From contig CALVYH010000005.1 of the NCBI GenBank assembly GCA_944372115.1, positions 11,812 to 75,811 of the forward strand: a stretch of 64,000 nt of DNA. The letters run 5' to 3'. A program made the position numbers and the translations under genes. Every line of letters starts with the position of its first letter. Within the stretch, counting starts at the first letter, position 1. Of the stretch, positions 1 to 64,000 are shown one piece after another. This DNA comes from an uncultured Bacilli bacterium. Lineage in GTDB: Bacteria; Bacillota_I; Bacilli_A; RFN20; CAG-826. Under the pieces are notes generated by a model, which saw nothing but the letters and a program-made list of their open reading frames with translations, had not been told where the DNA came from and did no database searches.

Positions 1-1
1 T

Positions 2-829
2 TATATTAACAAAGGATTTATTCGTTTTAGATTTAAAGAATTAAGATTTCATAAACACGAACTTAAAAGAATACTTCAAATTGGAATACCAAGTGGAATT
101 CATGGAGTTATCTTTTCTATTTCTAATGTTATTTTACAAACTACTGTAAATAGTTGGCCACCTGCTGTTGTTACAGCTAATACTGATGCAGCAAATATTG
201 AAAATTATACTTATACTGCAATGTATTCTATTTCTACAGCAACTCCAGCTTTTATAAGTGCTAATGTAGGTAGAGGATTTTATAAAAATATTAAAAAGAT
301 TGAAATAATTTCTCTTGTTACAGTAGTAATAGTAGGAATAGTTTTAGGATGCGCTTCACTAGCTTTTTCTCATCAATTATTACAAATTTATATGGGTGCG
401 AATTATGATAGCGAAGTAGTTAAGTATGCCATTGAAAGAATGACTGTAGTTTTACTTACATACTTTTTATGTGGATTAATGGATACTCAATGTGATATTT
501 TAAGAGGTTTAGGATATAGTTTTATTCCAACTATTTATTCTTTTGTATCTTGCTGTGTATTAAGAATTATTTGGAATTATTTTGTTTATTCTCCTATTGA
601 AGGGATGTGGAACCATTCTTTAGGTATTTTATATTTATGTTATCCAGTTTCTTGGATTATTGCTTTCCTTCTTGAATTTATTACGTTTTTCATCTTAAGA
701 AAAAGAGTAAAAGAAAAATGTGATAAAAATCTAATTGAATATAATAAAAAACATGGATTAGATAATGAAAATAATAAGTTAACTAATGAAAATAAAGAAA
801 AGTTAGTAGATTCAAAAGTAAGTATTTAG
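2..829 (+). CDS. MATE family efflux transporter, C-terminal part (5' end lies outside the window)
   Basis: The open frame runs from position 2 in frame with the 221 ORF. The product is hydrophobic and multi-helix, with MATE-like second-half motifs (ELKRILQIGIPSG, ISNVILQT, LRGLGYSFIP). The tail is K/E/N-rich. Confidence 0.7.
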   Translation, partial: YINKGFIRFRFKELRFHKHELKRILQIGIPSGIHGVIFSISNVILQTTVNSWPPAVVTANTDAANIENYTYTAMYSISTATPAFISANVGRGFYKNIKKIEIISLVTVVIVGIVLGCASLAFSHQLLQIYMGANYDSEVVKYAIERMTVVLLTYFLCGLMDTQCDILRGLGYSFIPTIYSFVSCCVLRIIWNYFVYSPIEGMWNHSLGILYLCYPVSWIIAFLLEFITFFILRKRVKEKCDKNLIEYNKKHGLDNENNKLTNENKEKLVDSKVSI

Positions 830-975
830 TAATTATCTAGTTAATAATATATAGTCATATTCCTCAACAAAATGGAAATATTATTAAATTTAGTTTAGTA
901 ATCTTTATAGATATAATTTTTTGATTTAAAATAAGTAAAGTTAATTTTGTAATTGACTAATTTTTATTATTTATT

Positions 976-2958
976 ATGAACATTTTATTTTTACTTATTT
1001 CATTAATTATTAGTGCTTTTTTCCTTTTTTTAGGTTTATTCTTTTTAAAAGTTAAATATGTTAAAAGTTTTGATGAAGATACTTTAATTTCATCAAATGA
1101 AAAGAATTATGCTTTATTTGATGTTGATAATAAATATAAAGAATATGTTAATTCTTATAAGATAATTAAAGAAGGTAATAATCGTTTTTTAGCATTAAAA
1201 TTAAAAGGTAATGTTAAATATATTAATTTTAATGTTGTATGTTATAAGAATGAAAAAGTATTAAAAATATTAAATATTAAAGATGTATTAAATAACTATA
1301 AAGAAGATTATATAGTTAAACTTCCTTTAAATGCTTCATCTTTTAAAATAGATATCATAGAAGTTAATGATATCTATTTTATAGAAAATGAAGATATTAA
1401 AAAGAGTGTTTATAAATATATTCTTTCTTCTTTATTTTTTAGTATAAGTGCTACATTAGCTTATTTTTTAATCTATTTAATTACACTTTCTTTTTCTCCT
1501 TCTTCTATATATGATTCATGGGATAAATTAATTGAGAGTGTATTTTATGTTCCTATTTTTTATATTTTAGGAGCAATATTATTTCTTTTAACATTTATTA
1601 TCTCTTTTTTAATTCTTTTCTTTTTAAATAAAGAAAAAAGATTTGCTTTTAAAGAAAACAAGAAAAAAGATGAAGAAGAAAGTAAAGAATTTAATATATA
1701 TAAATATTTAAAATTTAATGTTAAAACTAAAAAGGATAAAAAAGATAATAGTGAATATTTTATTATTAAATTAATTAAAAAAAGAGAGTTTATTAAAGGT
1801 GAAATTTTAATAAAAGCAATTGATATAAATAACGAACCTCTTTTATCTTTTCCTTATAAAATTGATAAACATTTTAAAAAGATTAACATTAAGAAAAATA
1901 AAAATATTAAAGAATTAAAGATTTCTTATAACACTCTTTATTTTAAAAAGTTTAGATATATTAATAACGAAGCAATTTATAATGAATATTTAAATAAAAA
2001 TGGTGTCAAATGTGAAACACTTCATATTAAAGGTGTTTTATATTCCATTCTTACTTTCGCGCTTATTTTTATTACCTCATTAGGAGCAAATTTTTATGCT
2101 TCTTATCAATTAAATATTTATAGAAATATCGAAAATTATTTAAATTATGAATTCATTAATGAAGAAAACGAAGAAGAAGGTATAAAAATTGTTGAATCAC
2201 CAATTAAATTTAATACTTTATATATTCCTAAAGAAATTGATGGATATAAAGTTGTTTCAATAGGAGAAGGTGCTTTTAAAAATAACGAATACATTAAAAA
2301 GGTTTATTTTTCTAATGAAATAGAAATTGAAAGTGAAGCCTTTTTAAATTGTTCTTCTTTAGAATATGTCGATTTATCTAAAGTTAACAACATTGGATTA
2401 TCTTCTTTTGAAAAAACTAGTTTAAAAGAAATTTATGTTGGCGAAAATTTAGATACAGTCAATTCGAAAGCATTTGCTGAAATTAAAACTTTAAAGAAAG
2501 TTACTTTAGATAATCCTGATTTAGCTCTTGGATTAAATGTTTTTAGAAACTCTGTTATAGACGGAGATTTAATTATTAATTACGAACCTATTGGTTTACA
2601 AAGAACCTCCTTTATAGGAATATCTTGCAATGAAGTTTATATTTATGATTATAGTAAGATTACTAAAGTAAATTATAATGTTTCATATTATTTAAAAAGA
2701 GACCATACTTATTTTTTAAGCGAATGTATCCATGATGATGTTTCTTTTATTGTTGATAAAAATGGAAAAATTATAAAAACAATGGATGTTGAAGTAAGTT
2801 CCACTTTTGAAGGAACTTGTATAGAAAAATCTTATACTGAATATTTATGTCATAGATGTGGAAATAAATATAAAGTCGAAGGTAAATTAAATTTCCAAAA
2901 TCATAACTTTGTAGATGGTTATTGTACTTGGTGTGGAAAAGCAGAAGATAGAAATTAA
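976..2958 (+). CDS. Polytopic membrane protein with a BspA-type leucine-rich repeat (LRR_5-like) ectodomain and a C-terminal CxxC...CxxC cysteine motif
   Basis: There are about 4 hydrophobic helices (aa 1-25, about 150-175, about 190-220, about 345-370). LRR_5-like repeats are visible (VVSIGEGAFKNNEYIKKVYFSNEIEIESEAFLNCSSLEYVDLS...IGLSSFEKTSLKEIYVG...VNSKAFAEIKTLKKVTL). The C-terminus reads TCIEKSYTEYLCHRCG...YCTWCGK. It is the first gene of a packed operon. Confidence 0.65.
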   Translation: MNILFLLISLIISAFFLFLGLFFLKVKYVKSFDEDTLISSNEKNYALFDVDNKYKEYVNSYKIIKEGNNRFLALKLKGNVKYINFNVVCYKNEKVLKILNIKDVLNNYKEDYIVKLPLNASSFKIDIIEVNDIYFIENEDIKKSVYKYILSSLFFSISATLAYFLIYLITLSFSPSSIYDSWDKLIESVFYVPIFYILGAILFLLTFIISFLILFFLNKEKRFAFKENKKKDEEESKEFNIYKYLKFNVKTKKDKKDNSEYFIIKLIKKREFIKGEILIKAIDINNEPLLSFPYKIDKHFKKINIKKNKNIKELKISYNTLYFKKFRYINNEAIYNEYLNKNGVKCETLHIKGVLYSILTFALIFITSLGANFYASYQLNIYRNIENYLNYEFINEENEEEGIKIVESPIKFNTLYIPKEIDGYKVVSIGEGAFKNNEYIKKVYFSNEIEIESEAFLNCSSLEYVDLSKVNNIGLSSFEKTSLKEIYVGENLDTVNSKAFAEIKTLKKVTLDNPDLALGLNVFRNSVIDGDLIINYEPIGLQRTSFIGISCNEVYIYDYSKITKVNYNVSYYLKRDHTYFLSECIHDDVSFIVDKNGKIIKTMDVEVSSTFEGTCIEKSYTEYLCHRCGNKYKVEGKLNFQNHNFVDGYCTWCGKAEDRN

Positions 2959-2971
2959 AGGAGCATTTATT

Positions 2972-4264
2972 ATGGTTTTAACTAGCACAGTGTCACAAAT
3001 TGTTCTATTAGTTGTTGCTACTATCGTTTTTTTGATATTAGCAGTTATTTCTTGTCTTATTCTTTATAAATATTTAAAAGAAAATAATACATTTATTATT
3101 AAAGGATCGAATAAAAAGAATAAAGAAATTTTAGATTTGAGTGAAGAAATCGGACGTGGAGAAGAAGCTGCTAATAATGATAGCGAAAGATTTTCTAAAC
3201 TTTTAATTTTAGATAGTAAAAAAAGAGCTCAAATTGAATATGATAATGTAGTTTCTTTAAAAACTTTTTCAGAAGATTTTAGAAATTTCTGTGCTTCAAA
3301 CTTAAAACTTTATTACACAATTGACGATATTCGCTCTTTTATTGCTAATTTAGCTACTTCAAAAATTATGATTCTTCAAGGTATGAGTGGTACTGGTAAA
3401 ACTTCTATCGCTTTAGCTTTTGAAAAATATATTAATAACGTTCTTGATCCAATTGCAATTCAACCAATGTGGAAAGAAAGAAGCGATTTAATCGGTTATT
3501 TTAATGAATTTACTAAGAAATTTAATGAAACACCTTTATTAGAAGAATTATATGACGCAACTTTTAACGATAAAATCTATATTATCGTTTTAGATGAAGT
3601 TAATATTGCTCGTGTTGAATATTATTTTGCTGAATTTTTATCTCTTTTAGAATATCCAAACATTGAACAAAGAACATTAGAAATTACTAATGATGTTTGG
3701 GATAGAGATCCTAGAAAATTACAAAAAGGGAGACTTCAAATCGGGGAGAATGTTTATTTTTTAGGAACAGCAAATAATGATGAATCTACATTTGCTATTT
3801 CTGATAAAGTTTATGATAGAGCGATGGTTTTAAATTTAGAGAAAAAAGCTGAAAGTTTTGAAGGAAATAAAGTAAATCGATGTCAAATTTCTAATACTCA
3901 ATTTTTAAAACTTGCTAATGAAGCTGAAGAATCGTTTAAAAAATCAAGTGATTATGATGAACTTCAAAACTGGATTAATAAAATTAATGAACTTATCGTC
4001 GAATCTTTTGGAATAAGTTTTGGTAATCGTATGAGCGGGCAAATATTAAGATATGTTCCAGTTTATGTTGCTTGTGGCGGAAGTAAAGAAGAAGCTTTTG
4101 ATGATTTCGTTGCAAAAAAGATTTTAAGAAAACTTGAAGGAAAGGATTTTTTAAAACTTTCAACTGCTGTAAAACCATTTATCGATAAACTTAATTTGGT
4201 TTTTGGGGTTGATTCAATGAAAAAATGTAAAGAATACGTTTCTAAATATAATATTGTTGGTTAG
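2972..4264 (+). CDS. Membrane-anchored McrB-like AAA+ (AAA_5 type) NTPase, paralog 1
   Basis: I place the start at ATG 2972, preceded by AAAGGAG at 2957-2963; the track ORF starts at 2915. There is one N-terminal TM helix (VSQIVLLVVATIVFLILAVISCLILY). Walker A is GMSGTGKT (3380-3403) and Walker B is IIVLDEVN. The segment LDEVNIARVEYYFAEFLSLLE resembles McrB DEINRAN..FGE..LLE, and FLGTANNDEST resembles McrB (I/L)GTMNTADRS. Confidence 0.7.
   Translation: MVLTSTVSQIVLLVVATIVFLILAVISCLILYKYLKENNTFIIKGSNKKNKEILDLSEEIGRGEEAANNDSERFSKLLILDSKKRAQIEYDNVVSLKTFSEDFRNFCASNLKLYYTIDDIRSFIANLATSKIMILQGMSGTGKTSIALAFEKYINNVLDPIAIQPMWKERSDLIGYFNEFTKKFNETPLLEELYDATFNDKIYIIVLDEVNIARVEYYFAEFLSLLEYPNIEQRTLEITNDVWDRDPRKLQKGRLQIGENVYFLGTANNDESTFAISDKVYDRAMVLNLEKKAESFEGNKVNRCQISNTQFLKLANEAEESFKKSSDYDELQNWINKINELIVESFGISFGNRMSGQILRYVPVYVACGGSKEEAFDDFVAKKILRKLEGKDFLKLSTAVKPFIDKLNLVFGVDSMKKCKEYVSKYNIVG
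3368..3405 (+). repeat. 38-nt stretch identical to 6264-6301 (Walker A region of the two McrB-like paralogs)
   Basis: atgattcttcaaggtatgagtggtactggtaaaacttc is present at both sites. A second identical 41-nt run (aatgtttattttttaggaacagcaaataatgatgaatctac) lies at 3749-3789 and 6645-6685. Confidence 0.9.
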
Positions 4265-4267
4265 TTT

Positions 4268-5788
4268 ATGAATAGAAGTGGTAGAAAGTATAATCAATAT
4301 AAAGGATTAAAACGATATTTAGATGTTGTTACAAAAAATCCAAAATTAGAACAACTTGGAGATTTAGTTAAAAATTCGCCATCTCTTTTTAATGAGATTA
4401 ATACTTTTGAAAACTCTATAAAAATTGAATCTGATTGGATTGAAAAAATCGAATTTTATCTTCCTTTTATTTCAAGCGCTATTTTAGAAGGAAGAAGATT
4501 TATTTTAAATACAGGCGAAACTGTTGATATTGAAAAAATTAAAAGAGTTTCTAAAGATTCTATCGTTGATTTAGCTAAACATTCAAATAACATTCGAAAA
4601 TTTAATGAAGTAAGTCAAGATGTTGAACCTAGAAAGCTTTTGATAGTTGAAAAAAATGATGATTTTGGATTGTACGAAAATAAATTTTTAGTTTATTTAC
4701 TTTTACTTTTAAAATCATTCGTTTCTATGCGTTTTGATAAAATCAAAGAAGCTCAATCAATATTAGAAATTAAAACAACCTTAAAAAATAACGTTACTAT
4801 TTTTAAAGATTCAATTAGTTATGATATTTCAATTGATGATATTAGACATACTGATTTAAAGGTCGAAGAAAACGATGTTAATAAAGATTTAATTAATAGA
4901 CTCAATGCAATTACTTCAACAATTGAACAATTTTTTAAAAGTGATTTAATTTCAATTGTTGCAAAACTTCCTTTAATTAGTGAACCAATTCAAAAAAATA
5001 ACGTCTTAAAAAATGATCCTAATTTTGTTAAATGTTATGAACTTTATGAATATTTAAAAAACTATAATAAAGATGGTTTTGAAATTGAAAAAAGTGAAAT
5101 TAAATTAGATAAATTGAGCGATTCATATATTAATTTCTTTAAATTTATTCCAACAATTTTAACTTTCCTTTCTTATTCTGAATCAAAAGATTTATTCCCA
5201 CTTTTAGAAGAAGAATATATAAATGAAAAAGAAGATATTAGAAAATTAAATCATGAAACATTAATTAATAAGATTTCTGAAATTTTTGCTAGTGAATCTT
5301 TAAATAAAGAAGAAATAACAAATATCATTCTTAAACTTGAAGATGAATTAAAGAATAAAGATGAATTATTAAATAAAACAAAAGAAGATGATTTGAATAA
5401 GTTAAATGAAGTAAAGAAAGATTTAAATAGAAAAATTGAAACATTAACTTATAACTATGAAGATTTAAATAATCGTTATGAAGAAGATACAAAACAATTA
5501 AATAATGAAGTTATAAAGTTAAAAGATGAAAAAGAAGCTTTAAAAAAAGAATATGAAGAAGAAATAAATAAACTTAAAGCAATAAATAGAGCACTTAATA
5601 TTCGTATTAATCCTGAATTTGAAAAAGAAAAGAACGATGAAGTTTATTTTAATGAACTAGAAAAGGATTTTGATGTTTTTACTAATTACTTCAAAGATAA
5701 ATGGAAAGAAGTTAAGAAAGTGATTAAAAAAGAGAAGAAAAAAGAAATTCGTGAATTATTAAAAAAGAAGGAGAAGTTAAATGGTTAA
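4268..5788 (+). CDS. Coiled-coil protein with a McrC/DUF2357-like N-terminal region and no recognisable nuclease domain
   Basis: It lies between the two McrB-like genes, 3 nt after one and overlapping the next by 8 nt. The motif EPRKLLIVEKNDDFGLYENKFLVYLLLLL resembles the (D/T)x(Y)ENRFLK signature of McrC/DUF2357 partners. The C-terminal 190 aa or so is a K/E/N/L heptad-like coiled coil (LEDELKNKDELLNKTKEDDLNKLNEVKKDLNRKIETL...). No PD-(D/E)xK-like block was seen by eye. Confidence 0.45.
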   Translation: MNRSGRKYNQYKGLKRYLDVVTKNPKLEQLGDLVKNSPSLFNEINTFENSIKIESDWIEKIEFYLPFISSAILEGRRFILNTGETVDIEKIKRVSKDSIVDLAKHSNNIRKFNEVSQDVEPRKLLIVEKNDDFGLYENKFLVYLLLLLKSFVSMRFDKIKEAQSILEIKTTLKNNVTIFKDSISYDISIDDIRHTDLKVEENDVNKDLINRLNAITSTIEQFFKSDLISIVAKLPLISEPIQKNNVLKNDPNFVKCYELYEYLKNYNKDGFEIEKSEIKLDKLSDSYINFFKFIPTILTFLSYSESKDLFPLLEEEYINEKEDIRKLNHETLINKISEIFASESLNKEEITNIILKLEDELKNKDELLNKTKEDDLNKLNEVKKDLNRKIETLTYNYEDLNNRYEEDTKQLNNEVIKLKDEKEALKKEYEEEINKLKAINRALNIRINPEFEKEKNDEVYFNELEKDFDVFTNYFKDKWKEVKKVIKKEKKKEIRELLKKKEKLNG

Positions 5789-7157
5789 TAGAAAATTAAT
5801 CGATCAAATTTGTGCTATATTGATGGTCGTTGATTTAATTCTTGGACTATTCTTTTTATCATTCCTTTTAGCATTTACTTTAAGCGATGGAGGAGGTTTT
5901 ATTTTAACTAATCCTTTAGTTTATATAGTAATTGTTATGCTTTTTATTATTCCTTCTTGTTATGTTGTTTATTATCTTTTTACTTTAAAAAGCGATGCTG
6001 AAGAAGAGTTTATTTTTAACAGAGAATCTTATTTGAAGGTTAAAAATTTAACTCATAAAGACAGTGAAGATAAAAATGCATACCGTTTTTCTAAACTTTA
6101 TGATTTAGATAATGAAAAAAGAGAAGAAATTGTTTTTGATAAAATTACTTCTTTAAGCACTTTTTGTAATGAATTTAGATATTATTGTGCTGAAAAGTTA
6201 AATTTATATTATGATATCGAAGACATTAGAGCGTTTATATCAAATTTAGGTGTTTCTAAACTTATGATTCTTCAAGGTATGAGTGGTACTGGTAAAACTT
6301 CAATCGCTTTAGCTTTTGAAAAATTTATTGGTAATGTTTTAGAACCAGTGGCTATTCAACCAATGTGGAAAGAAAGAAGTGATTTAGTTGGATATTTTAA
6401 TGAATTTACTAAGAAATTTAACGAAACTTTGCTTTTAGAAGAATTATATAAATCTAATTTCGACGATAAGATTTATATAATTATTTTAGACGAAGTTAAT
6501 ATTGCTAGAATTGAATATTATTTTGCTGAATTTCTTTCTCTTTTAGAATATCCAGATGAAGATAGAAGAAAACTTGAAATTACAAATGATGTTTGGATCA
6601 ATGACCCAAGAATGTTAAAAGAAGGCAAATTATTAATTAAAGATAATGTTTATTTTTTAGGAACAGCAAATAATGATGAATCTACCTTTGCTATTTCAGA
6701 TAAAGTTTATGACCGTTCAATGGTTTTAAATTTAAATAAAAAAGCCACACCATTTAAGGGAGAAAAAGTTAAAGAAAGAAAGATTTCTAACACTGATTTT
6801 AAAAATATTTGTGATGAAAAAATAAAAGAATTTACCGTAAGTGATGATTATAAAGTTGTAATGAAGTGGATTAATATTATTGATGAGTTATTAAATCAAA
6901 ATTTCTCAATTAATTTTGGTAATCGTATGTTAAATCAAATTTTAAAATATGTTCCATTATATGTTGAATGCGGAGGAAGTAAAGAAGAAGCTTTTGATGA
7001 TTTTGTTTCTAAAAAGATTTTAAGAAAATTAGAATCAAAAGATTTTTTAAGACTTGGACCTGCAATTAATAAATTTTTAAATGAATTAGATGAATATTAT
7101 GGTAAAGACTCAATGCCTTTATCTAGAGAATATTTGAAGAAATTTGTTCAATTTTAA
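5781..7157 (+). CDS. Membrane-anchored McrB-like AAA+ (AAA_5 type) NTPase, paralog 2
   Basis: There are two N-terminal TM helices (ICAILMVVDLILGLFFLSFLLAF and LVYIVIVMLFIIPSCYVVYYLF). Walker A is GMSGTGKT (6276-6299) and Walker B is IIILDEVN, followed by FLGTANNDEST. By eye, roughly two-thirds to three-quarters of residues match 2972-4264 over the ATPase region. Confidence 0.7.
   Translation: MVNRKLIDQICAILMVVDLILGLFFLSFLLAFTLSDGGGFILTNPLVYIVIVMLFIIPSCYVVYYLFTLKSDAEEEFIFNRESYLKVKNLTHKDSEDKNAYRFSKLYDLDNEKREEIVFDKITSLSTFCNEFRYYCAEKLNLYYDIEDIRAFISNLGVSKLMILQGMSGTGKTSIALAFEKFIGNVLEPVAIQPMWKERSDLVGYFNEFTKKFNETLLLEELYKSNFDDKIYIIILDEVNIARIEYYFAEFLSLLEYPDEDRRKLEITNDVWINDPRMLKEGKLLIKDNVYFLGTANNDESTFAISDKVYDRSMVLNLNKKATPFKGEKVKERKISNTDFKNICDEKIKEFTVSDDYKVVMKWINIIDELLNQNFSINFGNRMLNQILKYVPLYVECGGSKEEAFDDFVSKKILRKLESKDFLRLGPAINKFLNELDEYYGKDSMPLSREYLKKFVQF
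6264..6301 (+). repeat. Partner copy of the 38-nt identical stretch at 3368-3405
   Basis: Direct comparison of the two regions. Confidence 0.9.
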
Positions 7158-7178
7158 TTTTTTAGGAGGAAAAGAAAG

Positions 7179-9323
7179 ATGAAACCAAAAACAAAAATAC
7201 TAGTCTTAATAGTTACTGTTATTGCTTTTTGTAGTATTGTCGTAGCTACTCTTTTTGGTTTAAATACTCTTGGTGTTTTAAGACTTTTTGAAACTCCTAT
7301 TTCTATTAAAATTGAAGACTATACTACTACATATAATGCTGAAAAAGTTGAAGCGAATTTTCCTTATCAAATAACAAGTGGCGGTTTAATTTCTGGTGAT
7401 TCCATAGAAGTTACTACAAAAGAAGAAATAATAAATGCAGGAACCTATCAAAATGTTTTTGAAGTAAAAATTATTGATAGAAACGGACAAAATGTTTCAT
7501 CTTCATATGATATAAATATTGACATGGGTGAAATTGAAGTTTCGCCTATTGAAATAACATTACAAAGTGCAACCGCAGTTTTTCCAAATGATGGTGAAGT
7601 TCATAGTGATTTTGGTGTTTCTATTATTAAAGGTAGCCTTATAAATAACGATTATTTTGACTTTAGTAATTTTAAAGAATTTACTGTTAAAGGTTATCAT
7701 GAAAATAAATTTACTGCTAAAGTTTTTACAGAAGAAAATGAAGATGTAACATTTAATTATGATATAACTTATCAATATGGTTATATCATAATTACAGATC
7801 TTTCAGAAAGTGGCGAGAGTGGACCCTCTAGCGAAATTAATTATCCAGAAAAGGTTACTTCCGAAAGTGATATTCAGGGAGCTCCGGGAGCATTGAAAGA
7901 AGGAGATGGTGGTGAATATAAAGCTGGCGGAGAAAAAACTTTTGAAACTATTTTTAATTATACCCCTACAGTCGCTGGATCATCGTTTTTTAAAATCTCA
8001 AGCGATGGTGATTATACAAAAAAAGGTTGGAAAACTGCGCCAAAATATAAGTCAAAATATGGCGTAAATCCTCAAGAATTTATTACTGATTTATTAAGAA
8101 ATCATAAGGAAAGATATTTTTCTGGTTCATTAGAATATGTAAGTATTACTCAAAGAGACATGGATATTGTGCCTTGGCACCCTATTCTTAAATATAAACA
8201 AGTAACAGATACTTATTCAATTTCATCTGATTTAAAAAGTAAAACAATAAATACAGAAGGCTATATGTTTGATTATATAAAAGATTATAGTCTTTTAGAA
8301 AATACAACTTTTTCAAGTGAAGATTATGTTAACGAAGAAAAAGAATATAGAAAATTTGTTTATGATAATTATTTACAAATACCTGATTCTACTAAAACAT
8401 CGATTAATAATTATATAAATAAATATAATTTAAATACTGGGAATCTTTTATCAACTATAAATAAAATTATTGCCCATTTTAAGACGTACTTTTTATATGA
8501 TTATGAGGGATTTAAAGATTACTTAGAGGATGATGTCCTTGTCTCTTTTTTAGAAAAATATAAAGTAGGAGATTGTTCTAGATTTTCCGGTTCTGGGGTA
8601 TTAATGTTAAGAGCCATGGGTTATCCTGCTAGAAGAGTTGGCGGATATGGAGTTCCGGGTTATGCGGTAGGTAAAACTTATTCAGTCAATCCTTGGGCTG
8701 GCCATGCTATAGCTGAAGTTTATATTGATGGGAAAGGTTGGGTAGGCATTGAATTTACTGTTGCCGATTTAGCTCCTACTTGCGTCTATCCTCCTTCATG
8801 GGATGTTAGCGATAATGGAGAAGCTTATGATTTAATTCTTTCAACCGATGATATTGTTGAAGAATATAATGGCTCACCTGTTTCTAGTAATCAAAAATAT
8901 CTTTTAACTGGAGAGTTAAAAGATGGTGATTCTTTAGTAATTAACAATAATAACACTCTTTATAATTGTGGATATATTGATAATATTCCTAGTTATTTGA
9001 TTGTTGATTCTAATTTTAATGATGTTACGAGTAAATATAAGATTAAAGAAGATTTTGGTAAAATTGTAATGAATCAAAAAGATTTAACATTGGAAACAGA
9101 TAATGCGACTTTTTCTTATGATGGAAATGAGCACAATCCTACTTATAAGATAAGTGGGTTAGTAAATGGCGATAAAGTTGATAGCGTTGTAATTTATCCT
9201 GCAAAAGAGTTAGGAACTCATCTTTCAGTTGTAATAATAAATTCTATTAAAAATGCATCAGGAGAAGATGTTACAGCAAATTATAATATTACATATGTTT
9301 TTGGACATATAAGGGTGGAATAA
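7179..9323 (+). CDS. Membrane-anchored transglutaminase-like (Cys-His-Glu) protein flanked by MBG (YGX-type)-like repeats
   Basis: RBS AGGAGG lies upstream. The N-terminal signal anchor is ILVLIVTVIAFCSIVVATLFGL. The transglutaminase core is GDCSRFSGSGVLMLRAMGYPARRVGGYG (Cys466, 8574-8576), GHAIAEVYIDGKGW (His509, 8703-8705) and GIEFT (Glu525, 8751-8753). Repeats follow the pattern Y(D/N)G..GD..aGtYqN..NYdItY.yG.I.I. Confidence 0.75.
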   Translation: MKPKTKILVLIVTVIAFCSIVVATLFGLNTLGVLRLFETPISIKIEDYTTTYNAEKVEANFPYQITSGGLISGDSIEVTTKEEIINAGTYQNVFEVKIIDRNGQNVSSSYDINIDMGEIEVSPIEITLQSATAVFPNDGEVHSDFGVSIIKGSLINNDYFDFSNFKEFTVKGYHENKFTAKVFTEENEDVTFNYDITYQYGYIIITDLSESGESGPSSEINYPEKVTSESDIQGAPGALKEGDGGEYKAGGEKTFETIFNYTPTVAGSSFFKISSDGDYTKKGWKTAPKYKSKYGVNPQEFITDLLRNHKERYFSGSLEYVSITQRDMDIVPWHPILKYKQVTDTYSISSDLKSKTINTEGYMFDYIKDYSLLENTTFSSEDYVNEEKEYRKFVYDNYLQIPDSTKTSINNYINKYNLNTGNLLSTINKIIAHFKTYFLYDYEGFKDYLEDDVLVSFLEKYKVGDCSRFSGSGVLMLRAMGYPARRVGGYGVPGYAVGKTYSVNPWAGHAIAEVYIDGKGWVGIEFTVADLAPTCVYPPSWDVSDNGEAYDLILSTDDIVEEYNGSPVSSNQKYLLTGELKDGDSLVINNNNTLYNCGYIDNIPSYLIVDSNFNDVTSKYKIKEDFGKIVMNQKDLTLETDNATFSYDGNEHNPTYKISGLVNGDKVDSVVIYPAKELGTHLSVVIINSIKNASGEDVTANYNITYVFGHIRVE

Positions 9324-9326
9324 AAT

Positions 9327-12300
9327 ATGCTAACCGAAGTATATAAAAATAAAATTAAAAGATATTTAGCTTTTTATAAATTCATTTATAGATTTAGAAT
9401 CTTACTTATAATTTTAGCGTGTGTAATTGTAGGCGTTACATCTACATTATTATCATTAAAAGGTTTAGTAATCGATACATTGAAAATTAGCGATGTTCAA
9501 TATGGTGAAAAATTGACTTATTCATCAACAGGTCTTTTTGATAATTATATTCATTATGAATTTAAAAAAGATGGTTCTAATGAATGGAGTCAAAATGTTC
9601 CTAAATTAGTCGGAAAATATCAAATTCGTGGTGTTTCAAAAAATATTTTTGGAGGATTTTATTATGGAAAGCCTCAAAATTTTGAAATTAATCCAAAAAT
9701 TTGTGATGTAACTGTTTCTGAAAAAGTATCAACATATGGCGATATACCAACTATGAATTTTAATCTTTTGAGTGGAGATGAGATTGTTGATTTAAATTTT
9801 ACTTATAATAGTTATGGCGATAATTATGCAAACGTAAGTTTTGATAAAGATAGTGTTGTTGTAGTTAATAAAAGTGGTGAAGACGTTTCTTATTGCTACG
9901 ATTTTAATTTTGAAAATTCTTATGATTTAACATTAAAACCTAGAAATATTGTAGTTAAAGCAAGCGGTATTTATGAATACGACGGTGAAACTCATAATGT
10001 CGAAACTGTTGATTTAAAAAATGGAACTTTAGCTAATGGCGATAAAATTAGTTATGAAAATAGTGAAGGATTTGTTGATGGTGGAGTTCATGCTTCAAGG
10101 CCAAAAATAACAATTAAAGATAGACAAAATCGAGATGTTACTAAATTTTATGATATAGATTACAGTCACGATTCTACGATTGTAATAAATCCTAGAAAAA
10201 TCACTATAAAAACAGGTGATTTTTCTAAAACATATGATGGCAAGATTTATGAAGGAATTGTTTCTTTTTCTATAACTGAAGGAAGTTTGATTAATGGTGA
10301 TAGAATTGAATTAACTTATCCTAAATATATCAACGCAGGAAATTACCAAAATAAACCAACTTATACAATTTTTGATAAAGATGGTAAAAATAAGAGTTCA
10401 AATTATGCAGTTACTTTTGATTGTGGAAAATATATTATTAACCCAATTAAACTTACTTTGAATTTTAAGTATTTCGATAAAGTATATTCTGGGTGGATTG
10501 GGGATAATATGAATTTTTCTTATACAGGGAATCTTTTAGAAGGTCATGAAATTAGATTTTATGAAACATCTTCAGAAGCTATTAATACGTTGCACGTTGG
10601 AAAGCACGATAATTACTTAGGTGCTAAAGTATTTGATGCATCTGGAAAAGACGTGAGCATTAATTATGAAATAACTATTAAATCAAATTCGTACGAGGTT
10701 ACAAAAAGATCGATTACAATTAAAGCTCAAAGTTATACTTTTACTTATGATGGTACAAAAAAATATTGCCCTTTCTTTGATGTTGAAGGCGAATTAGGAG
10801 AACCAGATGAAATTTTGATTACGAAACTTACGACTGCCAGAAACGTAGGCGTATATGATAATATTTTAAAATTTGAAATAAAAAATAACTTATATGAAAC
10901 AGATGTAACAAATGATTATGACATTACTTTTATACCTGGAAAAATTACTATTTTAGAGGAAGATAAATCGCCTATAGATTTAGGTTTACCTGATAGTAAT
11001 ATTATGGGAGATGTTTTTCTAGGTCCTAATATGGGTAGTCTTGTCATGAAGTATACCGTTAAAAGTGGAAGTGCTGGTCAATTTTTAAGATCTATTAGTA
11101 CTGGTGTTTATGATAAAGACAGTTTTTTAATGGGGCCAAATTACACGCCTAGATATGGAGTAAATGTTATGGAATTTATTCCAGAATTATTAAAAAACAA
11201 GATGAAACCATTTGAAGGTGTATTAGATTACTATAGATTTGATAATAGAGGATTTGATTATGTTCCATATTATTCAGTGCTTTCAAAAACACAGAAATCA
11301 GATAATTATGTAATTGATTCAGATTTAAAAACTAAAAAAATCAATATAAAAGGTTACAATTTTGACTATGTAAGAGACCACGCCTTAATTGATAACGCAA
11401 CTTTTACGAATCAAGATTTTAAAAACGAAGAACGTGTATACTCAGATTTTGTTAAACAAAATTATCGTTCTTTACCTACTAATTTATTTAACATACTTGC
11501 CGACTATATTAGAGAAAATAATTTGGAAGGAAGAAATTTATTAGATTCTTTAAATAGAATTATAAAATTCTTTTCTGAAACTGGCGGATTTATTTATGAT
11601 ATGGGCGATTATGGAAATAGTACATCTGAAGAACCTATTATAAATTTCTTAACAAAGACAAGAACAGGAGTATGTAATATGTTTGCATCCTCTGGAGCAG
11701 CTTTATTAAGAGTTATGGGTTATCCAACAAGAGTTGTTTCTGGATATGGATTCTCAAGTGGTTCTAATGTAGGCGGTGTTTATAATGTGACTGGACCTGG
11801 ACATGCTTTATGTGAAGTATATGTTGATGGGAAAGGTTGGGTAACAGTTGAATTTACTGTTGCTCCTGTTGCAGAAGACTTATATTTGCCTCCTAAAGAT
11901 TCAGCTGGTGGTGATCCATTAGAAGACTCTTCGCTAGATCAAGATAATATAAATTATGATGAGATTCAGACTGGAGGTGCTGAAATAGATCCTAATGGTC
12001 AACAAGATGAAGAAGTAGATAATCCTGGACAAAGCGGAGATTCTGGAGAAAGCGATGATCCAACTGGCGATCCTCAACCAGGAGAAACTGAAGGAGAAGA
12101 AAAAGAGGATTACGATTTATACATATACGGAGATAGCGGAAGTTTTGAATATGATGGCAAGCCACATTCGGTCGATACGTATAATTTAGAAGGCGAGTTA
12201 AAAGATGGACATACGCTAGAAATATCTGGTGTTCCTTCTATAACAAAGGTTGGAATTATCAATAATAATTTTTCATATAATATTAAAGATGAATTTGGCA

Positions 12301-12617
12301 ATATTGTAACTGATCAATATAAGATTTATTTCTCTAAAGGTACAGTTTCAGTAACTAAAAGGATCTTAAAGATAAAAACAACTACAACTTCAACATCATT
12401 GTCTAGTTTAAGTTCTTTCTCTAATATTATTGAATCAATTGATGGATTAGCTCCGGGGGATAAAATTGTTGATAGAATAGATTTAATTTTAACCTCAACA
12501 AGTAAAGGAACATATCAAAACGTAGTAATAGTTTCTAAAATAGTTAATGAAAAAGGAGAGGATGTTACTTCTTGTTATGCTATAAACTATGATTATGGAA
12601 CAATAACATTAAATTAA
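9327..12617 (+). CDS. Large membrane-anchored transglutaminase-like protein with many MBG-like repeats and an acidic spacer (paralog of 7179-9323)
   Basis: The TM helix is ILLIILACVIVGVTSTLLSL. About 7 N-terminal and 2 C-terminal MBG-like repeats are visible (YEYDGETH...GD...NAGNYQN...NYAVTFDCGKYIINP). The core is GVCNMFASSGAALLRVMGYPTRVVSGYG (Cys783, 11673-11675), GHALCEVYVDGKGW (His826, 11802-11804) and VEFT (Glu842, 11850-11852). A D/E/G/P-rich spacer lies at about 11890-12135. Confidence 0.75.
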   Translation: MLTEVYKNKIKRYLAFYKFIYRFRILLIILACVIVGVTSTLLSLKGLVIDTLKISDVQYGEKLTYSSTGLFDNYIHYEFKKDGSNEWSQNVPKLVGKYQIRGVSKNIFGGFYYGKPQNFEINPKICDVTVSEKVSTYGDIPTMNFNLLSGDEIVDLNFTYNSYGDNYANVSFDKDSVVVVNKSGEDVSYCYDFNFENSYDLTLKPRNIVVKASGIYEYDGETHNVETVDLKNGTLANGDKISYENSEGFVDGGVHASRPKITIKDRQNRDVTKFYDIDYSHDSTIVINPRKITIKTGDFSKTYDGKIYEGIVSFSITEGSLINGDRIELTYPKYINAGNYQNKPTYTIFDKDGKNKSSNYAVTFDCGKYIINPIKLTLNFKYFDKVYSGWIGDNMNFSYTGNLLEGHEIRFYETSSEAINTLHVGKHDNYLGAKVFDASGKDVSINYEITIKSNSYEVTKRSITIKAQSYTFTYDGTKKYCPFFDVEGELGEPDEILITKLTTARNVGVYDNILKFEIKNNLYETDVTNDYDITFIPGKITILEEDKSPIDLGLPDSNIMGDVFLGPNMGSLVMKYTVKSGSAGQFLRSISTGVYDKDSFLMGPNYTPRYGVNVMEFIPELLKNKMKPFEGVLDYYRFDNRGFDYVPYYSVLSKTQKSDNYVIDSDLKTKKINIKGYNFDYVRDHALIDNATFTNQDFKNEERVYSDFVKQNYRSLPTNLFNILADYIRENNLEGRNLLDSLNRIIKFFSETGGFIYDMGDYGNSTSEEPIINFLTKTRTGVCNMFASSGAALLRVMGYPTRVVSGYGFSSGSNVGGVYNVTGPGHALCEVYVDGKGWVTVEFTVAPVAEDLYLPPKDSAGGDPLEDSSLDQDNINYDEIQTGGAEIDPNGQQDEEVDNPGQSGDSGESDDPTGDPQPGETEGEEKEDYDLYIYGDSGSFEYDGKPHSVDTYNLEGELKDGHTLEISGVPSITKVGIINNNFSYNIKDEFGNIVTDQYKIYFSKGTVSVTKRILKIKTTTTSTSLSSLSSFSNIIESIDGLAPGDKIVDRIDLILTSTSKGTYQNVVIVSKIVNEKGEDVTSCYAINYDYGTITLN

Positions 12618-12647
12618 ACTTATTGAAATAATACCCTCCATATAAAC

Positions 12648-12694
12648 TCATGCTTAATTATTTATCTTTAAATAGTAAGCATGACTTTTATTTT
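12648..12694 (+). terminator. Rho-independent terminator of the six-gene operon
   Basis: A 9-bp stem tcatgctta (12648-12656) / taagcatga (12676-12684) is followed by cttttatttt. Confidence 0.65.
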
Positions 12695-12742
12695 CTAGTT
12701 GAAAATAAAGTTCAAATAAGATTTAATAATTATCGGTTTGCT

Positions 12743-12823
12743 AGAGTGTCTATTATTAATATTAATAAAAATAAAATATTAATAATTCCCATGACTAACC
12801 ACTCTTAAAACAAAACAGGGGGA
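12743..12823 (+). promoter_or_regulatory. Candidate preQ1 riboswitch (class I-like P1 and A-rich tail) with an embedded AT-rich hairpin, upstream of queT
   Basis: P1 is AGAGUG (12743-12748) / CACUCU (12800-12805). The 3' part CUAACCACUCUUAAAACAAAACAGGGGG resembles known preQ1-I aptamers (B. subtilis ...CUACACCCUCUAUAAAAAACUAAGG; T. tengcongensis ...CCCCAGUUAACAAAACAAGG). The tail runs into the SD GGGGG (12818-12822), 13 nt before the ATG. A 12-bp hairpin is inserted at 12752-12763 / 12775-12786. Confidence 0.5.
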
Positions 12824-12835
12824 TATATTTTAATT

Positions 12836-13444
12836 ATGGAAAAAGTTAGTTCCAACGAAAAAAAGACTTTTCGTGAATCTTCAAAGTCTTTTTTTAAAGA
12901 TTTCTTTAGTGTAAAAATGATTACACTAAATGCATTTGTTGCTGCATTATATGCTGTATTAACTATTGTTTGTTATCCACTTTCTTATAGTTATATGCAA
13001 CTTAGATTTTCAGAATTATTAAATCTTTTAGTATTTTTTAATCCTTCATATACTTTAGGATTAACAATTGGTTGTTTATTATCAAATTTAATGTCTTCAG
13101 CAGGAATATTTGATATTACTTTAGGTACATTAGCAACATTTATTTCTTGCTTAATTATGATTTTATTTTCTAAATTAACTAAGAATTTATTTTTTAGTGG
13201 GTTAATTCCTTGTATTGTTAATGCTATTACAGTTCCTTTTATTATTTATTTAGCTTCAAGTGGAACAAGTGATGCCTTTAATTTAGAAGCTCCAATTTTC
13301 TTTATTATGGGAGGATGGACTTTTTTAGGTGAATTTATTGCAATAAATATTATTGGTTATAGTGTTTTTATGCTCTTGGCTAAAAAATATAAAGGATTTC
13401 AACAATTATTTAACGCAAATTATAATTTAGATTTTAAATGGTAA
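12836..13444 (+). CDS. queT: Queuosine precursor transporter QueT (ECF S-component-like)
   Basis: It is a 202-aa, roughly 5-6 TM protein with a QueT-like N-terminus (MITLNAFVAALYAVLTIVCYPLSYSYMQLRFSELLNLL). It sits directly upstream of tgt-queA-queH and downstream of the preQ1-like leader. Confidence 0.8.
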   Translation: MEKVSSNEKKTFRESSKSFFKDFFSVKMITLNAFVAALYAVLTIVCYPLSYSYMQLRFSELLNLLVFFNPSYTLGLTIGCLLSNLMSSAGIFDITLGTLATFISCLIMILFSKLTKNLFFSGLIPCIVNAITVPFIIYLASSGTSDAFNLEAPIFFIMGGWTFLGEFIAINIIGYSVFMLLAKKYKGFQQLFNANYNLDFKW

Positions 13445-13479
13445 AAATTTACCGATTAAGAAAATGGATAAATTTAATT

Positions 13480-13504
13480 GCTACCAAAATAATGGTAGCT
13501 TTTA
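13480..13504 (+). terminator. Terminator after queT
   Basis: A 7-bp stem gctacca / tggtagc with a 6-nt loop is followed by tttt. Confidence 0.55.
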
Positions 13505-13604
13505 AATTGCTTTTAAATAAAACATATTTAACTTTAAATGAAAGTATTATTAAATAAAAATCTAAAATAAATAAAATAATTACATTTAAAGCGAATATTT
13601 TTTT

Positions 13605-13657
13605 AAGCTCGTAGCATTCTTGAATATAAATATTCAGGGTGGGTTGAGCTTTTTTTA
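13605..13657 (+). terminator. Second hairpin plus T-run upstream of tgt (terminator or attenuator-like)
   Basis: The outer stem is aagctc / gagctt and the inner stem is tgaatat / atattca, followed by ttttttt. Its function is unknown. Confidence 0.3.
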
Positions 13658-13693
13658 TAAAATAAGCCCATCTTATTTTATATATATAATTAA

Positions 13694-14890
<1,197 letters not shown>

Positions 14891-14893
14891 TAT

Positions 14894-15919
14894 ATGGATA
14901 TCGAACTTTTTAATTACGATTTACCAGAAGAATTAATTGCGCAATCTCCTTCAAAAGAAAGAGATCATTGTAGGTTAATGGTTATTGATAAAACTAAAAA
15001 AACTTATGGAGATAAGCATTTTTATGACATTATAAATTATTTAAAACCTGGCGATGTTTTAGTTAGAAATAACACAAAAGTTATTCCAGCTAGAATTTTT
15101 GGAGTTAAAGAAGTTACTGGTGCTCATGTTGAAGTTTTACTTTTAAAAGATTTAGGTAATGATACTTATGAATGTTTATTAGGCAATGCTAAAGCTATAA
15201 AAGTAGGAAGCGTTATCGATTTTAATAACAAAATGAAAGCAACATGTTTAGAAGTGAAAGATGAAGGAATTAGAATTTTAAAATTTGAATATCAAGGAAT
15301 TTTCTTTGAAATATTAGATGAAATTGGAAATATGCCTCTTCCTCCTTATATTCATGAAAAAATTAAAGATAAGAATGACTATCAAACAGTTTATGCTAAA
15401 GTTGAAGGAAGTGCAGCAGCTCCTACAGCAGGTTTTCATTTTACAAATGAACTTTTTAATAAAATTAAAGAAATGGGAATCGAAGTTTATGATGTTACTT
15501 TAAATATTGGTTTAGGAACTTTTAGACCAGTAAAGGTGAAAGATACAAATGATCATCATATGCATAGCGAATATTATCAAATTAGTGAAAATGTTGCTTC
15601 TTCTTTAAATAAAGCAAAAAAAGAAGGAAGAAGAATTATTGCTATTGGTACAACTGTTGTAAGAACTTTAGAATCTAATTTTAATAAATTTAATGAATTT
15701 AAAGCAGATAAAGACAATACTTCTATTTTTATTTCACCAGGCTATCAATATAAAGCAATTGATTGTTTAATCACTAATTTTCATCTTCCTAAATCCACTT
15801 TAATTATGTTAGTTAGTGCTTTTATGGGAAGAGAATTTACTTTAGAGTGTTATAAACATGCAGTAGATGAAAAATATCGTTTCTTCTCGTTTGGAGATTC
15901 GATGTTTATTCATTCTTAA
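14894..15919 (+). CDS. queA: S-adenosylmethionine:tRNA ribosyltransferase-isomerase
   Basis: LFNYDLPEELIAQSP, MPLPPYI, AAPTAGFHFT and GTTVVRTLES are present. The product is 341 aa. Confidence 0.97.
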   Translation: MDIELFNYDLPEELIAQSPSKERDHCRLMVIDKTKKTYGDKHFYDIINYLKPGDVLVRNNTKVIPARIFGVKEVTGAHVEVLLLKDLGNDTYECLLGNAKAIKVGSVIDFNNKMKATCLEVKDEGIRILKFEYQGIFFEILDEIGNMPLPPYIHEKIKDKNDYQTVYAKVEGSAAAPTAGFHFTNELFNKIKEMGIEVYDVTLNIGLGTFRPVKVKDTNDHHMHSEYYQISENVASSLNKAKKEGRRIIAIGTTVVRTLESNFNKFNEFKADKDNTSIFISPGYQYKAIDCLITNFHLPKSTLIMLVSAFMGREFTLECYKHAVDEKYRFFSFGDSMFIHS

Positions 15920-15939
15920 AATAAGTACTTTTAAAATAT

Positions 15940-17568
15940 ATGGATAAAGAAATTAATAATTATTATTTAGAATTTGTAAAAGAATATAAAGAGATTAGAA
16001 AAAAAGAAGAAGGAAAACCAAAATTACTTCTTCATGTTTGCTGTGGACCATGTAGTGCATATCCACTTGTTTTTTTACAAGATTTATTTGATATTACAAT
16101 TCTTTATTCAAATTCAAATATTTATCCAAAAGAAGAATATGATAAAAGACTTTATAATTTAAAAAGATATGTTAACGAAATAAATTTAAAGTTTAATAAA
16201 CATATTTTAGTGATTGAAGATAATTATGATTATGATTCTTTTAAAGAAGATTTACTTCCTTTTAAAAATCAAAAAGAAGGATTAAATAGATGTAAAATTT
16301 GTATCGCTAAAAGAATGAAGCGTTTATTTATAGTTGCAAAAGAAAGAAATTTTAAATATGTTACAACAGTAATGTCTATTTCTAGAAATAAAGATGCTGT
16401 TTATATTAATAAAATCGGTAAAGCGATTGAAAATAATTTATATAAAAATGAAATTGAATTTATTTATACTGATTTTAAAAAGAATGATGGTCAAGAAATC
16501 GGTATAAAAATTGCTAAAAAATATAATTTATATCGACAAGATTATTGTGGATGTGAATTTTCTCTTCCTTTAGATAAAAGGGAAGAGAAAATTATAGATA
16601 TCTCAATAGTTTTATTAATAAAAGATAACGATAAAGAAGAATATTTAAAAAAGTGTTTAGATAGTTTAATTATTCAAGAAGGCGATATAGCTTATGAGAT
16701 ATTTGTGCTTATTAATGATAAAGAAAAAGAAAAACTTGAAATAATTAATGAATATAAAAATAAATATAACGACTTATTTAATGTTCATATTTTATCTTCT
16801 TCATTATTTTTAGATATATCAAATATTAAAAATTACGCTTTAAAAAATGTTAAAGGAAGATATATTGCTTTTGTTGAATCAACTAGTTATGTCTCTAAAG
16901 ATTTTTTAAGTGTTAATTATAAAGTTGCTTTAAAAAATAACGCCGATGTAGTTAATTTTTTATATAAAAATATAAAAGAAAATAAAAAAGTTAGTTCATT
17001 TAATCCTCGTTTTTATTTAACTAAATTTTATAATGAAGGCAATAAAAAAAGAATATTGAAAGCTTTATTTAATGATATTTTTGTTAGAGGATATATTTTT
17101 AATAAGTTCTTTAAAAAAGATTTTTTAAAGAACCAAAATATCTTTTTTATGGGTGAAAGTTCATGTATGGAAGATCTTTTCTTTTCATATCTAACTTTTT
17201 TATATTCTAAAAAGGTAGTTTTTATTAATAAAACTTTATATTTTAGAAATAAAAAAGCTGAATTAGAAAAGTTTGATATAAATAAATTCTCTCAAAAGTT
17301 AATTAATTCGTGGTTTTTAATGCGCTATGTTTCAATTAAAGAAGGTTTTAAAAATATTGGAAATTGTTCTTTTTTACCTAAAACAATAATGCTTTCTTTT
17401 AGTGGTTTAAAATTTTATAAAAATTTAGATATTTCTTATTTCTCATATTTAAAAAAGAATTCAAAACAGTTAAAAAAATTAGTTAAAAATGAATATAAAT
17501 ATGAAGGTGAAGAGTGGGAGAAGGCTCTTTATATTTATCTTGAAAAAAGCAAAGACAATCACTATTAA
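15940..17568 (+). CDS. queH: Epoxyqueuosine reductase QueH (DUF208) fused to a C-terminal GT2-like glycosyltransferase domain
   Basis: The N-terminal 210 aa or so carries QueH motifs: HVCCGPCS, NRCKICIAKR, TVMSISRNKD and YCGCEFS. From about nt 16590 a GT-A/GT2-like domain follows: ISIVLLIKDNDKEEYLKKCLDSLIIQ...GRYIAFVESTSYVSKDF, where ES(T) replaces the usual D(S)D. The frame is continuous across the junction. Confidence 0.8.
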   Translation: MDKEINNYYLEFVKEYKEIRKKEEGKPKLLLHVCCGPCSAYPLVFLQDLFDITILYSNSNIYPKEEYDKRLYNLKRYVNEINLKFNKHILVIEDNYDYDSFKEDLLPFKNQKEGLNRCKICIAKRMKRLFIVAKERNFKYVTTVMSISRNKDAVYINKIGKAIENNLYKNEIEFIYTDFKKNDGQEIGIKIAKKYNLYRQDYCGCEFSLPLDKREEKIIDISIVLLIKDNDKEEYLKKCLDSLIIQEGDIAYEIFVLINDKEKEKLEIINEYKNKYNDLFNVHILSSSLFLDISNIKNYALKNVKGRYIAFVESTSYVSKDFLSVNYKVALKNNADVVNFLYKNIKENKKVSSFNPRFYLTKFYNEGNKKRILKALFNDIFVRGYIFNKFFKKDFLKNQNIFFMGESSCMEDLFFSYLTFLYSKKVVFINKTLYFRNKKAELEKFDINKFSQKLINSWFLMRYVSIKEGFKNIGNCSFLPKTIMLSFSGLKFYKNLDISYFSYLKKNSKQLKKLVKNEYKYEGEEWEKALYIYLEKSKDNHY

Positions 17569-17627
17569 TTGTGATATATTATTGAAGCTTTATATATAAA
17601 TATATAAGTCGATAAAAATATTTTATT

Positions 17628-17666
17628 GCCAAGTGAAAAAAGTGTTGACTCACTTGGCGTTTTTTG
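17628..17666 (+). terminator. Rho-independent terminator after queH
   Basis: A 9-bp stem gccaagtga (17628-17636) / tcacttggc (17650-17658) is followed by gtttttt. Confidence 0.8.
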
Positions 17667-17673
17667 GTTTAAT
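17645..17673 (+). promoter_or_regulatory. Putative sigma-A promoter of the S10 operon
   Basis: TTGACT (17645-17650), a 17-nt spacer and TTTAAT (17668-17673). The -35 box lies inside the loop and 3' arm of the preceding terminator. Confidence 0.4.
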
Positions 17674-17687
17674 TAAATCGTTTAACG

Positions 17688-17764
17688 TTCGTTATGATTT
17701 GCGAGGTTGCTGATACACCCACAAGCGTTGTCATGAAGGTATCAGGTAATTCGCAATGAACGAA
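17688..17764 (+). promoter_or_regulatory. Structured 5' leader of the S10 (rpsJ) operon
   Basis: It is a long interrupted hairpin. The paired segments are ttcgtt/aacgaa (17688-17693 / 17759-17764), ttgcga/tcgcaa (17699-17704 / 17751-17756), ctgatac/gtatcag (17710-17716 / 17739-17745) and an apical acaa/ttgt. It ends 8 nt before the RBS GAAAGGAG. Confidence 0.5.
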
Positions 17765-17787
17765 TTGTGGTAGAAAGGAGTAATTTC

Positions 17788-18099
17788 ATGGCAAAAGTAA
17801 AAAAGATTAGAGTTCGTTTACAAGCTTATGATCACAAGTTACTTGATATGGCTAGTGGCAAGATTGTAAATGCAATAACTAAAACAGGTGCTAGTGTAGT
17901 CGGACCTATTCCACTTCCAACGGAAAAACAAGTATACACAATCTTAAGAGCTGTTCATAAGTATAAAGATTCTCGTGAACAATTCGAAATTAGAACACAC
18001 AAAAGAATTATCGATATCACCAATCCTAACAGTGATACAATTGTCGCTTTAAGAAAATTAGATCTTCCAAGTGGTGTTGATATCGACATCAAGTTATAG
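17788..18099 (+). CDS. rpsJ: 30S ribosomal protein S10
   Basis: [20 protein letters not shown]... The start is ATG 17788 after GAAAGGAG; the track ORF starts at GTG 17767. Confidence 0.97.
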
Positions 18100-18113
18100 G
18101 AGGAAATGATAGT

Positions 18114-18806
18114 ATGAAACAAATCATTGGCCGTAAAATTGGTATGACTCAAGTTTACGCTGAAGATGGCACAATGTATGCTGTTACAGTTGTTGAAGTA
18201 TTACCAAATGTTGTCACATTAAAGAAAACTGTTGAAAAAGATGGCTACGAAGCAATTCAAGTTGGCTACGAAGACAAACTTAAAAACATTAATAAATGTG
18301 AAAAAGGATTATTTGAAAAAATCAATGTCACTCCAAAGAAAGATTTATTCGAACTTAAGGGTGATGAAATGATGAAATATGAAGTCGGTAACGAAATTAA
18401 AGCCGACCTCTTCCAAGCAGGAGATGTCGTTGACGTTATCGGTACTTCAAAAGGTAGAGGATATGCTGGTGTCATTAAAAGATGGGGACACACAATCGGA
18501 CCAAAAGGTCATGGTTCAGGATATCATAGAGGACAAGGTTCCTTCGCTAATAACGGTAGATGTAACAACCGTGTTATCCCAGGAAAGAAAATGTCCGGTC
18601 ATATGGGAAATCAATCAGCTACAGTCTTAAACTTAAGAGTTGTTAAAACTGATGCAGAAAAGAATTACATCTTAATTAGAGGCGGAGTACCAGGACCAAA
18701 AAAAGGCTTAATCAAAATTAGAAGTGCTGTTAAAACAAATGCAAAATCTATGACAATTAAACCTTTAATTGACAGAAGCAAAAAAGAAGAAGCAACCGCA
18801 GAATAA
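18114..18806 (+). CDS. rplC: 50S ribosomal protein L3
   Basis: IGRKIGMTQVY..., GTSKGRGYAGVIKRW. Operon position fits. Confidence 0.97.
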   Translation: MKQIIGRKIGMTQVYAEDGTMYAVTVVEVLPNVVTLKKTVEKDGYEAIQVGYEDKLKNINKCEKGLFEKINVTPKKDLFELKGDEMMKYEVGNEIKADLFQAGDVVDVIGTSKGRGYAGVIKRWGHTIGPKGHGSGYHRGQGSFANNGRCNNRVIPGKKMSGHMGNQSATVLNLRVVKTDAEKNYILIRGGVPGPKKGLIKIRSAVKTNAKSMTIKPLIDRSKKEEATAE

Positions 18807-18829
18807 TTTAAAGAAAGGAGAAAATTAAC

Positions 18830-19453
18830 ATGGCAGAAATGAATTTAAAAGTTTATTCACAAAATGGCGAAGAAGTATCCACTTTAAAAGTTTCTAAAGA
18901 TGTCTTCGGTATTAAAGTTAATGAACAAGTAATCTTCGATGCTGTTATGACTTATCTTGCAAATAGAAGACAAGCAACAGCAAAAACAAAGAAAAGATTC
19001 GAAGTCTCTGGTGGAGGTAAAAAACCATGGAGACAAAAAGGAACAGGTAGAGCAAGAGCTGGTTCAACACGTTCACCAATTTGGGTTGGTGGTGGAACAG
19101 TCTTCGGTCCTACTGGAATCCAAAACTTCAAAGTTAAACAAAATAAAAAAGAACACGATTTAGCTTTAAAAGGTGCTTTATCACTCAAAGCTAAAAAAGA
19201 TATGGTTGTCCTTAACTCATTAGAAGTTAGTGGAAAAACTAAAGAAATCGTCAGTGTCTTAAAAGCATTCAAACTTGAAGATGAAAAAACATTACTTGTT
19301 ACAAGCGATGAAAAAGTCCTTCAAGGAAGTAATAACATTCCAAGTTTAATTCTTAGAAGCGTTAACAATATCTCAGTTTATGATTTAATGAACGCTACTA
19401 AAGTCTTAATCTTAGAAAATGACGTTAAAAAGATTGAGGAGGAATTAGCATAA
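18830..19453 (+). CDS. rplD: 50S ribosomal protein L4
   Basis: GGGKKPWRQKGTGRARAGSTRSPIWVGGG. Confidence 0.97.
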   Translation: MAEMNLKVYSQNGEEVSTLKVSKDVFGIKVNEQVIFDAVMTYLANRRQATAKTKKRFEVSGGGKKPWRQKGTGRARAGSTRSPIWVGGGTVFGPTGIQNFKVKQNKKEHDLALKGALSLKAKKDMVVLNSLEVSGKTKEIVSVLKAFKLEDEKTLLVTSDEKVLQGSNNIPSLILRSVNNISVYDLMNATKVLILENDVKKIEEELA

Positions 19454-19454
19454 T

Positions 19455-19790
19455 ATGGCAAAGAAAAAAGAAGTTGTCGCAGAAGTTAGTTCAAAAACAA
19501 CAATTAATGACTTCGATTGCATTATCGAACCAATTATTACTGAAAAATCAATGACTCAATCTCAAGAACATCCAATCTTCGCATTCAAAGTTAAAAAAGA
19601 TGCAAATAAGATTGAAATTAGAAATGCAATTTCTAGAATCTTCAATGTTCATGTTGAAAGCGTCAGAGTTATCAACGTATTAGCTAAGAAAAGTTCAAGA
19701 GGAAGCAGATATAAAGGTACACTTCCTGGGTATAAAAAAGCTATCGTTACATTAAAAGAAGGCGAAACAATCAATCTTTTCGCTGAATAG
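19455..19790 (+). CDS. rplW: 50S ribosomal protein L23
   Basis: IIEPIITEKS...FKV...KIEIRNAI. It has a short N-terminal extension. Confidence 0.95.
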   Translation: MAKKKEVVAEVSSKTTINDFDCIIEPIITEKSMTQSQEHPIFAFKVKKDANKIEIRNAISRIFNVHVESVRVINVLAKKSSRGSRYKGTLPGYKKAIVTLKEGETINLFAE

Positions 19791-19815
19791 TCTAACTTAT
19801 ATATAGGAGAAAATT

Positions 19816-20649
19816 ATGGCAGTCAAAACATATAAACCTTATACTCCTTCAAGAAGAGCAATGGTCGTTCTCTCAACTGAAGGAATTACAAAAGCTACTC
19901 CTGAAAAAAGTTTAACCGTTACACTCAAGAAAACTGGTGGAAGAAATAACCAAGGTGTTATTACTTGCCGTCATATCGGTGGAGGAAATAAAACTAAATA
20001 TAGAATTATTGACTTCAAGAGAAATAAAGACGGTGTTGTTGGAAAAGTAGCTGCAATTGAATACGATCCAAATAGAAATGCACACATCGCATTAATCAAT
20101 TATGTTGATGGTGAAAAAAGATACATTATCCAACCAAACGGATTGAATGTTGGCGATAAGATTATTTCTGGAGATAGCGTTGATATCTTAACTGGAAACG
20201 CATGTTTATTAAAAAATATTCCAGAAGGTACATTCGTTCACAACGTTGAACTTCGCCCAAAGAAAGGTGGCCAAGTTTGTAGAAGTGCTGGATGTAGCGC
20301 TCAAATCTTAGGTAAAGAAGGAAAATACGTTATCTTAAGACTCCAAAGTGGCGAAACAAGAAAATTCTTAGGTGAATGTAAAGCTACAATCGGAATCGTT
20401 GGTAATGAAGATTACAACCTTGTTAACTTAGGAAAAGCTGGTAAAACAAGATATTTAGGAATTAGACCTACTGTTAGAGGTAGTGCTATGAACCCTAACG
20501 ATCACCCACACGGTGGTGGTGAAGGTAAGTGTCCTGTTGGTAGAGATGCACCTAGAACACCATGGGGTAAAAGAGCTCTCGGTGTTAAGACCCGTAGAAA
20601 TAAAAAATCTTCAACTAAATTAATCGTTAGAAGAAGAAATGGTAAATAG
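19816..20649 (+). CDS. rplB: 50S ribosomal protein L2
   Basis: [14 protein letters not shown]..., [16 protein letters not shown]. Confidence 0.98.
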
Positions 20650-20667
20650 TAAAGGAGGAAATTAGAG

Positions 20668-20973
20668 ATGGCACGTAGTTTGAAAAAAGGACCATTTGTC
20701 GATGAAAGCTTAATGAAAAAAGTTCAAGCTTTAAATGCTGCAAACAAAAAGTCTGTCATTAAAACATGGTCAAGAAGAAGTACAATTTATCCTGATTTTG
20801 TTGAACATACCTTTGCTGTTTATAACGGTCATACATTTATCACTGTTTATGTTACAGAAGATATGGTCGGTCACAAATTAGGAGAATTTGCTCCAACAAG
20901 AACTTTCAAAGGTCACTTTGGAAATAACGCAGAAGACAAGGCTGCAGCAAAAGCAGCAGCTGGTGTTAAATAA
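20668..20973 (+). CDS. rpsS: 30S ribosomal protein S19
   Basis: [12 protein letters not shown]..., [16 protein letters not shown]. It has an Ala/Lys-rich C-terminal tail. Confidence 0.97.
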
Positions 20974-20995
20974 TATAGGATGGAGATAGAAAATT

Positions 20996-21538
20996 ATGGC
21001 AGAAACTAAAAAAGAAGTCGTAACAGAAGAAAAGGTTACAACAGAACCAAAAACTAAAAAAGCTTCATCCAAAAAAAGCACAACTGCTAGTGAAGCAAAA
21101 AAAGCTCCTGCTAAAAAAGCAGCAGCTAAAAAAGAAACTTCAACTAGAGCTAAAAAAGAAACAAAGGCTGAAGTTAAAGAAGTAAAACCAACTGTTACAG
21201 AAGCTAAAGCTAAAGTCCTTGGACTTAAAGTCACACCTCGTAAAGTTAGATTAGTTCTTGATTTAGTTAGAGGTAAAAAAGTTGATGAAGCACTTGAAAC
21301 TTTATCACTTGTTCATAAAGATGCTGCTCCAATGATTATCAAATTAATCAATTCAGCAGTTGCAAATGCTACAAATAATTTCAATATGAATAAAGACAAA
21401 TTATATATTCATGAAATTATGGCTAGCGACTCATTCAAAATGAGAAGATATCTTCCAAGAGCAAAAGGTAGTGCTTCAGGAATGGTTAAAAGATTCTCTA
21501 ATGTATATATTACATTAAAAGAAAAGAGCGAATTTTAA
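20996..21538 (+). CDS. rplV: 50S ribosomal protein L22 with an N-terminal K/A/T/E-rich extension of about 70 aa
   Basis: The core is VTPRKVRLVLDLVRGKKVDEA...PRAKGSA. It is preceded by a low-complexity basic extension (KKASSKKSTTASEAKKAPAKKAAAKKE...). Confidence 0.95.
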   Translation: MAETKKEVVTEEKVTTEPKTKKASSKKSTTASEAKKAPAKKAAAKKETSTRAKKETKAEVKEVKPTVTEAKAKVLGLKVTPRKVRLVLDLVRGKKVDEALETLSLVHKDAAPMIIKLINSAVANATNNFNMNKDKLYIHEIMASDSFKMRRYLPRAKGSASGMVKRFSNVYITLKEKSEF

Positions 21539-21557
21539 TAGGAAGGAGGAATAAACG

Positions 21558-22250
21558 ATGGGACAAAAAGTTAATCCAGTTGGAATGAGAATCGGATTAA
21601 ATAAGAATTGGAACTCAAGATGGTTTGCATCAGATAAAGATTATTCCACTTTCTTAATTGAAGACGATAAAATTCGTAACTATTTAGAAAAACATTTACC
21701 AAGAGAAGCTTATCTTTCTCACGTTGAAATCGAAAGAAAGAAAAAAGAAAATGGCTTCCAAGTTAGAGTATTTATCTTCTTAGGAAGAGCAGGTGTTGTT
21801 TTAGGAAAAGAAAACCCTGGCAAAAATATTCAAGCTTTAAAGAAACAATTATTAAAATTAGTTGCTAAAAATACAGATATTAGAATTGATCTTGTTGATG
21901 TCAAACAACCTAACTTAGATGCAACAATCGTTGCTAATAAGATTTGCCGTCAATTAGAAGAAAGAGCAAGCTTCAGAATTGTTCAAAAAAGATCAATTGC
22001 TGATGTAAGAAAAGCTGGCGCTAAAGGTATTAAAACTAGCGTTAGTGGAAGACTTGGTGGTGCTGATATTGCTAGAAGTGAAGGTTATAAAGACGGAACT
22101 ATGGCAATTAATACCTTAAGAAGTGATATCGATTACGCATGTAGAGAAGCTATGACAACATATGGAAAACTCGGTGTTAAAGTATGGATTTGTCGTGGCG
22201 AAAAAGATATTAATCCTAAAAAAGAAGTCGTTGAGAAGAAAGGAGAATAA
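21558..22250 (+). CDS. rpsC: 30S ribosomal protein S3
   Basis: [13 protein letters not shown]..., [12 protein letters not shown]. Confidence 0.98.
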
Positions 22251-22252
22251 CT

Positions 22253-22666
22253 ATGTTACAACCTAAAAGAGTTAAATGGAGAAGACCACATATTATTAAA
22301 TATGAAGGCTTATCCAAAGCTGGTAATGAAGTTTCTTTCGGAACATACGGCTTACAAGCTACAGAAGGAAATTATGTTTCTGATAGACAAATCGAAGCAT
22401 GCCGTATCGTTTTATCAAGATATACAAAAAGACAAGGCCAAGTTTGGATTAGAATCTTCCCACACTTAGCAAAAACTAAAAAACCTGCTGAAGTCCGTAT
22501 GGGTAGTGGTAAAGGTTCACCAGAATACTGGGTCGCAGTTGTTAAAAAGAATAGAGTTATGTTTGAAATTGGCGGAGTACCAGATGAAGTCGCTATCAAA
22601 GCACTTGAAATGGCAGCATATAAACTCCCATTAAAAACTCGTGTTATTAAGAAGGAGGTTAAATAA
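22253..22666 (+). CDS. rplP: 50S ribosomal protein L16
   Basis: [11 protein letters not shown]..., [17 protein letters not shown]. Confidence 0.98.
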
Positions 22667-22673
22667 TTAACTT

Positions 22674-22871
22674 ATGAAAATTAATGAAGTTAGAGAACTT
22701 TCTAGCGAAGAATTAAATCAAAAGATTTATTCACTCAAAGAAGAATTATTTAATCTTCGTAGAAAGAAAGCTGTTGGACAACTTGAAAATCTTGCTGAAA
22801 TTAGAAGAGTAAGAAAAGATATCGCAAGAGTCTATACAGTCTTAAAAGAAAGAGAATTAGGTGTTAAATAG
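22674..22871 (+). CDS. rpmC: 50S ribosomal protein L29
   Basis: [25 protein letters not shown]. Confidence 0.95.
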
Positions 22872-22888
22872 GAGGTATAAAAAGAATT

Positions 22889-23218
22889 ATGGGACAAAAA
22901 AGACAAATTCAAGGTGTTGTAATTTCTGATAAAGCTCCTAAAACAATCGTTGTTGAACTTGAAAGTTATAAAAGACACCCAAAATATAAGAAAAGAGTTA
23001 GTTTCAGAGCAAAATATTATGCTCATGATGAAAACGAAATCGCTCATGTTGGCGATACAGTCACAATCCAAGAATCAAGACCATTATCAAAATTAAAGAG
23101 ATTCGTTCTCGTTAGTGTTGATAAAAAAGCTCTTGAAGATATTAAGATTGCTGAAGAAAAAGAAGTTGAAGAACTCTTACACGAACATGAAGAAGAATCT
23201 AGCGAGGAGGCTAAATAG
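22889..23218 (+). CDS. rpsQ: 30S ribosomal protein S17 (acidic C-terminal extension)
   Basis: [14 protein letters not shown]...HPKYKKR...YAHDE...GD.V.I.ESRPLSK. Confidence 0.95.
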
Positions 23219-23220
23219 TT

Positions 23221-23598
23221 ATGGTACAAACAGAAACAAATTTAAAAGTTGCTGATAACTCTGGTGCTAGAGTCGTAAGAGTATTCAGAATTTATGGCGG
23301 TAGCCATAGAAAAAGTGCCAGTGTTGGTGATGTCGTTCTTTGCGCTGTTAAAGATGCTATCCCAAATGGCAAAGTTAAAAAGAGTGATGTTGTTAAAGCA
23401 GTTATTGTTAGAACATCTTATCCAATCGAAAGAAAAGATGGTTCAGTAATCAGATTCGATGATAATGCATGCGTTATTATCAATGAAGACAAAACTCCAG
23501 TCGGAACCCGTGTATTTGGACCAGTCGCTCGTGAACTTCGTGATAAAGGCGATGAAGGATTTATGAAAATTCTCTCCCTTGCAAGTGAAGTTTTATAA
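23221..23598 (+). CDS. rplN: 50S ribosomal protein L14
   Basis: [17 protein letters not shown]... Confidence 0.98.
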
Positions 23599-23618
23599 GG
23601 AATAAAGGAGAATAACCT

Positions 23619-23927
23619 ATGAAACTTAAAAAAGGTGATAAAGTTATTGTTATCTCTGGAAAAGATAAAGGTAAAGTCGGTGTTATTCAAAGAGCCTATC
23701 CATCAATCAATAAGGTTGTAGTCGAAGGAGTTAACACTGTTAAAAAACATCAAAAACCAACCCAAACTCATCCAGAGGGATCAATTGTTGAAATGTATGC
23801 TCCACTCGATGCTTCAAAAGTCATGTTCTATGATGAAAAGAGCAAAAAGGGTGTTAGAGTTGGATATGAATTTGTTGATGGCAAAAAAGTAAGAATCAAC
23901 AAAAAAACAAAGAAGGAAATTAAATAA
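23619..23927 (+). CDS. rplX: 50S ribosomal protein L24
   Basis: [21 protein letters not shown]. Confidence 0.96.
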
Positions 23928-23941
23928 GGAGGTAAGTGATT

Positions 23942-24550
23942 ATGACAGAAAAGAAAGTTACAAAAACTAAAGAAGTAGCACCTACTTCCGGACATAAAGA
24001 AAAAGCTTATGTCACAAGACTTGAAAAGAAATTCAAAGAAGAAATCACTCCTTCTTTAATGAAAAAATTCGAATATAAAAACGTTCATGAAGTACCACAT
24101 TTAGATAAAATCGTTATTAATATTGGTGTTGGAGACGCTACTCAAGATAAGAAAAGACTTGATGAAGCTGTTGAAGAATTAGGCTTAATTTCTGGTCAAA
24201 AACCAATTATTACAAAAGCTAAAAAATCAATTGCTACATTCAAATTAAGAGAAGGCGAACCTATCGGATGTAAGGTTACTTTAAGAGGAAGAAGAATGTA
24301 TGAATTCTTCGATAAATTAGTTTCTATTTCACTTCCTAGAGTTAGAGACTTTAGAGGTGTTAATAAAAACTGTTTCGATGGAAGAGGAAATTATACTTTA
24401 GGTATTAAAGAACAATTAATTTTCCCAGAAATCGATTACGATAAAGTTAATAAAGTTAGAGGCATGGATATCGTTGTTGTTACAACTGCAAAAAGCGATG
24501 AAGAAGCTTATGCATTATTAAAAGAACTCGGCATGCCATTTAATAGATAG
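23942..24550 (+). CDS. rplE: 50S ribosomal protein L5 (short N-terminal extension)
   Basis: [27 protein letters not shown]..., [17 protein letters not shown] prefer ATG 23942 (8 nt after AAGGAGG) over GTG 23936. Confidence 0.95.
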
Positions 24551-24558
24551 GAGGATGT

Positions 24559-24744
24559 ATGGCAAAAACAAGTTTAAAAGTTAAACAAGCTAGACCTCAA
24601 AAATTCAAGGTTAGAGAATATACACGTTGCAAAAGATGTGGACGTCCTCATGCTGTCTATTCGAAGTTTGGCCTTTGTAGAATCTGTTTAAGAGAACTCG
24701 CTTATAAAGGTGAAATTCCAGGAATGAAGAAATCATCTTGGTAA
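24559..24744 (+). CDS. rpsZ: 30S ribosomal protein S14 type Z (zinc-binding)
   Basis: 61 aa, with [10 protein letters not shown]...CRICLRE. Confidence 0.96.
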
Positions 24745-24769
24745 TATTATTAGGAGGTAAAAAAGAATT

Positions 24770-25168
24770 ATGCATCAAGATCCAATTGCTGATATGCTCA
24801 CAAGAATTAGAAATGCTAATGCTTTACGCCATGAAAGTGTAAAGATGCCTTCTAGTAAATTAAAGGTTGGCATTGCTAAAATCTTATTAGATGAAGGATT
24901 TATTACTTCATTTAAAGAAACCAAATTAGATGAACATAAAAAAGAACTCGAAATTGTTCTTAAATATGGTCCTAATGGTGAAAAAGTTATTTCTGGCTTA
25001 AGAAAAATTTCAAAACCAGGCTTAAGAATCAACTGCGATTCAAAACATATTCCTTCAGTTTTAAAAGGCTTAGGAATTGCTATTATTTCAACTTCAAAAG
25101 GACTTTTAACTGACAAACAAGCTAGAGAAGCTAATGTCGGTGGTGAAGTCATTTGTTATATCTATTAA
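24770..25168 (+). CDS. rpsH: 30S ribosomal protein S8
   Basis: [13 protein letters not shown]... Confidence 0.98.
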
Positions 25169-25185
25169 TAGGAGGTTAATTCTAG

Positions 25186-25746
25186 ATGTCACGTATTGGT
25201 AATAAATTAATCCCTATTGTAGAAGGGCTTGAAGTTAAGATTAATGCTGATAATGTTGAAATTAAAGGCAAAAACGGAACTGACGTTGTTAAATACGATC
25301 CTTCAAGAATTAAAATTGAAGTCGAAGATAACAATATTAAAGTTTCACGTCTTAACGAAGAAAAACACACAAAACAACTTCATGGTACAACAAGAGCTTT
25401 ATTAAATAATGCTATTATTGGTTGCCACGAAGGATATAAGAAAACATTAGAAATTATCGGTATCGGTTATCACGCTGATATGAAAGGTAATGATGTTGTT
25501 CTTAGCGTTGGATATTCTCATCCAATCACTATCTCTCCACTTCCAGGTGTTACTATTAAAGTCATCGAAACAAAGAGTAAAGATGTTAACTCAGTTGTTG
25601 AAGTTAGTGGACAAGATAAATTCAAAGTTGGCCAAACAGCTGCTTTAATTAGAGAAGTTAGAAGACCAGAACCTTATAAAGGAAAAGGTATTAGATATAA
25701 AGGAGAGCACATTCTTCGTAAAGAAGGTAAACGTGCTGGTAAGTAA
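25186..25746 (+). CDS. rplF: 50S ribosomal protein L6
   Basis: MSRIGNKLIPI..., EPYKGKGIRYKGE. Confidence 0.97.
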   Translation: MSRIGNKLIPIVEGLEVKINADNVEIKGKNGTDVVKYDPSRIKIEVEDNNIKVSRLNEEKHTKQLHGTTRALLNNAIIGCHEGYKKTLEIIGIGYHADMKGNDVVLSVGYSHPITISPLPGVTIKVIETKSKDVNSVVEVSGQDKFKVGQTAALIREVRRPEPYKGKGIRYKGEHILRKEGKRAGK

Positions 25747-25759
25747 TTAGGAGGGCGAT

Positions 25760-26116
25760 ATGATTAGATCTATTGATAAAAATGAAGTTAGATTAAGAAA
25801 ACATCAAAGAGTCAGAGCTAAGGTATCTGGAACTAGTGAAACCCCACGTTTATGTGTATTCAGAAGTAACAAGAATATTGAAGTTCAAGCTATTGATGAT
25901 ACAAAAGGTGTTACTCTTGTCTCATCTTCAAGTGAACAATTAAAACTTGAAAATGGCGGAAATATCGAAGGCGCTAAATTAGTTGGAGCAGATATTGCTA
26001 AAAAATGCTTAGCTAAAGGAATCGAAAACGTTGTCTTCGATCGTGGTGGATATATCTATCACGGACGTGTTAAAGCTTTAGCTGAAGCTGCTCGTGAAGG
26101 CGGCTTAAAATTCTAA
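25760..26116 (+). CDS. rplR: 50S ribosomal protein L18
   Basis: [15 protein letters not shown]...[10 protein letters not shown]..., [26 protein letters not shown]. Confidence 0.97.
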
Positions 26117-26127
26117 GGAGAAAAGAT

Positions 26128-26769
26128 ATGGAAGAAAATAAAGTAACTGAAACTTTAGAAGAAAATAAAGTCGTCGAAGAAACTGTTAAGAGCGAAAATG
26201 CTCCTCAAGCAGAAAATAAAAAAGGTCAAAAACCACAAAAAGGCGGTAAGAAATTTGACCGTAACAGAAGAGAAAAAAGAGAACCACAAGTCAAAGAATT
26301 CGAAGAAAGAGTCGTTGCTATCAATCGTGTTTGTAAGACTGTTAAGGGTGGTAGAAGAATGAAATTCTCTGCTCTTGTTGTTATTGGAAACGGAAAAGGC
26401 AAATATGGATTTGCTACTGGTAAGAGTGGCGAAGTCCCAGATGCAATTAAAAAAGCTGTTGATAGAGCTAAAAGAAATACTTTCAATATTCATCTTTCGA
26501 AACATGGCACTATTGCTCATGAAGTAGTTGGTGAATTCGGCGCTACAAAAGTCTTCTTAAAACCAGCACCTGATGGAACTGGAATTATTGCTGGAGGACC
26601 AGTTAGAGCTATCTTAGAATTAAGCGGAGTTAAAAACGTTTATTCAAAAGTTTATGGAAGTAGAACTTCTATCAATGCAATTCGTGCTACAAATGACGCT
26701 TTAAATTCATTAAAGAGTTATAAAGACGTACTATCTTTAAGAAAAGGAGGAAATGAAGATGTTAAATAA
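26128..26769 (+). CDS. rpsE: 30S ribosomal protein S5 (N-terminal E/K-rich extension of about 50 aa)
   Basis: VVAINRVCKTVKGGRRMKFSALVVIGNGKG..., GTGIIAGGPVRA. Confidence 0.97.
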   Translation: MEENKVTETLEENKVVEETVKSENAPQAENKKGQKPQKGGKKFDRNRREKREPQVKEFEERVVAINRVCKTVKGGRRMKFSALVVIGNGKGKYGFATGKSGEVPDAIKKAVDRAKRNTFNIHLSKHGTIAHEVVGEFGATKVFLKPAPDGTGIIAGGPVRAILELSGVKNVYSKVYGSRTSINAIRATNDALNSLKSYKDVLSLRKGGNEDVK

Positions 26770-27196
26770 TCTCAAACCTACTGAAGGTAGTAGAAAAAAA
26801 GGCGTAAGAAGATGTAGAGGACTTGGTTCAGGTCTTGGAAAAAATGGCGGAAGTGGTAACAAAGGTCAAAATTCAAGAACTGGCGGTGGAGTCAGATTAG
26901 GATTTGAAGGTGGGCAATTACCATTCTTCAGAAGATTCCAAAAAAGAGGCTTCAAACATCACGCACACGTTACCTATGCTGTTGTTAATCTTTCTGATTT
27001 AAATTGCTTTAAAGATGGTGATACTGTTGGCATGACAGAATTAATCGAAAAAGGCATCATTAAGAAAGAAGAAGGCGGCTTAAAAGTCTTAGGTAATGGT
27101 GAATTAAAAGTTAAAATCACTATTAAAGCTAATAAATTTTCAAAAACTGCATTAGAAGGTATTGAAAAAATTGGCGCAAAGGCTGAAAATATCTAG
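26759..27196 (+). CDS. rplO: 50S ribosomal protein L15
   Basis: LNNLKPTEGSRKK..RRCRG.GSGLGKNGGSGNKGQ. The start is ATG 26759 or 26753, and it overlaps the end of rpsE. No rpmD lies between S5 and L15. Confidence 0.95.
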   Translation: MLNNLKPTEGSRKKGVRRCRGLGSGLGKNGGSGNKGQNSRTGGGVRLGFEGGQLPFFRRFQKRGFKHHAHVTYAVVNLSDLNCFKDGDTVGMTELIEKGIIKKEEGGLKVLGNGELKVKITIKANKFSKTALEGIEKIGAKAENI

Positions 27197-27217
27197 TATT
27201 GTTGTATAGATTTGCTT

Positions 27218-28561
27218 ATGAAGAAATTCATTGATATTTTCAAAAATAAAGAAGTCGTTAATCGTATATTCTTTACGATAATGATCTTATTCGTATTTAG
27301 GATCGGAAGTGCAATCACTGTTCCTGGAATTGATGCATCTACTTTACAAGATCAGATGTCTTCCTCGAATAACATGCTTGCTTTGATGAATTTGCTTGGT
27401 GGTGGTGCATTATCGAATTTCTCGGTATTTGCATTAGGTGTTTCTCCTTACATCACCGCTCAAATTATTATCCAACTCCTTTCTATGGATGTTCTTCCTG
27501 CTCTTACTGAGCTTAACCGTCAAGGTCAATATGGAAGAAAGAAGATTGAAATGGCTACAAGATATTTGTCTTTACTTCTTGCCGCTGTTCAAGCTTATGG
27601 TATTATTCAAACTGCATTAAACACTGAGTGGATTTCCTTTACTTTTGAAGAGAATTTCGTTTCATATCTTTACATTATTACTGTCATGGTGGCAGGAAGT
27701 ATGTTAGTTATTTGGTTGGGAGATCAAATAACTTCTAAAGGTATTGGTAATGGTATTTCCATGATTATCTTTGCTGGTATCGTCGCTTCCTTACCAAATC
27801 AAATAGCTACAGCCTTTAATAAATGGGTTATAACTAACTGGAATTTAGGAAGTGCTGAAACTACTAAAGGTGTATTCCAATTCATCCTTTACATAGCTTC
27901 ATTTATTCTTATTATCGCATTTGTTGTATTTATCGAACTTTCTAGAAGAAAGATACCTGTTCAACACGCAACACGTAGTGGAGGAAGTGAAAAGTTAACT
28001 AAAGCTTCATTCCTTCCTATAAAGATTAATAGTGCTGGTGTTATTCCTGTTATCTTTGCTTCTTCAATCTTGATGGCTCCATCAATTATTGCTTCATTTA
28101 TTTCTGCGGATGCTTTAAATGCTACTTGGCTTAAAGTATTCTCATATAATGAACTTGTTGATACAGGCGGTGTTATGATGCCTTGGGGTCTTATTATTTA
28201 CATGGTTTTAGTATTTGCGTTTACTTTCTTCTATGCAAATCTTCAAATCAATCCTGAAAACCTTGCAAATAACTTCCAAAAGAACGGAAGTTATATTCCA
28301 GGAATTCGTCCAGGTATTGAAACTGAAAGATATGTTAGAAAAGTATTAAACCGCGTTACTTTAATCGGTGCTATATCACTCTGTTTTATCTCTGCATTAC
28401 CAGTTATTTTAACTTTAAGTGGAGTATTCGGAGATGATAATTCACTTGCCCTTGGCGGAACTGGACTTATCATCGTTGTTGGTGTATGTCTTGAGCTTAA
28501 TAACCAAATTTCTGGTCTTATTGCTGGAAAGAGTTATGACGAAGTCATTGGAGGAATGTAA
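27218..28561 (+). CDS. secY: Preprotein translocase subunit SecY
   Basis: GVSPYITAQIIIQLL, GDQITSKGIGNGISMIIFAGI. I prefer ATG 27218; the track starts at TTG 27212. Confidence 0.97.
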   Translation: MKKFIDIFKNKEVVNRIFFTIMILFVFRIGSAITVPGIDASTLQDQMSSSNNMLALMNLLGGGALSNFSVFALGVSPYITAQIIIQLLSMDVLPALTELNRQGQYGRKKIEMATRYLSLLLAAVQAYGIIQTALNTEWISFTFEENFVSYLYIITVMVAGSMLVIWLGDQITSKGIGNGISMIIFAGIVASLPNQIATAFNKWVITNWNLGSAETTKGVFQFILYIASFILIIAFVVFIELSRRKIPVQHATRSGGSEKLTKASFLPIKINSAGVIPVIFASSILMAPSIIASFISADALNATWLKVFSYNELVDTGGVMMPWGLIIYMVLVFAFTFFYANLQINPENLANNFQKNGSYIPGIRPGIETERYVRKVLNRVTLIGAISLCFISALPVILTLSGVFGDDNSLALGGTGLIIVVGVCLELNNQISGLIAGKSYDEVIGGM

Positions 28562-28563
28562 AA

Positions 28564-29211
28564 ATGTTAAAAACAATTATTTTACTCGGTGCTCCTGGAG
28601 CAGGAAAAGGAACAAATGCTAAAAGAATTACAAAAGAATTCAATATTCCTCATATTTCCACTGGAGATATGTTTAGAGAAGCATTAAAGAATGAAACTGA
28701 ACTTGGTAAGCTTGCTAAATCCTATATGGATAAAGGCTTATTAGTTCCTGATGAAGTTACGATTTCTTTAGTTAAAGAAAGATTAGCTAAAGATGATTGT
28801 AAGGACGGTTTTCTTCTTGATGGTTTCCCAAGAACATTACATCAAGCTGAAGAGCTTGAAAAAATTGGTGAAACAATCAATCGTCCAATAAATTATGTTA
28901 TCGACATCAATGTCCCAGAAAGTGTCTTAAAAGACAGAATCTGTGGCAGAAGAGTTTGTAAAAACTGTGGTGCTCCATATCATGTTACAAATCTTAAACC
29001 AAAAGTTGAAGGAGTTTGTGATTTATGTGGAGGAGAGCTTATTCAAAGAAAAGATGATAACGAAGAAGCTTTAAAAACTCGTTTAGACGAATATCATCGT
29101 CAAACAGAACCACTTATCGAATTCTATTCTAAAAAAGGTATCATTCATGAAGTTAATGGTACTAAAGATCTTGATGAATTAATGTCTGATATAAAAGAAA
29201 TCTTAAAATAA
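28564..29211 (+). CDS. adk: Adenylate kinase (zinc-lid type)
   Basis: GAPGAGKGT. The lid carries CKNCG...CDLCGG. Confidence 0.97.
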   Translation: MLKTIILLGAPGAGKGTNAKRITKEFNIPHISTGDMFREALKNETELGKLAKSYMDKGLLVPDEVTISLVKERLAKDDCKDGFLLDGFPRTLHQAEELEKIGETINRPINYVIDINVPESVLKDRICGRRVCKNCGAPYHVTNLKPKVEGVCDLCGGELIQRKDDNEEALKTRLDEYHRQTEPLIEFYSKKGIIHEVNGTKDLDELMSDIKEILK

Positions 29212-29225
29212 GAAGGCATTTATAA

Positions 29226-29993
29226 ATGGCAATAATCATTAAAAGTAGAAGAGAAATAGAATTAATGAAAATTGCTGGGAAAGTAATGATTGGTTTATTC
29301 GATGAATTAGAAAAACATACGAAACCAGGCATTTCTACCGCTGAATTAGACAAAATTGCTTGCAGGTATATTCGCTCCAATGGAGCGATTCCTGCATGTA
29401 AAGGATATGGAGGTTTTCCTGGCAATATCTGTATAAGTGTAAACGATACACTTATACATGGAATCCCATCTAAAAAAATTATATTAAAAGATGGTGATAT
29501 AGTATCTTATGATTGTGTTGTCTTTAAAGATGGATACAACGTAGATGCTTGTAGAACATTCCCGGTTGGTAATGTTAAAGAAGAGACATTACATTTACTT
29601 GAAACAACTAAAAGATGTTTCTTTGAAGCGGTCAAGTTAATTAAGCCAGGAGTTCATCTTGGAGATATCTCTCATAAAATAGAGGAAACTGCTACAAAAG
29701 AAGGTTATTCTTTAACAGAAGATTATACTGGACATGGCATTGGAAAAGAGATGCATGAAGATCCTTATGTTCCTAATGTAGGAGAAAAAGGAAGTGGTCC
29801 TATCTTAAAAGAAGGGATGACGCTTGCTATCGAACCAATGGTCAACGAAGGTAAAAAAGAATTATATACTCTAGAAGATGGCTGGACTGTAAAAACAAAA
29901 GATGGGAAGATGTGTGCTCATTATGAGAACACAGTTGTTGTTACAAAAGATGGCTATCAAATATTAACATTAAAAGAGGGAGAAGAAATTTAA
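29226..29993 (+). CDS. map: Type I methionine aminopeptidase
   Basis: GYGGFP..CISVN, DACRTF, YTGHGIG, LAIEPM. Confidence 0.97.
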
Positions 29994-29997
29994 AAAC

Positions 29998-30216
29998 ATG
30001 GCAAAACAAGATGTTATCACTGTCGAGGCAGTAGTTGTTGAAGCTTTACCTAACGCTAACTTTAAAGTAAAACTTGAAAATGATGTTGTAATTCACGCCA
30101 CTGTTTCTGGTAAAATCCGTATGCATTACATTCGCATTTTACCAGGTGATCGAGTTACAGTTGAACTATCGCCTTATGATTTAAACAATGGCCGAATAGT
30201 ATTTAGACATAAATAA
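29998..30216 (+). CDS. infA: Translation initiation factor IF-1
   Basis: [27 protein letters not shown]... Confidence 0.97.
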
Positions 30217-30257
30217 ACTATTCAAAAAAATTATTTATTTAAAACGGAGGAAATTTT

Positions 30258-30371
30258 ATGAAAGTAAGACCTTCAGTAAAACCAATTTGTGATAAATGTA
30301 AAGTTATTAGAAGACATGGCAAAGTTATGGTCATTTGTTCTAATCCAAAACATAAACAAAGACAAGGTTAA
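30258..30371 (+). CDS. rpmJ: 50S ribosomal protein L36 (not in the ORF track, 37 aa)
   Basis: My translation is [47 protein letters not shown] lies 8 nt upstream, and the position between infA and rpsM is canonical. Confidence 0.93.
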
Positions 30372-30398
30372 TTTCAATTTTGGAGGAAATATTAAAAT

Positions 30399-30773
30399 AT
30401 GGCACGTATAGTCGGTGTTGATATTCCAAACGATAAAAATGTTGTTATTTCATTAACATATATTTATGGTATTGGTCTTTCTACTTCAAAGAAAATCTTA
30501 GCTAAAGTTGGTGTCAATCCACAAACAAGAGTTAAAGATTTAAGTGAAGAAGAATTAACAAAAATCCGTGGTGAAATCGCTCACCTTAAAGTCGAAGGTG
30601 ATTTAAGAAGAGAAGTTGGCTTAAACATCAAAAGACTTCAAGAAATCGGTTGCTACCGTGGTATTAGACATAGAAGAGGTCTTCCAGTAAGAGGACAAAG
30701 AACTAAAACTAACGCTCGTACTCGTAAAGGTCCAGCAAAAACCATTGCGAACAAGAAAGAAGCTGTTAAATAG
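30399..30773 (+). CDS. rpsM: 30S ribosomal protein S13
   Basis: [13 protein letters not shown]..., [25 protein letters not shown]. Confidence 0.98.
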
Positions 30774-30792
30774 TTAGGAGGTAGAAATAAGT

Positions 30793-31182
30793 ATGGCAAG
30801 AAAACAAACTACCCGTAAAAAGAAGATTAAGAGAACGTATACAAAAGGTGTTGCTCATATACATTCAACCTTTAATAACACCATCGTTACAATTACTGAT
30901 GAACAAGGCAATGCTATTGCTTGGTCATCAAGCGGTGTCTTAGGTTTCAAAGGAGCTAAAAAATCTACTCCATTTGCTGCTCAAAGTGCTGCTGAAGCTG
31001 CTGGTAAAGCTGCTGTTGATCAAGGAATTAAAACAGTTGATGTTGATGTTAAAGGACCTGGAGCAGGAAGAGAAAGTGCAATTAGAGCATTATCTCAAGC
31101 TGGACTCACTATTACATCAATAGTTGATACAACTCCAATTCCACATAACGGTTGCCGTCCACCAAAAAGAAGACGTGGCTAA
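30793..31182 (+). CDS. rpsK: 30S ribosomal protein S11
   Basis: [18 protein letters not shown]..., [15 protein letters not shown]. Confidence 0.98.
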
Positions 31183-31199
31183 TTAAAGGGGGAATAAAA

Positions 31200-32195
31200 A
31201 TGGCTGAAGAAAAGTTAAATGAATTAAAAATTGCTCACCCTTTCGAAGAAGTCAAATTTCAATTAACCTTCGAAGATCAAAATGAGCATTATGCTAAAAT
31301 TGTTTGCGAACCACTTGAAAGAGGATTCGGATTAACTCTTGGTAATGCAATGAGAAGAGTCTTACTTAGCGCTCTTCCTGGAACAAGCGTATATGCTCTT
31401 GAAGTAGAAGGTGCTGTACATGAATTTACAGCTTTAGATGGAGTTGAAGAAGATTTAACTCAAATCATCTTAAATTTAAAAGATTTAGTTTTAAAATCTG
31501 ATACTATTGGAGAAGCAGATTATGAAGCTACAATCGATGTTGAAGGTCCACGTAAAGTAACTGGTGAGGAAATTTCTAAAGTTCTTCCTACTGGTGTAAC
31601 AGTAATTAATAAAGATTTAGAAATTTGTAATGTTGCTGCTGGAGGTCACTTACATATGGTTATCCATATTAGAAATGGCCGTGGATTCGCAACAAATGAA
31701 GAAAATAAACAATATATTCATAGCCGTGGGGTAATCGCTACCGATTCTAACTATTCTCCAATTGTTAGAGTCAATTATAAAGTTGAGTCTACCCGTGTAG
31801 GACATGATTCACGTTTCGATAAACTTATTTTAGAAGTTTGGACAAATGGTGCAATATCTCCTACTGATTCATTATCACTTGCTAGTGGAATATTAATTTC
31901 ACATTTCGCTAACTTCTCAAATTTAACATCTAAATTTGATGACTTAAGTTTAATTAAAGATCCAATCGTTCAAAAACAAGAAACATTCGAAAATTTATCT
32001 ATCGAAGATTTAGATTTAACTGTTAGAAGTTATAATTGTTTAAAACGTGCTGGTATTCAAACTGTTTTAGATTTAACTCAAAAGAGTGAAGCTGAAATGA
32101 TGAAAGTAAGAAATTTAGGTAAAAAGTCTTTAAAAGAAGTCAAAGATAAACTTATCGAAAAAGGACTCCACTTTAAAGATAATAAACTCGATTAA
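31200..32195 (+). CDS. rpoA: DNA-directed RNA polymerase subunit alpha
   Basis: GNAMRRVLLSALPG, LDLTVRSYNCLKRAGI. The start is ATG 31200 after AAGGGGG; the track ORF starts upstream, inside rpsK. Confidence 0.96.
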   Translation: MAEEKLNELKIAHPFEEVKFQLTFEDQNEHYAKIVCEPLERGFGLTLGNAMRRVLLSALPGTSVYALEVEGAVHEFTALDGVEEDLTQIILNLKDLVLKSDTIGEADYEATIDVEGPRKVTGEEISKVLPTGVTVINKDLEICNVAAGGHLHMVIHIRNGRGFATNEENKQYIHSRGVIATDSNYSPIVRVNYKVESTRVGHDSRFDKLILEVWTNGAISPTDSLSLASGILISHFANFSNLTSKFDDLSLIKDPIVQKQETFENLSIEDLDLTVRSYNCLKRAGIQTVLDLTQKSEAEMMKVRNLGKKSLKEVKDKLIEKGLHFKDNKLD

Positions 32196-32209
32196 TTAAG
32201 GAGAAGATT

Positions 32210-32605
32210 ATGCAAATTGGAAGAAAAAATGTTCATGGTAAAGGTGGCGTAAGATTTAAAACTCCTTATACTTCATCAAAACATAAAGGACAAGTTAGAA
32301 ATCTTGTTACTGAATTAGTTTTATTTGAAAAAGTTACTGTTACAAGAGGAATGGTTAAAGACGTTATTAAAGAATTTGATCATTTAGTTACTCTTGCTAA
32401 AAGAGGTGACTTACATGCTAGAAGACAAGCAGCTGCTATTTTAAGAAAATATCATGTTGAAGATAAAGCTGATGCATTAACCAAATTATTTGATGAATTA
32501 GCAAAAAGATTTGCTTCTAGAAATGGCGGTTATTTAAAGGTATATAAACTTGAAAACCGTAAAGGAGATAATGCCCCTATTAGATTATTAACTCTCGCAG
32601 ATTAA
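32210..32605 (+). CDS. rplQ: 50S ribosomal protein L17
   Basis: LVTELVLFEKVTVTRGMVKDV...GGYLKVYKL..RKGDNAP. Confidence 0.96.
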   Translation: MQIGRKNVHGKGGVRFKTPYTSSKHKGQVRNLVTELVLFEKVTVTRGMVKDVIKEFDHLVTLAKRGDLHARRQAAAILRKYHVEDKADALTKLFDELAKRFASRNGGYLKVYKLENRKGDNAPIRLLTLAD

Positions 32606-32631
32606 TTTATCTAATATAATTAAAACTTATA

Positions 32632-32659
32632 AGTGGAGAAAATTTTTCTCCACTTTTTT
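32632..32659 (+). terminator. Terminator of the alpha operon
   Basis: agtggagaaaa / ttttctccact is followed by ttttt. Confidence 0.85.
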
Positions 32660-32720
32660 ACTATATAAAAACTAAGTTTTATAGTATAATAACATTAGAA
32701 AAAGAAAGAATTAATGATAT

Positions 32721-32909
32721 ATGAAAAGGAAATTAATTTTATTATCATCTTTATTATTGTTAGGGTTAGGAGGTTTATCTTCTTGTAAGGGTCAAATAAC
32801 TATTGATATTACAACTAACCAAGATTTTTTATCTTCTTCTATAAATGATGAAAATAAAGAAAAGATAAATAAAGAAGATAATAATTATAATTTATTAATG
32901 TTAAAATAA
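32721..32909 (+). CDS. Small putative lipoprotein
   Basis: The signal peptide plus lipobox is MKRKLILLSSLLLLGLGGLSS|C. It is followed by a strong terminator. Confidence 0.5.
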   Translation: MKRKLILLSSLLLLGLGGLSSCKGQITIDITTNQDFLSSSINDENKEKINKEDNNYNLLMLK

Positions 32910-32934
32910 AAAATATATCTATTATTAATATAAA

Positions 32935-32963
32935 ATTATACTCGATTAGAGTATAATTTTTTT
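32935..32963 (+). terminator. Terminator after the small lipoprotein gene
   Basis: A 9-bp stem attatactc / gagtataat is followed by tttttt. The 3' arm contains TATAAT, 10 nt before the next ATG. Confidence 0.6.
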
Positions 32964-32967
32964 ATAT

Positions 32968-33630
32968 ATGAAAGAAACTAAATTTATTATATTTGATTTA
33001 GATGGTACATTAATTGATACTTTAGAAGGTATTAAAGAAGGATTAAATTTAACTTTAAAAGAGTTAAATATAAATAAAACTTATTCTAAAGAAGAAGTGA
33101 AAACTTTTATTGGGAATGGTGCAAGAGTATTACTTAAAAAAGCTTTAAATAGAGAATTTAATGAAGAAGAATATAATCTTTATTTAAAAAACTATGAAAA
33201 AACTCAATATATTTCGCCACTTTTTAATCACGTTTTAAATACATTAATCTCTTTAAAAAATAAAGATTATATTTTATTAATTAATTCAAATAAACCGAAT
33301 GAAATATTAAAGAAATTAGTTAAAAATAAATTTAATGGGTTAGAAAAAGATTTATTTATTGATATAAAAGGAGAAAGAAAAGAAATAAAAAGAAAACCTG
33401 ATCCAACTTATTTAAATGAATTAATAAATAAATTAGATTTAAATAAAGAAAATGGTTTTTATTGTGGAGATTCAATCGTTGACATTTTAGCCGCTAAAAA
33501 TTTAAATTTAAAATCGATTATTGTAAGCTATGGTTATGGAAATAAAAATGAAATAAAAGAAAATAAACCTACCTATTATATCGATGATTTTAAAGAAGTT
33601 GAGGAGATAGTAGATTCTTATGGAAAATAA
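32968..33630 (+). CDS. HAD-IA family hydrolase (phosphoglycolate phosphatase-like)
   Basis: FDLDGTLIDT, NSNKP, KPDP, GDSIVDILAAKN. Confidence 0.8.
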   Translation: MKETKFIIFDLDGTLIDTLEGIKEGLNLTLKELNINKTYSKEEVKTFIGNGARVLLKKALNREFNEEEYNLYLKNYEKTQYISPLFNHVLNTLISLKNKDYILLINSNKPNEILKKLVKNKFNGLEKDLFIDIKGERKEIKRKPDPTYLNELINKLDLNKENGFYCGDSIVDILAAKNLNLKSIIVSYGYGNKNEIKENKPTYYIDDFKEVEEIVDSYGK

Positions 33631-33982
33631 TAATAATAATAAAACTATAGAAAACATGTCTTATCATGAAGAACTTATTTTTGGTCTTAAAAGATGGATA
33701 AAAAAGGCGATAGATTATTTAGATAATAAAGAAGCAAATGACTTTTTTAAAGACGAAAAAAGTTTTGATGCTACTTGTTATACAATTTTAGTAATTAGTG
33801 AAATCGCTAGTAAAATTAAAGAAATTGAAGAATTAAAAAATAAATATAAAAACATTAATTTTGATGAACTTTCATTTATTTATGATAAATGTTTAAAAGA
33901 AGATAATATCAATCTTTCTTATATTTATGAATTAGTTTCTAAAGCTTTCCCTTATCTTTTGTTTTTATTATCTTCTAAATAG
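33620..33982 (+). CDS. Hypothetical protein
   Basis: A 120-aa ORF that overlaps the HAD gene end by 11 nt. No diagnostic motif was seen. Confidence 0.4.
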   Translation: MENNNNNKTIENMSYHEELIFGLKRWIKKAIDYLDNKEANDFFKDEKSFDATCYTILVISEIASKIKEIEELKNKYKNINFDELSFIYDKCLKEDNINLSYIYELVSKAFPYLLFLLSSK

Positions 33983-34058
33983 TTTTTTCTCCTCTTTTTA
34001 GATTAAATATAGAGATAGTCACCTTATTTTAAAGTGCTTTTTATGGTATAATATTAAT

Positions 34059-34505
34059 ATGATTACAATTTATACATCGCCATCTTGTTCTTCATGTCGA
34101 AAGGTTAAAAAATATTTTGAAGAAAATAAAATTCCTTATAAAGAAAAAAATATTTTAGTTCAACCTTTAAAAGATGAAGAATTAAAAGATTTATTACTTA
34201 AAAGCGAGAATGGCACTGAAGATATTATTTCTACTAGAAGTAAAGTAATCAAAGAAGGTAACGTTAATATTGATGATATGTCAATTAATGAACTTATTAA
34301 GTTTATAAAAGAAAACCCATCAGTATTAAAAAGACCAATTATGGTCGATGATCATAAAATGCAAGTTGGATATAGCGAAGATGAAATTTCTGCTTTTATC
34401 CCTCGTGCAAGGAGATTTTTACATGAAAGTATTTGTAAAGATTGTATTGATTGTGATCCTTCGATTATCACTTTATCTTCTTCTATAAATAATAAAAAAG
34501 AATAA
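34059..34505 (+). CDS. spx: Spx/ArsC-family redox-sensitive transcriptional regulator
   Basis: MITIYTSPSCSSCRKVKKYFEENKIPYKEKNI..., ISTRSKV, LKRPIMVDDHKMQVGYSEDEI. Confidence 0.9.
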   Translation: MITIYTSPSCSSCRKVKKYFEENKIPYKEKNILVQPLKDEELKDLLLKSENGTEDIISTRSKVIKEGNVNIDDMSINELIKFIKENPSVLKRPIMVDDHKMQVGYSEDEISAFIPRARRFLHESICKDCIDCDPSIITLSSSINNKKE

Positions 34506-34545
34506 AAACCGTAGAATTTAACTAATTTCTACGGTTTTGTTTTTC
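34505..34545. terminator. Terminator between convergent spx and the CYTH gene
   Basis: A 10-bp stem aaccgtagaa / ttctacggtt is flanked by an A-run and a T-run. Confidence 0.8.
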
Positions 34546-34573
34546 TCTTTTTAATTATTTAATAAAGTAACAA

Positions 34574-35161
34574 TTATTTTTTATCTAAAGATTCTAATGC
34601 TCTAGTTTCTTTACTCTTTAAATTATCTTTATAGAATGTATTAGTTGAAAGACAAATAGATTTTAAATTTTCTTTAGCTTTTGATAAAGATGCTCCAGCC
34701 ATTTCAAGCTCATAATCAACTAAGCCATTATAAGTGTTTCTATCAACTGAAAATTCATAAGTATTATCTTCATAAGCAACTTCAACACGGTGTGTTGTTA
34801 AAGCAACTTGGACCTTTAATAATGATGGATCAACTCCAAGCATTCTAATAAAATCTTCAATATTACATTCTGGGAAGACATTTCTTTTAACAAAAGCATT
34901 AAATTGTTCTTTATTTAAAACTTCATCTTTTTCTAATAATCCTTCAGCCATTGGAGCTTTTAAAGTTAAAGTATAAGTATTATCTTTTTCTCTAATTCGA
35001 CATCCAATGCCTAATTTTTTTAATGCTAAATCATCACTATCAATATAATGATTTATTTGGTCATATTCTTTAATAACTCTATCTTTAAAACGATTTAAGA
35101 CATTATTATATTCTTTTTCACTAATAAGTACTTTAGCTTCAATTTCAATATTTGTTGCCAT
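34574..35161 (-). CDS. CYTH-domain triphosphatase (YjbK-like)
   Basis: The N-terminal EIEAKVLI (ExExK) motif is present. The product is 195 aa and is divergent from the NAD kinase gene, as in the B. subtilis yjbK-ppnKA region. Confidence 0.8.
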   Translation of the reverse strand: MATNIEIEAKVLISEKEYNNVLNRFKDRVIKEYDQINHYIDSDDLALKKLGIGCRIREKDNTYTLTLKAPMAEGLLEKDEVLNKEQFNAFVKRNVFPECNIEDFIRMLGVDPSLLKVQVALTTHRVEVAYEDNTYEFSVDRNTYNGLVDYELEMAGASLSKAKENLKSICLSTNTFYKDNLKSKETRALESLDKK

Positions 35162-35251
35162 AGTATTTCCTTCCTTTTAAATAAAAATTTACTCTTAAAT
35201 ATGATACAATATTTTAAGTAAATAATAAATTAAATTATAGGTAAAAAATAT

Positions 35252-36091
35252 ATGAATTATATATTGATTAGTAGAGGCGATAATTACTCAAATAAAGTAA
35301 AAGAAGATTTAAAAAGTAGATTAAATCTTCTCAATTTTAAAAATGTTGAAGAAGATATAATTAAAAATAATAAAAAAGATATCAGGTTAGATTATGTTTT
35401 TTCTATTGGAGGAGATGGAACGTTTTTAAGAAGCGTTCAATCTTTTTATGAATATAATCCTTTATTTATAACGATAAATACTGGTAATTTTGGTTATTTA
35501 TGTGAATATAAAAAAGAAGATTATTTAAAAAGTTTAACTGATTTAAAAAAAAGAGATATTAACTATAAATTAGTATCGCTTTTAAAATGTGAAATTAATA
35601 AATTTTTAAAAGATGAAAATAAATATAAAATAAATGAATATTATGCTGTTAATGAATTTAGAATTCATTCATCAAATGGTTCGACTTTAAAATTTGATAT
35701 CTCTATCGATGATACATTTTTTGAAACTTTAAAGGGAGATGGATGTTTAATTGCTTCTTCTATTGGAAGTAGTGGAATTGCTAAATCACTTAAAGGAGCA
35801 TTAATTGATAATGAGATTGAATTAATTGAATTTATTGAAAACGCTCCTATTTCTAATAATGGATATACCTCCCTTTCTTCACCATTTGTATTAAATAAAG
35901 AAAAAGTATTTTGTTTTAATAATTTTTCTTCTTCATTCTTTAATATTTATTATGATAGTGAAACTATAGAAATAAAAGATTTTAATAAAAATGATTTTAT
36001 TAAAATCTATTTATCTAATAAAAAGATAAGATTATTACATAATAAAGAAAAGAATTATATTGAAAGAACTTCTTATATGTTTATTCGTTAA
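35252..36091 (+). CDS. nadK: NAD kinase
   Basis: IGGDGTFLRS, NTGNFGYL, GDGCLIASSIGSSG. Confidence 0.88.
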   Translation: MNYILISRGDNYSNKVKEDLKSRLNLLNFKNVEEDIIKNNKKDIRLDYVFSIGGDGTFLRSVQSFYEYNPLFITINTGNFGYLCEYKKEDYLKSLTDLKKRDINYKLVSLLKCEINKFLKDENKYKINEYYAVNEFRIHSSNGSTLKFDISIDDTFFETLKGDGCLIASSIGSSGIAKSLKGALIDNEIELIEFIENAPISNNGYTSLSSPFVLNKEKVFCFNNFSSSFFNIYYDSETIEIKDFNKNDFIKIYLSNKKIRLLHNKEKNYIERTSYMFIR

Positions 36092-36692
36092 TTAATAAAT
36101 TGATATCTTTTTTAATATCTTCTAAAGGAAAACCGATAACATTATAATAACTTCCTTCAATTTTATTAATTAAATGATATTTTTTATCATCTTGAATAGC
36201 ATAGCTTCCAGCTTTATCAAATACATTTATTTCGTTTAAATATTTATTAATTAAAGAAGTGGATAATTTATTAAAATAAACTTTAGTAATTACACTTCTT
36301 TTTATAATTTTATTTTTATAGATAAGTTGATAAGCGCTAATACATTCATGAAAAGAAGAAGAAAATTCATTTAAAGTATTAAAAGCATCTTTTTTATTTT
36401 TTGGTTTATTATAAATTTTGTTATTAAAAATAATTGCGGTATCAAGCGTTAATAAAATTTCATTATCTTTAAGATTATAATTACTTAATAAAGAATTAGC
36501 TTTTAAAATTGCTTCTTTTAAAGGATATTCTTTTATATCGATATTATTTTTATTAATAAAAAAATAATCATCTAATAATCTTTCATCAATATGCGGAATC
36601 ATTATTCTATAAGGAATATTTAATTTTTTTATTAACTTTTTTCTTCTAGGAGAAGAAGAACCTAATATGATTATAACTTCATCTTTATTCAT
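36081..36692 (-). CDS. maf: Maf-like nucleoside triphosphate pyrophosphatase
   Basis: IILGSSSPRRKKLI, KAGSYAIQ, GFPLE. Confidence 0.88.
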   Translation of the reverse strand: MNKDEVIIILGSSSPRRKKLIKKLNIPYRIMIPHIDERLLDDYFFINKNNIDIKEYPLKEAILKANSLLSNYNLKDNEILLTLDTAIIFNNKIYNKPKNKKDAFNTLNEFSSSFHECISAYQLIYKNKIIKRSVITKVYFNKLSTSLINKYLNEINVFDKAGSYAIQDDKKYHLINKIEGSYYNVIGFPLEDIKKDINLLINE

Positions 36693-36787
36693 TTTTTATT
36701 AAACCAAAAACAACTAGTAAAATTATACATTAAACTTGACTTAAAAGAGAGTAACATAATAGAAGAAAAGAGGTTAAATAAAAAAAT

Positions 36788-37718
36788 ATGAAAAGAAATA
36801 ATGGAAAATTTAAAGATTTAAGAATCGTTGATAATTTTTATCAAACAAGTGCATTTTTTCCAATGCCTACGATATTAATTTCTACACTCGATGATGAAAG
36901 AAAAACTACTTTAGGTGCTTATTAGCTTTGTTTTCCTTATTATATTGCGGGAAAAGATTATTATGCGATGATTTTAGAATGTAGAAATTCATCAAATGCC
37001 GCTCAAAACTTACTTAAAAGAGGTAAATGTGCTTTAAATTTTTTAGAAGATAATTATAAAGAATTTAAAGAGACAGTTAAATTAGGTTTTCCTGGACAAA
37101 CATCAAAAGAGAAAATGAAAAATTGCCATTTTAAACTTGAAAAAGGAACGGCTTTAGGAGAAGATAGACCTTTAATTTTATCTGATGCTTATCAAGTTTT
37201 TGAATGTACATGGGATAATCATTAGAAAATTCATTTGAAGATAAAATAAGAGTTAATTTATTAGATGGAATAGAACCTCCATATCGTAATTTTAATGGAA
37301 TAACATCTAAATTTGGCTGCCATTTTATTTTAAAAATCGATAAGATTTTAATAAAAGAAAGGTTTATAATACGATTATTAATGGTGTTAAAGCTATTGGT
37401 TTTCCAAATGTTCCAGTTGATTATGGATATAGAGATTCAACTAACTTTTGGTATTCAAAATTTAAAAAACCACTTAAAGCACTTATTCCAAATGTTGAAC
37501 AAAATTCGATTGATGGAGTAATGTATGCGGCTAATAGAACAGATCCATCAATAAAATTTAGTAAAGAAGCTTGTCAAATGCTTGTTAAAGTTCCTCGTGT
37601 ATTTTTAAAAACAGTATTAAATGGATGTGTAAAATATGCTAAAGAAAATAATATTACATATATTGATGAAAATGTTATGAAGGATATTAATGATAAACGT
37701 AAAAAAGAAAGAAAATAA
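36788..37718 (+). pseudogene. Decayed gene for a flavin reductase-like (FMN-binding split-barrel-like) protein
   Basis: ATG 36788 opens MKRNNGKFKDLRIVDNFYQTSAFFPMPTILISTLDDERKTTLGAY. An in-frame TAG lies at 36923-36925 and the same frame continues to 37225. The sense then continues in a second frame (LENSFEDKIRVNLLDGIEPPYRNFNGITSKFGCHFILKIDKILIKER) and a third frame (NTIINGVKAIGFPNVPVDYGYRDSTNFWYSKF...KKERK), ending at 37718. Confidence 0.75.
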
Positions 37719-37751
37719 AAAACTGTCACTTTTAGGAAGTGACAGTTTTTT
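37717..37751. terminator. Bidirectional terminator between the pseudogene and rnj
   Basis: aaaaactgtcact / agtgacagttttt. Confidence 0.8.
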
Positions 37752-39450
37752 AAAAGTTAACGTTCTTTAAATTAGATTTTTTGTCTAATATTAGAGGGAT
37801 AATCATTGGATTACGTTGAGTTTTTCTAAAATAATATTTAGATACAACACTTCTAACCGTATTTTTAATATCATTAAAAGTTACATGTTTAGAAGTAAAA
37901 AGTTGATTTAATCCTTCTTCAACCATCATAGAAGCATGTCTAGTTAAATGATCTTCATATTTTCCATAAGATACAAAACCTACTGTATTTACTCTAGGAG
38001 GAGCAATTAAGCAAGAATTTTTACTATCTAAGAAAACAAGTACTGAAACCATTCCATCATCATGAAGAATTTTTCTATCACGAATAACCGCAGTAGAAAC
38101 GCCATTAATATCATATCCATCGATATAAACATCTTCAGCTTGAAGTCTATCGCCTTCTTTAATAGTGTGATTTTCTAAAACTAATGTATCTCCGTTAGCG
38201 CAAATAAAGACGTTTTCATTATTCATTCCTAATTCTTTAGCGATATCTCCATGAAGTTTTAACATATGATATTCACCGTGGACTGGCATAAAATATTTTG
38301 GCTTAAATAGTTTTAAATTCATTTTTAATTCTAATCTAGAAGGGTGGCCAGATGAATGGATATCATGAACGATGTTATTTGTAATAACATCAGCTCCAAG
38401 TCTAGTAAGTTGGTTAACAACTTTAGAAATTGAAACACCATTTCCTGGAATAGCAGAAGAAGAGAAAACAACAGTATCACCTGGAGTAATTCTAATACCT
38501 TTAAAAGTTCCATTAGCAATTCTATTTAAAGCAGCCATTGCTTCACCTTGAGAGCCGGTACATAAAATAAGTGTTTCATTATCTTTCATGTTTGGCAAAT
38601 CAGCAACTTCTTTAAAATATGAATCTGGGAATTTAATGTAGCCAAATTTTCTAGCACATTCAACAGCAGTAATCATGCTTCTTCCAACAATAACGCATTT
38701 ACGGTTATGTTTTAAAGCACAGTCTAAAACTTGTTGAATACGTGAAACGTTACTAGAGAAAGTTGAAATAATTAATCTTCCCATTGCTCTATCAAAAATA
38801 TCGTTAATTGCGTTTAAAACGTTTTTTTCTGAAGGAGTCCATCCTTCTTTTTCAGCATTTGTTGAATCAGCTAATAAAAGGTCAACACCTTCTTCACCCA
38901 TTTTAGAGATTTTATGAAGTTCAATATCAGGTCCAACTGGAGTTAAATCAATTTTAAAATCTCCAGTAGTAACAATTCTTCCTTCGCTAGTATCAACACA
39001 AATTCCATAAGAATCAGGAATTGAATGAGTAACTCTAAAGAAAGAAACATCAAAACATCCAATCTTTAAGACTGAATCTTGATTATATTCAACAATTTTT
39101 ACGCTTGTTTTAATTTTTTGGTCTTCTATTTTTTGTCTAATAAGAGCACAAGCAAGTTTTGGAGCATAAATAATAGGTACGTTAACAGTTTTAATTAAAA
39201 AAGGTACAGCACCAATATGGTCTTCATGTCCGTGAGTAATAATTAAAGCTCTTATTTTTTGGTTTACGTCTCTTAAGTGGTTATAAGAAGGGATAACATA
39301 GTCAACACCAACTAAATCATCTTCTGGGAATCTAACTCCAGCATCAATGATGATTAAGTCTTTGTCGCTTTCTAAACAATAGGTATTTTTACCAACCTCG
39401 CCTAATCCACCTAAAGCATAAATTAAAATTGGATTTCTTTTAATATACAT
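37750..39450 (-). CDS. rnj: Ribonuclease J
   Basis: The metallo-beta-lactamase/beta-CASP motifs are present: ITHGHEDHIGA, YALGGLGEVGKN. The product is 566 aa. Confidence 0.95.
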   Translation of the reverse strand: MYIKRNPILIYALGGLGEVGKNTYCLESDKDLIIIDAGVRFPEDDLVGVDYVIPSYNHLRDVNQKIRALIITHGHEDHIGAVPFLIKTVNVPIIYAPKLACALIRQKIEDQKIKTSVKIVEYNQDSVLKIGCFDVSFFRVTHSIPDSYGICVDTSEGRIVTTGDFKIDLTPVGPDIELHKISKMGEEGVDLLLADSTNAEKEGWTPSEKNVLNAINDIFDRAMGRLIISTFSSNVSRIQQVLDCALKHNRKCVIVGRSMITAVECARKFGYIKFPDSYFKEVADLPNMKDNETLILCTGSQGEAMAALNRIANGTFKGIRITPGDTVVFSSSAIPGNGVSISKVVNQLTRLGADVITNNIVHDIHSSGHPSRLELKMNLKLFKPKYFMPVHGEYHMLKLHGDIAKELGMNNENVFICANGDTLVLENHTIKEGDRLQAEDVYIDGYDINGVSTAVIRDRKILHDDGMVSVLVFLDSKNSCLIAPPRVNTVGFVSYGKYEDHLTRHASMMVEEGLNQLFTSKHVTFNDIKNTVRSVVSKYYFRKTQRNPMIIPLILDKKSNLKNVNF

Positions 39451-39543
39451 TTCATTTACACCTTTAAAAACAATCTTTATAAAAGAAAAAATTATTTAAA
39501 TATTAGCAATAATTTTAACGATTTTATTATATAAAATTCTAAA

Positions 39544-40095
39544 TTATATAGCAATAGCGCCGATTTCTTCTTTAAAAGGTTCTAATTTATTTATATGATC
39601 ATAAAATAAAATTCCTTTTAAATGATCGATTTCATGTTGAGCAACAATTGCGCTATATCCTTTTAAATCTAATATAATTTCTTTATCGTTTAATAAATCA
39701 AAAGCTTTAACTTTAATTTTATAAGGACGATATATATAGCCAGGATGTTCTTTATCAACGCTTAAACAACCTTCGCCATTTTTTAAATAGCATTGTTTTG
39801 TTGACTCACTAATGATTTTTGGATTAACAAGAACATATTTATTTTCTTTTTCGTTTTCATCAATAAAATAAATAGCGATTAAATTGATGTTTTTTCCAAT
39901 TTGAGGAGCAGCGAGTCCAACTCCACTACGAATATTTTTATGCTTTTTTAAATAATCTTCATCTTGAGAAAGAATTAAATATTTAAGCATGTCATTTCCT
40001 AATTCCTTAATTTCTTGAGTTAAAGGTAAAGAAATATCAACACTTCTTTCTCTTAAACTTTTCTTATTATCTTTAACAATCTTGAATTCTTTCAT
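39544..40095 (-). CDS. def: Peptide deformylase
   Basis: GVGLAAPQIG, EGCLSV, HEIDHLKG. Confidence 0.96.
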   Translation of the reverse strand: MKEFKIVKDNKKSLRERSVDISLPLTQEIKELGNDMLKYLILSQDEDYLKKHKNIRSGVGLAAPQIGKNINLIAIYFIDENEKENKYVLVNPKIISESTKQCYLKNGEGCLSVDKEHPGYIYRPYKIKVKAFDLLNDKEIILDLKGYSAIVAQHEIDHLKGILFYDHINKLEPFKEEIGAIAI

Positions 40096-40165
40096 AACGA
40101 TTAAAATTATATAAAAATTTTTTAAATAAATACAATAAAACTGTATAATATTTTTGGTTTTATTT

Positions 40166-40498
40166 ATGAATTTAAACTTGCTTGAAGAAATAGATACACT
40201 TATTGATTTAATTAAAAAAGATAAACGCTATAAAGATTATATTTTTTATAAAGATTTAATTGAAAATGATGAGACTTTAATTAAACTTGTAATAAAAAAA
40301 GATAGTTTAATCGAAGAAATTACATCATTAAGAAAATATGATAAGAATAATATAAAAAAAGAATTAGAATTATTAAGAAAATTAAAAGACATAAAAAATA
40401 AAATCGATTCATTAAAAATTGTTAAAGAATATAAAGAAAAAGAAAGTGAATATAATAAATTAATAGATTTAATAAATAAAAACTTATTTGAAATTTAA
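40166..40498 (+). CDS. YlbF/YmcA (UPF0342)-like helical protein
   Basis: It is a small helical K/E-rich protein located upstream of rsmD-coaD, as in the B. subtilis ylbF-ylbH-coaD region. I prefer ATG 40166. Confidence 0.45.
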   Translation: MNLNLLEEIDTLIDLIKKDKRYKDYIFYKDLIENDETLIKLVIKKDSLIEEITSLRKYDKNNIKKELELLRKLKDIKNKIDSLKIVKEYKEKESEYNKLIDLINKNLFEI

Positions 40499-40509
40499 TT
40501 AAATAGATT

Positions 40510-41115
40510 ATGTTAATAATAAGAAGTGGAAAATATAAAAATAAAAGATTAAAAGAAGTTGATCCTTCAATTACTCGTCCTAGTAAAGATATAGTAAAAC
40601 TAGGTTTATTTAATATTATTGGAAAAAGAATTATTAATTCTTCGTTTTTAGATCTTTATGGAGGAAGTGGTCAAATTGGTTTAGAAGCTTTATCCAAAGG
40701 AGCTAAAAAAGTAATTATTAATGATTCATCTTTAAAAGCTTATAAAGTTATATTAGAAAATCGTGATATTACTTTAAAATCAAAAGTAAGTGATAATTTA
40801 GATGATTTTAATAAAATATCAATAACTAATTTAAAAGATATCGATTTTATTAAAAAATATGAAAATAATTTATTTGATATTATATTTTTAGACCCACCAT
40901 ATTTATATAATAACGAAAAAGAAATCCTTTCGTTATTATATAAATATGAATTAGCTAATGAAAATAGTTTAATATTTATTGAAAAAGATAGTGAATTAGA
41001 TATTTCATTAGCTAATGATTATAATATTAAAAAATATAAATATGGTCGTAGTTTATTATTTTTATTATCGTTAAAAAAGGATGATAATAGTAAAGATATA
41101 AGAAAAATAGATTAA
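40510..41115 (+). CDS. rsmD: 16S rRNA (guanine966-N2)-methyltransferase RsmD
   Basis: RPSKDIVKLGLFNII, DLYGGSGQIGLEALSKGA, FLDPPY. Confidence 0.88.
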   Translation: MLIIRSGKYKNKRLKEVDPSITRPSKDIVKLGLFNIIGKRIINSSFLDLYGGSGQIGLEALSKGAKKVIINDSSLKAYKVILENRDITLKSKVSDNLDDFNKISITNLKDIDFIKKYENNLFDIIFLDPPYLYNNEKEILSLLYKYELANENSLIFIEKDSELDISLANDYNIKKYKYGRSLLFLLSLKKDDNSKDIRKID

Positions 41116-41149
41116 TAAATAACGATATAAAAAGAAAGGAAATAAGTTT

Positions 41150-41647
41150 ATGAATAAAAAAAGAATTGGAGTATATCCAGGAAGTTTTGATCCAATAACT
41201 AATGGGCATTTAGATATTATTAAAAGAGCAACAAAATTATTTGATGAAGTAATTGTTTTAATCGCTTATAATTCTTTAAAAACAAATAATCGATTTAGTG
41301 TTAAAGAAAGAGAAGAAATGGTTAAAGATGCTATTAAAAATTTAAAAAATGTGAGATGTGAATCTTACGATGGATTAACTATTAATTTTGCTAAAATGAA
41401 TAACGCTAAATTTTTAATAAGAGGATTAAGAGTTGTTTCTGATTTTGATTATGAATGGAGTTTAGCTGCTTCAAATGAATTTATTGATCATGATATAGAA
41501 ATGGTCTTTTTAATGGCAAAAAAAGAGAATACATTTATTTCATCTTCAAATATTATTGAACTTTCTTCGATGGGAGTTGATGTTTCTAAGCTCGTGCCTA
41601 AAAAAGTAAATGAATATTTAATAAAGAAAAACAAGAACTCCGATTAA
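41150..41647 (+). CDS. coaD: Phosphopantetheine adenylyltransferase
   Basis: GVYPGSFDPITNGHLDII, RGLR..SDFDYE, ISSS. Confidence 0.96.
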   Translation: MNKKRIGVYPGSFDPITNGHLDIIKRATKLFDEVIVLIAYNSLKTNNRFSVKEREEMVKDAIKNLKNVRCESYDGLTINFAKMNNAKFLIRGLRVVSDFDYEWSLAASNEFIDHDIEMVFLMAKKENTFISSSNIIELSSMGVDVSKLVPKKVNEYLIKKNKNSD

Positions 41648-41820
41648 CTCGGATTTTTTCTTTTACAAAAATGTGACAAATTGTAATAACAAATAAACTA
41701 TATTAAATTATTTTTCTTTTTTTAGTAATAAAACACATTTTTAAAACATCCTTGTATGTATAGAGGTTTAGTAAGCCTATAATACCTTTTATTTTTATAT
41801 ATAGATAATATTTATATAAA

Positions 41821-41845
41821 AAAGAGGATCAAATTGATCCTCTTT
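41821..41845 (-). terminator. Terminator of the minus-strand gene 41867-42742
   Basis: aagaggatca / tgatcctctt, with a T-run on the minus strand. Confidence 0.7.
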
Positions 41846-41866
41846 AATTAATTTAATAAGTAACTA

Positions 41867-42742
41867 TTAATGATAGTTTTTATCAAATATTCCATCATAT
41901 GTCCAAGCATCAGCAATAAATGATGCTTTTCCATAAACATCGCTAGCTGCACTAAATGTTGCATCACTTGTATAGAAGACTTCGCTAACGATATATGAAG
42001 TAGTATTTGTATCAGTTAAATCAAGTAACATGATTGTTGGAGTTTGTAAATCACTTGTATTAATTAATGCTTCAGTATTTGAATAGATTGTGTTTTGGCC
42101 ACTTGAACCATCTCTAATACCAACATTTATATAATATCTTAGATTTTGAATATTACCCATAACTATACGGTAGAATTCAAGATAAGATTGATAAGTAACT
42201 AAATCATCAATAGCATGTTTATCTTCATCTTTATAATAATCATCATTGATTTCTTGATCAACAATAATTGCTTGGAAATAGAATGAAGGTTCTTCACTAT
42301 CAGTAACATATGTTGACCAGTTGTCTTCAAGATATTCACAACCTTCTTTTAATGAACTACAACCAGTACATTCTTCTTGAACAAAGAAGAGGAAGAATTT
42401 ATCACCATTATTAGAATAAGAAGCTAATGCTTCTCTAGCTCCTTCTTTATCTCCGTTTTCCCATAAATTTTGAGCTTCAACGAATTTATCAAAGAAGATG
42501 TTAGCTTCACTATTTTCTTCACCTCTTTTTGAACCTTCTAAAGAAAGTTGATGATCTTCAAAATAAACGATGTCACTTTCTTTTTGGTCCATTAATCCTT
42601 GAATTCCTTTAGTAATTGAAGGAATGGAGAAAATAATTGCAAATATAATACCAACAATAAGAAGTGGTTGAACCCAAGCGGTTTCTTTTATCCATCTCCA
42701 TATTGCAACAAATGGAGTTCCAATTTTCTTTAAAATATTCAT
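41867..42742 (-). CDS. Membrane-anchored extracytoplasmic protein with a thioredoxin-like CxxC segment
   Basis: I prefer ATG 42742, with GAGGA 10 nt upstream; the track ORF starts at TTG 42817. The TM helix is AWVQPLLIVGIIFAIIFSIP. FFLFFVQEECTGCSSL and a later TPTIMLLD resemble a thioredoxin-fold CxxC and cis-Pro loop. Confidence 0.4.
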   Translation of the reverse strand: MNILKKIGTPFVAIWRWIKETAWVQPLLIVGIIFAIIFSIPSITKGIQGLMDQKESDIVYFEDHQLSLEGSKRGEENSEANIFFDKFVEAQNLWENGDKEGAREALASYSNNGDKFFLFFVQEECTGCSSLKEGCEYLEDNWSTYVTDSEEPSFYFQAIIVDQEINDDYYKDEDKHAIDDLVTYQSYLEFYRIVMGNIQNLRYYINVGIRDGSSGQNTIYSNTEALINTSDLQTPTIMLLDLTDTNTTSYIVSEVFYTSDATFSAASDVYGKASFIADAWTYDGIFDKNYH

Positions 42743-43116
42743 CTCTTTAATCCTCAAATATATAAAATTTAATTTAAACGCAAATAATAAGATACCATTA
42801 TCTAGCTTTATAAACAAGTATAAAATAATTCTTTATACCATAGGTATAAGGTATCTAATTTCTTGTAAAATTATAAACTAAAGAAATAAAAAAATATAGT
42901 GTCTTTATCTTTGATAAAGAACTTAATTTTTATTTCTAAAACTTGATATTGACATTACCATTAAGGGTAGAGACAATAAAATAAAAGATAAATATTTTTA
43001 TATTTTAAAATTATTTTTAATTAAATAATGATTATTTGAAATTAATATAATTTGGATTACATTATTTAAGCATTTTTTGAAAATTATTTTATAAATATAA
43101 AATTGCGGAGGTTTTT

Positions 43117-44640
43117 ATGATTTCTCAAATAATTTTAACAGCACTATTAGTATATGATATTGGCAATATTGCTAATGTTTTTACTATGAAAGAAAATAAT
43201 GAAAATAATTTAACTTCTTTTATTGTTAAATTAAAAGAAAAAACTGATAAGAACGAAATTTTAAATAAATATTCTTCATCTATATTTGTTGATAGTATTG
43301 ATTTTTTAAATTCTCCAAAAGAAAGTATTAACACATTTTTAATTGACACTTCAAATTCATTGGGGTTAGAAACTTTTTTAGAATCGGATGGTTCAATTCT
43401 GTCTTTTACTATCGATGAAAAAATTCAACTTTTTGATTATTCTAAAGAAAAAATTCTAGATAATACGGATGTATCATTAGAAGCAGAAGCAATTGATGAA
43501 TGGGCCGAAAATATTAGTCTTAGTAAAGCATGGCAAATCAACGATTCGGCTTCAAACATTAGAGTTGCTCTTCTTGATAGTGGTGTTGATGGTGATCATT
43601 CTGAATTAAGTGGTTCACTAAATAAAATTTTATCTAAAAGTTTTGCTAAAGGATGTGATGCATTAGAAGACAAATATGGACATGGAACTAAAGTTGCCGG
43701 AATAATAACAGCTAAACATGACGGTGATTTAGTTTATGGAATTAGTGATAGGGTTGATTTAGTCTCAATTCGTATGACAGATGATGAGGCTTATTCAAGT
43801 TATTCTGACATAGCTAGCGCAATAAATTATGCTGAAACAATTAATTCAGATTTAATTAATTTCAGTTATTTATTTCCTGAAAAAGCAGCGACTTATCTTG
43901 AAGAGGCTATAGATAATTTTTCTGGAATCTTTGTTTGCGCAGGAGGAAATGAAGGTGATAATTTAGAAATTATTACCAAAATTCCGGCCTGTTTAGATAG
44001 TGATAATATTGTAGTTGTAGGAGCAACAAATTCTAGCGATGATATTCAGACCGGTCTAAATACTGGTCCATCTGTTATTGATTTGTTTGCACCAGGTGGG
44101 AACATGTACTTGTTAAATAATACTGGGGGATATTACAAAAGCTCATATAGTGCTTTCACTTCATATGCAACGCCAGTTGTTACTGGCGCCCTAGCGCTAT
44201 ATATGCAAAATCATCAATCGGCTAGCAATCGATCAATTATTAATAGACTTTTATCGACGGTAGATAAAGGTACTCAATTTAATAATAAATGTGTTTCAAA
44301 TGGCAGAATAAACATTTTCAAATTGTTGCACGAAAATCATAATTATCAATATAGGTGGCTAAATAATAAACAACATGAAGTAACTTGTTCGGAATGTGAT
44401 TATAAAATTAATGCTGGGCATGTTGTAGAGAGCGGTGCATTCGAAGGCGGAAGCAAACTTGCTACGTGTTTATTATGTGGAGGTAGTGCTGAAATGGGTT
44501 TTGTAATTGGCCCAATGTCTACTTATAATAATAACACCAGCCAAATTATAAATGGTATTTTAGTATTATCTGATACTGATTATTTAAGATTTATAAAAGG
44601 AGAATTAAGTGATGAAGAAATTTTATCTTACTTTAATTAG
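43117..44640 (+). CDS. Secreted or membrane-anchored S8 (subtilisin-like) serine peptidase with a C-terminal Cys motif
   Basis: RBS GGAGG lies upstream. The catalytic blocks are VALLDSGVD (Asp), YGHGTKVAGII (His), GGNEGDN (Asn) and FTSYATPVVTGALAL (Ser). The C-terminus reads HEVTCSECDY...ATCLLCGG. Confidence 0.85.
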   Translation: MISQIILTALLVYDIGNIANVFTMKENNENNLTSFIVKLKEKTDKNEILNKYSSSIFVDSIDFLNSPKESINTFLIDTSNSLGLETFLESDGSILSFTIDEKIQLFDYSKEKILDNTDVSLEAEAIDEWAENISLSKAWQINDSASNIRVALLDSGVDGDHSELSGSLNKILSKSFAKGCDALEDKYGHGTKVAGIITAKHDGDLVYGISDRVDLVSIRMTDDEAYSSYSDIASAINYAETINSDLINFSYLFPEKAATYLEEAIDNFSGIFVCAGGNEGDNLEIITKIPACLDSDNIVVVGATNSSDDIQTGLNTGPSVIDLFAPGGNMYLLNNTGGYYKSSYSAFTSYATPVVTGALALYMQNHQSASNRSIINRLLSTVDKGTQFNNKCVSNGRINIFKLLHENHNYQYRWLNNKQHEVTCSECDYKINAGHVVESGAFEGGSKLATCLLCGGSAEMGFVIGPMSTYNNNTSQIINGILVLSDTDYLRFIKGELSDEEILSYFN

Positions 44641-45151
44641 CATATTATTTAGCTTAATTAGTTGTGTGAATAAAGTTAATAATTTAAATAATGAGACTAT
44701 TCATTTTATTCCTTCATTTTCACCTGTAACGACATCGCTAATTTTTGATAATAACGAATTAATTAATTTAAAAAAATATGATTCTGAAAGTGAATTTAAT
44801 AACGATTATAATATTTTATTAAGTTCAGAAATTTTAGTAAGAGACGAAAAATCATTATCGAGTTTAGAATTTAATAGTGATTCAATTTTAATTTTAGTTT
44901 CGCTTTTAACGATGTATGAAAATTGTTATCCAGTTAATCTTACTAATATTGAAACTAAAAAAGCTAACAATGAATGTGTTTTATCTTTTTCTTCTTTTAA
45001 TGAACATGAAGGAGAAGGAGGATGTGGAATAAGTCTACCTTCTTTTTGTTATTTCTTTATTAATATTGGTTTAAAAGGCGAAGATTTAAAAGAAATTGAA
45101 GTTAATTATAATGTTTTAGGAGAAAATAACGTTAAAGAATTTAATTTTTAA
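44612..45151 (+). CDS. Lipoprotein
   Basis: MKKFYLTLISILFSLIS|C lipobox. It overlaps the 3' end of the S8 gene. RBS AAAGGAG lies 9 nt upstream. Confidence 0.7.
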   Translation: MKKFYLTLISILFSLISCVNKVNNLNNETIHFIPSFSPVTTSLIFDNNELINLKKYDSESEFNNDYNILLSSEILVRDEKSLSSLEFNSDSILILVSLLTMYENCYPVNLTNIETKKANNECVLSFSSFNEHEGEGGCGISLPSFCYFFINIGLKGEDLKEIEVNYNVLGENNVKEFNF

Positions 45152-45427
45152 AATTTAGCTCAAATTAAAATTGTCTATTTAACTAAATTTAAGGAAAAAT
45201 AGGGAATTTAAAATTCCTATTAATCCTTTCGATTGAATATCCTGGTTTATAAGCCATTTTCTGATCGCATTTAGAAAGTAATTGGTTGAACAAAAAAATA
45301 ATGATAGCCCTAGATTTTCACAAATAAATGTTTTTTGTCTCTTCAATTTAAAAGAAATTTAATTTTAAAAACTTTTTGAAATATTACCAAATTCTTGTTG
45401 TTTTTATAAAACTTTTTGAGTATATTA

Positions 45428-46510
45428 ATGGCGATGTATTACTGGAATCGATTTAAGAAAAAAGTAAATAACTATTTTTATGATCATCCTTTTCAAAAAG
45501 GGACCATTAATTATGTATACGCAATTATAGTTACTGCTATTAGCGCTATTTGTTTTTCTTTCGGTTTTAAATGTTTTATCCAACCAAACTATCAAGCATT
45601 TTCAGACCCATCATTAATTACAGAAAATGGTGTTTTTTTAACACTTGCTTCTTCAGGAGCAAGTGGAATCTCTCAATCAGTAGTTGAAATTTGTAAATTA
45701 TTGGGATTTAACTTTATTATTGATCCATTTAATTTGTATGTAACAAACTTTATTTCCTATTTTGTAGTTAATATTCCACTCTTAGTATTAGCATATTTTA
45801 AAATTGGTAAGAAATTTGCTTTTTTAAGTTTAATAAATGTTATTTTTGTTACTATATTCGGTATTATTTTACCTAATAATGCTGGAGATTTTATTACTGA
45901 GATTTCTGAAGCAGTTTTTAATCAACCGGTTGCTAGAATTTTATTTGCTGGATTATGTACTGGGACAGCAACTGCTTTAAGTTATTTGATTGAATCAACA
46001 TGTGGTGGAATTGATATTATCGCTTATTATATTAGTGAAAAGAAATCTTCAGGCGTAGGTATTTATAGTGCAATTATAAATTTCTTTATTGTTTCTTTAT
46101 TTTCTATTTTGTCTTGTTTAAGTGGAGGAGTAGTTGATGGAGTTCATTTCTCAGCTGTTCCTATTTCTCATCAAGCAATTATTTTCATGTATACATTTGT
46201 TTATATGATTATTACTACTTTAGTAGTTGATACAATAAATATTTCTAATAAAAAATTATCGCTTCAAATTATTTCTAAAGATTCTAATTTATCGCAAGTA
46301 ATTATGGCTAATATTCCTCATGGATGTACAGTCATTGAAGGAAAAGGCGGATATACTGGAAATGAAGTATTCATAATTATGGTTACTATTAGAAAAAATG
46401 AGCGTAGAAAAGTTATACGTATCGCTAAACAAGCTGATCCTTCTTGCTTTATAAATGTTTTAAATACTGAACAAGTTTATGGTAAGTTTTTCAGAAAACC
46501 TATTAAATAA
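45428..46510 (+). CDS. YitT-family membrane protein with a C-terminal DUF2179 domain
   Basis: A multi-TM N-terminal part contains GGIDIIAYY. The C-terminus reads GCTVIEGKGGYTGNEVFIIMVTIRKNERRKVIRIAKQADPSCFINVLNTEQVYGKF. The start is uncertain (45416, 45428 or 45434). Confidence 0.8.
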   Translation: MAMYYWNRFKKKVNNYFYDHPFQKGTINYVYAIIVTAISAICFSFGFKCFIQPNYQAFSDPSLITENGVFLTLASSGASGISQSVVEICKLLGFNFIIDPFNLYVTNFISYFVVNIPLLVLAYFKIGKKFAFLSLINVIFVTIFGIILPNNAGDFITEISEAVFNQPVARILFAGLCTGTATALSYLIESTCGGIDIIAYYISEKKSSGVGIYSAIINFFIVSLFSILSCLSGGVVDGVHFSAVPISHQAIIFMYTFVYMIITTLVVDTINISNKKLSLQIISKDSNLSQVIMANIPHGCTVIEGKGGYTGNEVFIIMVTIRKNERRKVIRIAKQADPSCFINVLNTEQVYGKFFRKPIK

Positions 46511-46537
46511 AAAGTCCGATATAATCGGACTTTTTTA
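46510..46537 (+). terminator. Terminator after the YitT-family gene
   Basis: gtccgat / atcggac is followed by tttttt. Confidence 0.8.
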
Positions 46538-46547
46538 ATATCTTAGT

Positions 46548-46635
46548 TGGCGGAGAAAAGGGGATTTGAACCCCTGCGAGTATTCCTCCTATTGGTTTTC
46601 GAAACCAACCCCTTCAGCCGCTTGGGTATTTCTCC
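46548..46635 (-). tRNA. tRNA-Ser (anticodon CGA), CCA encoded
   Basis: The reverse complement is GGAGAAAT..TTGGT-TTCGAAA-ACCAA..long variable arm..GGGGTTCAAATCCCC..TTTCTCC-G-CCA. The acceptor pairs GGAGAAA/TTTCTCC, and the anticodon loop gives CGA. Confidence 0.93.
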
Positions 46636-46742
46636 TTGTTTATTACCTATAATATATTACATTAAAATTATCTTATTTTTAACTTTAATTTTTATAGTGA
46701 TATTTTAAAAAGAGTTGAATTTAGTATATAATACTAAAATGT

Positions 46743-48494
46743 ATGAACGGTCAATTTTTTGCTGTCGATGTATCTTCTTTTACGGTATTTTTTATCGTTT
46801 TAGAAATCTTATTAATTTTTGGTCTTTTTATAACGATTTTTTCTTTTAACTTTTCTATTAAACGCAATAAGAAAAAATATTTAGAAGAACATAACTCTTC
46901 ATTTTACTATATTATAAATTTAAGGACTCAAAAGGTTTTAAAATATAATTCTAGAGATTTAAGTGTTTATAAAAATGAAACTTTTGTTGATTTTTTATCC
47001 CAATTTTCTAGCGAAGAACAAAATAATGTTAAAAATTGGCTAATTGAAAATTTAAATAAAGATGATTTTGATAGATTTGACAAATGTGCAGTTGGTTTAT
47101 TTACTTTTGCTGATGTTAAATTAAATACTTTATATAAAAAAATCGCTTTAAAAATAGTCGCTGTTGATCAAAATGATGAATTAATTTATTTAGAAACAAC
47201 AAAACTTTCTAATTTTCCAACTAATGATTATAAAAGCAAAAAAAGAGTTAAAAAAATTAGTTATGATTTAGGAGAAATAAAAAAGAGTTATGAAGATGGA
47301 TTTTTTGCTAAAGGGTCTTCTTATATAATTTCTTTTCAAAAAAAGGAAAGTGTTGAATCTATTTTCAACGAAAGTTTTGTAAAATTATTAATTTTAGATG
47401 GTCTTTATAGCGTTTTAGATAAAAATGATGTTTCTTTTTATTTTAAAAATCCTTCAAGATTTGAAATTGGTCTTTTAGATAAAGGGTTTGTTACTGTTGC
47501 ACAAACTAAAGCAAATCTAAAAAAGATTTATAAAAAAATTAATGAAACAATGGAAGGTTATGGTTTATTAAATTTTTATAAATATACAGTCGTAGGAGGA
47601 ATTGTTTCTGATTTCTCTCACTCATTTGACACGATGTATAATTCTCTTTATCAATATATTGGTGATAATTTTGATAAAAAATTAGATTGTACTTTATATC
47701 GTAAAGAAGAAAATTTAAATAATGCTTTAGATAATGTTAAAAATGAATTTCACTCGGTTATTTCTAGAAGAGGGATTGAATCAAATTATCGTTCAATTGT
47801 TCAAGTAAAAGAAGATAGAATCTTAAATTATGGTTACTTTGTTAATTTTAAGGTAAAAAGTAATGTATTTAAAAATATTGAAATGTTAAAAAAAGCTGGA
47901 AAACAATTTAATCAATGTAAAGGCATTTTGTCTTTATGCATGAAAGAATGTGTCCCGCCTTATTATAATGCAAGAGAAAATTACTTTTCTAAACTTATTA
48001 TCCCGATTAATTATGATGAACTTGATGCTACCTTAGATCAAGCAACTAGAATTACCCATTTAAATGAATCTCATATTGTTTTTTTACTCGATATTAATGA
48101 ATTCTTAGATATTGAAGATTTAAATATTGCTTATCAAACGATTAAGAAAGTTCAACTTAAAGGGTATGAGGTTGGATTGCTTATTCGAGAAGGAGAGTTC
48201 CAAGTTAAAAAAGAATTATATGAAGCCATTGATATGTTCTTTGTTGATTGCGAACTTGAAGAAAATGTTAAAGCTGATTCAAAAAGTTTTATCAATGCTC
48301 ACGCACTGCTTGAAAAATTGGTTTCTTATAAAAAGCCGATTATTGAAATTAATGCTCGTTCTTTTTCTGAAATTGAATTAATATATCGTTCGGGCATTCA
48401 ATATTTCTCAAGTGATATCATCCAAAGTTTCTCTCCGATGATTACCCCACTTGATAAGAAAACTATTAAAAAATTGGTTAATATTGCTAAATAA
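46743..48494 (+). CDS. Membrane-anchored protein with a possible degenerate EAL-like C-terminal domain
   Basis: The N-terminal TM helix is FTVFFIVLEILLIFGLFITIFSF. C-terminal blocks are co-linear with EAL topology but lack the catalytic residues: IESNYRSIVQV...YGYFVNF, LIIPINYDEL, IVFLLDINEF, LKGYEVGLLIREGEF, IDMFFVDCEL, PIIEINARSFSEIELIYRSGIQYFSS. Confidence 0.35.
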   Translation: MNGQFFAVDVSSFTVFFIVLEILLIFGLFITIFSFNFSIKRNKKKYLEEHNSSFYYIINLRTQKVLKYNSRDLSVYKNETFVDFLSQFSSEEQNNVKNWLIENLNKDDFDRFDKCAVGLFTFADVKLNTLYKKIALKIVAVDQNDELIYLETTKLSNFPTNDYKSKKRVKKISYDLGEIKKSYEDGFFAKGSSYIISFQKKESVESIFNESFVKLLILDGLYSVLDKNDVSFYFKNPSRFEIGLLDKGFVTVAQTKANLKKIYKKINETMEGYGLLNFYKYTVVGGIVSDFSHSFDTMYNSLYQYIGDNFDKKLDCTLYRKEENLNNALDNVKNEFHSVISRRGIESNYRSIVQVKEDRILNYGYFVNFKVKSNVFKNIEMLKKAGKQFNQCKGILSLCMKECVPPYYNARENYFSKLIIPINYDELDATLDQATRITHLNESHIVFLLDINEFLDIEDLNIAYQTIKKVQLKGYEVGLLIREGEFQVKKELYEAIDMFFVDCELEENVKADSKSFINAHALLEKLVSYKKPIIEINARSFSEIELIYRSGIQYFSSDIIQSFSPMITPLDKKTIKKLVNIAK

Positions 48495-48513
48495 ATGAAA
48501 GGAATTGTTATAT

Positions 48514-49941
48514 ATGGATATTAAAAATAAAAGTATCACTCCAAGAGACGAAGATTTTGCTCAATGGTATACTGATGTTTGCAAAAAAGCAGAATTAATG
48601 GATTATACATCTACAAAAGGTTTTATTATTTATAGACCTTATGGTTATGCAATTTGGGAAAATATTCGTAATTATTTAGATAAAGAATTTAAAGAAACAG
48701 GTCATGAAAATGTTTATATGCCTTTAGTTATCCCACAATCTTTATTCCAAAAAGAAAAAGATCATATCGAAGGATTTGCACCTGAATGTTTAGTTGCTAC
48801 ATTAGGTGGAGGAAATGAAATTCCTGACCCATTAATTATTAGACCAACTAGTGAGTGCGTTTTTACAGATCATTATGCACACATTATTTCATCATATCGC
48901 GATTTACCAAAAAAATATAACCAATGGTGTTCTGTTGTTAGATGGGAAAAAACAACACGTCCATTTTTAAGAGGAAGTGAATTCCTTTGGCAAGAAGGTC
49001 ATACAATGCACGCATCTGAAGTTGAAGCTAAAGAAGAAACTTTAAAAATGCTCGAAATTTATGATAATTTAGGTAAAGATTTATTAGCTATTCCATTTGT
49101 TAAAGGAAGAAAAACAGAAAAAGAAAAGTTTGCTGGAGCTTTAGAAACTTATTCAATCGAAGCTTTAATGCATGATGGAAAAGCTCTTCAAAGCGGAACA
49201 ACCCATTATTTTGGAGATGGTTTTGCTAAAGCTTTTGGCGTTCAATATTTAGATAAAGATGGAAAAATTAAAAATCCATTTCAAACATCATGGGGCGTTT
49301 CAACTCGTTTATTAGGTGCAATTATTATGGTTCATGGCGATGATAATGGACTTGTTTTACCTCCATTTGTCGCTCCTATTCAAGCAGTTATTGTTCCTAT
49401 TCAAATGGCAAAAGAAGGAGTTATGAAAAAATGCCATGAAGTATTTGATGAACTTAAACAAAATGGTATTAGAGTTAAACTCGATGATAGTGATAAAACT
49501 CCAGGATGGAAATTTGCTGAATATGAAGTAAAGGGCGTTCCATTAAGAATTGAAATTGGACCACGTGATATTCAAAATAATGTTTTAACTATTGTTAAAA
49601 GAAATGATGGAGTAAAAGAACAAATTTCTATTGATAATGTAACTGCTGAAGTAAATAGATTATTAAAGAAAATGCATGAAGAAATGTATCACGCTGCATT
49701 TAAAAACTTACTTGCAAATATTAAAGAAGTCCATTCTTATGAAGAATTAAAAGAAGTAGTTAATAAAGGTGGATATGCTAAGATGATGTGGTGTGGCGAT
49801 GAAGAGTGTGAAAATAAGATTAAAGAAGATACAAATGCAACTTCAAGATGTATGCCATTTGATCAAACCGCATTTGATGATGTTTGCCCAGTCTGTGGTA
49901 AAAAAGCAAAATATGTAATCTATTTTGCCAAAGCTTATTAG
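48514..49941 (+). CDS. proS: Prolyl-tRNA synthetase, archaeal/eukaryote-like type with a C-terminal zinc-binding domain
   Basis: ITPRDEDFAQWYTDV..A.L.DY...G...RP.G, RPTSE, FLRGSEFLWQEGHT, and the C-terminal CGDEECE...CPVCGKKA. The product is 475 aa and has no bacterial-type editing insertion. Confidence 0.93.
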   Translation: MDIKNKSITPRDEDFAQWYTDVCKKAELMDYTSTKGFIIYRPYGYAIWENIRNYLDKEFKETGHENVYMPLVIPQSLFQKEKDHIEGFAPECLVATLGGGNEIPDPLIIRPTSECVFTDHYAHIISSYRDLPKKYNQWCSVVRWEKTTRPFLRGSEFLWQEGHTMHASEVEAKEETLKMLEIYDNLGKDLLAIPFVKGRKTEKEKFAGALETYSIEALMHDGKALQSGTTHYFGDGFAKAFGVQYLDKDGKIKNPFQTSWGVSTRLLGAIIMVHGDDNGLVLPPFVAPIQAVIVPIQMAKEGVMKKCHEVFDELKQNGIRVKLDDSDKTPGWKFAEYEVKGVPLRIEIGPRDIQNNVLTIVKRNDGVKEQISIDNVTAEVNRLLKKMHEEMYHAAFKNLLANIKEVHSYEELKEVVNKGGYAKMMWCGDEECENKIKEDTNATSRCMPFDQTAFDDVCPVCGKKAKYVIYFAKAY

Positions 49942-49952
49942 TTAATATTTAA

Positions 49953-49986
49953 AAATCCTGGCTGATTAGCAGTTAGGATTTTTTAA
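49953..49986. terminator. Hairpin between convergent proS and the transporter gene
   Basis: aaaaatcct...aggatttttt. It overlaps the last codons of the minus-strand gene. Confidence 0.45.
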
Positions 49987-51507
49987 AAGTTCGTTTTTGA
50001 TATTTTCATAAGTTTTTTCATCTAAAATTTTAACAAATTTAAGTGTTATTAAAATTCCTATTATTAATAAAATAAGTGGTAAGATAACAAAACCAATTCT
50101 ATAAATAATTAAGGAAGTTGATAAATTAGGGGTTGATAAAATACTTTCTAAAATCATTTCGTTTTTACTAATTTCATCTATTTCATGAGTGTTAAATAAA
50201 GCTTCAGCATTAGAAATTGAATTGTTTAAGCTAAATAAAGATGAAATAAGAAGGAAAATATAAAGAAGAATCGTTTGGATTCCGTTTGCAAATTTAACAG
50301 ATAAAAATTTAAAGGAAGCAACGCTAGAAGCGATTCTTTTTTTATAATAATATTCGTGATATTCAACGATATTTGTACAATTCATTGTAAAAATAATATA
50401 AACAATTCCTTGGAAAAAGAAAGTAAAAAATCCAGCAATAAATAATGAGATTTCAAATCCTTTATTAAATCCAAAATAGAACATATATAAGTAACCTATT
50501 GTTAAAATAATTAATGAAACGATTAACATTCTTTTTTTAGATACTTTTTTAGCTAAAAATGGATATAAAACCATTGCTAAAGTAAAGCCAACTCCATAAA
50601 CAAGTGAAAAAATAAAGGACATTACTCCGCCACTAAGTAAAGCCCCTTCTAAAGGAGTTGAAGAAAAAGATCCATAACCATAGTTATAATAAAAATAATT
50701 AGCGCTATTTCCAATAATTATAAATTGAGCAGTAAATTGTAAAAGGAAAGCAATCATTACAAGTAAGATTTGTTTATCTTTAAAAAGAGGTAAATAACTA
50801 TCTTTTAATTTAAAATTAGATTTAGTAGTTATATTTACTTCTTTTTCTTTCATGAAGAAAAGTGCAAAAACAATTTGTGAAATAACATATAAAGCGCCGA
50901 CAAAAATAGCAACGATTGTTAAATTATTTTTAGCATTTCCGGTTGTTAAAAGTGGAGAGATTGCACAAACTGTATAAGTTCCAATAGCAATAAAAAAATT
51001 CATTAAAGATAAAACTTTTGCTCTTTTAACTTCATCAGTTGCTAAAGATGGCAAATAACCCCAAAAAGCTACATCATTTAATTGATATGTAATTTCTTGA
51101 AAGAAAACAAAAAGTAAAAATAAAACAACATATAAGTATCCTTCTCCAGGTGTAAAGAACATTAAAAAATAAAAAAATGATGTAATAATTGCTCCAAAAA
51201 GTATAAAAGGACGATATTTGCCCATTTTAAAATTTGATTTTTCAATTAAAAAAGATGTAAATGGAGCTAATAATCCGGAAATTATTTTAATTAAAGCAAC
51301 TCCAATTGTAATAATTAAATACATGTTTTCATATGTTGATACATTTTCTTTGCCTAATGGCGAAGCAAATTGAACATATAATAGTAAAAACAGTGAAACA
51401 AATTGTAGCAATGCATCTCTAAAAGTAGAGATAAATGAATAAGCAAATCTAGTTGATTTTGGGGCTAAATCACCATTGAAAGTTCTAAATAATTTAAATT
51501 TTTCCAT
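49966..51507 (-). CDS. MFS/GPH-family (glycoside-pentoside-hexuronide-like) transporter
   Basis: It is a 513-aa protein with about 12-14 TM helices and a GPH-like N-terminus (FAYSFISTFRDALLQFVSLFLLLY). Confidence 0.6.
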   Translation of the reverse strand: MEKFKLFRTFNGDLAPKSTRFAYSFISTFRDALLQFVSLFLLLYVQFASPLGKENVSTYENMYLIITIGVALIKIISGLLAPFTSFLIEKSNFKMGKYRPFILFGAIITSFFYFLMFFTPGEGYLYVVLFLLFVFFQEITYQLNDVAFWGYLPSLATDEVKRAKVLSLMNFFIAIGTYTVCAISPLLTTGNAKNNLTIVAIFVGALYVISQIVFALFFMKEKEVNITTKSNFKLKDSYLPLFKDKQILLVMIAFLLQFTAQFIIIGNSANYFYYNYGYGSFSSTPLEGALLSGGVMSFIFSLVYGVGFTLAMVLYPFLAKKVSKKRMLIVSLIILTIGYLYMFYFGFNKGFEISLFIAGFFTFFFQGIVYIIFTMNCTNIVEYHEYYYKKRIASSVASFKFLSVKFANGIQTILLYIFLLISSLFSLNNSISNAEALFNTHEIDEISKNEMILESILSTPNLSTSLIIYRIGFVILPLILLIIGILITLKFVKILDEKTYENIKNELLKNPNC

Positions 51508-51590
51508 TTATAAAATTATAACGCATAAAAGGTTAATTTATATAGAATTGTTAAATATTTTTTCATATAATTTTTTTGTTATTTAAATTT

Positions 51591-52475
51591 ATGAGAAAAG
51601 TTTGTTTAATTGGTGCGAGTACTGTCGATTATATCGCAACTTCAAATGATCGTTTTATTTTAAAAGATAAAAATGCAGGAAAAATAAAAATTTCATTTGG
51701 AGGGGTAATGAGAAATGTCGCTTATTCATTAGGATTATTAAGTGATAAATGCACTTTTTTAACACCAATTGGTAATGATTTATACGGTCTTAAAAATAAA
51801 GAAGAGTTAGAAAAAAATAATATCACAGTGATATCTCCAAAAACAGATAAAAATAGCGCAATTTATTTATGTTTAAACGACAACGACAATGATATGATTT
51901 GCGGATTAACCGACAATGAAATTTTTGAATCGCTAAATTTATCTTTTTTAAAAGATAACGAAATACTTTTGTCTTCTTTTGAATATTTAATAATTGACGG
52001 AAATTTAAAAGAAGATTGCATAGAATATATCTTTCATAAATTCAAAGACAAAAAGATAATTGTAGAAGCAGTTTCTAATTTAAAAGTGAAAAAATTTTCT
52101 CCTTATTTGAAAGAAATTTTCTTATTAAAATGTAATAGTTATGAAGCAAAAGCGTTATTGGAAGATGGAAATAACAAGGATGAAAGTTTATTAGACGAAT
52201 TCTTAAATAAGGGATTAAAAAATTTGGTTATTTCTCAAGGTAGTAGCGATGTTTTATATCTCGATAACGGCATTAAAAAGAAAAAAGAGGTACAAATTAT
52301 CAAAGATATTAAAAATACAACTGGATGTGGCGATGCCTTGTTTAGCGGTATTATTCATTCTTTAATTAATGATAAAAGTTTAGATAAAGGTGTTGAATTA
52401 GGAATTAAAATGGCTTATTTAACACTTTTGAGTGATAGTGCAGTATCTTTAGAGATTAAAAATTTAGTTATTTAA
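51591..52475 (+). CDS. PfkB-family carbohydrate/nucleoside kinase (pseudouridine-kinase-like)
   Basis: SFGGVMRNVAYSL, DGN, TGCGDALFSGII. I prefer ATG 51591. Confidence 0.75.
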   Translation: MRKVCLIGASTVDYIATSNDRFILKDKNAGKIKISFGGVMRNVAYSLGLLSDKCTFLTPIGNDLYGLKNKEELEKNNITVISPKTDKNSAIYLCLNDNDNDMICGLTDNEIFESLNLSFLKDNEILLSSFEYLIIDGNLKEDCIEYIFHKFKDKKIIVEAVSNLKVKKFSPYLKEIFLLKCNSYEAKALLEDGNNKDESLLDEFLNKGLKNLVISQGSSDVLYLDNGIKKKKEVQIIKDIKNTTGCGDALFSGIIHSLINDKSLDKGVELGIKMAYLTLLSDSAVSLEIKNLVI

Positions 52476-52493
52476 GAAAGGTAGAATATAAAA

Positions 52494-54020
52494 ATGGACA
52501 AAATTATCGTAATAGATTATGGAAGTCAATATAACGAACTCATCGTAAGAAGATTAAGAGACTTAAATGTTGAATCATATTTATGTCCTTCAACATTTTC
52601 TTATGAAGATGCATTAAAAATAAATGATTTGAAAGGAATTATTTTAAGTGGAGGATTTGATTCTGTTTCATCATCATCGCTTAGTTTTAATAAGGATTTA
52701 TTAAAATTAAATGTTCCAATTTTAGGAATTTGTTATGGAATGGAACTTCTTTCTCATTTTTTAAATGGACAAATTAATAAAGCTAAAAATAGTGAATATG
52801 GAAGAAGCTTAATAAATGTTGATAATTCATCTCCTATATTTAAAAATCTACCATCTTCTTTTAATGCTTGGATGTCTCATTCAGATAGTGTTACTTTTGA
52901 TAATAATGAAGATATAAAAATCATTGCTACAAATAAAAATAAAGAAGTTGTTGGCTTTTCTTATAAAAATTCCATATATGGCTTATTATTCCATCCGGAA
53001 GTAAATAATACTGACTTTTCTAAAGAAATTTTCTTAAACTTCATTGATATTTGCGGAGCAAAAAGAGATTTTATAATGGATAATTTTGTTGAAACAAAAA
53101 TTAAAGAGATAAGAGAAGAAGTCAAAGATAAAAAAGTAATTTTAGGTCTTAGCGGCGGTGTCGATAGTGCAGTATGTGCTCTTTTATTGCATAAAGCGAT
53201 TGGCGACAATTTAATACCTGTTTTTATCGATCATGGATTAAATAGAAAATATGAAAAAGAGGAATTAGAAGAAAGATTTGTAAAAAAATTACATTTAAAT
53301 GTTGTCATTAAAGATTTTAGTCAGGTATTTTTAGAAAGATTAAATGGAGTTACTGATCCAGAAACAAAAAGGAAAATAATTGGGAAAACTTTTATTGATT
53401 GTTTTAAAAAGGTTGCTGATGAATATAAAGACATTGATTTTTTAGCTCAAGGTACTTTATATACCGACATTGTCGAATCAGGGAAAGGGGGCATCTCAAA
53501 AGTCATTAAATCTCATCATAATGTTGGTGGATTACCAAAAGATTTAAATTTTAAACTAATTGAACCTTTAAAAACTTTATATAAAGATCAAGTAAGAGAA
53601 GTCGGAAAAATTTTAGGATTAGACAAGGAGTTTTTATATCGCCAACCATTTCCAGGGCCAGGGCTTGGAATTAGAATAATAGGTGAAATTACTAAAGAAA
53701 AATTAGACATTTTAAGAGAAGCTGATTATATTTTAAGAAGTGAAGTTAAAAACAATCATTTAACTAATGATATTTGGCAATATTTTTGCGTTCTAACTAA
53801 CCTAAAAAGCGTTGGCGTAATGGGTGATAATCGAACATATTGTTATGCATTAGCTATAAGATGTGTTACTTCAATTGATGGAATGACCGCTGATTTTTAT
53901 AAGATGGATTATGACATTTTAGGAAAAATTGCCAACCGTATTGTTAACGAAGTTAAAGGAATTAATCGTGTTCTATATGATGTAACTTCAAAACCGCCAT
54001 CAACAATTGAATATGAATAA
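52494..54020 (+). CDS. guaA: GMP synthase (glutamine-hydrolysing)
   Basis: The GATase block is GICYGMELL..HPE. The PP-loop is LGLSGGVDSAV. The C-terminus reads TSKPPSTIEYE. Confidence 0.96.
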   Translation: MDKIIVIDYGSQYNELIVRRLRDLNVESYLCPSTFSYEDALKINDLKGIILSGGFDSVSSSSLSFNKDLLKLNVPILGICYGMELLSHFLNGQINKAKNSEYGRSLINVDNSSPIFKNLPSSFNAWMSHSDSVTFDNNEDIKIIATNKNKEVVGFSYKNSIYGLLFHPEVNNTDFSKEIFLNFIDICGAKRDFIMDNFVETKIKEIREEVKDKKVILGLSGGVDSAVCALLLHKAIGDNLIPVFIDHGLNRKYEKEELEERFVKKLHLNVVIKDFSQVFLERLNGVTDPETKRKIIGKTFIDCFKKVADEYKDIDFLAQGTLYTDIVESGKGGISKVIKSHHNVGGLPKDLNFKLIEPLKTLYKDQVREVGKILGLDKEFLYRQPFPGPGLGIRIIGEITKEKLDILREADYILRSEVKNNHLTNDIWQYFCVLTNLKSVGVMGDNRTYCYALAIRCVTSIDGMTADFYKMDYDILGKIANRIVNEVKGINRVLYDVTSKPPSTIEYE

Positions 54021-54042
54021 CATTTAAAAAGGAAGTAAAAAT

Positions 54043-55059
54043 ATGAAAGTTTTATTATATTTTGAAAATGAAAATGCAATTAAAAAAAGTGGTATTGGTA
54101 GAGCCTTAAGACACCAAATTAAAGCTTGCGAAGAAAACGGAATCGAATATACATTAAATCCAAAAGATGATTTTGATATTGCACACATAAATACTTACTT
54201 TACAAAGTCTCATCTTTTAGCAAAAAAATTTAAGAAAAAGGGAATTCCTTTAATAGTGCATGGACATTCTACGCGAGAAGATTTTAGGGATTCTTTTAGA
54301 TTGTGGAAGGTAATGAAAATATATTTTTATCCTCAATTAAAAAAGATGTATTCGTTAGCCGACTTAATCATTACTCCAACTCCATATTCAAAAAAATTAA
54401 TTCTTTCTTATGGATATAATAAAAATGTTATTGATTTATCAAATGGAATTGACTTAAAAGAATATGAACATAACGAAGGGTCAATTAAAGCTTTTAAAGA
54501 GCATTTTAATATCAAAGATGGTGAAAAAGTAATTATCGGTGTTGGTCTTCCTTTTAGAAGGAAAGGAATCCAAGATTTTATTGAAGTAGCTAGAAAATAT
54601 CCTGATATTAAGTTTATCTGGTTTGGTCATCTTGCAAGAATTCTAGTTCAACCATATATTTTAAAATATATTAAAAATCGACCAAATAATGTAATTATGC
54701 CTGGATATATCGCTGGAAATATAATTAAAGGTGCATATCAATATGCTTCTCTTGTCTTTTTTCCTTCCTATGAAGAGACAGAAGGCATTGTTGCTTTAGA
54801 AGCTTTAGCCAGTAAAACTCCTCTACTTGTTAGAGATGTTGGAGTTTATGATAGTTGGCTTTTTAATAATAAAAATTGCTATATGGGTAAAAATAACGAT
54901 GAATTTTCGTTATTAATTGATAAAATTATTTCTTCTGATAATTCAAAAATAATTGAAGAAGGATATAAAACTGTTCAAGAAAGAGATTTAAAAAATATTG
55001 GAAAAAGATTGAAAGAAATCTATTCTAAACTTTTGGAAGATAAAAATGTTAAAAAATAG
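54043..55059 (+). CDS. GT4-family (GT-B) glycosyltransferase, glycolipid-synthase-like
   Basis: FPSYEETEGIVALEALASKTPLLVRDVG (EX7E motif). Confidence 0.8.
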   Translation: MKVLLYFENENAIKKSGIGRALRHQIKACEENGIEYTLNPKDDFDIAHINTYFTKSHLLAKKFKKKGIPLIVHGHSTREDFRDSFRLWKVMKIYFYPQLKKMYSLADLIITPTPYSKKLILSYGYNKNVIDLSNGIDLKEYEHNEGSIKAFKEHFNIKDGEKVIIGVGLPFRRKGIQDFIEVARKYPDIKFIWFGHLARILVQPYILKYIKNRPNNVIMPGYIAGNIIKGAYQYASLVFFPSYEETEGIVALEALASKTPLLVRDVGVYDSWLFNNKNCYMGKNNDEFSLLIDKIISSDNSKIIEEGYKTVQERDLKNIGKRLKEIYSKLLEDKNVKK

Positions 55060-55879
55060 TATTTTAAAAATAATCGCTATAATTTTTTTATTATTACTTT
55101 CAAGTTGTAATCTATCTTTTGATAATGAAAAAGCTCTTACTTACGATGAAGTCAAAATCATTATTTCATCTTATGATTTTAGTGCTCAAAAATTAATCGT
55201 TAATTCTAAAGTAAATTCAAAAATAAATTCAGAATCTTTTACTAATAACGAATTGACGATTAAAGAAAACATAAATTTAAATACAATTCAACACATCGAC
55301 TTTTCCTCATATTCCTCATATTATGTTTATTCTTTTAGCGAAGAAGAACATAAGTATGAAGGTTTTATAAATCAAACCTTAAATTCAAAATTAGAAATTT
55401 TAAGTTATATAAGCGATAATAAGCTTTTTACTTTTCAAAAGATTGGCGAAATTTCAGACGTAATAAGTGAAACCATAGAAATAAGCGAAGATTCATTTAA
55501 ACAAGTAATAAACAATTCAATCGAAGTACTCGAAAGTGAAAATAGGTTAAACGAAAAAAATTTGGATGTCTTTAATAATAAATCTAAAGAAACTAATTAT
55601 TTCTTTAATGAATCAAAGAACGAGTTAACCATTAATATCAAAGAAATAGACTTATTAGATTTACCGTTTTCTAATCTTAAATCAAATTTAACGAGTTCAC
55701 TTATAATTGATGAAATTACATTAAAGTATGATAAAGACGGTTATATTACTAGCTTTGAAGTGCCTTTATTTCAATATGAAACAAGTATTGAATCACTAAA
55801 TATTAAGACAATTACTGAGTATTCCATAAGTCAACATATTGAATACAAAAATGATTTCGATCGATTAGAAAAACTTTGA
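55046..55879 (+). CDS. Lipoprotein
   Basis: MLKNSILKIIAIIFLLLLSS|C lipobox. It overlaps the GT4 stop. Confidence 0.7.
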   Translation: MLKNSILKIIAIIFLLLLSSCNLSFDNEKALTYDEVKIIISSYDFSAQKLIVNSKVNSKINSESFTNNELTIKENINLNTIQHIDFSSYSSYYVYSFSEEEHKYEGFINQTLNSKLEILSYISDNKLFTFQKIGEISDVISETIEISEDSFKQVINNSIEVLESENRLNEKNLDVFNNKSKETNYFFNESKNELTINIKEIDLLDLPFSNLKSNLTSSLIIDEITLKYDKDGYITSFEVPLFQYETSIESLNIKTITEYSISQHIEYKNDFDRLEKL

Positions 55880-55960
55880 TTTTCAAGGTTTTTCAACGCT
55901 AAATTTATTGTAGTAATTTTATATTCGCTTTGATATAATAATTAAGCCTGAATTGACAGT

Positions 55961-56050
55961 GGAGTAATACCCAAGTGGTGAAGGGGCTTCCCTGCTAAGG
56001 AAGTAGATCGGGCAACCGGTGCGAGAGTTCGATCCTCTCTTACTCCGCCA
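55961..56050 (+). tRNA. tRNA-Ser (anticodon GCU), CCA encoded
   Basis: The acceptor pairs GGAGTAA/TTACTCC. The anticodon arm is CTTCC-CTGCTAA-GGAAG. It has a long variable arm and the T-arm GAGAGTTCGATCCTCTC. An extended -10 TGATATAAT lies at 55931-55939. Confidence 0.93.
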
Positions 56051-56063
56051 TATTTGAGAAAAT

Positions 56064-56088
56064 GTGCGATTAATATCGCATTTTTTTG
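56064..56088 (+). terminator. Terminator after tRNA-Ser
   Basis: tgcgat / atcgca is followed by ttttttt. Confidence 0.7.
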
Positions 56089-56165
56089 TGCCTTTTTTAT
56101 CTTTTAAAAATATTAAAAACCGCCCAAATCGTTTTTATATATGATATTATTTATACATATATATA

Positions 56166-56188
56166 ATATAAGAACGGGGTTCTTATAT
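56166..56188. promoter_or_regulatory. Perfect 10-bp inverted repeat abutting a TATAAT box (operator-like or RNA switch element)
   Basis: ATATAAGAAC-GGG-GTTCTTATAT. TATAAT at 56162-56167 overlaps its 5' edge. An alternative 8-bp pairing is ACGGGGTT (56174-56181) / AACCCCGT (56201-56208). Confidence 0.35.
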
Positions 56189-56284
56189 AAAAGGTTCACC
56201 AACCCCGTACGTAGTACAAGAATGCTTTGAAAGTTAAAAAATATTCACTTTTAAGCATAATTTAATACTATTTTAATTTTAGTT

Positions 56285-57211
56285 ATGAAAAGTTATAAAA
56301 AATGGATAAACATAAATATAAAGAATTTAAAAAATAAAACTATATTAATAAATGGGGTTACAGGCGGTATTGGAAGAGCTACTGTTTATTATTTAGCTTC
56401 TTTGAATAATTCTTTAATTTTTCTAGTAAGAAATTTAAAAGCAGCTGAAAAATTAAAAAACGAAATTATTAAAACATATAATGCAAATGTTGATATTATA
56501 TTTTTTGATTATTTAGATAAAAATAGTCTTAATAATTGCTTAATTAATTTAAAAACAAACAAAAAAATCGATATTTTTATGAATGTTAGTGGAATCTATC
56601 ATCAAAAAGAAGAATATATTGGCGATATTGAAAAAACATTTATTGTAAATTATTTTGCCCCTTCATATATTATTTCTTCTTTATTTAAATTATTTCCTGA
56701 TTTAAAAGTAATTGATGTAAGTAGTGTTACTTATCAAATAAAAAAGATTAAAAATATCAACTATTTAGCAAATAAAGAATCTTTTATAAATTATTTAAAG
56801 ACAATAAAAAATAAGACTATTCGATACGGTTTAAGTAAAAGATTTTTAATGCAATATCTACTTTATTTAAAAATAAACGAAAATAAAAATATAGTTTTTG
56901 TACATCCTGGTGTAAGCAAGACTAATCTTTTTGATAAAAAGAATAATGCCTATGGCAAGTGGTTTTATTATTTTGTTCCTTCTTTAATGAATTTAATTTT
57001 TATGAAGCCATCAAAAGCATGCTTGTCTTTATTAAAAGGAGCTGAAATAGATAATATAAATAAAAATTTTTGGGTTGGACCTCATGGTTTTTTAAATTTT
57101 TGGGGATACCCAAAAATTTATAAATTAAGAAAAAATTTAATGAATAAAGAAATTATTGATAAAATTTTTTCATTAACAAATGAAATAAATGATTTATGGA
57201 AGATAAATTAA
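56285..57211 (+). CDS. SDR-family oxidoreductase
   Basis: INGVTGGIGRATVYYLA (TGxxxGxG). YGLSK matches the catalytic YxxxK motif. Confidence 0.8.
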   Translation: MKSYKKWININIKNLKNKTILINGVTGGIGRATVYYLASLNNSLIFLVRNLKAAEKLKNEIIKTYNANVDIIFFDYLDKNSLNNCLINLKTNKKIDIFMNVSGIYHQKEEYIGDIEKTFIVNYFAPSYIISSLFKLFPDLKVIDVSSVTYQIKKIKNINYLANKESFINYLKTIKNKTIRYGLSKRFLMQYLLYLKINENKNIVFVHPGVSKTNLFDKKNNAYGKWFYYFVPSLMNLIFMKPSKACLSLLKGAEIDNINKNFWVGPHGFLNFWGYPKIYKLRKNLMNKEIIDKIFSLTNEINDLWKIN

Positions 57212-58104
57212 AAAAAGCGGTCATTATTTGTTTTAGCGGAACAGGAAATACACTCTTTTTAGCTTCTTTAATAAAAGAAAGACTTGAAAAAGATGACTTA
57301 TATAAGATTGACATTTGTTCGATTGATTATAAAAAAGAAGTAATTGAATTAACTAGCTATGATTTAATTATTTTTTCTTATCCAATATATGCTTTTAATA
57401 GTCCAATTATTTTTGACAAATATATTAAAAAATTGAAGTTTCCTAAGGATAAAAAGTATTTTATTTTAAAGCAAAGTGGTGAACCATTAGCGTTAAATAA
57501 TTCCTCTTCATTATTTATAAAAAGAAAATTAAGAAAAAATAAGATTAAAGTAAGTGGCGAATATCATTTTTTATTCCCATATAATATTCATTTTCGTTAT
57601 AGTGATGAATTTGTTAAAGAATTATATGAAGCAAGTTTAAAATTATTAGATATTTTTATTTATGATTTAAAAAATAACAAAGTATCCAAAATTAAGTTTA
57701 ATCCTTTTATTTATTTAAACGCATTAATATTTAAAATTCAAAGATTAGGAGGTCCTATAAATTCGTATTTTTATAAAATTGATTATAACAAATGTATTCA
57801 TTGCAACAAATGCATGAACAATTGTCCAACAAATAATATATTTAAAATTAATGAAGAGTATAAGTTTAAAAATAAATGCGTAATGTGTATGAGATGTTCC
57901 TTTTTTTGTCCAAAAGATGCAATTAATATTGGAATGCTTCAAAAGTGGAAAGTCAATGGAGCATATGATTTTAGAAAAATCATTAATGATAAAAATATAA
58001 AAGGAGATTTTTTAAAGTCTCATAAAAAAGGTTTTTATGGATTTTTTAAAAAATATTTTAAAGAGTTGAACAAAAAATATGATGAATATTTTTTTAAAAA
58101 ATAA
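57196..58104 (+). CDS. EFR1-family ferredoxin (flavodoxin-like domain plus 2x[4Fe-4S])
   Basis: VIICFSGTGNT, then CIHCNKCMNNCP and CVMCMRCSFFCP. Confidence 0.8.
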   Translation: MEDKLKKAVIICFSGTGNTLFLASLIKERLEKDDLYKIDICSIDYKKEVIELTSYDLIIFSYPIYAFNSPIIFDKYIKKLKFPKDKKYFILKQSGEPLALNNSSSLFIKRKLRKNKIKVSGEYHFLFPYNIHFRYSDEFVKELYEASLKLLDIFIYDLKNNKVSKIKFNPFIYLNALIFKIQRLGGPINSYFYKIDYNKCIHCNKCMNNCPTNNIFKINEEYKFKNKCVMCMRCSFFCPKDAINIGMLQKWKVNGAYDFRKIINDKNIKGDFLKSHKKGFYGFFKKYFKELNKKYDEYFFKK

Positions 58105-58137
58105 TTTATAATTTAAAAAGAAAAGAGAGATATAAAA

Positions 58138-59295
58138 ATGGGCAAAAAAAGAAGAAAGAAAAACAATAAAAAAACTATAATATCAGCACTTATTTTAGTA
58201 GGAATTATTGCTATTGGTGCTTGTGGATATGTGATTTATGATCGTTTTATTAAAAAAGATGAAGTGGTTGATCAAGATCAAGGAGATGATGATAATAATA
58301 AACCTTCATATCCAACTGAACTAGGTAGTGTTAATGTGACAAGTAAAGTTTCTTGGAATAATAAATTTAATATTTCTAAAGAAAGTGTTTTTTATCAATA
58401 TAATCAAAATGAAATTGAAAGTTATTACTCATCTATAGATTTTAATTTGGCAAAAGATGCTTCAACTAAAGAAGATGTTTTTACTTCACTTTATGATTTG
58501 TTATCAAAAGATTTTAATAAACTTAATTATGATGGAAAAAATTCATCTTATGAAGGAACAAATTTTACATGGGCAAATTATGTAATTGCTGATAGAGATT
58601 TTTCTCTTTCTCCATTAACTCAAGAAGAAGTAAATAAAAATGGTTGGAATAAAGATAATATATATTTAGATATTTTATATAGAAAAGATAGCATAATTTT
58701 TAAATCTTCTTTAGGAAGCGAAGGACTTTTAGATATAGAGCATATTTTACCTAAATCATATGGATTTAATATTGAAGGAACCGGCTATCAAAAATTAGAT
58801 GCTGGATGTGATTTACATAATTTAAGAGCGGCAGATCATAAGGGTAATTCTACTGGACATAATAATAGGCTTTATGATGATATTTCTACCTTAAATGATA
58901 TAAATGAAGTTTATGATCCAGATAATAACTCAGTTTCTTATTATAATGATTCATATTTTGAACCACCTAGCGAAGATAAAGGGGAGATTGCTCGTGCTGT
59001 ATTTTATATGGCTTTAAAATATCGTTATTATGAAGAAGGTAATGATATATTAACTGAAGGTCCGGCAATTAGAATAACTGATAGCGCTATTAAAATTGAT
59101 TCAACAGTTATTCCTTCTGATACAAAAGATAAACCAATAGAATTTGGTAAATTATCAACTCTTTTAAAATGGAATGAAGAAGATCCAGTTAGTGAAAATG
59201 AAATGATTAGAAATAATATTGTTTATAATTTACAAGGGAATAGAAATCCATTTGTTGATTATCCTAATTTAGCTAATTTATTATTTATGGAATAA
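58138..59295 (+). CDS. Membrane-anchored endonuclease I family nuclease
   Basis: The N-terminal basic stretch plus TM helix is IISALILVGIIAIGACGYVIY. Endonuclease_1 motifs are present: EHILPKSYG, DLHNLRAADHKGNSTGHNN, GEIARAVFYMALKY, NRNPFVDYP. Confidence 0.85.
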   Translation: MGKKRRKKNNKKTIISALILVGIIAIGACGYVIYDRFIKKDEVVDQDQGDDDNNKPSYPTELGSVNVTSKVSWNNKFNISKESVFYQYNQNEIESYYSSIDFNLAKDASTKEDVFTSLYDLLSKDFNKLNYDGKNSSYEGTNFTWANYVIADRDFSLSPLTQEEVNKNGWNKDNIYLDILYRKDSIIFKSSLGSEGLLDIEHILPKSYGFNIEGTGYQKLDAGCDLHNLRAADHKGNSTGHNNRLYDDISTLNDINEVYDPDNNSVSYYNDSYFEPPSEDKGEIARAVFYMALKYRYYEEGNDILTEGPAIRITDSAIKIDSTVIPSDTKDKPIEFGKLSTLLKWNEEDPVSENEMIRNNIVYNLQGNRNPFVDYPNLANLLFME

Positions 59296-59327
59296 AAAAT
59301 AGATAACATCAATGTATCTATTTTTTT
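59294..59327. terminator. Bidirectional terminator between the nuclease gene and pfp
   Basis: aaaaatagata...tatctattttttt. Confidence 0.7.
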
Positions 59328-60535
59328 AAATAATCAATAATACCATCTTTTGAAAATGTATTGATATGACCTTTTATTAATCTTTTTATATAAGTTTTAT
59401 ATTCATCTTTAATTTCTTTTTTAGTGTAATCTAAATAATTTTCATCCATCTTTCTTTCTTTATTTGCAACTTTATCAATATTAATAAAAGAGAAAGTATA
59501 TTTATTATTTTTATAAATGACTTTTATCATTTTATTATTTATATCTTTTTTTAATACGTTTTTAAGAGCAAAAGAAGAAGCTTTTTTAGCGAGTGTTAAA
59601 TCAACTTTTGAAGGCGAAAAAGAATTTGCTCTTTGTAAAAGCGAAAGTTCAATTGCTCTAACTTTAAAATTTAATTTTTCCATAACTAAAGAAGCTAAAT
59701 ATGAAGACACTCCTCCTAATGAATGATGATTAAATTCATCTTTTTTAATATTTGCTTGATAAATTAATTTATTATTCTCGTTTTTTATTCCTTCGCTAAT
59801 TATTACTAAGCAATGTTGTTTTTTAGAATATATTTCATTAACTTTATTTAAAAAATTATCAATATTAAAACTAAATTCAGGAAGATAAATTAAATCAATA
59901 TCGACTCCATAATCTTTTAAAATAATAGAAGAAGCAGTTAACCATCCTGCGTTTCTACCCATAACTTCAATAATATTTACTCTTCCTTTTTTATAAGACA
60001 TATCGTCGTTATAAACATTTAAAATAGAATTTATTACAAATTTTGCACTAGAAGGAAAACCAAAAGAAAAATCGGTTCCTACTAAATCATTATCGATGGT
60101 TTTAGGAATACCGATTGTATCGCATTTATAACCATTCAACTTTAAATAAGAATCAATCTTATTGATAGTATCCATTGAATCGTTTCCGCCATTATAAAAA
60201 AAATAACGAATGTTATATTTTTTAAAAATTTTTAGTATTTTTTTATAATCTGTTTCATCTTCAATATATCTTTTTAATTTATAACGATTACTTCCAAAAA
60301 AAGCACCGCTCGTGTTTTCTAATTTTTTATATTTAATAAAATCAGAAGGTTCAATAATAAATAAATCTTCGCTTAATAATCCTTCAATTCCATAATGCAT
60401 GCAGATAATTTTATCTATATTGTCTTTGTGTTTATTAGCTTCATTAATTAAACCTAAAAAGGAAGAATTAATTACGCTAGTTGGCCCGCCACTTTGGCCA
60501 TATAAAATATTGGCTTTTTCTTTAAACATCTTCAC
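59318..60535 (-). CDS. pfp: Phosphofructokinase, predicted pyrophosphate-dependent type
   Basis: GQSGGPTSVINSS, GGNDS (Asp at the position that is Gly in ATP-PFK GGDGS), IPKTIDND (Lys where ATP-PFKs have Gly) and MGRNAGWL. Confidence 0.8.
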   Translation of the reverse strand: MKMFKEKANILYGQSGGPTSVINSSFLGLINEANKHKDNIDKIICMHYGIEGLLSEDLFIIEPSDFIKYKKLENTSGAFFGSNRYKLKRYIEDETDYKKILKIFKKYNIRYFFYNGGNDSMDTINKIDSYLKLNGYKCDTIGIPKTIDNDLVGTDFSFGFPSSAKFVINSILNVYNDDMSYKKGRVNIIEVMGRNAGWLTASSIILKDYGVDIDLIYLPEFSFNIDNFLNKVNEIYSKKQHCLVIISEGIKNENNKLIYQANIKKDEFNHHSLGGVSSYLASLVMEKLNFKVRAIELSLLQRANSFSPSKVDLTLAKKASSFALKNVLKKDINNKMIKVIYKNNKYTFSFINIDKVANKERKMDENYLDYTKKEIKDEYKTYIKRLIKGHINTFSKDGIIDYLKK

Positions 60536-60598
60536 TATTTTATAAAAATAAAATTGATAAAGAAAGCATTAATAAAACATGTTAAAATAATTTTCGGT

Positions 60599-61384
60599 AT
60601 GGAAAGAAAAATTATTGTTTGTGATGTTGATGGAACAACATTAAAGGCTGGAGAAAATTACTTTAAAAAAGAAGTAAAAGATGCATTTAATAAAGTTTTA
60701 AACGAAAAATCTTATCTTGTTGTAGCAAGCGGAAGAACTTATCGTAATCTTTATAAAATTTTTGATAAAAATAATGATGTTATCTATATTGCTGAAAACG
60801 GAAATCAAATTGTTTTTAATAATGAATTTCTAAAAATAAATAAATTTGAGAAAGAAAAATCGTTAGGCATTATAAAGTATCTTTATTCAGTTAAAAAAGA
60901 ATTAATAGCTATATTAATTTCAACTCCTTTTGAAGCTATTTATTATGAAGATTCAAATATTTATATTGATGAAGAAGAGGAGCCAAGATATAAAAATATT
61001 GATTTAGATGGTTTGATTTCTTATCTCACTAATAAAGAAGTTATAAAAATTTCTATTTTTAAAGAAAAAAGGGATAAAAGATTTTATGAAATATATGATT
61101 TTTTAATAAAAAAATTTAAAGATATTGAAGTTTTTGATGCAAATAATCGATGGATTGATATTTCTCCTTTAAACGGGAACAAGGGTGGTGCTTTAAAATA
61201 TGTAATAGAAAAATTTGATATTTCTAATTTTCCTTTGTATGTTTTTGGAGATGGAGAAAACGATATTTCAATGTTAACTTTAACTAAAAATAGTTATTGT
61301 CCAAATGATGCGTTAGAAAAGGTTAAAAAAATAGTTAATCATCAATATGTTCATTTTGAAGAGGTGATTTCTTCAATCTTTTAA
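60599..61384 (+). CDS. Cof-type HAD-IIB phosphatase
   Basis: IIVCDVDGTTL, ASGR, GDGENDISML. I prefer ATG 60599. Confidence 0.85.
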   Translation: MERKIIVCDVDGTTLKAGENYFKKEVKDAFNKVLNEKSYLVVASGRTYRNLYKIFDKNNDVIYIAENGNQIVFNNEFLKINKFEKEKSLGIIKYLYSVKKELIAILISTPFEAIYYEDSNIYIDEEEEPRYKNIDLDGLISYLTNKEVIKISIFKEKRDKRFYEIYDFLIKKFKDIEVFDANNRWIDISPLNGNKGGALKYVIEKFDISNFPLYVFGDGENDISMLTLTKNSYCPNDALEKVKKIVNHQYVHFEEVISSIF

Positions 61385-61946
61385 GAATCAAATATTTATA
61401 AATTAAAATAACTATTAAAGCAACTAATGCTCCATCAAACATTCCCATTAAACAATCTGTAAAATAGTGATGTAAAAGAGCAATTCTTGAAAGCATAACA
61501 AGAAGTGCTATTACTATAAAAATTATTGAATAAGCTAAATGGGTTTTATTTTTACCTTTTTCAATAAATATAAAATAAAAGATGAAAGAAAAAGTTCCGG
61601 CAGAAACTATAGTTGAATGCCCGCTAGGGAAAGAATACCCATCGATATAAAATCCAACCGGATCAATTCCCATAGCAACAAATGGTCTATCTCTTGTGAA
61701 AAGATTTTTTAATACTAAGTCATTTAATAAATAGCAAACTATTAGAGTTATTAGCATTAATATTCCAATATTTCTGCTTTCTTTTTTAAATAAGAACATA
61801 AAAGCAATGACAAAATAAAAAATAAAAAAACAAGAAAATATTGTCATCCAATTTACCCAACTTTCGCTTTCTATAAATTGTTTAAAAAAATTTGAAATTG
61901 AATCATCAAAAGGATTTCTCATAGATAATAAAATATTCATAGGCAT
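61335..61946 (-). CDS. PAP2-family lipid phosphatase (undecaprenyl-diphosphatase-like)
   Basis: KNLFTRDRPF, PSGHS, SRIALLHHYFTD. Confidence 0.85.
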   Translation of the reverse strand: MPMNILLSMRNPFDDSISNFFKQFIESESWVNWMTIFSCFFIFYFVIAFMFLFKKESRNIGILMLITLIVCYLLNDLVLKNLFTRDRPFVAMGIDPVGFYIDGYSFPSGHSTIVSAGTFSFIFYFIFIEKGKNKTHLAYSIIFIVIALLVMLSRIALLHHYFTDCLMGMFDGALVALIVILIYKYLILKRLKKSPLQNEHIDD

Positions 61947-62037
61947 ATTATATTTTTATTAAAACATTTTTTACATAAAAAATTTTATATCTATTCTTTT
62001 TTTAAATAAAAATACGATAAAATTCGAATCTTTTATC

Positions 62038-62080
62038 TTTGTAAAATATTCTTTACAAATCTGTAAAGTTAAATGTAAAG
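62038..62080. promoter_or_regulatory. Cluster of TGTAAA/TTTACA half-sites (candidate operator) between the divergent PAP2 and XRE genes
   Basis: The inverted repeat is TTTGTAAA (62038-62045) / TTTACAAA (62052-62059). Direct TGTAAAG repeats lie at 62062-62068 and 62074-62080, spaced 12 nt apart. Confidence 0.4.
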
Positions 62081-62186
62081 ATATATTTTCTTTATTTTTT
62101 CCGTTTAATGCTTAAACTTTAATAATAAGCAATAGAGATTTAGGCCGACTCATTGTAAAAATTAAATTAAAAAGGTGGTATTTAAT

Positions 62187-63041
62187 ATGAGTTTAGAACT
62201 TGGAAAAAGATTAACAGAATTTAGAAAAAGAAATAATTTGTCACAAGAAGAACTTGCAAATAAATTAAAAGTATCAAGACAAAGTATTTGCAATTGGGAA
62301 AGTGGGGAATCATCTCCTTCCATTGATTATATTCAAGATATGGCAAAATTATATAATGTTTCTATTGATGATTTAATAAACGTTAATAAAACTATAGATG
62401 ATTGCTATAAGAAAAAAGAAGAGAATGGTTCATTTGTACATGTCTCAAAAAACGGTATTTTCATTAATGATAAAGATGGTGGTGATTTTTTATCAATTGA
62501 TGAAGACGGAATAAATATTAACGGCAAAAAAGATTGGAAAAAAGATGATGAAAAATATGATTTTGTTAATGATAATGGAACCTGGAAAGTAATTTATAAT
62601 GAAAATGTTAAAAATAGAAAGATTATTAAAAAAACAGCTAGTTTAATTGACGGATTAATGGCTTTAATTGTGTGTGCTGTTTATATTCTTTTAGGTTGCT
62701 TAGATAATTCTTTATGGGGAAAAATGTGGCCTCTATTCTTTACATTTTTAATTCCAGGTGCATTAGTTAGAACTTTTGGATTAAAAAAATTTAATGATTT
62801 TCCTATTGTTTTTATAGTAGCTGCAATTTATTGTTTTTTAGGAATGTGGCTTCCAAATAATTCAGGATGGCATCCTTATTGGGTAATTTTCTTTGCAATC
62901 CCTATTTATTATTCATTGATAAGTTCTATTAAAGCAATTATAAAAGAAAAAAAGAAAAATGCTTATTTAAAAGATAATGTTACTATAAGTGTTGATGATG
63001 AAGATGATGAAGAAGATAAAGAAAGTGATTTAGATAAATAA
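62187..63041 (+). CDS. XRE-family HTH protein with a C-terminal polytopic membrane domain
   Basis: LGKRLTEFRKRNNLSQEELANKLKVSRQSICNWESGESSPSIDYIQDMAKLYNVSIDDLI. About 4 TM helices follow (aa 165-265), then an acidic tail. Confidence 0.85.
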   Translation: MSLELGKRLTEFRKRNNLSQEELANKLKVSRQSICNWESGESSPSIDYIQDMAKLYNVSIDDLINVNKTIDDCYKKKEENGSFVHVSKNGIFINDKDGGDFLSIDEDGININGKKDWKKDDEKYDFVNDNGTWKVIYNENVKNRKIIKKTASLIDGLMALIVCAVYILLGCLDNSLWGKMWPLFFTFLIPGALVRTFGLKKFNDFPIVFIVAAIYCFLGMWLPNNSGWHPYWVIFFAIPIYYSLISSIKAIIKEKKKNAYLKDNVTISVDDEDDEEDKESDLDK

Positions 63042-63090
63042 AAAAATAAAAAATCGGGCAAATATTGCTTGATTTTTTACTTGTTATTAA

Positions 63091-63714
63091 TTAATGTATT
63101 TCATCATTTAAAATAGCTTTTAATACTGCGCCTAAAACTTCTATAGATTTATTATCATAACCATCGTTATTAATAATTAAGTCTGCGTAATATTGAGATG
63201 GCCCTATAATTTCTTCATACATTGGTTGAACGGTTGAAAAATATTGATTTAAGATATTTTCTCTATCTCTTCCTCTTTCAACGATATCTCTATCCATTCT
63301 TCTAATAAGTCTTCTTTCTCTAGAAGCATTTATAAATACTTTTAAATCACCTAAATCTCTGACTTTTTTATTAACTAAACCCATAATTCCTTCAACAATT
63401 ACTAATTTTTTAGGTTCAATATGTTCAGTTTGTTTGCTACGATTATGTTCTTTATAATCATAAAGAGGTTTATCAATAGCTTTATCATTTTTTAAATCAG
63501 TAAGTTGAACAAACATATATTTCCAATCGAATGCTTTTGGATGATCAAAATTTTGTTTTCTTCTTTCTTCAAAACTTAAATCACTTAAATCTTTATAATA
63601 ATCATCGATTGAAAAATGTACGACATTTTCTTTTCCTATTATCTTTATTACTTCATCGATGACATAAGTTTTGCCGCTTGCGGTACCTCCGCCAACTAAA
63701 ATTAATTTTGCCAT
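63091..63714 (-). CDS. udk: Uridine kinase
   Basis: VGGGTASGKT, NFDHPKAFD, VIVEGI. Confidence 0.93.
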   Translation of the reverse strand: MAKLILVGGGTASGKTYVIDEVIKIIGKENVVHFSIDDYYKDLSDLSFEERRKQNFDHPKAFDWKYMFVQLTDLKNDKAIDKPLYDYKEHNRSKQTEHIEPKKLVIVEGIMGLVNKKVRDLGDLKVFINASRERRLIRRMDRDIVERGRDRENILNQYFSTVQPMYEEIIGPSQYYADLIINNDGYDNKSIEVLGAVLKAILNDEIH

Positions 63715-63838
63715 TTTTTGGTGCCCTATCTTATTCTATTCTTTTTTATCGAAATAAAGTAGATATTTTTTATTTTTGTTTCTTTTAAATTAATTTAATG
63801 AGACAATATTGAAAATCATGAAAGGACTTTATTAATTT

Positions 63839-64000
63839 ATGAATTTTAAAATTATCGTAGATTCTTCATCAAATCTTACAAACGATTACCTTAAGAATGA
63901 AAAAGATATTGGGTTTGCTGTCGCACCATTAACAATAAGATTTGATGGAAGAGAATACGTTGACGATGAAAACTTAGATGTACATCAAATGCTCATTGAT
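63839..64000 (+). CDS. DegV-family fatty-acid-binding protein, N-terminal part (continues beyond the window)
   Basis: MNFKIIVDSSSNL...PLTIRFDGREYVDDENLD. Confidence 0.8.
   Translation, partial: MNFKIIVDSSSNLTNDYLKNEKDIGFAVAPLTIRFDGREYVDDENLDVHQMLID

Follow-up and report, generated by a model that had tools for sequence, protein, structure and literature searches.

Organization of the operon

The window, a stretch of 64,000 nucleotides from an uncultured Bacilli bacterium, carries at positions 976-12617 six open reading frames on the + strand, separated from 5' to 3' by 13, 3, -8, 21 and 3 nt. This layout, proposed in a sequence-only reading of the DNA, was confirmed, and the domain calls made in that reading (LRR_5, AAA_5 twice, DUF2357 and Transglut_core twice) were reproduced by profile searches. 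The locus has the following features:

904..932, + strand: candidate promoter, TTTATA-17-TAAAAT, in the 146-nt AT-rich gap 5' of the first gene; weak evidence
976..2958, + strand: gene 1, predicted membrane protein of four helices carrying a BspA-type LRR_5 domain on the outside (LRR_5 E 2.1e-15; TM prediction)
2972..4264, + strand: gene 2, McrB-family AAA+ NTPase, paralogue 1 (AAA_5 E 3.2e-8), with one predicted N-terminal TM helix and a cytoplasmic ATPase domain
4268..5788, + strand: gene 3, putative McrC-like partner without nuclease (DUF2357 E 7.8e-5); no TM helix
5781..7157, + strand: gene 4, McrB-family AAA+ NTPase, paralogue 2 (AAA_5 E 4.7e-7), with a predicted N-terminal two-TM-helix hairpin and a cytoplasmic ATPase domain
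7179..9323, + strand: gene 5, surface protein with N-terminal signal anchor (Transglut_core E 1.8e-14) and YDG/MBG-like repeats on either side of the core
9327..12617, + strand: gene 6, large surface protein (Transglut_core E 2.4e-13) with internal repeats in tblastn and in the family consensus
12648..12698, + strand: intrinsic terminator ending the operon (hairpin 12648-12687, then T-run)

The start of gene 2 was taken as 2972 and not as 2915, the position given by the mechanical open reading frame list; an AAAGGAG Shine-Dalgarno sequence 8 nt 5' of 2972 and a 430-aa gene call on an identical public contig both support this choice. The gene for ATPase paralogue 2 overlaps the preceding coiled-coil gene by 8 nt, and its ATG at 5781 has GAAGGAG just 5'. 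The genes are RBS-linked, overlapping or nearly abutting, with one terminator. The hairpin at 12648-12687, followed by the T-run CTTTTATTTTC, folds with -15.2 kcal/mol (z = -5.08), and none of 200 shuffled sequences folded equally well. Within the operon the sole terminator-like site on the + strand is a weak 7-bp stem at 2550-2566, which bears out the earlier statement that an internal terminator is lacking and that a strong hairpin with T-run follows 12617; over the whole region two terminator-like sites were found, as compared to 2.4 expected from shuffles. The candidate promoter had 9 of 12 consensus matches in a consensus scan, and promoter-like sites are not enriched over shuffles in the AT-rich DNA of the region. 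As also noticed before, hydrophobic helices are present at the N-terminus of five of the six products, the coiled-coil protein being the one without any.

The ATPases and the McrC-like protein

Both ATPases can be assigned to the McrB family. A search of the PDB with the ATPase family profile returned McrB chains as the sole match (E 2e-5), and hhalign against E. coli McrB gave a probability of 96.8% (E 3e-10, 155 columns); the NCBIfam McrB model matched paralogue 1 weakly. The Walker A, Walker B and NND(E) signature motifs are found at nt 3380-3406, 3590-3604 and 3773-3784 in paralogue 1 and at nt 6276-6302, 6486-6500 and 6669-6680 in paralogue 2. In an alignment of 15 diverse members, Walker A (GMSGTGKTS) and Walker B (LDEVN) are invariant, as is N268-N269-D270 followed by E or D, which aligns with NTAD of E. 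coli McrB. The NND(E/D) signature fits the definition of the NxD branch given in PMC11090510. The N-termini gave no match to a DNA-reader domain and instead contain one (paralogue 1) or two (paralogue 2) TM helices and a charged linker, the overall architecture of these 430-460 aa proteins being TM helix, linker of ca. 70 aa and AAA domain. Judged from their sequences, the two ATPases belong to the NxD branch of the McrB family and have intact NTPase motifs, with TM helices replacing the DNA reader, as the sequence-only reading had suggested. The NTP is probably GTP; hydrolysis specificity and hexamer formation are inferred.

The two paralogues of the window share 76% DNA identity over 985 nt. 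At five loci that were checked, the two active ATPase genes are 98.5-100% identical at the DNA level over 1.1 kb, a near-identity that fits co-assembly. Bacilli and Clostridia ATPases are 44-51% identical, with long invariant blocks, and the operons of Clostridia also contain a third McrB-like paralogue, which is catalytically dead.

The protein encoded between the two ATPase genes has a DUF2357 N-terminal domain (aa ~1-310, with a YENK motif at nt 4673-4687), followed by ca. 190 residues comprising a coiled coil (aa ~310-447; model helices aa 310-341 and 347-447) and, at the C-terminus, a conserved basic helix (aa 458-505, nt ~5690-5719) with conserved W479 and K483. The DUF2357 score of the window protein (22.5 bits) is just below the Pfam cut-off of 23.3, and 34 of the 67 family members match the domain, the best with E 1e-7. 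Using hhalign, the family profile reached a probability of 97.2% (E 4e-11) with a DUF2357 protein from Rhodoferax, a bona fide partner of a CoCoNuT-type ATPase, and of 90.5% with one from Deinococcus. None of the 67 family members matched a nuclease family, and the C-terminal half of the gene 3 product gave only coiled-coil-type matches. AlphaFold models of the coiled-coil protein (pLDDT 85 and 88) are helical with one strand past residue ~195 and then form the coiled coil. A Foldseek comparison of the N-terminal domain model with solved McrC gave no structural match and hhalign of the family with E. coli McrC gave none either, so the link to McrC rests on sequence profiles (DUF2357). These profiles identify the domain as an N-terminal domain of McrC, with the nuclease lost, and support the earlier proposal that a coiled coil stands in its place. 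In McrBC systems this domain activates McrB.

Surface proteins and conservation of the locus

Genes 5 and 6 are predicted to encode transglutaminase-fold cores with a Cys-His-Glu triad, consisting of Cys466 (nt 8574-8576), His509 (8703-8705) and Glu525 (8751-8753) in the gene 5 product and of Cys783 (nt 11673-11675), His826 (11802-11804) and Glu842 (11850-11852) in the gene 6 product. Among 63 family cores the Cys is conserved in 52, the His in 58 and the Glu/Asp in 61; enzyme activity can at most be inferred. The gene 6 product starts with a cytoplasmic tail of ca. 24 aa, carrying a motif that is conserved at about 50 loci, and continues with one TM helix, about five YDG/MBG-like repeats, the transglutaminase core, an acidic linker and more repeats. 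A C-terminal sorting signal is absent from both window proteins, each of which terminates in a repeat. The MBG repeats noted earlier are only weakly supported in the window proteins themselves (MBG_2 E 0.008, sub-threshold, in the gene 5 product), but they hold at the family level: the family consensus contains the motif K.YDG...G.L..G....G...N....D..G.DVT..Y.I..G.L.V, and among 30 surface-protein relatives six match YDG, four MBG and three MBG_2. AgI_II_C2 domains are present in 19 of these 30 relatives. The conserved triad together with the adhesin-type AgI_II_C2, YDG and MBG domains of the family points to surface proteins; their length and their number of repeats vary widely. In the predicted topology the ATPase domains face the cytoplasm, and the transglutaminase and LRR domains the outside of the cell.

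For the LRR protein, transmembrane helices are predicted at aa 3-21, 153-171, 197-215 and 351-369. According to the positive-inside rule, two beta-rich modules (aa 22-152 and 216-350) would be cytoplasmic and the LRR_5 domain (aa ~425-526) external; the C-terminus is Cys-rich (nt 2725-2937). The first beta module is homologous to the product of a separate membrane gene of ~230 aa which in Clostridia is located 5' of the LRR gene (BLASTP E 4e-7) and which, although conserved there, has no Pfam match. In the LRR protein of the window, two genes that are neighbouring but separate in Clostridia are fused. The LRR protein varies between lineages.

Synteny was counted in species-representative genomes from several orders. 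An ATPase gene lies immediately 5' of the coiled-coil gene at 53 of 56 informative loci and immediately 3' at 52 of 56, and a transglutaminase/MBG gene directly follows the last ATPase at 55 of 59. The conserved order ATPase, coiled-coil protein, ATPase, transglutaminase/MBG protein is genuine genetic coupling and not chance, and the neighbourhood comparison called for by the sequence-only reading came out in its favour. The carriers are different species of Clostridia and Bacilli, as well as wall-less Anaeroplasmataceae and Haloplasmataceae. The system is real and widespread, recurring in many gut Firmicutes species, and is without described function. The loci of Clostridia add further conserved genes, and their operons include giant adhesin-like proteins. 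Flanking genes are housekeeping genes that differ by lineage; no integrases or IS elements were found in the operon flanks, and a comparison of +/-10 kb at 84 loci gave no additional conserved gene family. The 'housekeeping' character of the system is an impression gained from the flanks and from sequence conservation, since presence and absence per clade were not quantified.

Known relatives and possible function

Similar to McrBC of E. coli and Thermococcus gammatolerans, the operon combines an McrB-family AAA+ protein with a partner that has the McrC N-terminal domain, encoded by back-to-back genes. Unlike in McrBC, the ATPases have TM helices and no DNA reader, the partner lacks the PD-(D/E)xK nuclease, the signature is NxD instead of NxxD, and two ATPase paralogues flank the partner gene, with genes for surface proteins continuing 3'.

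The nearest known relatives are the CoCoNuT (coiled-coil nuclease tandem) defence systems (Bell et al. 2024, PMC11090510), which do not match the operon's composition. Outside the family, CoCoNuT-type ATPases are the closest homologs (33-37% identity, E ~1e-55). Both belong to the NxD branch of McrB-type GTPases, in which Glu or Asp comes after NxD, and both have a DUF2357 partner; coiled coils are typical of the CoCoNuT group, and some of its McrC homologues have no nuclease. However, in CoCoNuT the GTPase itself bears the fused coiled coil, which in the operon resides on the McrC-like partner, and the CoCoNuT-type relatives on plasmids have 650-800 aa, as compared to 430-460 aa for the operon GTPases. 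CoCoNuT proteins are soluble, whereas the system described here is anchored in the membrane, lies on the chromosome and is coupled to surface proteins; the CoCoNuT examples examined were all plasmid-borne, two of the four between IS elements. Nuclease-less CoCoNuT McrC homologues always adjoin another nuclease (Bell et al., PMC11090510), and no nuclease (active McrC, HEPN or other) was found in the operon or among its conserved neighbours. The operon does not fit CoCoNuT in either GTPase architecture or nuclease content.

A large clade of NxD McrBC systems is named CoCoPALM in PMC11090510, having GTPases anchored in the membrane, McrC homologues with coiled coils and a link to pilus assembly factors; it is not described there, and its stated partner set differs from that of the operon. 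Both have an NxD GTPase with a membrane-spanning N-terminal extension, a coiled coil on the McrC homologue and a tie to surface-structure proteins and not to nucleases, and CoCoPALM is described as abundant. Its stated partners, however, are signal-peptidase-family pilus assembly factors, none of which is conserved at the operon loci, and Peptidase_S24/S26 was absent among the Pfam-annotated neighbours at four loci. The CoCoPALM GTPase fusion is FtsB-like (TM helix plus coiled coil), whereas the operon GTPases show TM helices only; hhalign with FtsB gave 0.2% (single-sequence template, low sensitivity), and the linker has no evident coiled coil. No transglutaminase, MBG or LRR partner is mentioned for CoCoPALM, and whether the ATPase family of the operon is counted under this name cannot be told from the text of PMC11090510. 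Neither of these two nearest systems has the operon's composition, for which the earlier note knew of no described system.

We propose, giving the idea an even chance of being right, that the operon encodes a membrane-tethered McrBC-derived motor exapted to organise or remodel a surface adhesin/transglutaminase complex; such a function is an inference, and there are no experimental data for the family. McrB proteins form hexameric rings, and the two McrB-type paralogues, which differ mainly in their membrane anchors, would form such rings at the inner membrane face. The McrC-like N-terminal domain may plug into the ring and stimulate hydrolysis of NTP (probably GTP), and the long coiled coil with the conserved C-terminal helix would replace the nuclease dimer as ring-pairing or spacing element. 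Clients would be the co-encoded membrane-anchored proteins, i.e. the transglutaminase/MBG and LRR proteins and in Clostridia the giant adhesin-like proteins, and contact with the motor might occur via TM helices, the conserved cytoplasmic tail and the cytoplasmic beta modules. The nucleotide cycle inside the cell would then control assembly, clustering or conformation of the external adhesive and enzymatic complex. It is inferred only that rings form, that the McrC-like domain stimulates them, that the motor is physically coupled to the surface proteins and in which direction control runs. As signs of physical coupling we group the topology, the conserved tail, the LRR gene fusion, the third paralogue of Clostridia and the near-identical ATPase genes. 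McrB rings have no known action on membrane proteins, which counts against this proposal. The defence-type CoCoNuT character of the closest outside relatives and the match to a PADLOC defence candidate also count against it.

Conceivable but unlikely is an anti-phage or conflict system derived from McrBC/CoCoNuT immunity. In such a system, LRR and MBG proteins on the surface would detect invaders or stop them at the envelope, with the membrane GTPase complex relaying or powering the response; alternatively, incoming particles would be cross-linked or cut by the transglutaminase domains. Both ATPases match the PADLOC candidate-defence model PDC-M26A (E 3e-44 for paralogue 1, 1.2e-36 for paralogue 2), but the match is restricted to the GTPase part, positions ~311-433 of 724, and the coiled-coil partner matches no PADLOC model; M26A is the only PDC-M26 model matched, the other operon proteins having no match to PDC-M26 models, and PDC-M26 is not complete. 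The McrBC family is overwhelmingly defensive (PMC11090510) and the nearest outside relatives of the ATPases are CoCoNuT-type pairs on plasmids, yet the operon contains no nuclease, HEPN or other intracellular effector and none is conserved within 10 kb of it, in conflict with the rule of Bell et al. (PMC11090510) for nuclease-less McrC homologues. Whereas the variable length and repeat number of the surface proteins are as expected under diversifying pressure, conservation of the ATPases is far above that usual for defence genes, and the loci have housekeeping genes around them and no hallmarks of mobile elements. A motor that organises a surface complex fits the evidence better than a defence function, although all functional suggestions are speculative.

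Also rather improbable in our view is a CoCoPALM-like 'pilus assembly' machine that builds a surface fibre or layer with covalent cross-links, with transglutaminase domains polymerising or anchoring MBG and AgI/II-like proteins by isopeptide bonds and the McrBC-like complex giving energy or timing for subunit delivery. AgI_II_C2 domains, found in most of the relatives as mentioned above, are typical of isopeptide-stabilised Gram-positive adhesins; the conserved Cys-His-Glu/Asp triad and the repeat-terminated window proteins without sorting signal are also in line with such a machine, as is the CoCoPALM clade itself, with its membrane-anchored NxD GTPases, coiled-coil McrC homologues and link to pilus assembly (PMC11090510). 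However, no signal-peptidase-family gene is conserved in 80+ neighbourhoods, the GTPase N-terminus has a TM helix but neither an evident coiled coil nor detectable FtsB similarity, and the system occurs in wall-less lineages too. The surface proteins moreover retain their own N-terminal membrane anchors, which argues against their release into a fibre.

Chance juxtaposition of six unrelated genes, or ATPases of another AAA+ clade with known partners (e.g. MoxR with a TgpA-type transglutaminase), is hardly credible: in its favour, the Pfam family AAA_5 is broad, the classical partners of membrane transglutaminases are ATPases of the MoxR type and one of the 30 surface-protein relatives matches TgpA_N, but the synteny and profile results contradict it, with the gene order kept in >50 independent species, profile comparisons singling out McrB and the McrC N-terminal domain, and a VWA or DUF58 partner absent. 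The MoxR-DUF58/VWA-TgpA operons share with the present one an AAA+ ATPase encoded with a membrane-anchored transglutaminase-fold protein, and the comparison drawn in the earlier note holds as an analogy of logic and no further. The ATPases of the operon are of the McrB type and not MoxR (AAA_3), no VWA, DUF58 or MoxR Pfam matches occur in the window or related loci, and each transglutaminase protein carries adhesin-type repeats and only one anchor, at its N-terminus.

A precedent for an McrB exapted to a non-defence role in Firmicutes is the S. aureus protein PcdA (PMC10602043), which like the operon ATPases is an McrB-family protein and which, as proposed for them, has moved from restriction to a role related to the cell envelope. 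PcdA is soluble, keeps its EVE reader domains, has degenerate NTPase motifs and lacks an McrC-type partner, whereas the operon ATPases have intact motifs, a retained partner and membrane anchors.

Operon structure and conservation across genomes

The six-gene operon recognised by the sequence-only reading is real. Its genes lie on the forward strand of an AT-rich region (G+C 20-30% in window positions 1-16000), and their products are named here by start position:

976-2958, + strand, LRR membrane protein
2972-4264, + strand, McrB-type ATPase, paralogue 1
4268-5788, + strand, putative McrC-like coiled-coil partner
5781-7157, + strand, McrB-type ATPase, paralogue 2
7179-9323, + strand, surface transglutaminase/MBG protein
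9327-12617, + strand, surface transglutaminase/MBG protein
9327-9400, + strand, initial ~24 codons of the 9327 gene, encoding the cytoplasmic tail before the membrane anchor
12648-12687, + strand, terminator hairpin 3' of 12617, followed by CTTTTATTTTC (-15.2 kcal/mol, z = -5.1, 0 shuffles as stable)

The spacings of 13, 3, -8, 21 and 3 nt proposed for six same-strand reading frames were reproduced from the ORF list, the Shine-Dalgarno sequences and a public gene call, using 2972 as the start of the second gene. A mechanical ORF list places this start at 2915; position 2972 was preferred because an AAAGGAG Shine-Dalgarno sequence lies 8 nt upstream and because an identical public metagenome contig has a 430-aa gene called from this start. 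The overlapping ATG at 5781 is preceded by GAAGGAG. The proposal that a terminator occurs only after 12617 agrees with the strong hairpin found there; within the operon a consensus scan gave just one weak terminator-like site on the + strand, at 2550, and the terminator-like sites in the region numbered 2, as compared to 2.4 expected from shuffles. A hydropathy scan likewise returned N-terminal transmembrane helices in five of the six products and none in the 4268 coiled-coil protein, as first described. None of the six products matched a specific NCBIfam family.

A scan of one genome per species yielded at least 587 confirmed stretches. The best 80 of these loci were taken for taxonomy and belong to Clostridia (Christensenellaceae, Lachnospiraceae, Oscillospiraceae and others) to Bacilli, including Candidatus Onthovivens, and to Anaeroplasmataceae and Haloplasmataceae. 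The coiled-coil gene is immediately preceded by an ATPase gene in 53/56 informative loci and immediately followed by one in 52/56, and a transglutaminase/MBG gene stands directly after the last ATPase gene in 55/59. These counts bear out the suspected genetic coupling of the ATPase-coiled coil-ATPase triad with transglutaminase genes. Since the gene order recurs across species, the juxtaposition represents a conserved operon, and chance was rejected as its cause, the order being kept in most informative loci (52/56 to 55/59).

The upstream part is more variable, with a protein of at least 1000 aa encoded immediately before the first ATPase in 31/52 informative loci. In Clostridia this protein of 1000-1290 aa combines Glyco_hydro_3_C, Fn3-like and McrB-like domains (L064:6290-9631 and L031:2880-6074 in related public loci), and in the aligned members the McrB-like domain has lost Walker A, Walker B and NxD. 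A membrane hairpin is predicted between the Fn3-like and McrB-like parts in L064; none is apparent in L031. Lachnospiraceae possess a shorter protein instead, composed of a transmembrane helix and a dead ATPase domain (L058:5619-6815, L067:8581-9750). The lineage of the window has neither the large Glyco_hydro_3_C protein nor the short version. A subset of Clostridial loci encodes a giant LRR_5 protein further upstream, together with a membrane protein of ~230 aa that occurs in 13 loci. The ~230-aa protein shares homology with the first cytoplasmic module of the LRR protein in the window (E 4e-7), which indicates that two genes standing side by side elsewhere are fused in the window gene.

The flanks consist of housekeeping genes that vary with the lineage: MatE/MurJ and queT-tgt-queA in the window, and in other loci ferritin, PRPP synthetase or peptide ABC transporter genes. 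Neither integrases nor IS elements were found in the flanks of the window and of annotated related loci. A location on mobile elements was rejected because phage and plasmid collections hold only distant relatives of the CoCoNuT type, a McrBC-derived class named in PMC11090510.

The ATPases and the McrC-like partner

Both ATPases match AAA_5, and the NCBIfam McrB model is matched only weakly, with very weak scores. A strong match was obtained with PDC-M26A, a model of a PADLOC candidate defence system, of which just the GTPase part is covered. Alignment of 15 diverse relatives revealed invariant GMSGTGKTS (Walker A), LDE(V/M)N (Walker B) and GTANND(E/D)STFAISDKVYDR motifs. When the profile of this alignment was compared with all PDB sequences, McrB was the sole match, and hhalign related the family to E. 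coli McrB with 96.8% probability, the NND aligning on the NTAD signature of McrB. The McrB-like nature assigned to these motors is thus upheld, and a MoxR-type identity was rejected as the profile comparison singles out McrB. According to Bell et al. (PMC11090510), a variant in which NxD is followed by E or D defines a major branch of McrB GTPases, and the NND(E/D) found here agrees with that definition. The family is very large: over 8000 clusters at 90% identity gave a score, and among the matches listed (n=120) all have E <= 2e-116.

As anticipated, transmembrane helices stand where McrB would carry its DNA reader. The reader is absent from both ATPases, and the N-terminal part comprises one helix in paralogue 1 and a two-helix hairpin in paralogue 2; both ATPase domains are predicted to be cytoplasmic by the positive-inside rule. 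In all five loci checked for identity (L064, 10001-11098 vs 13373-14488; L014, L020, L031 and L085; from Clostridia, Anaeroplasmataceae and Haloplasmataceae) the two genes share ~1.1 kb at 98.5-100% DNA identity and differ only in the first ~100 codons, which encode the anchor. Between species the proteins are ~50% identical. Values of 100% are possibly inflated by metagenome consensus; the isolate genome L031 gives 98.5%. From these sequences, the copies look as if they are homogenised by ongoing gene conversion. Their near-identity outside the anchor codons suggests that a single ATPase is required in the cell with two types of membrane anchor, which would be expected of paralogues that assemble together. 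The copies in the window have diverged (76% DNA identity). In three loci (L026, L033 and L082) one ATPase gene leads directly to transglutaminase/MBG genes, without a coiled-coil gene or second ATPase; this could reflect a recombination deletion between near-identical ATPase repeats or their collapse in assembly.

The 4268 product had been described as a McrC-like partner with a coiled coil instead of a nuclease, and profile comparisons support this. It matches DUF2357, the N-terminal domain of McrC, with E 7.8e-5, slightly under the Pfam cut-off, and 34 of 67 orthologues from other genomes match the same model. The family profile aligned over 190 columns with a 'DUF2357 domain-containing' protein (97.2%, E 4e-11) that is encoded after a CoCoNuT-type ATPase on a Rhodoferax plasmid and has the motifs YENR and TNVL..D..F in common with the 4268 family; a Deinococcus DUF2357 counterpart scored 90.5%. 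The N-terminal domain family comprises 864 clusters at 50% identity (E <= 1e-10). AlphaFold models of the partner family (pLDDT 85 and 88) contain an alpha/beta N-terminal domain of ~310 residues, followed in the 4268 protein by helices 310-341 and 347-447 and, at the C-terminus, by a conserved basic helix (458-505). No member of the coiled-coil family (67/67) matched a nuclease family, and the 4268 model contains no nuclease-like sheet.

The link to McrC was made through DUF2357 and annotated DUF2357 partners; E. coli McrC is no close representative of that domain, and hhalign found no match between it and the coiled-coil family. Foldseek searches of the PDB with the full-length 4268 model and with the N-terminal domain alone gave nothing at E <= 0.001 (TM-scores ~0.1), and the family HMM retrieved only generic coiled-coil proteins from PDB sequences. 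In the absence of both a similar solved structure and an E. coli McrC match, the assignment depends on sequence profiles. The 4268 product is consequently best described as a putative McrC N-terminal domain without the nuclease, supported but lacking structural confirmation.

Surface and LRR proteins

The 7179 and 9327 products each have a single N-in anchor and match Transglut_core (E 2e-14 and 2e-13), with predicted catalytic residues Cys466/His509/Glu525 and Cys783/His826/Glu842, respectively. In 63 family cores, Cys is retained in 52, His in 58 and Glu/Asp in 61, consistent with the proposed Cys-His-Glu transglutaminases. The claimed MBG repeats fared less well: in the window proteins the flanking repeats of ~85 residues match MBG_2 only weakly (E 0.008), and it is across the family that a YDG/MBG consensus becomes visible. 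Pfam domains in 30 relatives were Transglut_core (22), AgI_II_C2 (19, best E 2e-19), YDG (6), MBG (4) and MBG_2 (3). AgI_II_C2 is the C-terminal domain of streptococcal antigen I/II adhesins (found for example in L085:14358-19961 and L086:14626-18891); the two window proteins do not match it at E <= 0.01.

The cytoplasmic tail of ~22-24 residues carries a motif, LY..Y..K..K.A.......RF-R (also given as LT/LY..Y..K.K....FY......RF-R), in ~50 orthologues of the 9327 product across classes, and is a candidate docking site for a cytoplasmic complex. The 976 product, identified earlier as the LRR protein of the operon, contains four transmembrane helices; its two beta-rich modules are predicted to be cytoplasmic, its LRR_5 region (E 2e-15) is external, and its C-terminal end is Cys-rich. 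This end (window 2725-2937; CIHDD ... CHRCG ... CTWCG) is zinc-ribbon-like yet predicted to be extracellular.

Possible function, related systems and genomic surroundings

In the McrBC complexes solved by Nirwan 2019 and Niu 2020, studies cited in PMC11090510 and PMC10602043, McrB reportedly forms GTP-dependent hexameric rings; the N-terminal domain of McrC is said to insert in the ring and stimulate hydrolysis, with McrC dimers bridging two rings. Inferred from this arrangement, ATPase rings would be held beneath the membrane by 6 to 12 helices, and the coiled coil and C-terminal helix of the 4268 product may take the nuclease's place as pairing or spacing element. The partners of the motor would be the co-encoded membrane proteins, which have large adhesin-like or enzymatic domains outside the cell and small conserved portions in the cytoplasm. 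Since the co-encoded partners are all membrane proteins of such architecture, we favour energy-dependent inside-out control over how a surface adhesin/transglutaminase complex assembles, clusters or changes conformation, a function that is inferred, not shown, and to which we give about an even chance. More far-reaching, and offered only tentatively, is the idea that gut Firmicutes, among them wall-less Anaeroplasmataceae, Haloplasmataceae and RF39-like lineages, possess a widespread but unrecognised surface organelle powered by NTP. In it, a restriction motor rebuilt for the membrane (McrB rings and nuclease-less coiled-coil McrC) would act mechanically on giant transmembrane adhesin/transglutaminase proteins, driving or gating them. 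Its logic would resemble inside-out integrin activation, or Mycoplasma gliding, where an internal motor acts with surface 'legs'.

A role of the operon in defence, to which its ancestry and the PDC-M26A match point, appears unlikely in view of the missing effector, the high sequence conservation and the housekeeping gene context. A further comparison is with CoCoPALM, a membrane-linked McrBC class treated in one paragraph of PMC11090510 with description deferred to a later paper. The operon shares with it the NxD GTPase and the coiled coil on the McrC homologue, but an FtsB-like fusion and signal-peptidase partners were not found here, and hhalign gave no match between E. coli FtsB and the ATPase family. 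The retained catalytic triad and the AgI/II-type domains of relatives would suit a CoCoPALM-like machine assembling a cross-linked fibre; this remains doubtful with signal-peptidase partners lacking and the surface proteins keeping their membrane anchors. Chance juxtaposition or a misassigned ATPase clade is hardly credible.

Outside the family, the ATPase has its nearest sequence relatives in plasmid-encoded CoCoNuT-type ATPases of 650-800 aa (30-37% identity), which precede DUF2357 or nuclease proteins and are IS-flanked in two of four examples examined. The MoxR-TgpA pairing is analogous only. A literature search for a CoCoPALM follow-up, PDC-M26 and McrB with transglutaminase gave nothing beyond PMC11090510 and its preprint, and the supplementary text available with it lists no CoCoPALM entries. 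The initial impression that no system of this composition had been described therefore stands, CoCoPALM being the nearest named class. The evidence supports a new variant among McrBC-derived systems of the NxD branch, one that is anchored in the membrane, lacks a nuclease and is coupled to surface transglutaminase/MBG/LRR proteins, although membership of CoCoPALM is not excluded. The system is widespread in gut Firmicutes and, as far as could be found, its composition is undescribed.

Both subunits of McrBC, the textbook DNA-restriction motor, appear to be retained as a pair, without DNA reader and nuclease, and linked both to the membrane and to adhesin-like enzymes at the surface. Should the coupling prove real, this would be the second, and far more widespread, restriction motor recruited to envelope biology, after PcdA of staphylococci (S. 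aureus), the earlier case of a McrB protein that moved from restriction to an envelope role. It would also be a concrete example of what the barely described membrane-linked McrBC branch does, and would give a first context to very common 'hypothetical' genes of gut Clostridia, Christensenellaceae, Lachnospiraceae and reduced-genome Bacilli, including those for large LRR and MBG proteins at the surface, which probably make contact with host, mucus or other cells.

On its 3' side the operon adjoins the queT-tgt-queA cluster for queuosine salvage (window 12700-15919); Rfam detected no preQ1 or other riboswitch in the 218-nt leader between operon and queT, even at E <= 1. Further downstream, window 18114-32605 contains a long run of short same-strand ORFs with strong A-over-T skew and a G+C of 0.32-0.35 vs 0.20-0.30 in the operon region, which looks like a ribosomal-protein gene cluster. 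Beyond the window start, ~4 kb upstream of the operon, the same contig carries on the opposite strand an AAA_15/AAA_21 ATPase gene with two small neighbours (L001:1337-2668). ATPases of this type occur in defence systems; peptidase and MurJ/MatE genes lie between this one and the operon.

Follow-up and report, generated by a model that had tools for sequence, protein, structure and literature searches.

Membrane-anchored McrB-like NTPases and a nuclease-less DUF2357 partner encoded together with transglutaminase-fold surface proteins in an operon of Bacillota

The window analyzed here, a stretch of 64,000 nucleotides from an uncultured Bacilli bacterium (GCA_944372115.1, CALVYH010000005.1:11812-75811), carries a six-gene operon (976-12617) coding for a leucine-rich repeat (LRR) membrane protein, two McrB-like proteins (B1 and B2) either side of a partner protein (C), and two surface proteins with a transglutaminase fold (TG1 and TG2). 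The sequences give good support to the view that B1, C and B2 constitute a module of McrBC descent which has been stripped of every nucleic-acid-related part. The account towards which we lean, if only slightly, is that this module is not a restriction system but acts as an NTPase switch of McrBC origin, tethered to the membrane and linked to enzymes at the surface. The features of the operon are as follows, with positions counted from the first letter of the window.

976-2958, + strand: LRR membrane protein of 660 aa, encoded by the operon's first gene; Pfam LRR_5, E-value 2e-15
2972-4264, + strand: B1, McrB-like AAA+ NTPase of the NxD clade (430 aa) with a single N-terminal transmembrane (TM) segment; AAA_5, E-value 3.6e-8
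2999-3067, + strand: predicted TM helix of B1 (about aa 10-32), Kyte-Doolittle peak 3.24, with a Lys-rich stretch after it
3380-3403, + strand: Walker A of B1, GMSGTGKT (aa 137-144), read in translation
3581-3604, + strand: Walker B of B1, IIVLDEVN (aa 204-211), aligned with the McrB Walker B
3773-3784, + strand: B1 signature N-N-D-E (aa 268-271), being the sensor-1 Asn, then the NxD variant, then Glu
4268-5788, + strand: C, coiled-coil protein with an McrC N-domain (DUF2357) (506 aa), no TM segment
4421-5167, + strand: DUF2357-like N-terminal domain of C (about aa 52-300); profile matches, AF2 pLDDT 87
5195-5608, + strand: coiled coil of C (helices aa 310-341 and 347-447); AF2 model
5781-7157, + strand: B2, McrB-like AAA+ NTPase of the NxD clade (458 aa) with an N-terminal TM hairpin; AAA_5, E-value 4.7e-7
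5808-5984, + strand: predicted TM hairpin of B2 (about aa 10-34 and 46-68) with the loop SDGGGFILTNP; Kyte-Doolittle peaks 2.71 and 2.50
7179-9323, + strand: TG1, N-terminally anchored membrane protein (714 aa), Transglut_core, E-value 1.8e-14
9327-12617, + strand: TG2, N-terminally anchored membrane protein (1096 aa), Transglut_core, E-value 2.4e-13; last gene of the operon

Intergenic gaps within the operon range from -8 to 21 nt. The LRR gene ends just 13 nt before B1, C starts 3 nt past the B1 stop and overlaps the start of B2 by 8 nt, TG1 begins no more than 21 nt after B2, and TG2 starts 3 nt after the end of TG1, with a gap of 218 nt then separating it from queT. The B1 start at 2972, assumed in the initial annotation, is supported by a ribosome-binding site (AAAGGAG) 8 nt upstream of the ATG, while a longer ORF beginning at 2915 would overlap with the gene before it. 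Of the 80-odd loci examined, nearly all of them from metagenome-assembled genomes, almost all repeat the order B-C-B-TG-TG, and these span Bacilli, Clostridia, Anaeroplasmataceae, Acholeplasmatales and Haloplasmataceae. C has a B gene on both sides in 45 of the 48 loci with room for it, with many lineages possessing three B genes rather than two, and in nearly all loci the gene after B2 is of the TG type. Of the 21 loci whose upstream sequence is long enough, 13 have an LRR gene ahead of B1, the distant loci L084, L085 and L086 among them. Given the tight gaps and the recurring gene order, it is well supported that the six genes form one operon and one unit. The functional unit had at first been drawn at 2972-7157; the B-C-B core is indeed found there, but the unit reaches further, taking in the LRR protein and both TG-fold surface proteins. 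A gene neighborhood conserved in this way shows functional linkage and says nothing of mechanism.

The genes that surround the operon are core chromosomal ones, namely queT, tgt, queA, queH, a ribosomal protein operon, secY and rpoA. B relatives on plasmids have 37% identity or less, one of these (33%) adjoining an annotated DUF2357 gene, and a search of 50,697 phage records gave two weak matches only. With housekeeping neighbors, and with only distant or weak relatives on plasmids and in phages, the setting of the operon is the core chromosome and is not defense-like.

Both B reading frames are present as initially described and are paralogous, their proteins being 60% identical (E-value 2e-176) and their DNA 76% identical across 985 nt. 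The motifs reported as shared, GMSGTGKT, I(V/I)LDEVN, DEVNIAR(V/I)EYYFAEFLSLLEYP and FLGTANNDEST, were found in both translations. In the family alignment (B1 numbering), Walker A is invariant, as are D208 and E209 of Walker B and the residues N268, N269 and D270. GMSGTGKT is present in 111 of 120 homologs and NNDES or NNDDS in 118 of them, and all of the nearest outgroups of B1 have NxD[DE]. Both proteins match AAA_5 above the gathering score and have McrB as their top NCBIfam match (E-value 2e-5 for B2). McrB chains are their only significant PDB matches, the B family aligns with E. coli McrB in hhalign (96.9%, E-value 1.7e-10), and no matches of the MoxR, RavA or dynein type were found in profile and PDB searches. 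The paralogs were thus rightly called McrB-like, and their identification as McrB-like AAA+ NTPases of the NxD clade is well supported by these comparisons.

The N-N-D-E signature had been taken as an equivalent of the NxxD of McrB. It is rather the NxD(+E/D) deletion variant, which marks the NxD clade of McrB-like GTPases (Bell et al., 2024; PMC11090510), and B1 and B2 are probably GTPases. No member of the NxD-clade McrB proteins has been characterized biochemically (PMC11090510), and the system would give a first experimental handle on this clade.

TM segments were called by Kyte-Doolittle hydropathy with a 19-residue window and a threshold of 1.6, and all peaks in B1 and B2 are far higher than this. 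One TM helix in the first paralog (peak 3.24) and two in the second (2.71 and 2.50) had been proposed, and this pattern is conserved in relatives: one TM segment upstream of C with two downstream is seen in 41 of 44 loci, and, taken singly, the upstream B has one TM segment in 41 and the downstream B has two in 43. Of 120 close homologs, 116 have one or more predicted TM segments at the N-terminus. No Pfam domain was found in the N-termini of B1 and B2, which hold only one or two TM helices and a linker of 40-60 aa, in agreement with the suggestion that a membrane anchor has replaced the N-terminal specificity domain of McrB. The predicted topology is N-out, C-in for B1 and N-in, C-in for B2, and from the charges that flank the predicted TM segments both ATPase domains are predicted to lie at the membrane on its cytoplasmic side.

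Within a locus, the DNA of the two ATPase modules shows 98-100% identity in about 24 of 43 cases, and the two anchor types are kept by position despite this. We infer that gene conversion keeps the two modules identical in many species. The anchors are what sets the B paralogs apart. It had been proposed that two different rings are assembled on one bridging protein; with near-identical modules in about half of the loci, this is unsupported and may be wrong. As the anchors alone differ, a single type of ring, or a mixed one, held by anchors of two kinds would fit at least as well as two ring types. Such a pattern of an identical motor with two conserved anchors predicts, directly and testably, how the complex is built.

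The partner C matches DUF2357 with an E-value of 7.8e-5 and 22.5 bits, slightly under the gathering cut-off of 23.3, and 19 of 36 members of its family match this domain (best E-value 1e-7). The C family also aligns in hhalign with an annotated DUF2357 protein (96.8%, E-value 2.4e-10, 204 columns) and with its counterpart in a candidate CoCoPALM locus (99.7%, E-value 8e-26). The N-domain of C contains the motif Y136-E137-N138, which is invariant, and a long beta-hairpin is predicted at aa 165-194. Past residue 306 the AF2 model (pLDDT 85) consists of helices alone, among them an unbroken helix of 100 residues (pLDDT about 90), and a PDB profile search with the C-terminal half returned coiled-coil proteins only. 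The C-terminal helix is conserved, amphipathic and basic or aromatic. No nuclease Pfam match was obtained for any of the 36 family members, nor was a nuclease domain found in the six operon proteins in Pfam, NCBIfam and PADLOC model searches. It is therefore only in part that the partner is McrC-like, as had been suggested: the N-terminal DUF2357 domain is there, but the rest is coiled coil, not a full McrC, and C is well supported by the profile matches as a true DUF2357 protein without nuclease. As the operon has no nuclease, DNA scanning is unlikely, as was first supposed. No alignment was given by hhalign between the C profile and E. coli McrC itself. In Foldseek the McrC chains 6UT6_G and 6HZ4_M were matched by the full C model at non-significant E-values of 0.4-1.0 with TM-scores of at most 0.22, and they lay outside the top 50 for the N-domain model. 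As neither comparison gave a significant match, it is the DUF2357 homology by itself that points to a mechanism in which C plugs into a ring.

TG1 and TG2 each have a single N-terminal TM segment after a Lys-rich start, followed by a predicted extracellular region, and TG1 shows a weak MBG_2 match besides Transglut_core. Among 56 Transglut_core domains, the catalytic Cys is conserved in 50, the His in 53 and the Glu/Asp in 55. These residues and the form of the N-terminus make it probable that the TG enzymes are active and lie outside the cell. The proteins encoded downstream in relatives reach 1500-2600 aa and carry domains of adhesin type, for example YDG, MBG and AgI_II_C2. In the LRR protein four TM segments are predicted; its LRR_5 region is of the BspA type, and its C-terminus is rich in Cys.

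McrBC is a textbook modification-dependent restriction enzyme, and a nuclease-less, membrane-tethered derivative of it in the core chromosome would represent a clear recruitment of a defense motor for envelope function. With E. coli McrBC (6HZ4, 6UT6), the system shares the McrB AAA+ core, with aligned Walker A, Walker B and sensor-1 Asn, and an adjacent partner gene coding for the McrC-type N-terminal domain family (DUF2357), so that a ring with a plug-in activator would be expected for B and C from these similarities. It differs in having TM anchors in place of a DNA-binding N-domain, two B paralogs, the NxD instead of the NxxD signature, and a partner that lacks the PD-(D/E)xK nuclease. CoCoNuT systems (CnuB/CnuC; PMC11090510) resemble it in the NxD(+E/D) GTPase signature, in coiled coils and in McrC homologs that are often without an active nuclease. 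Long NxD ATPases fused to coiled coils are 38-42% identical to B1, and in one case, from a Rhodoferax plasmid, the next gene codes for a DUF2357 protein with which C can be aligned. However, CoCoNuT B proteins are soluble with coiled-coil (and CSD/YTH) N-terminal parts of 400-500 aa, unlike the TM anchors and short linkers of B1 and B2, and CoCoNuTs always come with HEPN or other nucleases and often with helicases, none of which are present in the operon or in the related loci checked. As relatives of the B/C module, CoCoNuTs are predicted to be defense systems (PMC11090510). In PADLOC, B1 and B2 match the candidate model PDC-M26A (E-values 3.6e-44 and 1.2e-36); the best match is confined to the ATPase region, at positions of about 311-433 in a profile of 724, and the other operon proteins gave no convincing match to PDC-M26 components or to any PADLOC model. 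The CoCoNuT kinship and these PDC-M26A matches were counted against the reading as a non-restriction switch.

A membrane-anchored McrB is less unprecedented than the initial annotation held, since the CoCoPALM branch of such proteins was already named, without analysis, by Bell et al. (2024; eLife; PMC11090510). Loci L091 and L093 are candidate CoCoPALMs, assigned from the description in that paper. Their ATPases, about 39-45% identical to B1, form its nearest outgroup. Like the operon described here, they combine an NxD-clade McrB-like NTPase bearing an N-terminal membrane anchor with a non-DNA context and with an McrC homolog made of DUF2357 and a coiled coil and having no recognizable nuclease. 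They have one B gene instead of two flanking C, and their B anchor is followed by an FtsB-like leucine-zipper segment. The B1 linker, measured from the TM segment to the conserved RFS motif, is about 40 aa and lacks the leucine zipper that P0170, P0175 and P0188 show; no DivIC/FtsB Pfam match was found in the window operon. Small neighbor proteins of L091 and L093 show weak Peptidase_S26/S24 matches, and such signal-peptidase-family proteins have been read as pilus assembly factors (PMC11090510). With the threshold relaxed to an E-value of 0.1, the window operon still showed no similarity of this kind, and neither did the small proteins encoded upstream in distant loci. Transglutaminases are absent from the CoCoPALM candidates, while the present system has two transglutaminase-fold surface proteins in almost all loci and often an LRR protein.

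A different parallel is offered by clusters of the MoxR-DUF58-transglutaminase kind, to which the TgpA-type operons belong. The Bifidobacterium PFNA cluster (PMC8430577) combines an AAA+ ring ATPase, an adaptor, a membrane-anchored transglutaminase-like protein with a cysteine-protease fold and a large surface protein, again in gut bacteria. For transglutaminase-linked AAA+ proteins of the MoxR type, the view taken is that they act as maturation chaperones (PMC8430577). However, the MoxR ATPase is soluble and the adaptor is DUF58/vWA rather than DUF2357, with no AAA_3, DUF58 or vWA matches found by Pfam in the window operon. Of the components of such clusters, the membrane transglutaminase is the one that the operon has in common with them. 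The parallel is read as an analogy of architecture only, not as homology of the motors.

In McrBC, McrC places its DUF2357 domain inside the McrB hexamer and turns hydrolysis on, and the nuclease dimer of McrC forms the bridge between McrB rings. By comparison, B1 and B2 would form hexameric rings beneath the membrane, and these could be mixed, since gene conversion keeps the ATPase modules identical in many species. The N-domain of C would plug the ring and stimulate NTP hydrolysis, while its coiled coil would dimerize and pair two rings, replacing the bridging role of the McrC nuclease dimer. The nucleotide cycle may then be relayed through the B anchors to TG1 and TG2, by way of the one TM helix at the N-terminus of each, and to the LRR protein, through contacts which are purely inferred. 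TG1 and TG2 themselves would be papain-like Cys-His-Glu/Asp enzymes on stalks of Ig-like repeats, and the coupling would govern the assembly, positioning or activity of TG1, TG2 and the LRR protein at the cell surface. In function such a system would resemble FtsEX-type or MoxR-DUF58-transglutaminase modules and not a restriction enzyme. A bolder version, possible but doubtful, is that this is a transmembrane energy-coupling machine of a previously unrecognized kind, in which an exapted McrB/McrC motor, without nuclease or DNA reader, spends NTP in the cytoplasm to drive or gate extracellular papain-fold enzymes and adhesin-like proteins and the two anchors address two surface partners. If true, many gut Firmicutes, wall-less ones included, would have it as a core system of their envelope.

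Several observations could also be accommodated by other functions. It is rather unlikely, though the strongest of these, that the tethered rings and C serve as an export or assembly chaperone which inserts, folds or polymerizes the large TG and LRR proteins into a surface fiber or coat, a one-time biogenesis role and not a continuing regulation. This would parallel the proposed link of CoCoPALMs to pilus assembly, with the nearest relatives L091 and L093 pairing the B/C module with signal-peptidase-like proteins, and it would suit both the size and adhesin-type domains (YDG, MBG, AgI_II_C2; 1500-2600 aa) of the downstream proteins and the role given to transglutaminase-linked MoxR-type ATPases. 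McrC, however, occupies the McrB pore in McrBC structures, and McrB rings are not known to thread substrates; furthermore, the N-terminal anchors of the TG and LRR proteins are ordinary and compatible with Sec or YidC insertion, and the operon has no secretion-channel component.

A role in defense against phages or other invaders appears improbable. In this case phage adsorption or damage to the envelope would be detected by the LRR and TG proteins at the surface, which would signal across the membrane to the NTPase, or the NTPase would arm the surface enzymes, making the operon a membrane-bound cousin of CoCoNuT/Type IV restriction. LRR and protease-like domains do occur in immune sensors, and a defense role is known or predicted for McrBC and for its NxD relatives (PMC11090510), which the PDC-M26A match (3.6e-44) also recalls. 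Yet that match is confined to the ATPase region, PADLOC searches gave no convincing match for C or the remaining proteins, and the operon has no nuclease, HEPN, toxin or other recognizable effector. It is, moreover, conserved as a block across distant classes and not patchily, sits among housekeeping genes and has no close plasmid or phage copy. Least probable, and indeed very unlikely, is a B-C-B trio that works as a self-contained membrane NTPase in membrane remodeling or division, with the LRR and TG genes merely co-located. The FtsB-like TM and coiled-coil parts of related CoCoPALM-type B proteins would suit such a role, as would the conserved amphipathic, basic C-terminal helix of C. TG-type genes, though, follow B2 in nearly every locus, across classes whose neighbors otherwise differ, and conservation of this order is unexpected for unrelated genes.

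The switch coupled to surface enzymes, which remains our preferred reading, would concern a wide range of bacteria. B relatives occur in gut and rumen Bacillota, and the carrier groups are abundant in animal guts, their surface biology being hardly known. A B relative is encoded in at least 591 species-level genomes; among the 80 genomes listed all carriers are Bacillota, including Christensenellaceae, Lachnospiraceae, Oscillospiraceae, uncultured Bacilli and wall-less Anaeroplasma- and Acholeplasma-like lineages. The B family comprises at least 8000 clusters at 90% identity, and 720 representatives at 50% identity (E-value of 1e-30 or below).

The two membrane-anchored McrB-like ATPase paralogs (B1 and B2) and the partner gene between them (C) belong to an operon of six genes, which also codes for an LRR_5 membrane protein (LRR) and two Transglut_core surface proteins (TG1 and TG2). 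The system is an McrBC-derived module of the NxD clade, the McrB-like GTPases with an NxD rather than an NxxD signature, and is both widespread and uncharacterised. The initial annotation had taken 2972-7157 as the unit; the trio stands, while its extent had to be widened to the six-gene operon, the order of which recurs across loci.

Genes of the operon in the window
976-2958, + strand, LRR membrane protein, operon gene 1
2972-4264, + strand, B1, McrB-like ATPase
4268-5788, + strand, C, DUF2357 N-domain and coiled coil
5781-7157, + strand, B2, McrB-like ATPase
7179-9323, + strand, TG1, Transglut_core surface protein
9327-12617, + strand, TG2, Transglut_core surface protein

From LRR to TG2 the intergenic distances are 13, 3, -8, 21 and 3 nt, followed by 218 nt between TG2 and queT, and the B1 start at 2972 has a canonical ribosome binding site (AAAGGAG) 8 nt upstream. 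A promoter and terminator scan of the window DNA (25% GC) gave fewer hits than its shuffles and carries no information. Downstream of the operon lie queT, tgt, queA and queH and, farther on, a ribosomal-protein operon, secY and rpoA; the setting is core chromosome. On plasmids, relatives occur only at ≤37% identity, and 50,697 phage records yielded two weak matches. The queuosine genes adjoining the 3′ end of the operon (12836-17568) comprise the putative queT (so named because its counterpart in the related locus L001 is assigned to Pfam QueT), tgt, queA and an unusual fusion (15940-17568) of a QueH domain to a family-2 glycosyltransferase domain. Between 18000 and 32200 the window has a GC content of 0.32-0.35 as against approximately 0.25, with a strongly positive AT skew; rplB, secY and rpoA lie in this region, where the ORF sizes match the ribosomal-protein superoperon. 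The GC skew of the window is above 0 in nearly all 2-kb bins and the + strand carries most genes.

B1 and B2 share 60% protein identity (E-value 2e-176) and 76% DNA identity over 985 nt. The motifs quoted for them in the initial annotation are all present in both, and its overall observation is confirmed. Both proteins score above the gathering score of Pfam AAA_5, their best NCBIfam match is McrB, and McrB chains are their only significant solved relatives in the PDB in both single-sequence and family-profile searches. With hhalign, the profile of the B family aligns with Escherichia coli McrB (96.9% probability, E-value 1.7e-10) with Walker A, Walker B and GTxN in the same register. A MoxR, RavA, CbbQ or dynein-type identity was ruled out, with Pfam, NCBIfam and the PDB giving only the generic AAA_5; since no match of these types was found, the best matches do not fall to families other than McrB.

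The GTANNDES block of B1 and B2 aligns with GLMNTADRS of McrB, with the spacing from Asn to Asp shorter by one residue. The McrBC census of Bell et al. describes a major branch in which NxxD is shortened to NxD, a motif “usually followed by a glutamate or a second aspartate” (PMC11090510), and NNDES or NNDDS is found in 118 of 120 close B homologs. The NNDE segment had been put forward as an equivalent of NxxD; it is present, and by that definition it is the NxD signature. A HMMER scan of 1.84 billion representatives gave 720 matches at E-value ≤1e-30 and 5994 at ≤1e-10. The best 149 of these were analysed for architecture, nearly all bear NxD[DE], and four types could be distinguished.

Architectures among the best 149 matches
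i, one or two transmembrane (TM) helices and ATPase, the B1/B2 family
ii, hydrophobic hairpin, FtsB-like leucine zipper and ATPase, approximately 500-530 aa
iii, four-TM domain and ATPase
iv, soluble coiled-coil N-terminal part of 400-500 aa and ATPase, resembling the NxD-clade system CoCoNuT

These architectures and the NxD[DE] signature therefore place B1 and B2 firmly, by sequence class, among the NxD-clade McrB-like GTPases, a class assignment from which nucleotide preference is not readable. No member of the clade has been characterised (PMC11090510). The four-TM ATPases (the database proteins P0192, P0194-P0197, P0200, P0208 and others, of 550-700 aa in total) add another membrane-embedded type, the third, to the McrB relatives.

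The product of the middle gene matches Pfam DUF2357, the N-terminal domain of McrC, just below the gathering score (E-value 7.8e-5), and the domain is matched independently by 19 of 36 aligned orthologs (best E-value 1e-7), none of which matches a nuclease family. Its link to McrC was made through the DUF2357-annotated partner of an NxD ATPase rather than through E. coli McrC. The profile of C aligns over 204 columns (96.8%, E-value 2.4e-10) with a “DUF2357 domain-containing protein” from a Rhodoferax plasmid, the gene of which lies directly 3′ of an NxD ATPase gene, and the alignment includes the invariant D-Y-x-x-Y-E-N-R-x-x-x-x-L-L. No alignment was obtained by hhalign with E. coli McrC, which is too distant from C or of another McrC N-domain type, and that with a “nuclease domain-containing protein” beside an NxD ATPase on a Lactococcus plasmid was not significant. 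An AlphaFold2 model of C from a 30-sequence alignment has a pLDDT of 85 (87 for the N-domain alone).

Parts of the model of C
aa 1-306, alpha/beta N-domain with a long beta-hairpin at 165-194
aa 310-341 and 347-447, helices, the second of 100 residues
aa 458-505, conserved C-terminal helix

A PDB profile search with the C-terminal half returned coiled-coil proteins only. Foldseek searches of the PDB with the full-length model and residues 1-310 gave nothing at E-value ≤0.001, with McrC chains at noise level (E-value 0.4-1). Judged from these profiles and the model, C is an McrC N-domain joined to a predicted coiled coil, without a nuclease. The interpretation in the initial annotation holds in part: McrB-like and membrane-anchored ATPases are supported, the signature is NxD, and the McrC-like partner retains the DUF2357 N-domain of McrC only, with a coiled coil instead of the nuclease.

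A scan by sequence pattern, with each GTDB species represented by one genome, gave no fewer than 591 loci that encode a B relative. Among the 80 loci listed, all are from Bacillota and almost all from gut or rumen MAGs; carriers include uncultured Bacilli (among them Candidatus Onthovivens), Anaeroplasmataceae, Acholeplasmatales, Haloplasmataceae, Christensenellaceae, Lachnospiraceae, Oscillospiraceae and the cultured Pumilibacter muris. When the ORFs of these loci were searched with the window proteins, the order B-C-B-TG-TG was found almost everywhere, with B on both sides of C in 45 of the 48 loci with room. The order is confirmed by database gene calls, which on Pfam labelling read LRR_5, AAA_5, C, AAA_5, Transglut_core and a second large protein, which also bears Transglut_core where its gene is complete. 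Of 56 transglutaminase cores, 50 keep the Cys, 53 the His and 55 the Glu/Asp, and for this reason the proteins are probably active enzymes of the papain fold; repeats of adhesin type (MBG_2, YDG and AgI_II_C2) occur in the ectodomains.

Many of the loci outside the Bacilli have two extra genes. One codes for a small membrane protein which, in an iterated search, resembles the N-terminal part of the window LRR protein. This counterpart is a separate protein of approximately 230-270 aa before a much larger LRR gene in the distant loci L026, L029, L084 and L085; the LRR protein of the window has four TM helices and a Cys-rich, zinc-ribbon-like end (CHRCG...CTWCG). The second extra gene, which the window lacks, lies upstream of B1 and codes for a third B-like protein (approximately 1100 aa).

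Third B-like genes
L002, 2975-6631
L046, 6239-9607
L019, 2663-5809
L021, 3205-6498
L084, 6540-9977
L085, 6335-9970

The N-terminal part of this protein has Glyco_hydro_3_C and Fn3-like domains, followed by a TM hairpin at approximately aa 680-740; as no signal or TM segment lies before the N-terminal part, it is predicted to be cytoplasmic. Neither Walker A nor Walker B nor NxD is retained in the B-like domain at the C-terminus, and the protein is therefore probably an inactive subunit.

The ATPase modules of the two B proteins have a mean identity of 82% within a genome as against approximately 57% between genomes, and roughly half of the B copies are most closely related to the B gene of their own locus. 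In about 24 of 43 loci, some 1.1 kb of the pair is 98-100% identical in DNA, a tract which begins just past the sequence for anchor and linker and ends at the stop codon, while the 5′ ends with the one-TM and two-TM anchors differ.

Near-identical B pairs, examples
L002, 6624-7925 and 10001-11413
L022, 5861-7270 and 9596-11083
Further loci: L013, L034, L049, L059, L060 and L073

An assembly artefact was rejected as the source of these repeats, because collapse cannot yield two identical copies with different 5′ ends. The near-identical repeats explain why many contigs break inside a B gene, and loop collapse during assembly accounts for the few loci without C and one B (e.g., L024, L030 and L076). 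An identical tract behind unlike anchors indicates that the motor module is still undergoing gene conversion, while selection preserves the difference between the two anchors. Diverged cores are found in the window lineage and the Lachnospiraceae, with an amino acid identity of 66% for the window pair and 56-72% over these loci as a whole. The proposal of two different rings on one bridging protein is weakened by ATPase modules that are 98-100% identical in about half of the loci and differ in their anchors; this suggests that what matters is one motor on two anchors, which fits better.

TM segments were called by Kyte-Doolittle hydropathy and the positive-inside rule. A single segment of very high hydrophobicity was called in B1 (peak 3.24) and two segments in B2 (peaks 2.71 and 2.50), with one N-terminal helix predicted for each of TG1 and TG2, four for LRR and none for C. 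The B1 helix has no charged residue before it and five Lys after it, while B2 starts with the short stretch MVNRK, its loop is 10 residues long and its C-terminal flank is charged; on the basis of these flanking charges, both ATPase domains are placed in the cytoplasm. The TG ectodomains, after Lys-rich N-termini, are predicted to lie outside. Anchors follow position, with one TM upstream of C and two downstream in 41 of 44 loci. In L065 (7760-11107) and L061 (8912-11074) the upstream B protein consists of a signal or TM segment, 300-700 aa predicted to be extracellular, a second TM and an intact ATPase; these proteins look receptor-like and agree with the N-out topology inferred for B1. Sequence analysis is the ground for the homologies of the B proteins to NxD-type McrB and of C to DUF2357, for the lack of a nuclease and for the predicted anchors with cytoplasmic ATPases. 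The conservation of the operon and of its block with TG and LRR, the catalytic residues of TG and the concerted evolution of the motor are likewise read from sequences.

The CoCoNuT paper names, without analysis, a further NxD-clade system, CoCoPALM, in which by its description an FtsB-like domain with TM and coiled coil is fused to the NxD GTPase, the McrC homolog bears a coiled coil, and proteins of the signal-peptidase family are associated with the system (PMC11090510). No later paper on CoCoPALM was found in a literature search. Architecture ii, with loci L091 and L093, fits the description. These candidate CoCoPALM loci have C homologs of 623-668 aa, the one in L091 aligning with the C family (99.7%, E-value 8e-26). 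However, they have a single B gene, whereas the B1/B2 system has two or three around C, and B1 and B2 lack the FtsB-like zipper. Small neighbour proteins in L091 and L093 give weak Peptidase_S26/S24 matches, while no signal-peptidase similarity was found in the B1/B2 system even at E-value ≤0.1. Both loci are without a transglutaminase gene, which in the B1/B2 system is obligatory, with LRR frequent. From this comparison of features, the B1/B2 system is the nearest relative of the candidate CoCoPALM loci, yet of distinct architecture. The operon logic is paralleled in MoxR-DUF58-transglutaminase clusters, of which the PFNA cluster of bifidobacteria (PMC8430577) is an example, but their motor is non-homologous. 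The literature search gave no description of an McrB/DUF2357/transglutaminase cluster.

As to mechanism, B1 and B2 may assemble beneath the membrane into hexameric rings that could contain both proteins. Insertion of the C N-domain into such a ring would stimulate NTP hydrolysis, as in McrBC, and the coiled coil of C would take the place of the nuclease dimer as a bridge of two rings. By way of the B anchors, the nucleotide cycle could then reach TG1, TG2 and LRR through their TM helices, with control of the assembly or activity of the surface enzymes as the outcome. That wall-less lineages also carry the operon argues against a peptidoglycan-specific role. The system yields clear, testable structural predictions.

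Other explanations are less probable than this coupling of motor to surface enzymes. That the module is purely a chaperone for biogenesis or export is unlikely. Somewhat less likely again is a defence system with surface sensing; the PADLOC candidate PDC-M26A matches the ATPase region of B only, and the PDC-M26 partner models match nothing in the operon. A self-contained membrane NTPase with coincidental neighbours is very improbable; the operon order is kept in close and distant relatives, the other neighbours of which all differ. The conservation of the operon and of its block with TG and LRR, the catalytic residues of TG and the concerted evolution of the motor are likewise read from sequences.

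The 90%-identity protein cluster of B1 contains members of 660 aa as well, and these are the LRR protein encoded upstream. A B1-LRR fusion was rejected, the sequences being those of the LRR protein and the grouping a clustering quirk; a possible contributor is the ORF that begins at 2915 and overlaps the LRR gene at its end. Such a mixed cluster could mislead automated annotation.

Follow-up and report, generated by a model that had tools for sequence, protein, structure and literature searches.

A nuclease-free McrC-like protein with a C-terminal coiled coil, encoded between two membrane-anchored McrB-like GTPases in gut Firmicutes

McrBC is the textbook GTP-dependent restriction enzyme, and its McrC subunit canonically carries a C-terminal PD-(D/E)xK nuclease. 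The window (the whole stretch of 64,000 nucleotides analyzed here) encodes a McrC-like protein, McrC-CC, from which this trait is absent. What does a McrC do without a nuclease, when its gene lies between two McrB-like GTPase genes and next to genes for very large surface proteins? We analyzed the protein, its family, and its operon, starting from an earlier note on the same DNA, whose coordinates for the McrC-CC reading frame proved exact. The operon consists of six genes:

976..2958, + strand: LRR protein, first gene of the operon; polytopic with four hydrophobic segments and a C-terminal BspA-type LRR_5 domain, predicted to be extracellular
2972..4264, + strand: McrB-a, McrB-like GTPase paralogue 1; one N-terminal TM helix, then an AAA+ domain
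4268..5788, + strand: McrC-CC, nuclease-free McrC-like protein of 506 aa
5781..7157, + strand: McrB-b, McrB-like GTPase paralogue 2; two N-terminal hydrophobic segments and the same catalytic motifs
7179..9323, + strand: surface protein 1; N-terminal signal anchor, MBG-type repeats and a transglutaminase-like core
9327..12617, + strand: surface protein 2; cytoplasmic tail of ~24 residues, one TM helix and a large extracellular part with a transglutaminase-like core

Translation table 11 leaves all six reading frames intact, and homologues share the start Met, so an artefact of the Mollicutes code 4 was rejected.

The two GTPases are 60% identical to each other. The mechanical reading frame of McrB-a opens at 2915, but its likely start is the ATG at 2972, which follows AGGAG. 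It contains Walker A (GMSGTGKT), Walker B (LDEVN), and an N-N-D-E ("NxD") signature, and it matches Pfam AAA_5 (3.6e-8), NCBIfam McrB (1.7e-4), and McrB of PDB entry 6hz4 (1.8e-4). The NxD assignment follows from aligning GTANNDES of the window GTPases with GLMNTADRS of E. coli McrB. The GTPases also match a PADLOC defence-candidate model, PDC-M26A (3.6e-44). In both proteins the N-terminal ~130 aa consist of TM segments and a linker, with the TM helices placed where canonical McrB has its DNA-binding domain; both canonical McrB traits, this domain and the NxxD signature, are absent. Neither inspection by eye nor Pfam revealed a coiled coil or an FtsB/DivIC match behind the TM. Biochemically, no NxD-type McrB GTPase has been characterized (Bell et al. 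2024, PMC11090510). A gap of 3 nt separates McrB-a from McrC-CC, and the ATG of McrB-b, preceded by an AAGGAG Shine-Dalgarno sequence, overlaps the McrC-CC stop by 8 nt. The McrC-CC gene is translationally coupled to both flanking membrane-anchored NxD-clade GTPases.

The remaining operon products are predicted to be membrane or extracellular proteins. The LRR protein matches Pfam LRR_5 (E = 2.1e-15) and has hydrophobic segments at residues 3-21, 153-171, 197-215, and 353-371. Surface protein 1 (TM at 7-25) and surface protein 2 (TM at 25-43) match Pfam Transglut_core at 1.8e-14 and 2.4e-13, respectively, the former also weakly matching MBG_2. This gene order, with the LRR protein first, followed by McrB-a, McrC-CC, McrB-b, and the two transglutaminase/MBG surface proteins, is shared by 31 long loci, which belong to RF39-type Bacilli, Christensenellales, Oscillospiraceae, and Anaeroplasma. 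In the window and all 31 of these loci, co-oriented McrB-like genes stand on both sides of McrC-CC. An orthologue of surface protein 1 is present in every long locus, and one of the LRR protein lies upstream of the module in most. Surface protein 2 keeps its tail motif, MLYxxYxxKI...RFR, in lineages ranging from RF39 to Clostridia, and Y6 does not vary among the 31 loci. Gene order is near-invariant across Bacilli and Clostridia, and identity tracks taxonomy. The extracellular parts differ in size and sequence among loci. Carriers of the operon also include Acholeplasmataceae; they come from human and animal guts, and one of them, Anaerocaecibacter muris CLA-AA-M11, is in culture. Clostridial loci encode an extracellular GH3-like protein, which a TM segment connects with a degenerate McrB-like domain that has neither Walker A nor Walker B nor NxD. 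This fusion is a link to the envelope that is independent of the window operon, as is the SipW-like signal peptidase gene that accompanies the two core proteins in the sister locus L087, described below.

When 72,556 plasmids and 50,697 phages were searched by tblastn, no match was found. The operon is flanked by MatE, queT-tgt-queA-queH, and the S10 operon, and by rpoC/rpsL in relatives. With such housekeeping flanks and no plasmid or phage matches, a mobile defence island was rejected.

McrC-CC itself has no TM segment in a hydrophobic-segment scan and is thus predicted to be cytoplasmic. Its parts are as follows:

4268..5233, + strand: N-terminal domain, residues 1-322 (profile search, alignments, and AF2 N-domain model)
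4508..4756, + strand: DUF2357-matching core, residues 81-163 (Pfam, family-level matches, and hhalign)
4673..4687, + strand: YEN(K/R)F motif, residues 136-140, within the DUF2357-matching core
4760..4849, + strand: predicted long beta-hairpin, residues 165-178 and 181-194 (AF2 secondary structure)
5195..5608, + strand: predicted coiled coil, helices 310-341 and 347-447 (AF2 and heptad score)
5639..5782, + strand: C-terminal helical motif FxELExxxxxFxxxFxxxWxxxKKxI(R/K)K with a basic tail (column counts in 80 representatives)

The N-terminal domain is kept across 2201 representative clusters (50% identity; profile search). Twelve of its positions (W57, L102, P121, Y136, E137, N138, L145, F151, P240, N245, F253, and G270) are invariant in 80 of 80 representatives. 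Position 139 is always R or K; R155 is kept in 79 representatives and replaced by K in the remaining one; and further basic columns are R/K211 (78/80), K/R243 (73/80), and K/R248 (78/80). The block that had been read as a McrC/DUF2357-type motif, EPRKLLIVEKNDDFGLYENKFLVYLLLLLKSFV (residues 120-152), contains the invariant Y136-E137-N138 followed by R/K139, and that reading is borne out by this conservation together with DUF2357 matches in 38 of the 80 representatives. McrC-CC alone scores 22.5 bits against Pfam DUF2357 (PF09823; E = 7.8e-5; residues 81-163 on profile positions 109-191 of 251), 0.8 bit below the gathering cut-off of 23.3 bits. At E <= 0.01, where the 38 matches were counted (best 3.2e-9), the other 42 representatives have none; several relatives exceed the cut-off, with 23.3-36.4 bits. 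The highest of these scores belongs to a Clostridial orthologue, L075, in which 130-140 residues align to profile positions 89-221.

Profile comparison extended the match. With hhalign, the McrC-CC family N-domain profile aligned with a Deinococcus plasmid DUF2357 protein over 195 columns (Prob 90.7%, E = 1.2e-6). YENKF is paired with YENRV, and KNNVLKNDPNF with ITNILGNDPHY, the latter pair defining a second shared motif, (T/N)N(V/I)L..(D/N)P.(F/Y), ~105 residues downstream of the YEN motif. The Deinococcus protein is annotated by PGAP as "DUF2357 domain-containing protein", and its gene adjoins that of an NxD McrB-like ATPase. The profile similarity to McrC/DUF2357 that had been expected for the N-terminal half is thus present (38 of 80 representatives, 36.4 bits in L075, and Prob 90.7% in hhalign). 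We conclude from these profiles that the N-terminal ~320 residues of McrC-CC are homologous to the N-terminal (DUF2357) domain of McrC.

A structural counterpart, also anticipated in the earlier note, did not emerge: when two confident AF2 models were compared with the PDB by Foldseek, there was no match at E < 0.1. This held for the full-length model and again for residues 1-322, modelled alone since the long helix might have spoiled the full-length search, and no McrC chain was among the matches listed in either case. The model of residues 1-322 (pLDDT 85.6, pTM 0.64) has a 33-residue helix (132-164) followed by a beta-hairpin of two 14-residue strands and further helices, an arrangement resembling the described McrC finger domain. 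The predicted hairpin is a candidate counterpart of the "stalk" with which McrC reaches into the McrB ring. Searches of PDB sequences by phmmer and hmmsearch with McrC-CC and three family profiles returned only coiled-coil noise or chance kinase matches, and hhalign of the N-domain profile against the single sequence of E. coli McrC, which belongs to Pfam PF10117 and not to DUF2357, was null. PADLOC and NCBIfam gave no meaningful match to McrC-CC itself.

What follows this domain is helical. In residues 320-506, K, E, L, and N make up 62%, with one Pro and one Gly, and AF2 predicts helices at 310-341, 347-447, and 458-505. The heptad a/d score of the C-terminal part lies above composition-preserving shuffles with z = 5.1, compared with z = 2.1 for the N-terminal part. 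The coiled coil claimed for the last ~190 residues is thus supported in its helical character and heptad pattern, but "uninterrupted" was slightly too strong: breaks are predicted at 342-346 and at 448-457 (with P449), and the end of the protein is a conserved motif. In these last ~45 residues F461, E465, W479, K483-K484, I486, and R/K487 are conserved across the family, unlike in a generic coiled coil, and the motif is a candidate docking element. A generic low-complexity K/E tail was rejected, since the heptad signal exceeds that of shuffles and the terminal motif is conserved. The length of the coiled coil varies in the family, whose proteins span 500-1333 aa.

Has the nuclease simply escaped detection? 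Pfam nuclease families were found neither in McrC-CC nor in 80 representatives and 10 long relatives (about 90 proteins scanned), and comparison of the McrC-CC family profile with a PDDEXK_7 domain, taken from a related McrC homologue on a plasmid, gave Prob 0.1%; both results agree with the earlier reading that McrC-CC has no nuclease domain. In a McrC homologue from a Lactococcus plasmid, residues 185-366 align with the McrC-CC N-domain and PDDEXK_7 (385-551) comes directly after, while the C-terminal half of McrC-CC is predicted to be all-helical. The coiled coil and the conserved C-terminal helix occupy the place of the PD-(D/E)xK nuclease of relatives. Foldseek of the N-domain model gave no nuclease matches, and no nuclease family was found in the six window operon proteins (Pfam, PADLOC, and NCBIfam) or in the Clostridial operon proteins.

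McrC-CC is, in our view, probably the McrC-type subunit of a GTPase machine that descends from McrBC, no longer cleaves DNA, and acts on the cytoplasmic side of the membrane. By analogy, it is best read as a ring-plugging GTPase activator and the coiled-coil strut of an envelope-associated machine, not as a restriction enzyme; an ancient anti-phage motor seems to have found a new use at the cell envelope. The steps proposed here are modelled on solved McrBC complexes. A membrane-tethered McrB-like hexamer would receive in its pore the long beta-hairpin and the helical bundle of the N-domain, and the N-domain would stimulate GTP hydrolysis through a conserved basic residue, for which R155, R211, and K243/K248 are candidates. 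The coiled coil might dimerize, replacing the McrC nuclease dimer as the bridge that pairs two rings, and the basic C-terminal helix may dock on the membrane or on cytoplasmic tails, of which the conserved one of surface protein 2 is an example. The GTP cycle would then assemble, hold, or remodel extracellular LRR/transglutaminase adhesins instead of cutting nucleic acid. The earlier note had suggested for McrC-CC an adaptor or activator role that links the two ATPases and possibly connects them, across the membrane, with the surface proteins; the proposal fits the conserved, coupled operon and the predicted topologies, from which we still infer it. Only tentatively do we extend it to the operon as a whole, which may be an undescribed transmembrane, GTP-driven, McrBC-derived machine of gut Firmicutes, with a TM-tethered ring plugged and paired by McrC-CC and driving giant LRR/transglutaminase/MBG adhesins. 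The McrB-like ring would pass nucleotide-dependent movement or assembly energy to these adhesins, and in Clostridia it would include a catalytically inactive McrB domain, joined through the membrane to the extracellular GH3-like domain. Such a machine would, together with CoCoPALM, make up a group of envelope motors with a restriction enzyme as their origin.

It is unlikely, though worth weighing, that the operon is instead an anti-phage defence system of the CoCoNuT/CoCoPALM lineage (CoCoPALM being a membrane-anchored branch with coiled coils on both partners; Bell et al. 2024, eLife 13:RP94800, PMC11090510). Its surface proteins would sense or block adsorption, and the GTPases and McrC-CC would signal or execute an abortive response through a non-nuclease effector, possibly the transglutaminase-like cysteine proteases or membrane disruption. 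Descent from McrBC speaks for this, as do the PDC-M26A match (3.6e-44) and the closest plasmid-borne relatives, which are CoCoNuT-like pairs with DUF2357 or PD-(D/E)xK partners. These two, both defence candidates, are the nearest relatives to which any role has been assigned, and this also counts against the envelope reading. In one genome, moreover, the whole module occurs twice, in diverged form (L006 and L010), as is common in diversifying systems, and the extracellular parts are variable. However, no nuclease or other recognizable cytoplasmic effector is present, there are no plasmid or phage copies, and within lineages the operon keeps its place next to rpoC/rpsL, tgt, or ribosomal operons. 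Together with the near-invariant gene order in Bacilli and Clostridia and an identity that follows taxonomy, this stable synteny looks like a vertically inherited housekeeping envelope function.

We regard as very improbable a second alternative, that the N-domain is no true McrC homologue but an unrelated coiled-coil scaffold between two AAA+ genes, matching DUF2357 through a short helix motif of hydrophobic character (YENxF plus LLxxL). Although the missing structural match to McrC, the lack of a sequence link to solved McrC chains, the sub-threshold Pfam score, and the 42 of 80 relatives without a DUF2357 match speak for it, the matches run far beyond such a motif (130-140 residues in L075, and 195 hhalign columns that include the second motif). 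The best E-values are 3e-9 and 4.5e-9, and the gene always adjoins those of McrB-type GTPases, the obligate partner of DUF2357 proteins. Least probable of all is that the system still cuts nucleic acid, by a nuclease in trans or a diverged fold hidden in the N-domain (~240-320) or a partner protein: CoCoNuTs do replace the lost McrC nuclease by separate ones (Bell et al. 2024, PMC11090510) and residues 240-320 have no assigned function, but neither the family searches of the six window and the Clostridial operon proteins nor Foldseek found a nuclease, the other operon products are predicted to be extracellular or membrane proteins, and the GTPases bear TM helices in place of the McrB DNA-binding domain.

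Like canonical McrC (E. coli and T. gammatolerans; structures in Niu et al. 2020, PMC7680126, and Nirwan et al. 2019, PMC6624300), McrC-CC is the partner of a McrB-type AAA+ GTPase. The canonical N-domain shares its helix motif (E/A)N(K/R)(F/I), which in E. coli is LANRII at residue 104, and the McrC finger domain, a helical bundle plus a long beta stalk (Niu et al. 2020, PMC7680126), is resembled by the predicted helical bundle and long beta-hairpin of McrC-CC. McrC-CC differs in having no PD-(D/E)xK domain and no detectable sequence or Foldseek link to the solved structures, and the window GTPases differ from canonical McrB in having TM helices for the DNA-binding domain and NxD for NxxD. 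In the solved complexes, the McrC residues entering the McrB active site are R263 (T. gammatolerans) and K157 (E. coli).

CoCoNuT CnuC/McrC homologues (e.g., WP_192930687.1 from plasmid p96k of Deinococcus sp. AJ005) likewise combine DUF2357 with an NxD McrB-like GTPase, the GTPase domains being 37-40% identical to those of the window. The earlier note had described CoCoNuTs as retaining nucleases and as bearing coiled coils mainly on the McrB-like and helicase components. This was partly wrong: McrC homologues of coiled-coil NxD systems often have no PD-(D/E)xK domain at all, as in some CoCoNuT subtypes, and carry inserted or fused coiled coils too, the lost McrC nuclease of CoCoNuTs being compensated by separately encoded ones (Bell et al. 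2024, PMC11090510). CoCoNuT operons, found on plasmids and in islands, contain nucleases (HEPN, PD-(D/E)xK, and others) and predicted RNA-binding domains, and their GTPases have long cytoplasmic coiled coils. The window GTPases, in contrast, have TM anchors and no long coiled coil; the McrC homologue bears its coiled coil at the C-terminus, no nuclease is present, and the context is chromosomal and envelope-linked.

MoxR-type AAA+/VWA operons combine an AAA+ protein, an adaptor, and membrane-anchored transglutaminase-like proteins; they are conserved and are not known to act in defence. By analogy only, they are alike in having an AAA+ protein of the helix-2-insert clade (AAA_5/AAA_3 relatives), an adaptor, and transglutaminase-like membrane proteins. 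MoxR is not a McrB/NxD ATPase, however, and the adaptor is VWA/DUF58 rather than DUF2357.

In the window system the two-protein core of McrBC, an AAA+ GTPase ring and a ring-plugging McrC, is kept, and both parts that handle nucleic acid are swapped, TM helices for the DNA-binding domain and a coiled coil for the nuclease. This core is locked in an operon that also encodes very large surface proteins and is widespread (2201 clusters at 50% identity). Under the envelope reading, if correct, it offers a concrete, testable way into how mostly uncultured, poorly studied gut bacteria build or operate adhesins, and into the role of uncharacterized NxD McrB GTPases without a nuclease. Should the defence reading be right, the operon would be a McrBC derivative with a surface-linked, non-nuclease mode of action.

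Among described systems the nearest is CoCoPALM, a barely characterized branch of McrBC systems. We found nothing relevant in the published literature on McrB with transglutaminase, on PDC-M26, or on CoCoPALM follow-up, and the supplement text of Bell et al. 2024 does not mention CoCoPALM, transglutaminase, GH3, or signal peptidase. CoCoPALM and the window system have in common a membrane-anchored NxD GTPase, a coiled coil on the McrC homologue, a link to extracytoplasmic structural proteins, and no recognizable nuclease. In the window, unlike in CoCoPALM, two GTPase paralogues flank the McrC gene, and no FtsB-like coiled coil was seen behind the TM helix by eye or with Pfam. Signal peptidase and TasA/camelysin-like genes were not seen (window 1-17.5 kb and the examined operon genes of related loci); the partners are instead the LRR_5 protein, the GH3-like/degenerate McrB fusion (in Clostridia), and the two giant transglutaminase/MBG surface proteins.

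A sister locus, L087, fits CoCoPALM as outlined in the one-paragraph description on which this assignment is based (Bell et al. 2024, PMC11090510). Its GTPase has a TM segment with a short coiled coil and an NNDD signature and is 42% identical to a window GTPase over 361 aa (E = 7e-94); its 803-aa McrC-CC is 24% identical to that of the window over 227 aa (E = 1e-15). The locus also encodes a SipW-like signal peptidase (1.3e-8), and one unannotated protein neighbouring its core shows a weak camelysin-type match.

Six tightly packed genes, all in one orientation, fill the first 12.6 kb of the window, whose G+C content is ~25%.

Operon in the window (Pfam annotation)
976-2958, + strand: polytopic membrane protein with a BspA-type LRR_5 domain
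2915/2972-4264, + strand: McrB-a, McrB-like AAA+ protein
4268-5788, + strand: McrC-CC, 506 aa (sub-threshold Pfam DUF2357 match)
5781-7157, + strand: McrB-b, second McrB-like protein
7179-9323, + strand: surface protein 1, N-terminal membrane anchor and transglutaminase-like core
9327-12617, + strand: surface protein 2, N-terminal membrane anchor and transglutaminase-like core

The gene junctions point to a single operon with translational coupling: AGGAG stands ahead of the McrB-a ATG at 2972, with the stop of the LRR gene immediately before it; the McrB-a and McrC-CC genes are 3 nt apart; and the McrB-b ATG, preceded by AAGGAG, overlaps the McrC-CC stop by 8 nt. A MatE gene lies upstream; on the 3' side come queT, tgt and queA, a queH-glycosyltransferase fusion and, beyond it, the S10 ribosomal operon. 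The fusion, which ends the queT-tgt-queA cluster, is a 542-aa ORF (15940-17568) combining a QueH epoxyqueuosine reductase domain (29-209) with a family-2 glycosyltransferase domain (230-445), and hints at a queuosine-linked sugar modification.

An earlier note had assigned McrC-CC an McrC/DUF2357-like N terminus from a motif block that corresponds to residues 120-152. McrC-CC itself matches Pfam DUF2357 slightly below the 23.3-bit cut-off (22.5 bits, E = 7.8e-5). A word-indexed search returned only 33 relatives, but with the N-terminal profile a full HMMER scan detected many others: 2201 representative clusters carry the N-domain (residues 1-322) at E<=1e-3, 990 of these at E<=1e-30. The domain is N-terminal in the best 150 listed of the 2201 clusters, and the listed relatives range from fragments of <300 aa to 1333 aa, mostly 500-750 aa. 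DUF2357 was matched at E<=0.01 by 38 of 80 family representatives (best 3.2e-9); several long relatives exceed the Pfam cut-off, and a Clostridial orthologue reaches 36.4 bits over profile positions 89-221. The link was also checked independently: when the family N-domain profile was aligned by hhalign with a single sequence, a PGAP-annotated DUF2357 protein encoded 3' of an NxD-type AAA ATPase on a plasmid, the probability was 90.7% (E = 1.2e-6, 195 columns). The aligned columns take in the YEN(K/R) helix as well as another conserved motif, ~105 residues further downstream. At the level of sequence profiles, these matches establish homology of the N-domain to DUF2357 and make the link solid for the family, as the note had claimed.

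The structural check suggested with that claim did not bear it out. AF2 models of full-length McrC-CC (pLDDT 83.5) and of the N-domain (pLDDT 85.6, pTM 0.64) retrieved nothing from the PDB at E<0.1 with Foldseek, McrC included. Family sequence profiles found no solved McrC among PDB chains, and hhalign gave no alignment with E. coli McrC, which sits in a separate Pfam family, PF10117. In the AF2 model, a long helix (132-164) leads into a 2x14-residue beta-hairpin (165-194), after which come further helices. The McrC finger domain has been described as a helical bundle with a long beta stalk (Niu et al., 2020, PMC7680126), and the modeled helices and hairpin, a candidate equivalent, resemble that description.

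The C-terminal half of McrC-CC is a predicted coiled coil, as proposed, with helices at 310-341, 347-447, and 458-505 and a heptad score 5 sd over composition-matched shuffles. Across the family this region is variable in length, rich in E/K/L/A and nearly devoid of Cys, Pro, Gly, and Trp, with a conserved motif at its end, F461-E465-W479-K483-K484-I486-R/K487. No nuclease family was detected in McrC-CC or about 90 relatives, in agreement with the first reading, and the family profile does not resemble the PDDEXK_7 domain present in a related McrC homologue from a Lactococcus plasmid. In that homologue, the nuclease directly follows the stretch aligning with the N-domain. In McrC-CC, the predicted coiled coil occupies the nuclease position.

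McrB-a and McrB-b are 60% identical, are McrB-like by NCBIfam and by PDB 6hz4/6ut6, and retain Walker A (GMSGTGKT) and Walker B (LDEVN) intact. The signature motif reads N-N-D-E in the pair, compared with N-T-A-D in E. coli McrB; the "NxD then E/D" variant, which both carry, defines the CoCoNuT/CoCoPALM branch (Bell et al., 2024, PMC11090510). We conclude that McrC-CC belongs to the NxD branch as an McrC homologue that lacks a nuclease. Where a DNA-binding domain would be, McrB-a has one N-terminal hydrophobic helix and McrB-b two; McrC-CC has none. Because of the positive charges after the anchors, the GTPase domains are predicted to be cytoplasmic and the LRR and transglutaminase proteins to lie mostly outside.

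In Clostridial loci, the McrB-like pair flanking the McrC-CC gene forms a ~1.1-kb direct repeat spanning the whole GTPase domain, and in most of them the GTPase-encoding parts are 98-99.6% identical in DNA, leaving the membrane parts as essentially the only difference between the paralogues.

Near-identical GTPase direct repeats in related loci (DNA identity 98.1-99.6%)
L075: 7651-12234
L073: 7337-12535
L001: 8192-12717
L037: 7000-12700

GTPase orthologues from different loci are only ~58% identical (protein), and McrB-a and McrB-b of the window are 76% identical in DNA (2972-7157). The repeats look like ongoing gene conversion that would leave the N-terminal membrane parts alone different. 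They could also be a route to deletion of the McrC gene, or a source of assembly confusion.

The window comes from an uncultured gut bacterium. Among 185,579 species genomes scanned, 250 loci encode an McrC-CC relative; they belong to RF39-type "Bacilli/Mollicutes" MAGs, Ca. Onthovivens, Christensenellales (including the cultured Anaerocaecibacter muris), Oscillospiraceae, Anaeroplasma, and Acholeplasmataceae. All 31 loci long enough for judgement have the order McrB-a, McrC-CC, McrB-b, with two transglutaminase-type giants downstream wherever the contig reaches and usually an LRR_5 protein upstream. Neighbors are tgt, rpoC/rpsL or ribosomal operons, and tblastn of the module against plasmid and phage collections gave no match. 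One MAG contains two complete six-gene modules (L006, CASEVI010000002.1; L010, CASEVI010000004.1), with N-domains 95% and 63% identical to that of the window; the whole system can therefore duplicate and diverge within one genome.

Clostridial operons add a GH3-like protein of ~1100 aa (Glyco_hydro_3_C and Fn3-like), whose C-terminal ~350 residues, past a TM segment, are a McrB-like domain without Walker A, Walker B or NxD. By sequence, it is a putative pseudo-GTPase joined through the membrane to an extracellular domain.

GH3-like proteins fused to a degenerate McrB-like domain
L075: 4194-7634
L073: 4176-7370
L037: 4237-7602
L044: 3863-7399

The most divergent family members, P0031 and P0033, belong to an operon of different make-up: a lone NxD GTPase with a TM helix then a short coiled coil, an McrC-CC of 803 aa, a SipW-like signal peptidase (E=1.3e-8), and several proteins lacking any family assignment, of which one has a weak camelysin-type match; GGDEF/EAL genes are close by. 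This fits CoCoPALM as sketched in one paragraph of Bell et al. (2024, PMC11090510). The GTPase is 42% and McrC-CC 24% identical to those of the window. Since this locus fits CoCoPALM and both core proteins resemble its own, we regard the window's system as a sister of CoCoPALM, with a common membrane-anchored, nuclease-free GTPase/McrC-CC core but a different extracytoplasmic partner set. The account of the CoCoNuT literature in the earlier note was incomplete. We found neither a literature follow-up on CoCoPALM nor a published description of the LRR/GH3/transglutaminase variant, and the operon type around McrC-CC appears so far undescribed. At L087 (1-22262) and L086, the CoCoPALM-like locus is surrounded by GGDEF/EAL genes of c-di-GMP turnover and a PNP_UDP_1 gene, which suggests c-di-GMP regulation.

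By analogy with solved McrBC complexes, the N-domain would plug a membrane-tethered hexamer and stimulate GTP hydrolysis; the coiled coil would dimerise, bridging the rings instead of a nuclease dimer; and the conserved basic C-terminal helix may touch the membrane or cytoplasmic tails. Coupling of the two ATPases by McrC-CC, as first envisaged, is a plausible hypothesis. Two sister systems combine this core with secreted or surface proteins, and in one of them a dead McrB domain is fused through the membrane to an extracellular domain, so an envelope role in surface adhesin assembly, anchoring or remodelling is the most economical reading. A defence system with a non-nuclease effector is unlikely: the ancestry of the core and a PADLOC match of the GTPases speak for it, but the module has a core-genome context and an effector domain is absent.

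Surface protein 2 begins with a ~24-residue tail, predicted to be cytoplasmic, with the motif MLYxxYxxKI...RFR ahead of the TM helix. Y6 in the tail, and G46 and Y59-G60 just past the helix, are invariant (window 9327-9470 and the corresponding genes of 31 loci); the motif is kept from RF39 Bacilli to Clostridia, whereas the extracellular parts diverge. By eye, both transglutaminase-like cores (7179-12617) retain two catalytic residues, Cys in GDCSRF / GVCNMF and His in GHAIAEVY / GHALCEVY, with Glu at the usual catalytic Asp position (IEFT / VEFT). In the species-representative genome closest to the window (L011), the first transglutaminase-type gene is interrupted, giving ORFs of 206 and 542 aa (about 12000-14300); the same gene is intact in the window (714 aa), and the split may reflect a frameshift, a pseudogene or misassembly of that MAG.
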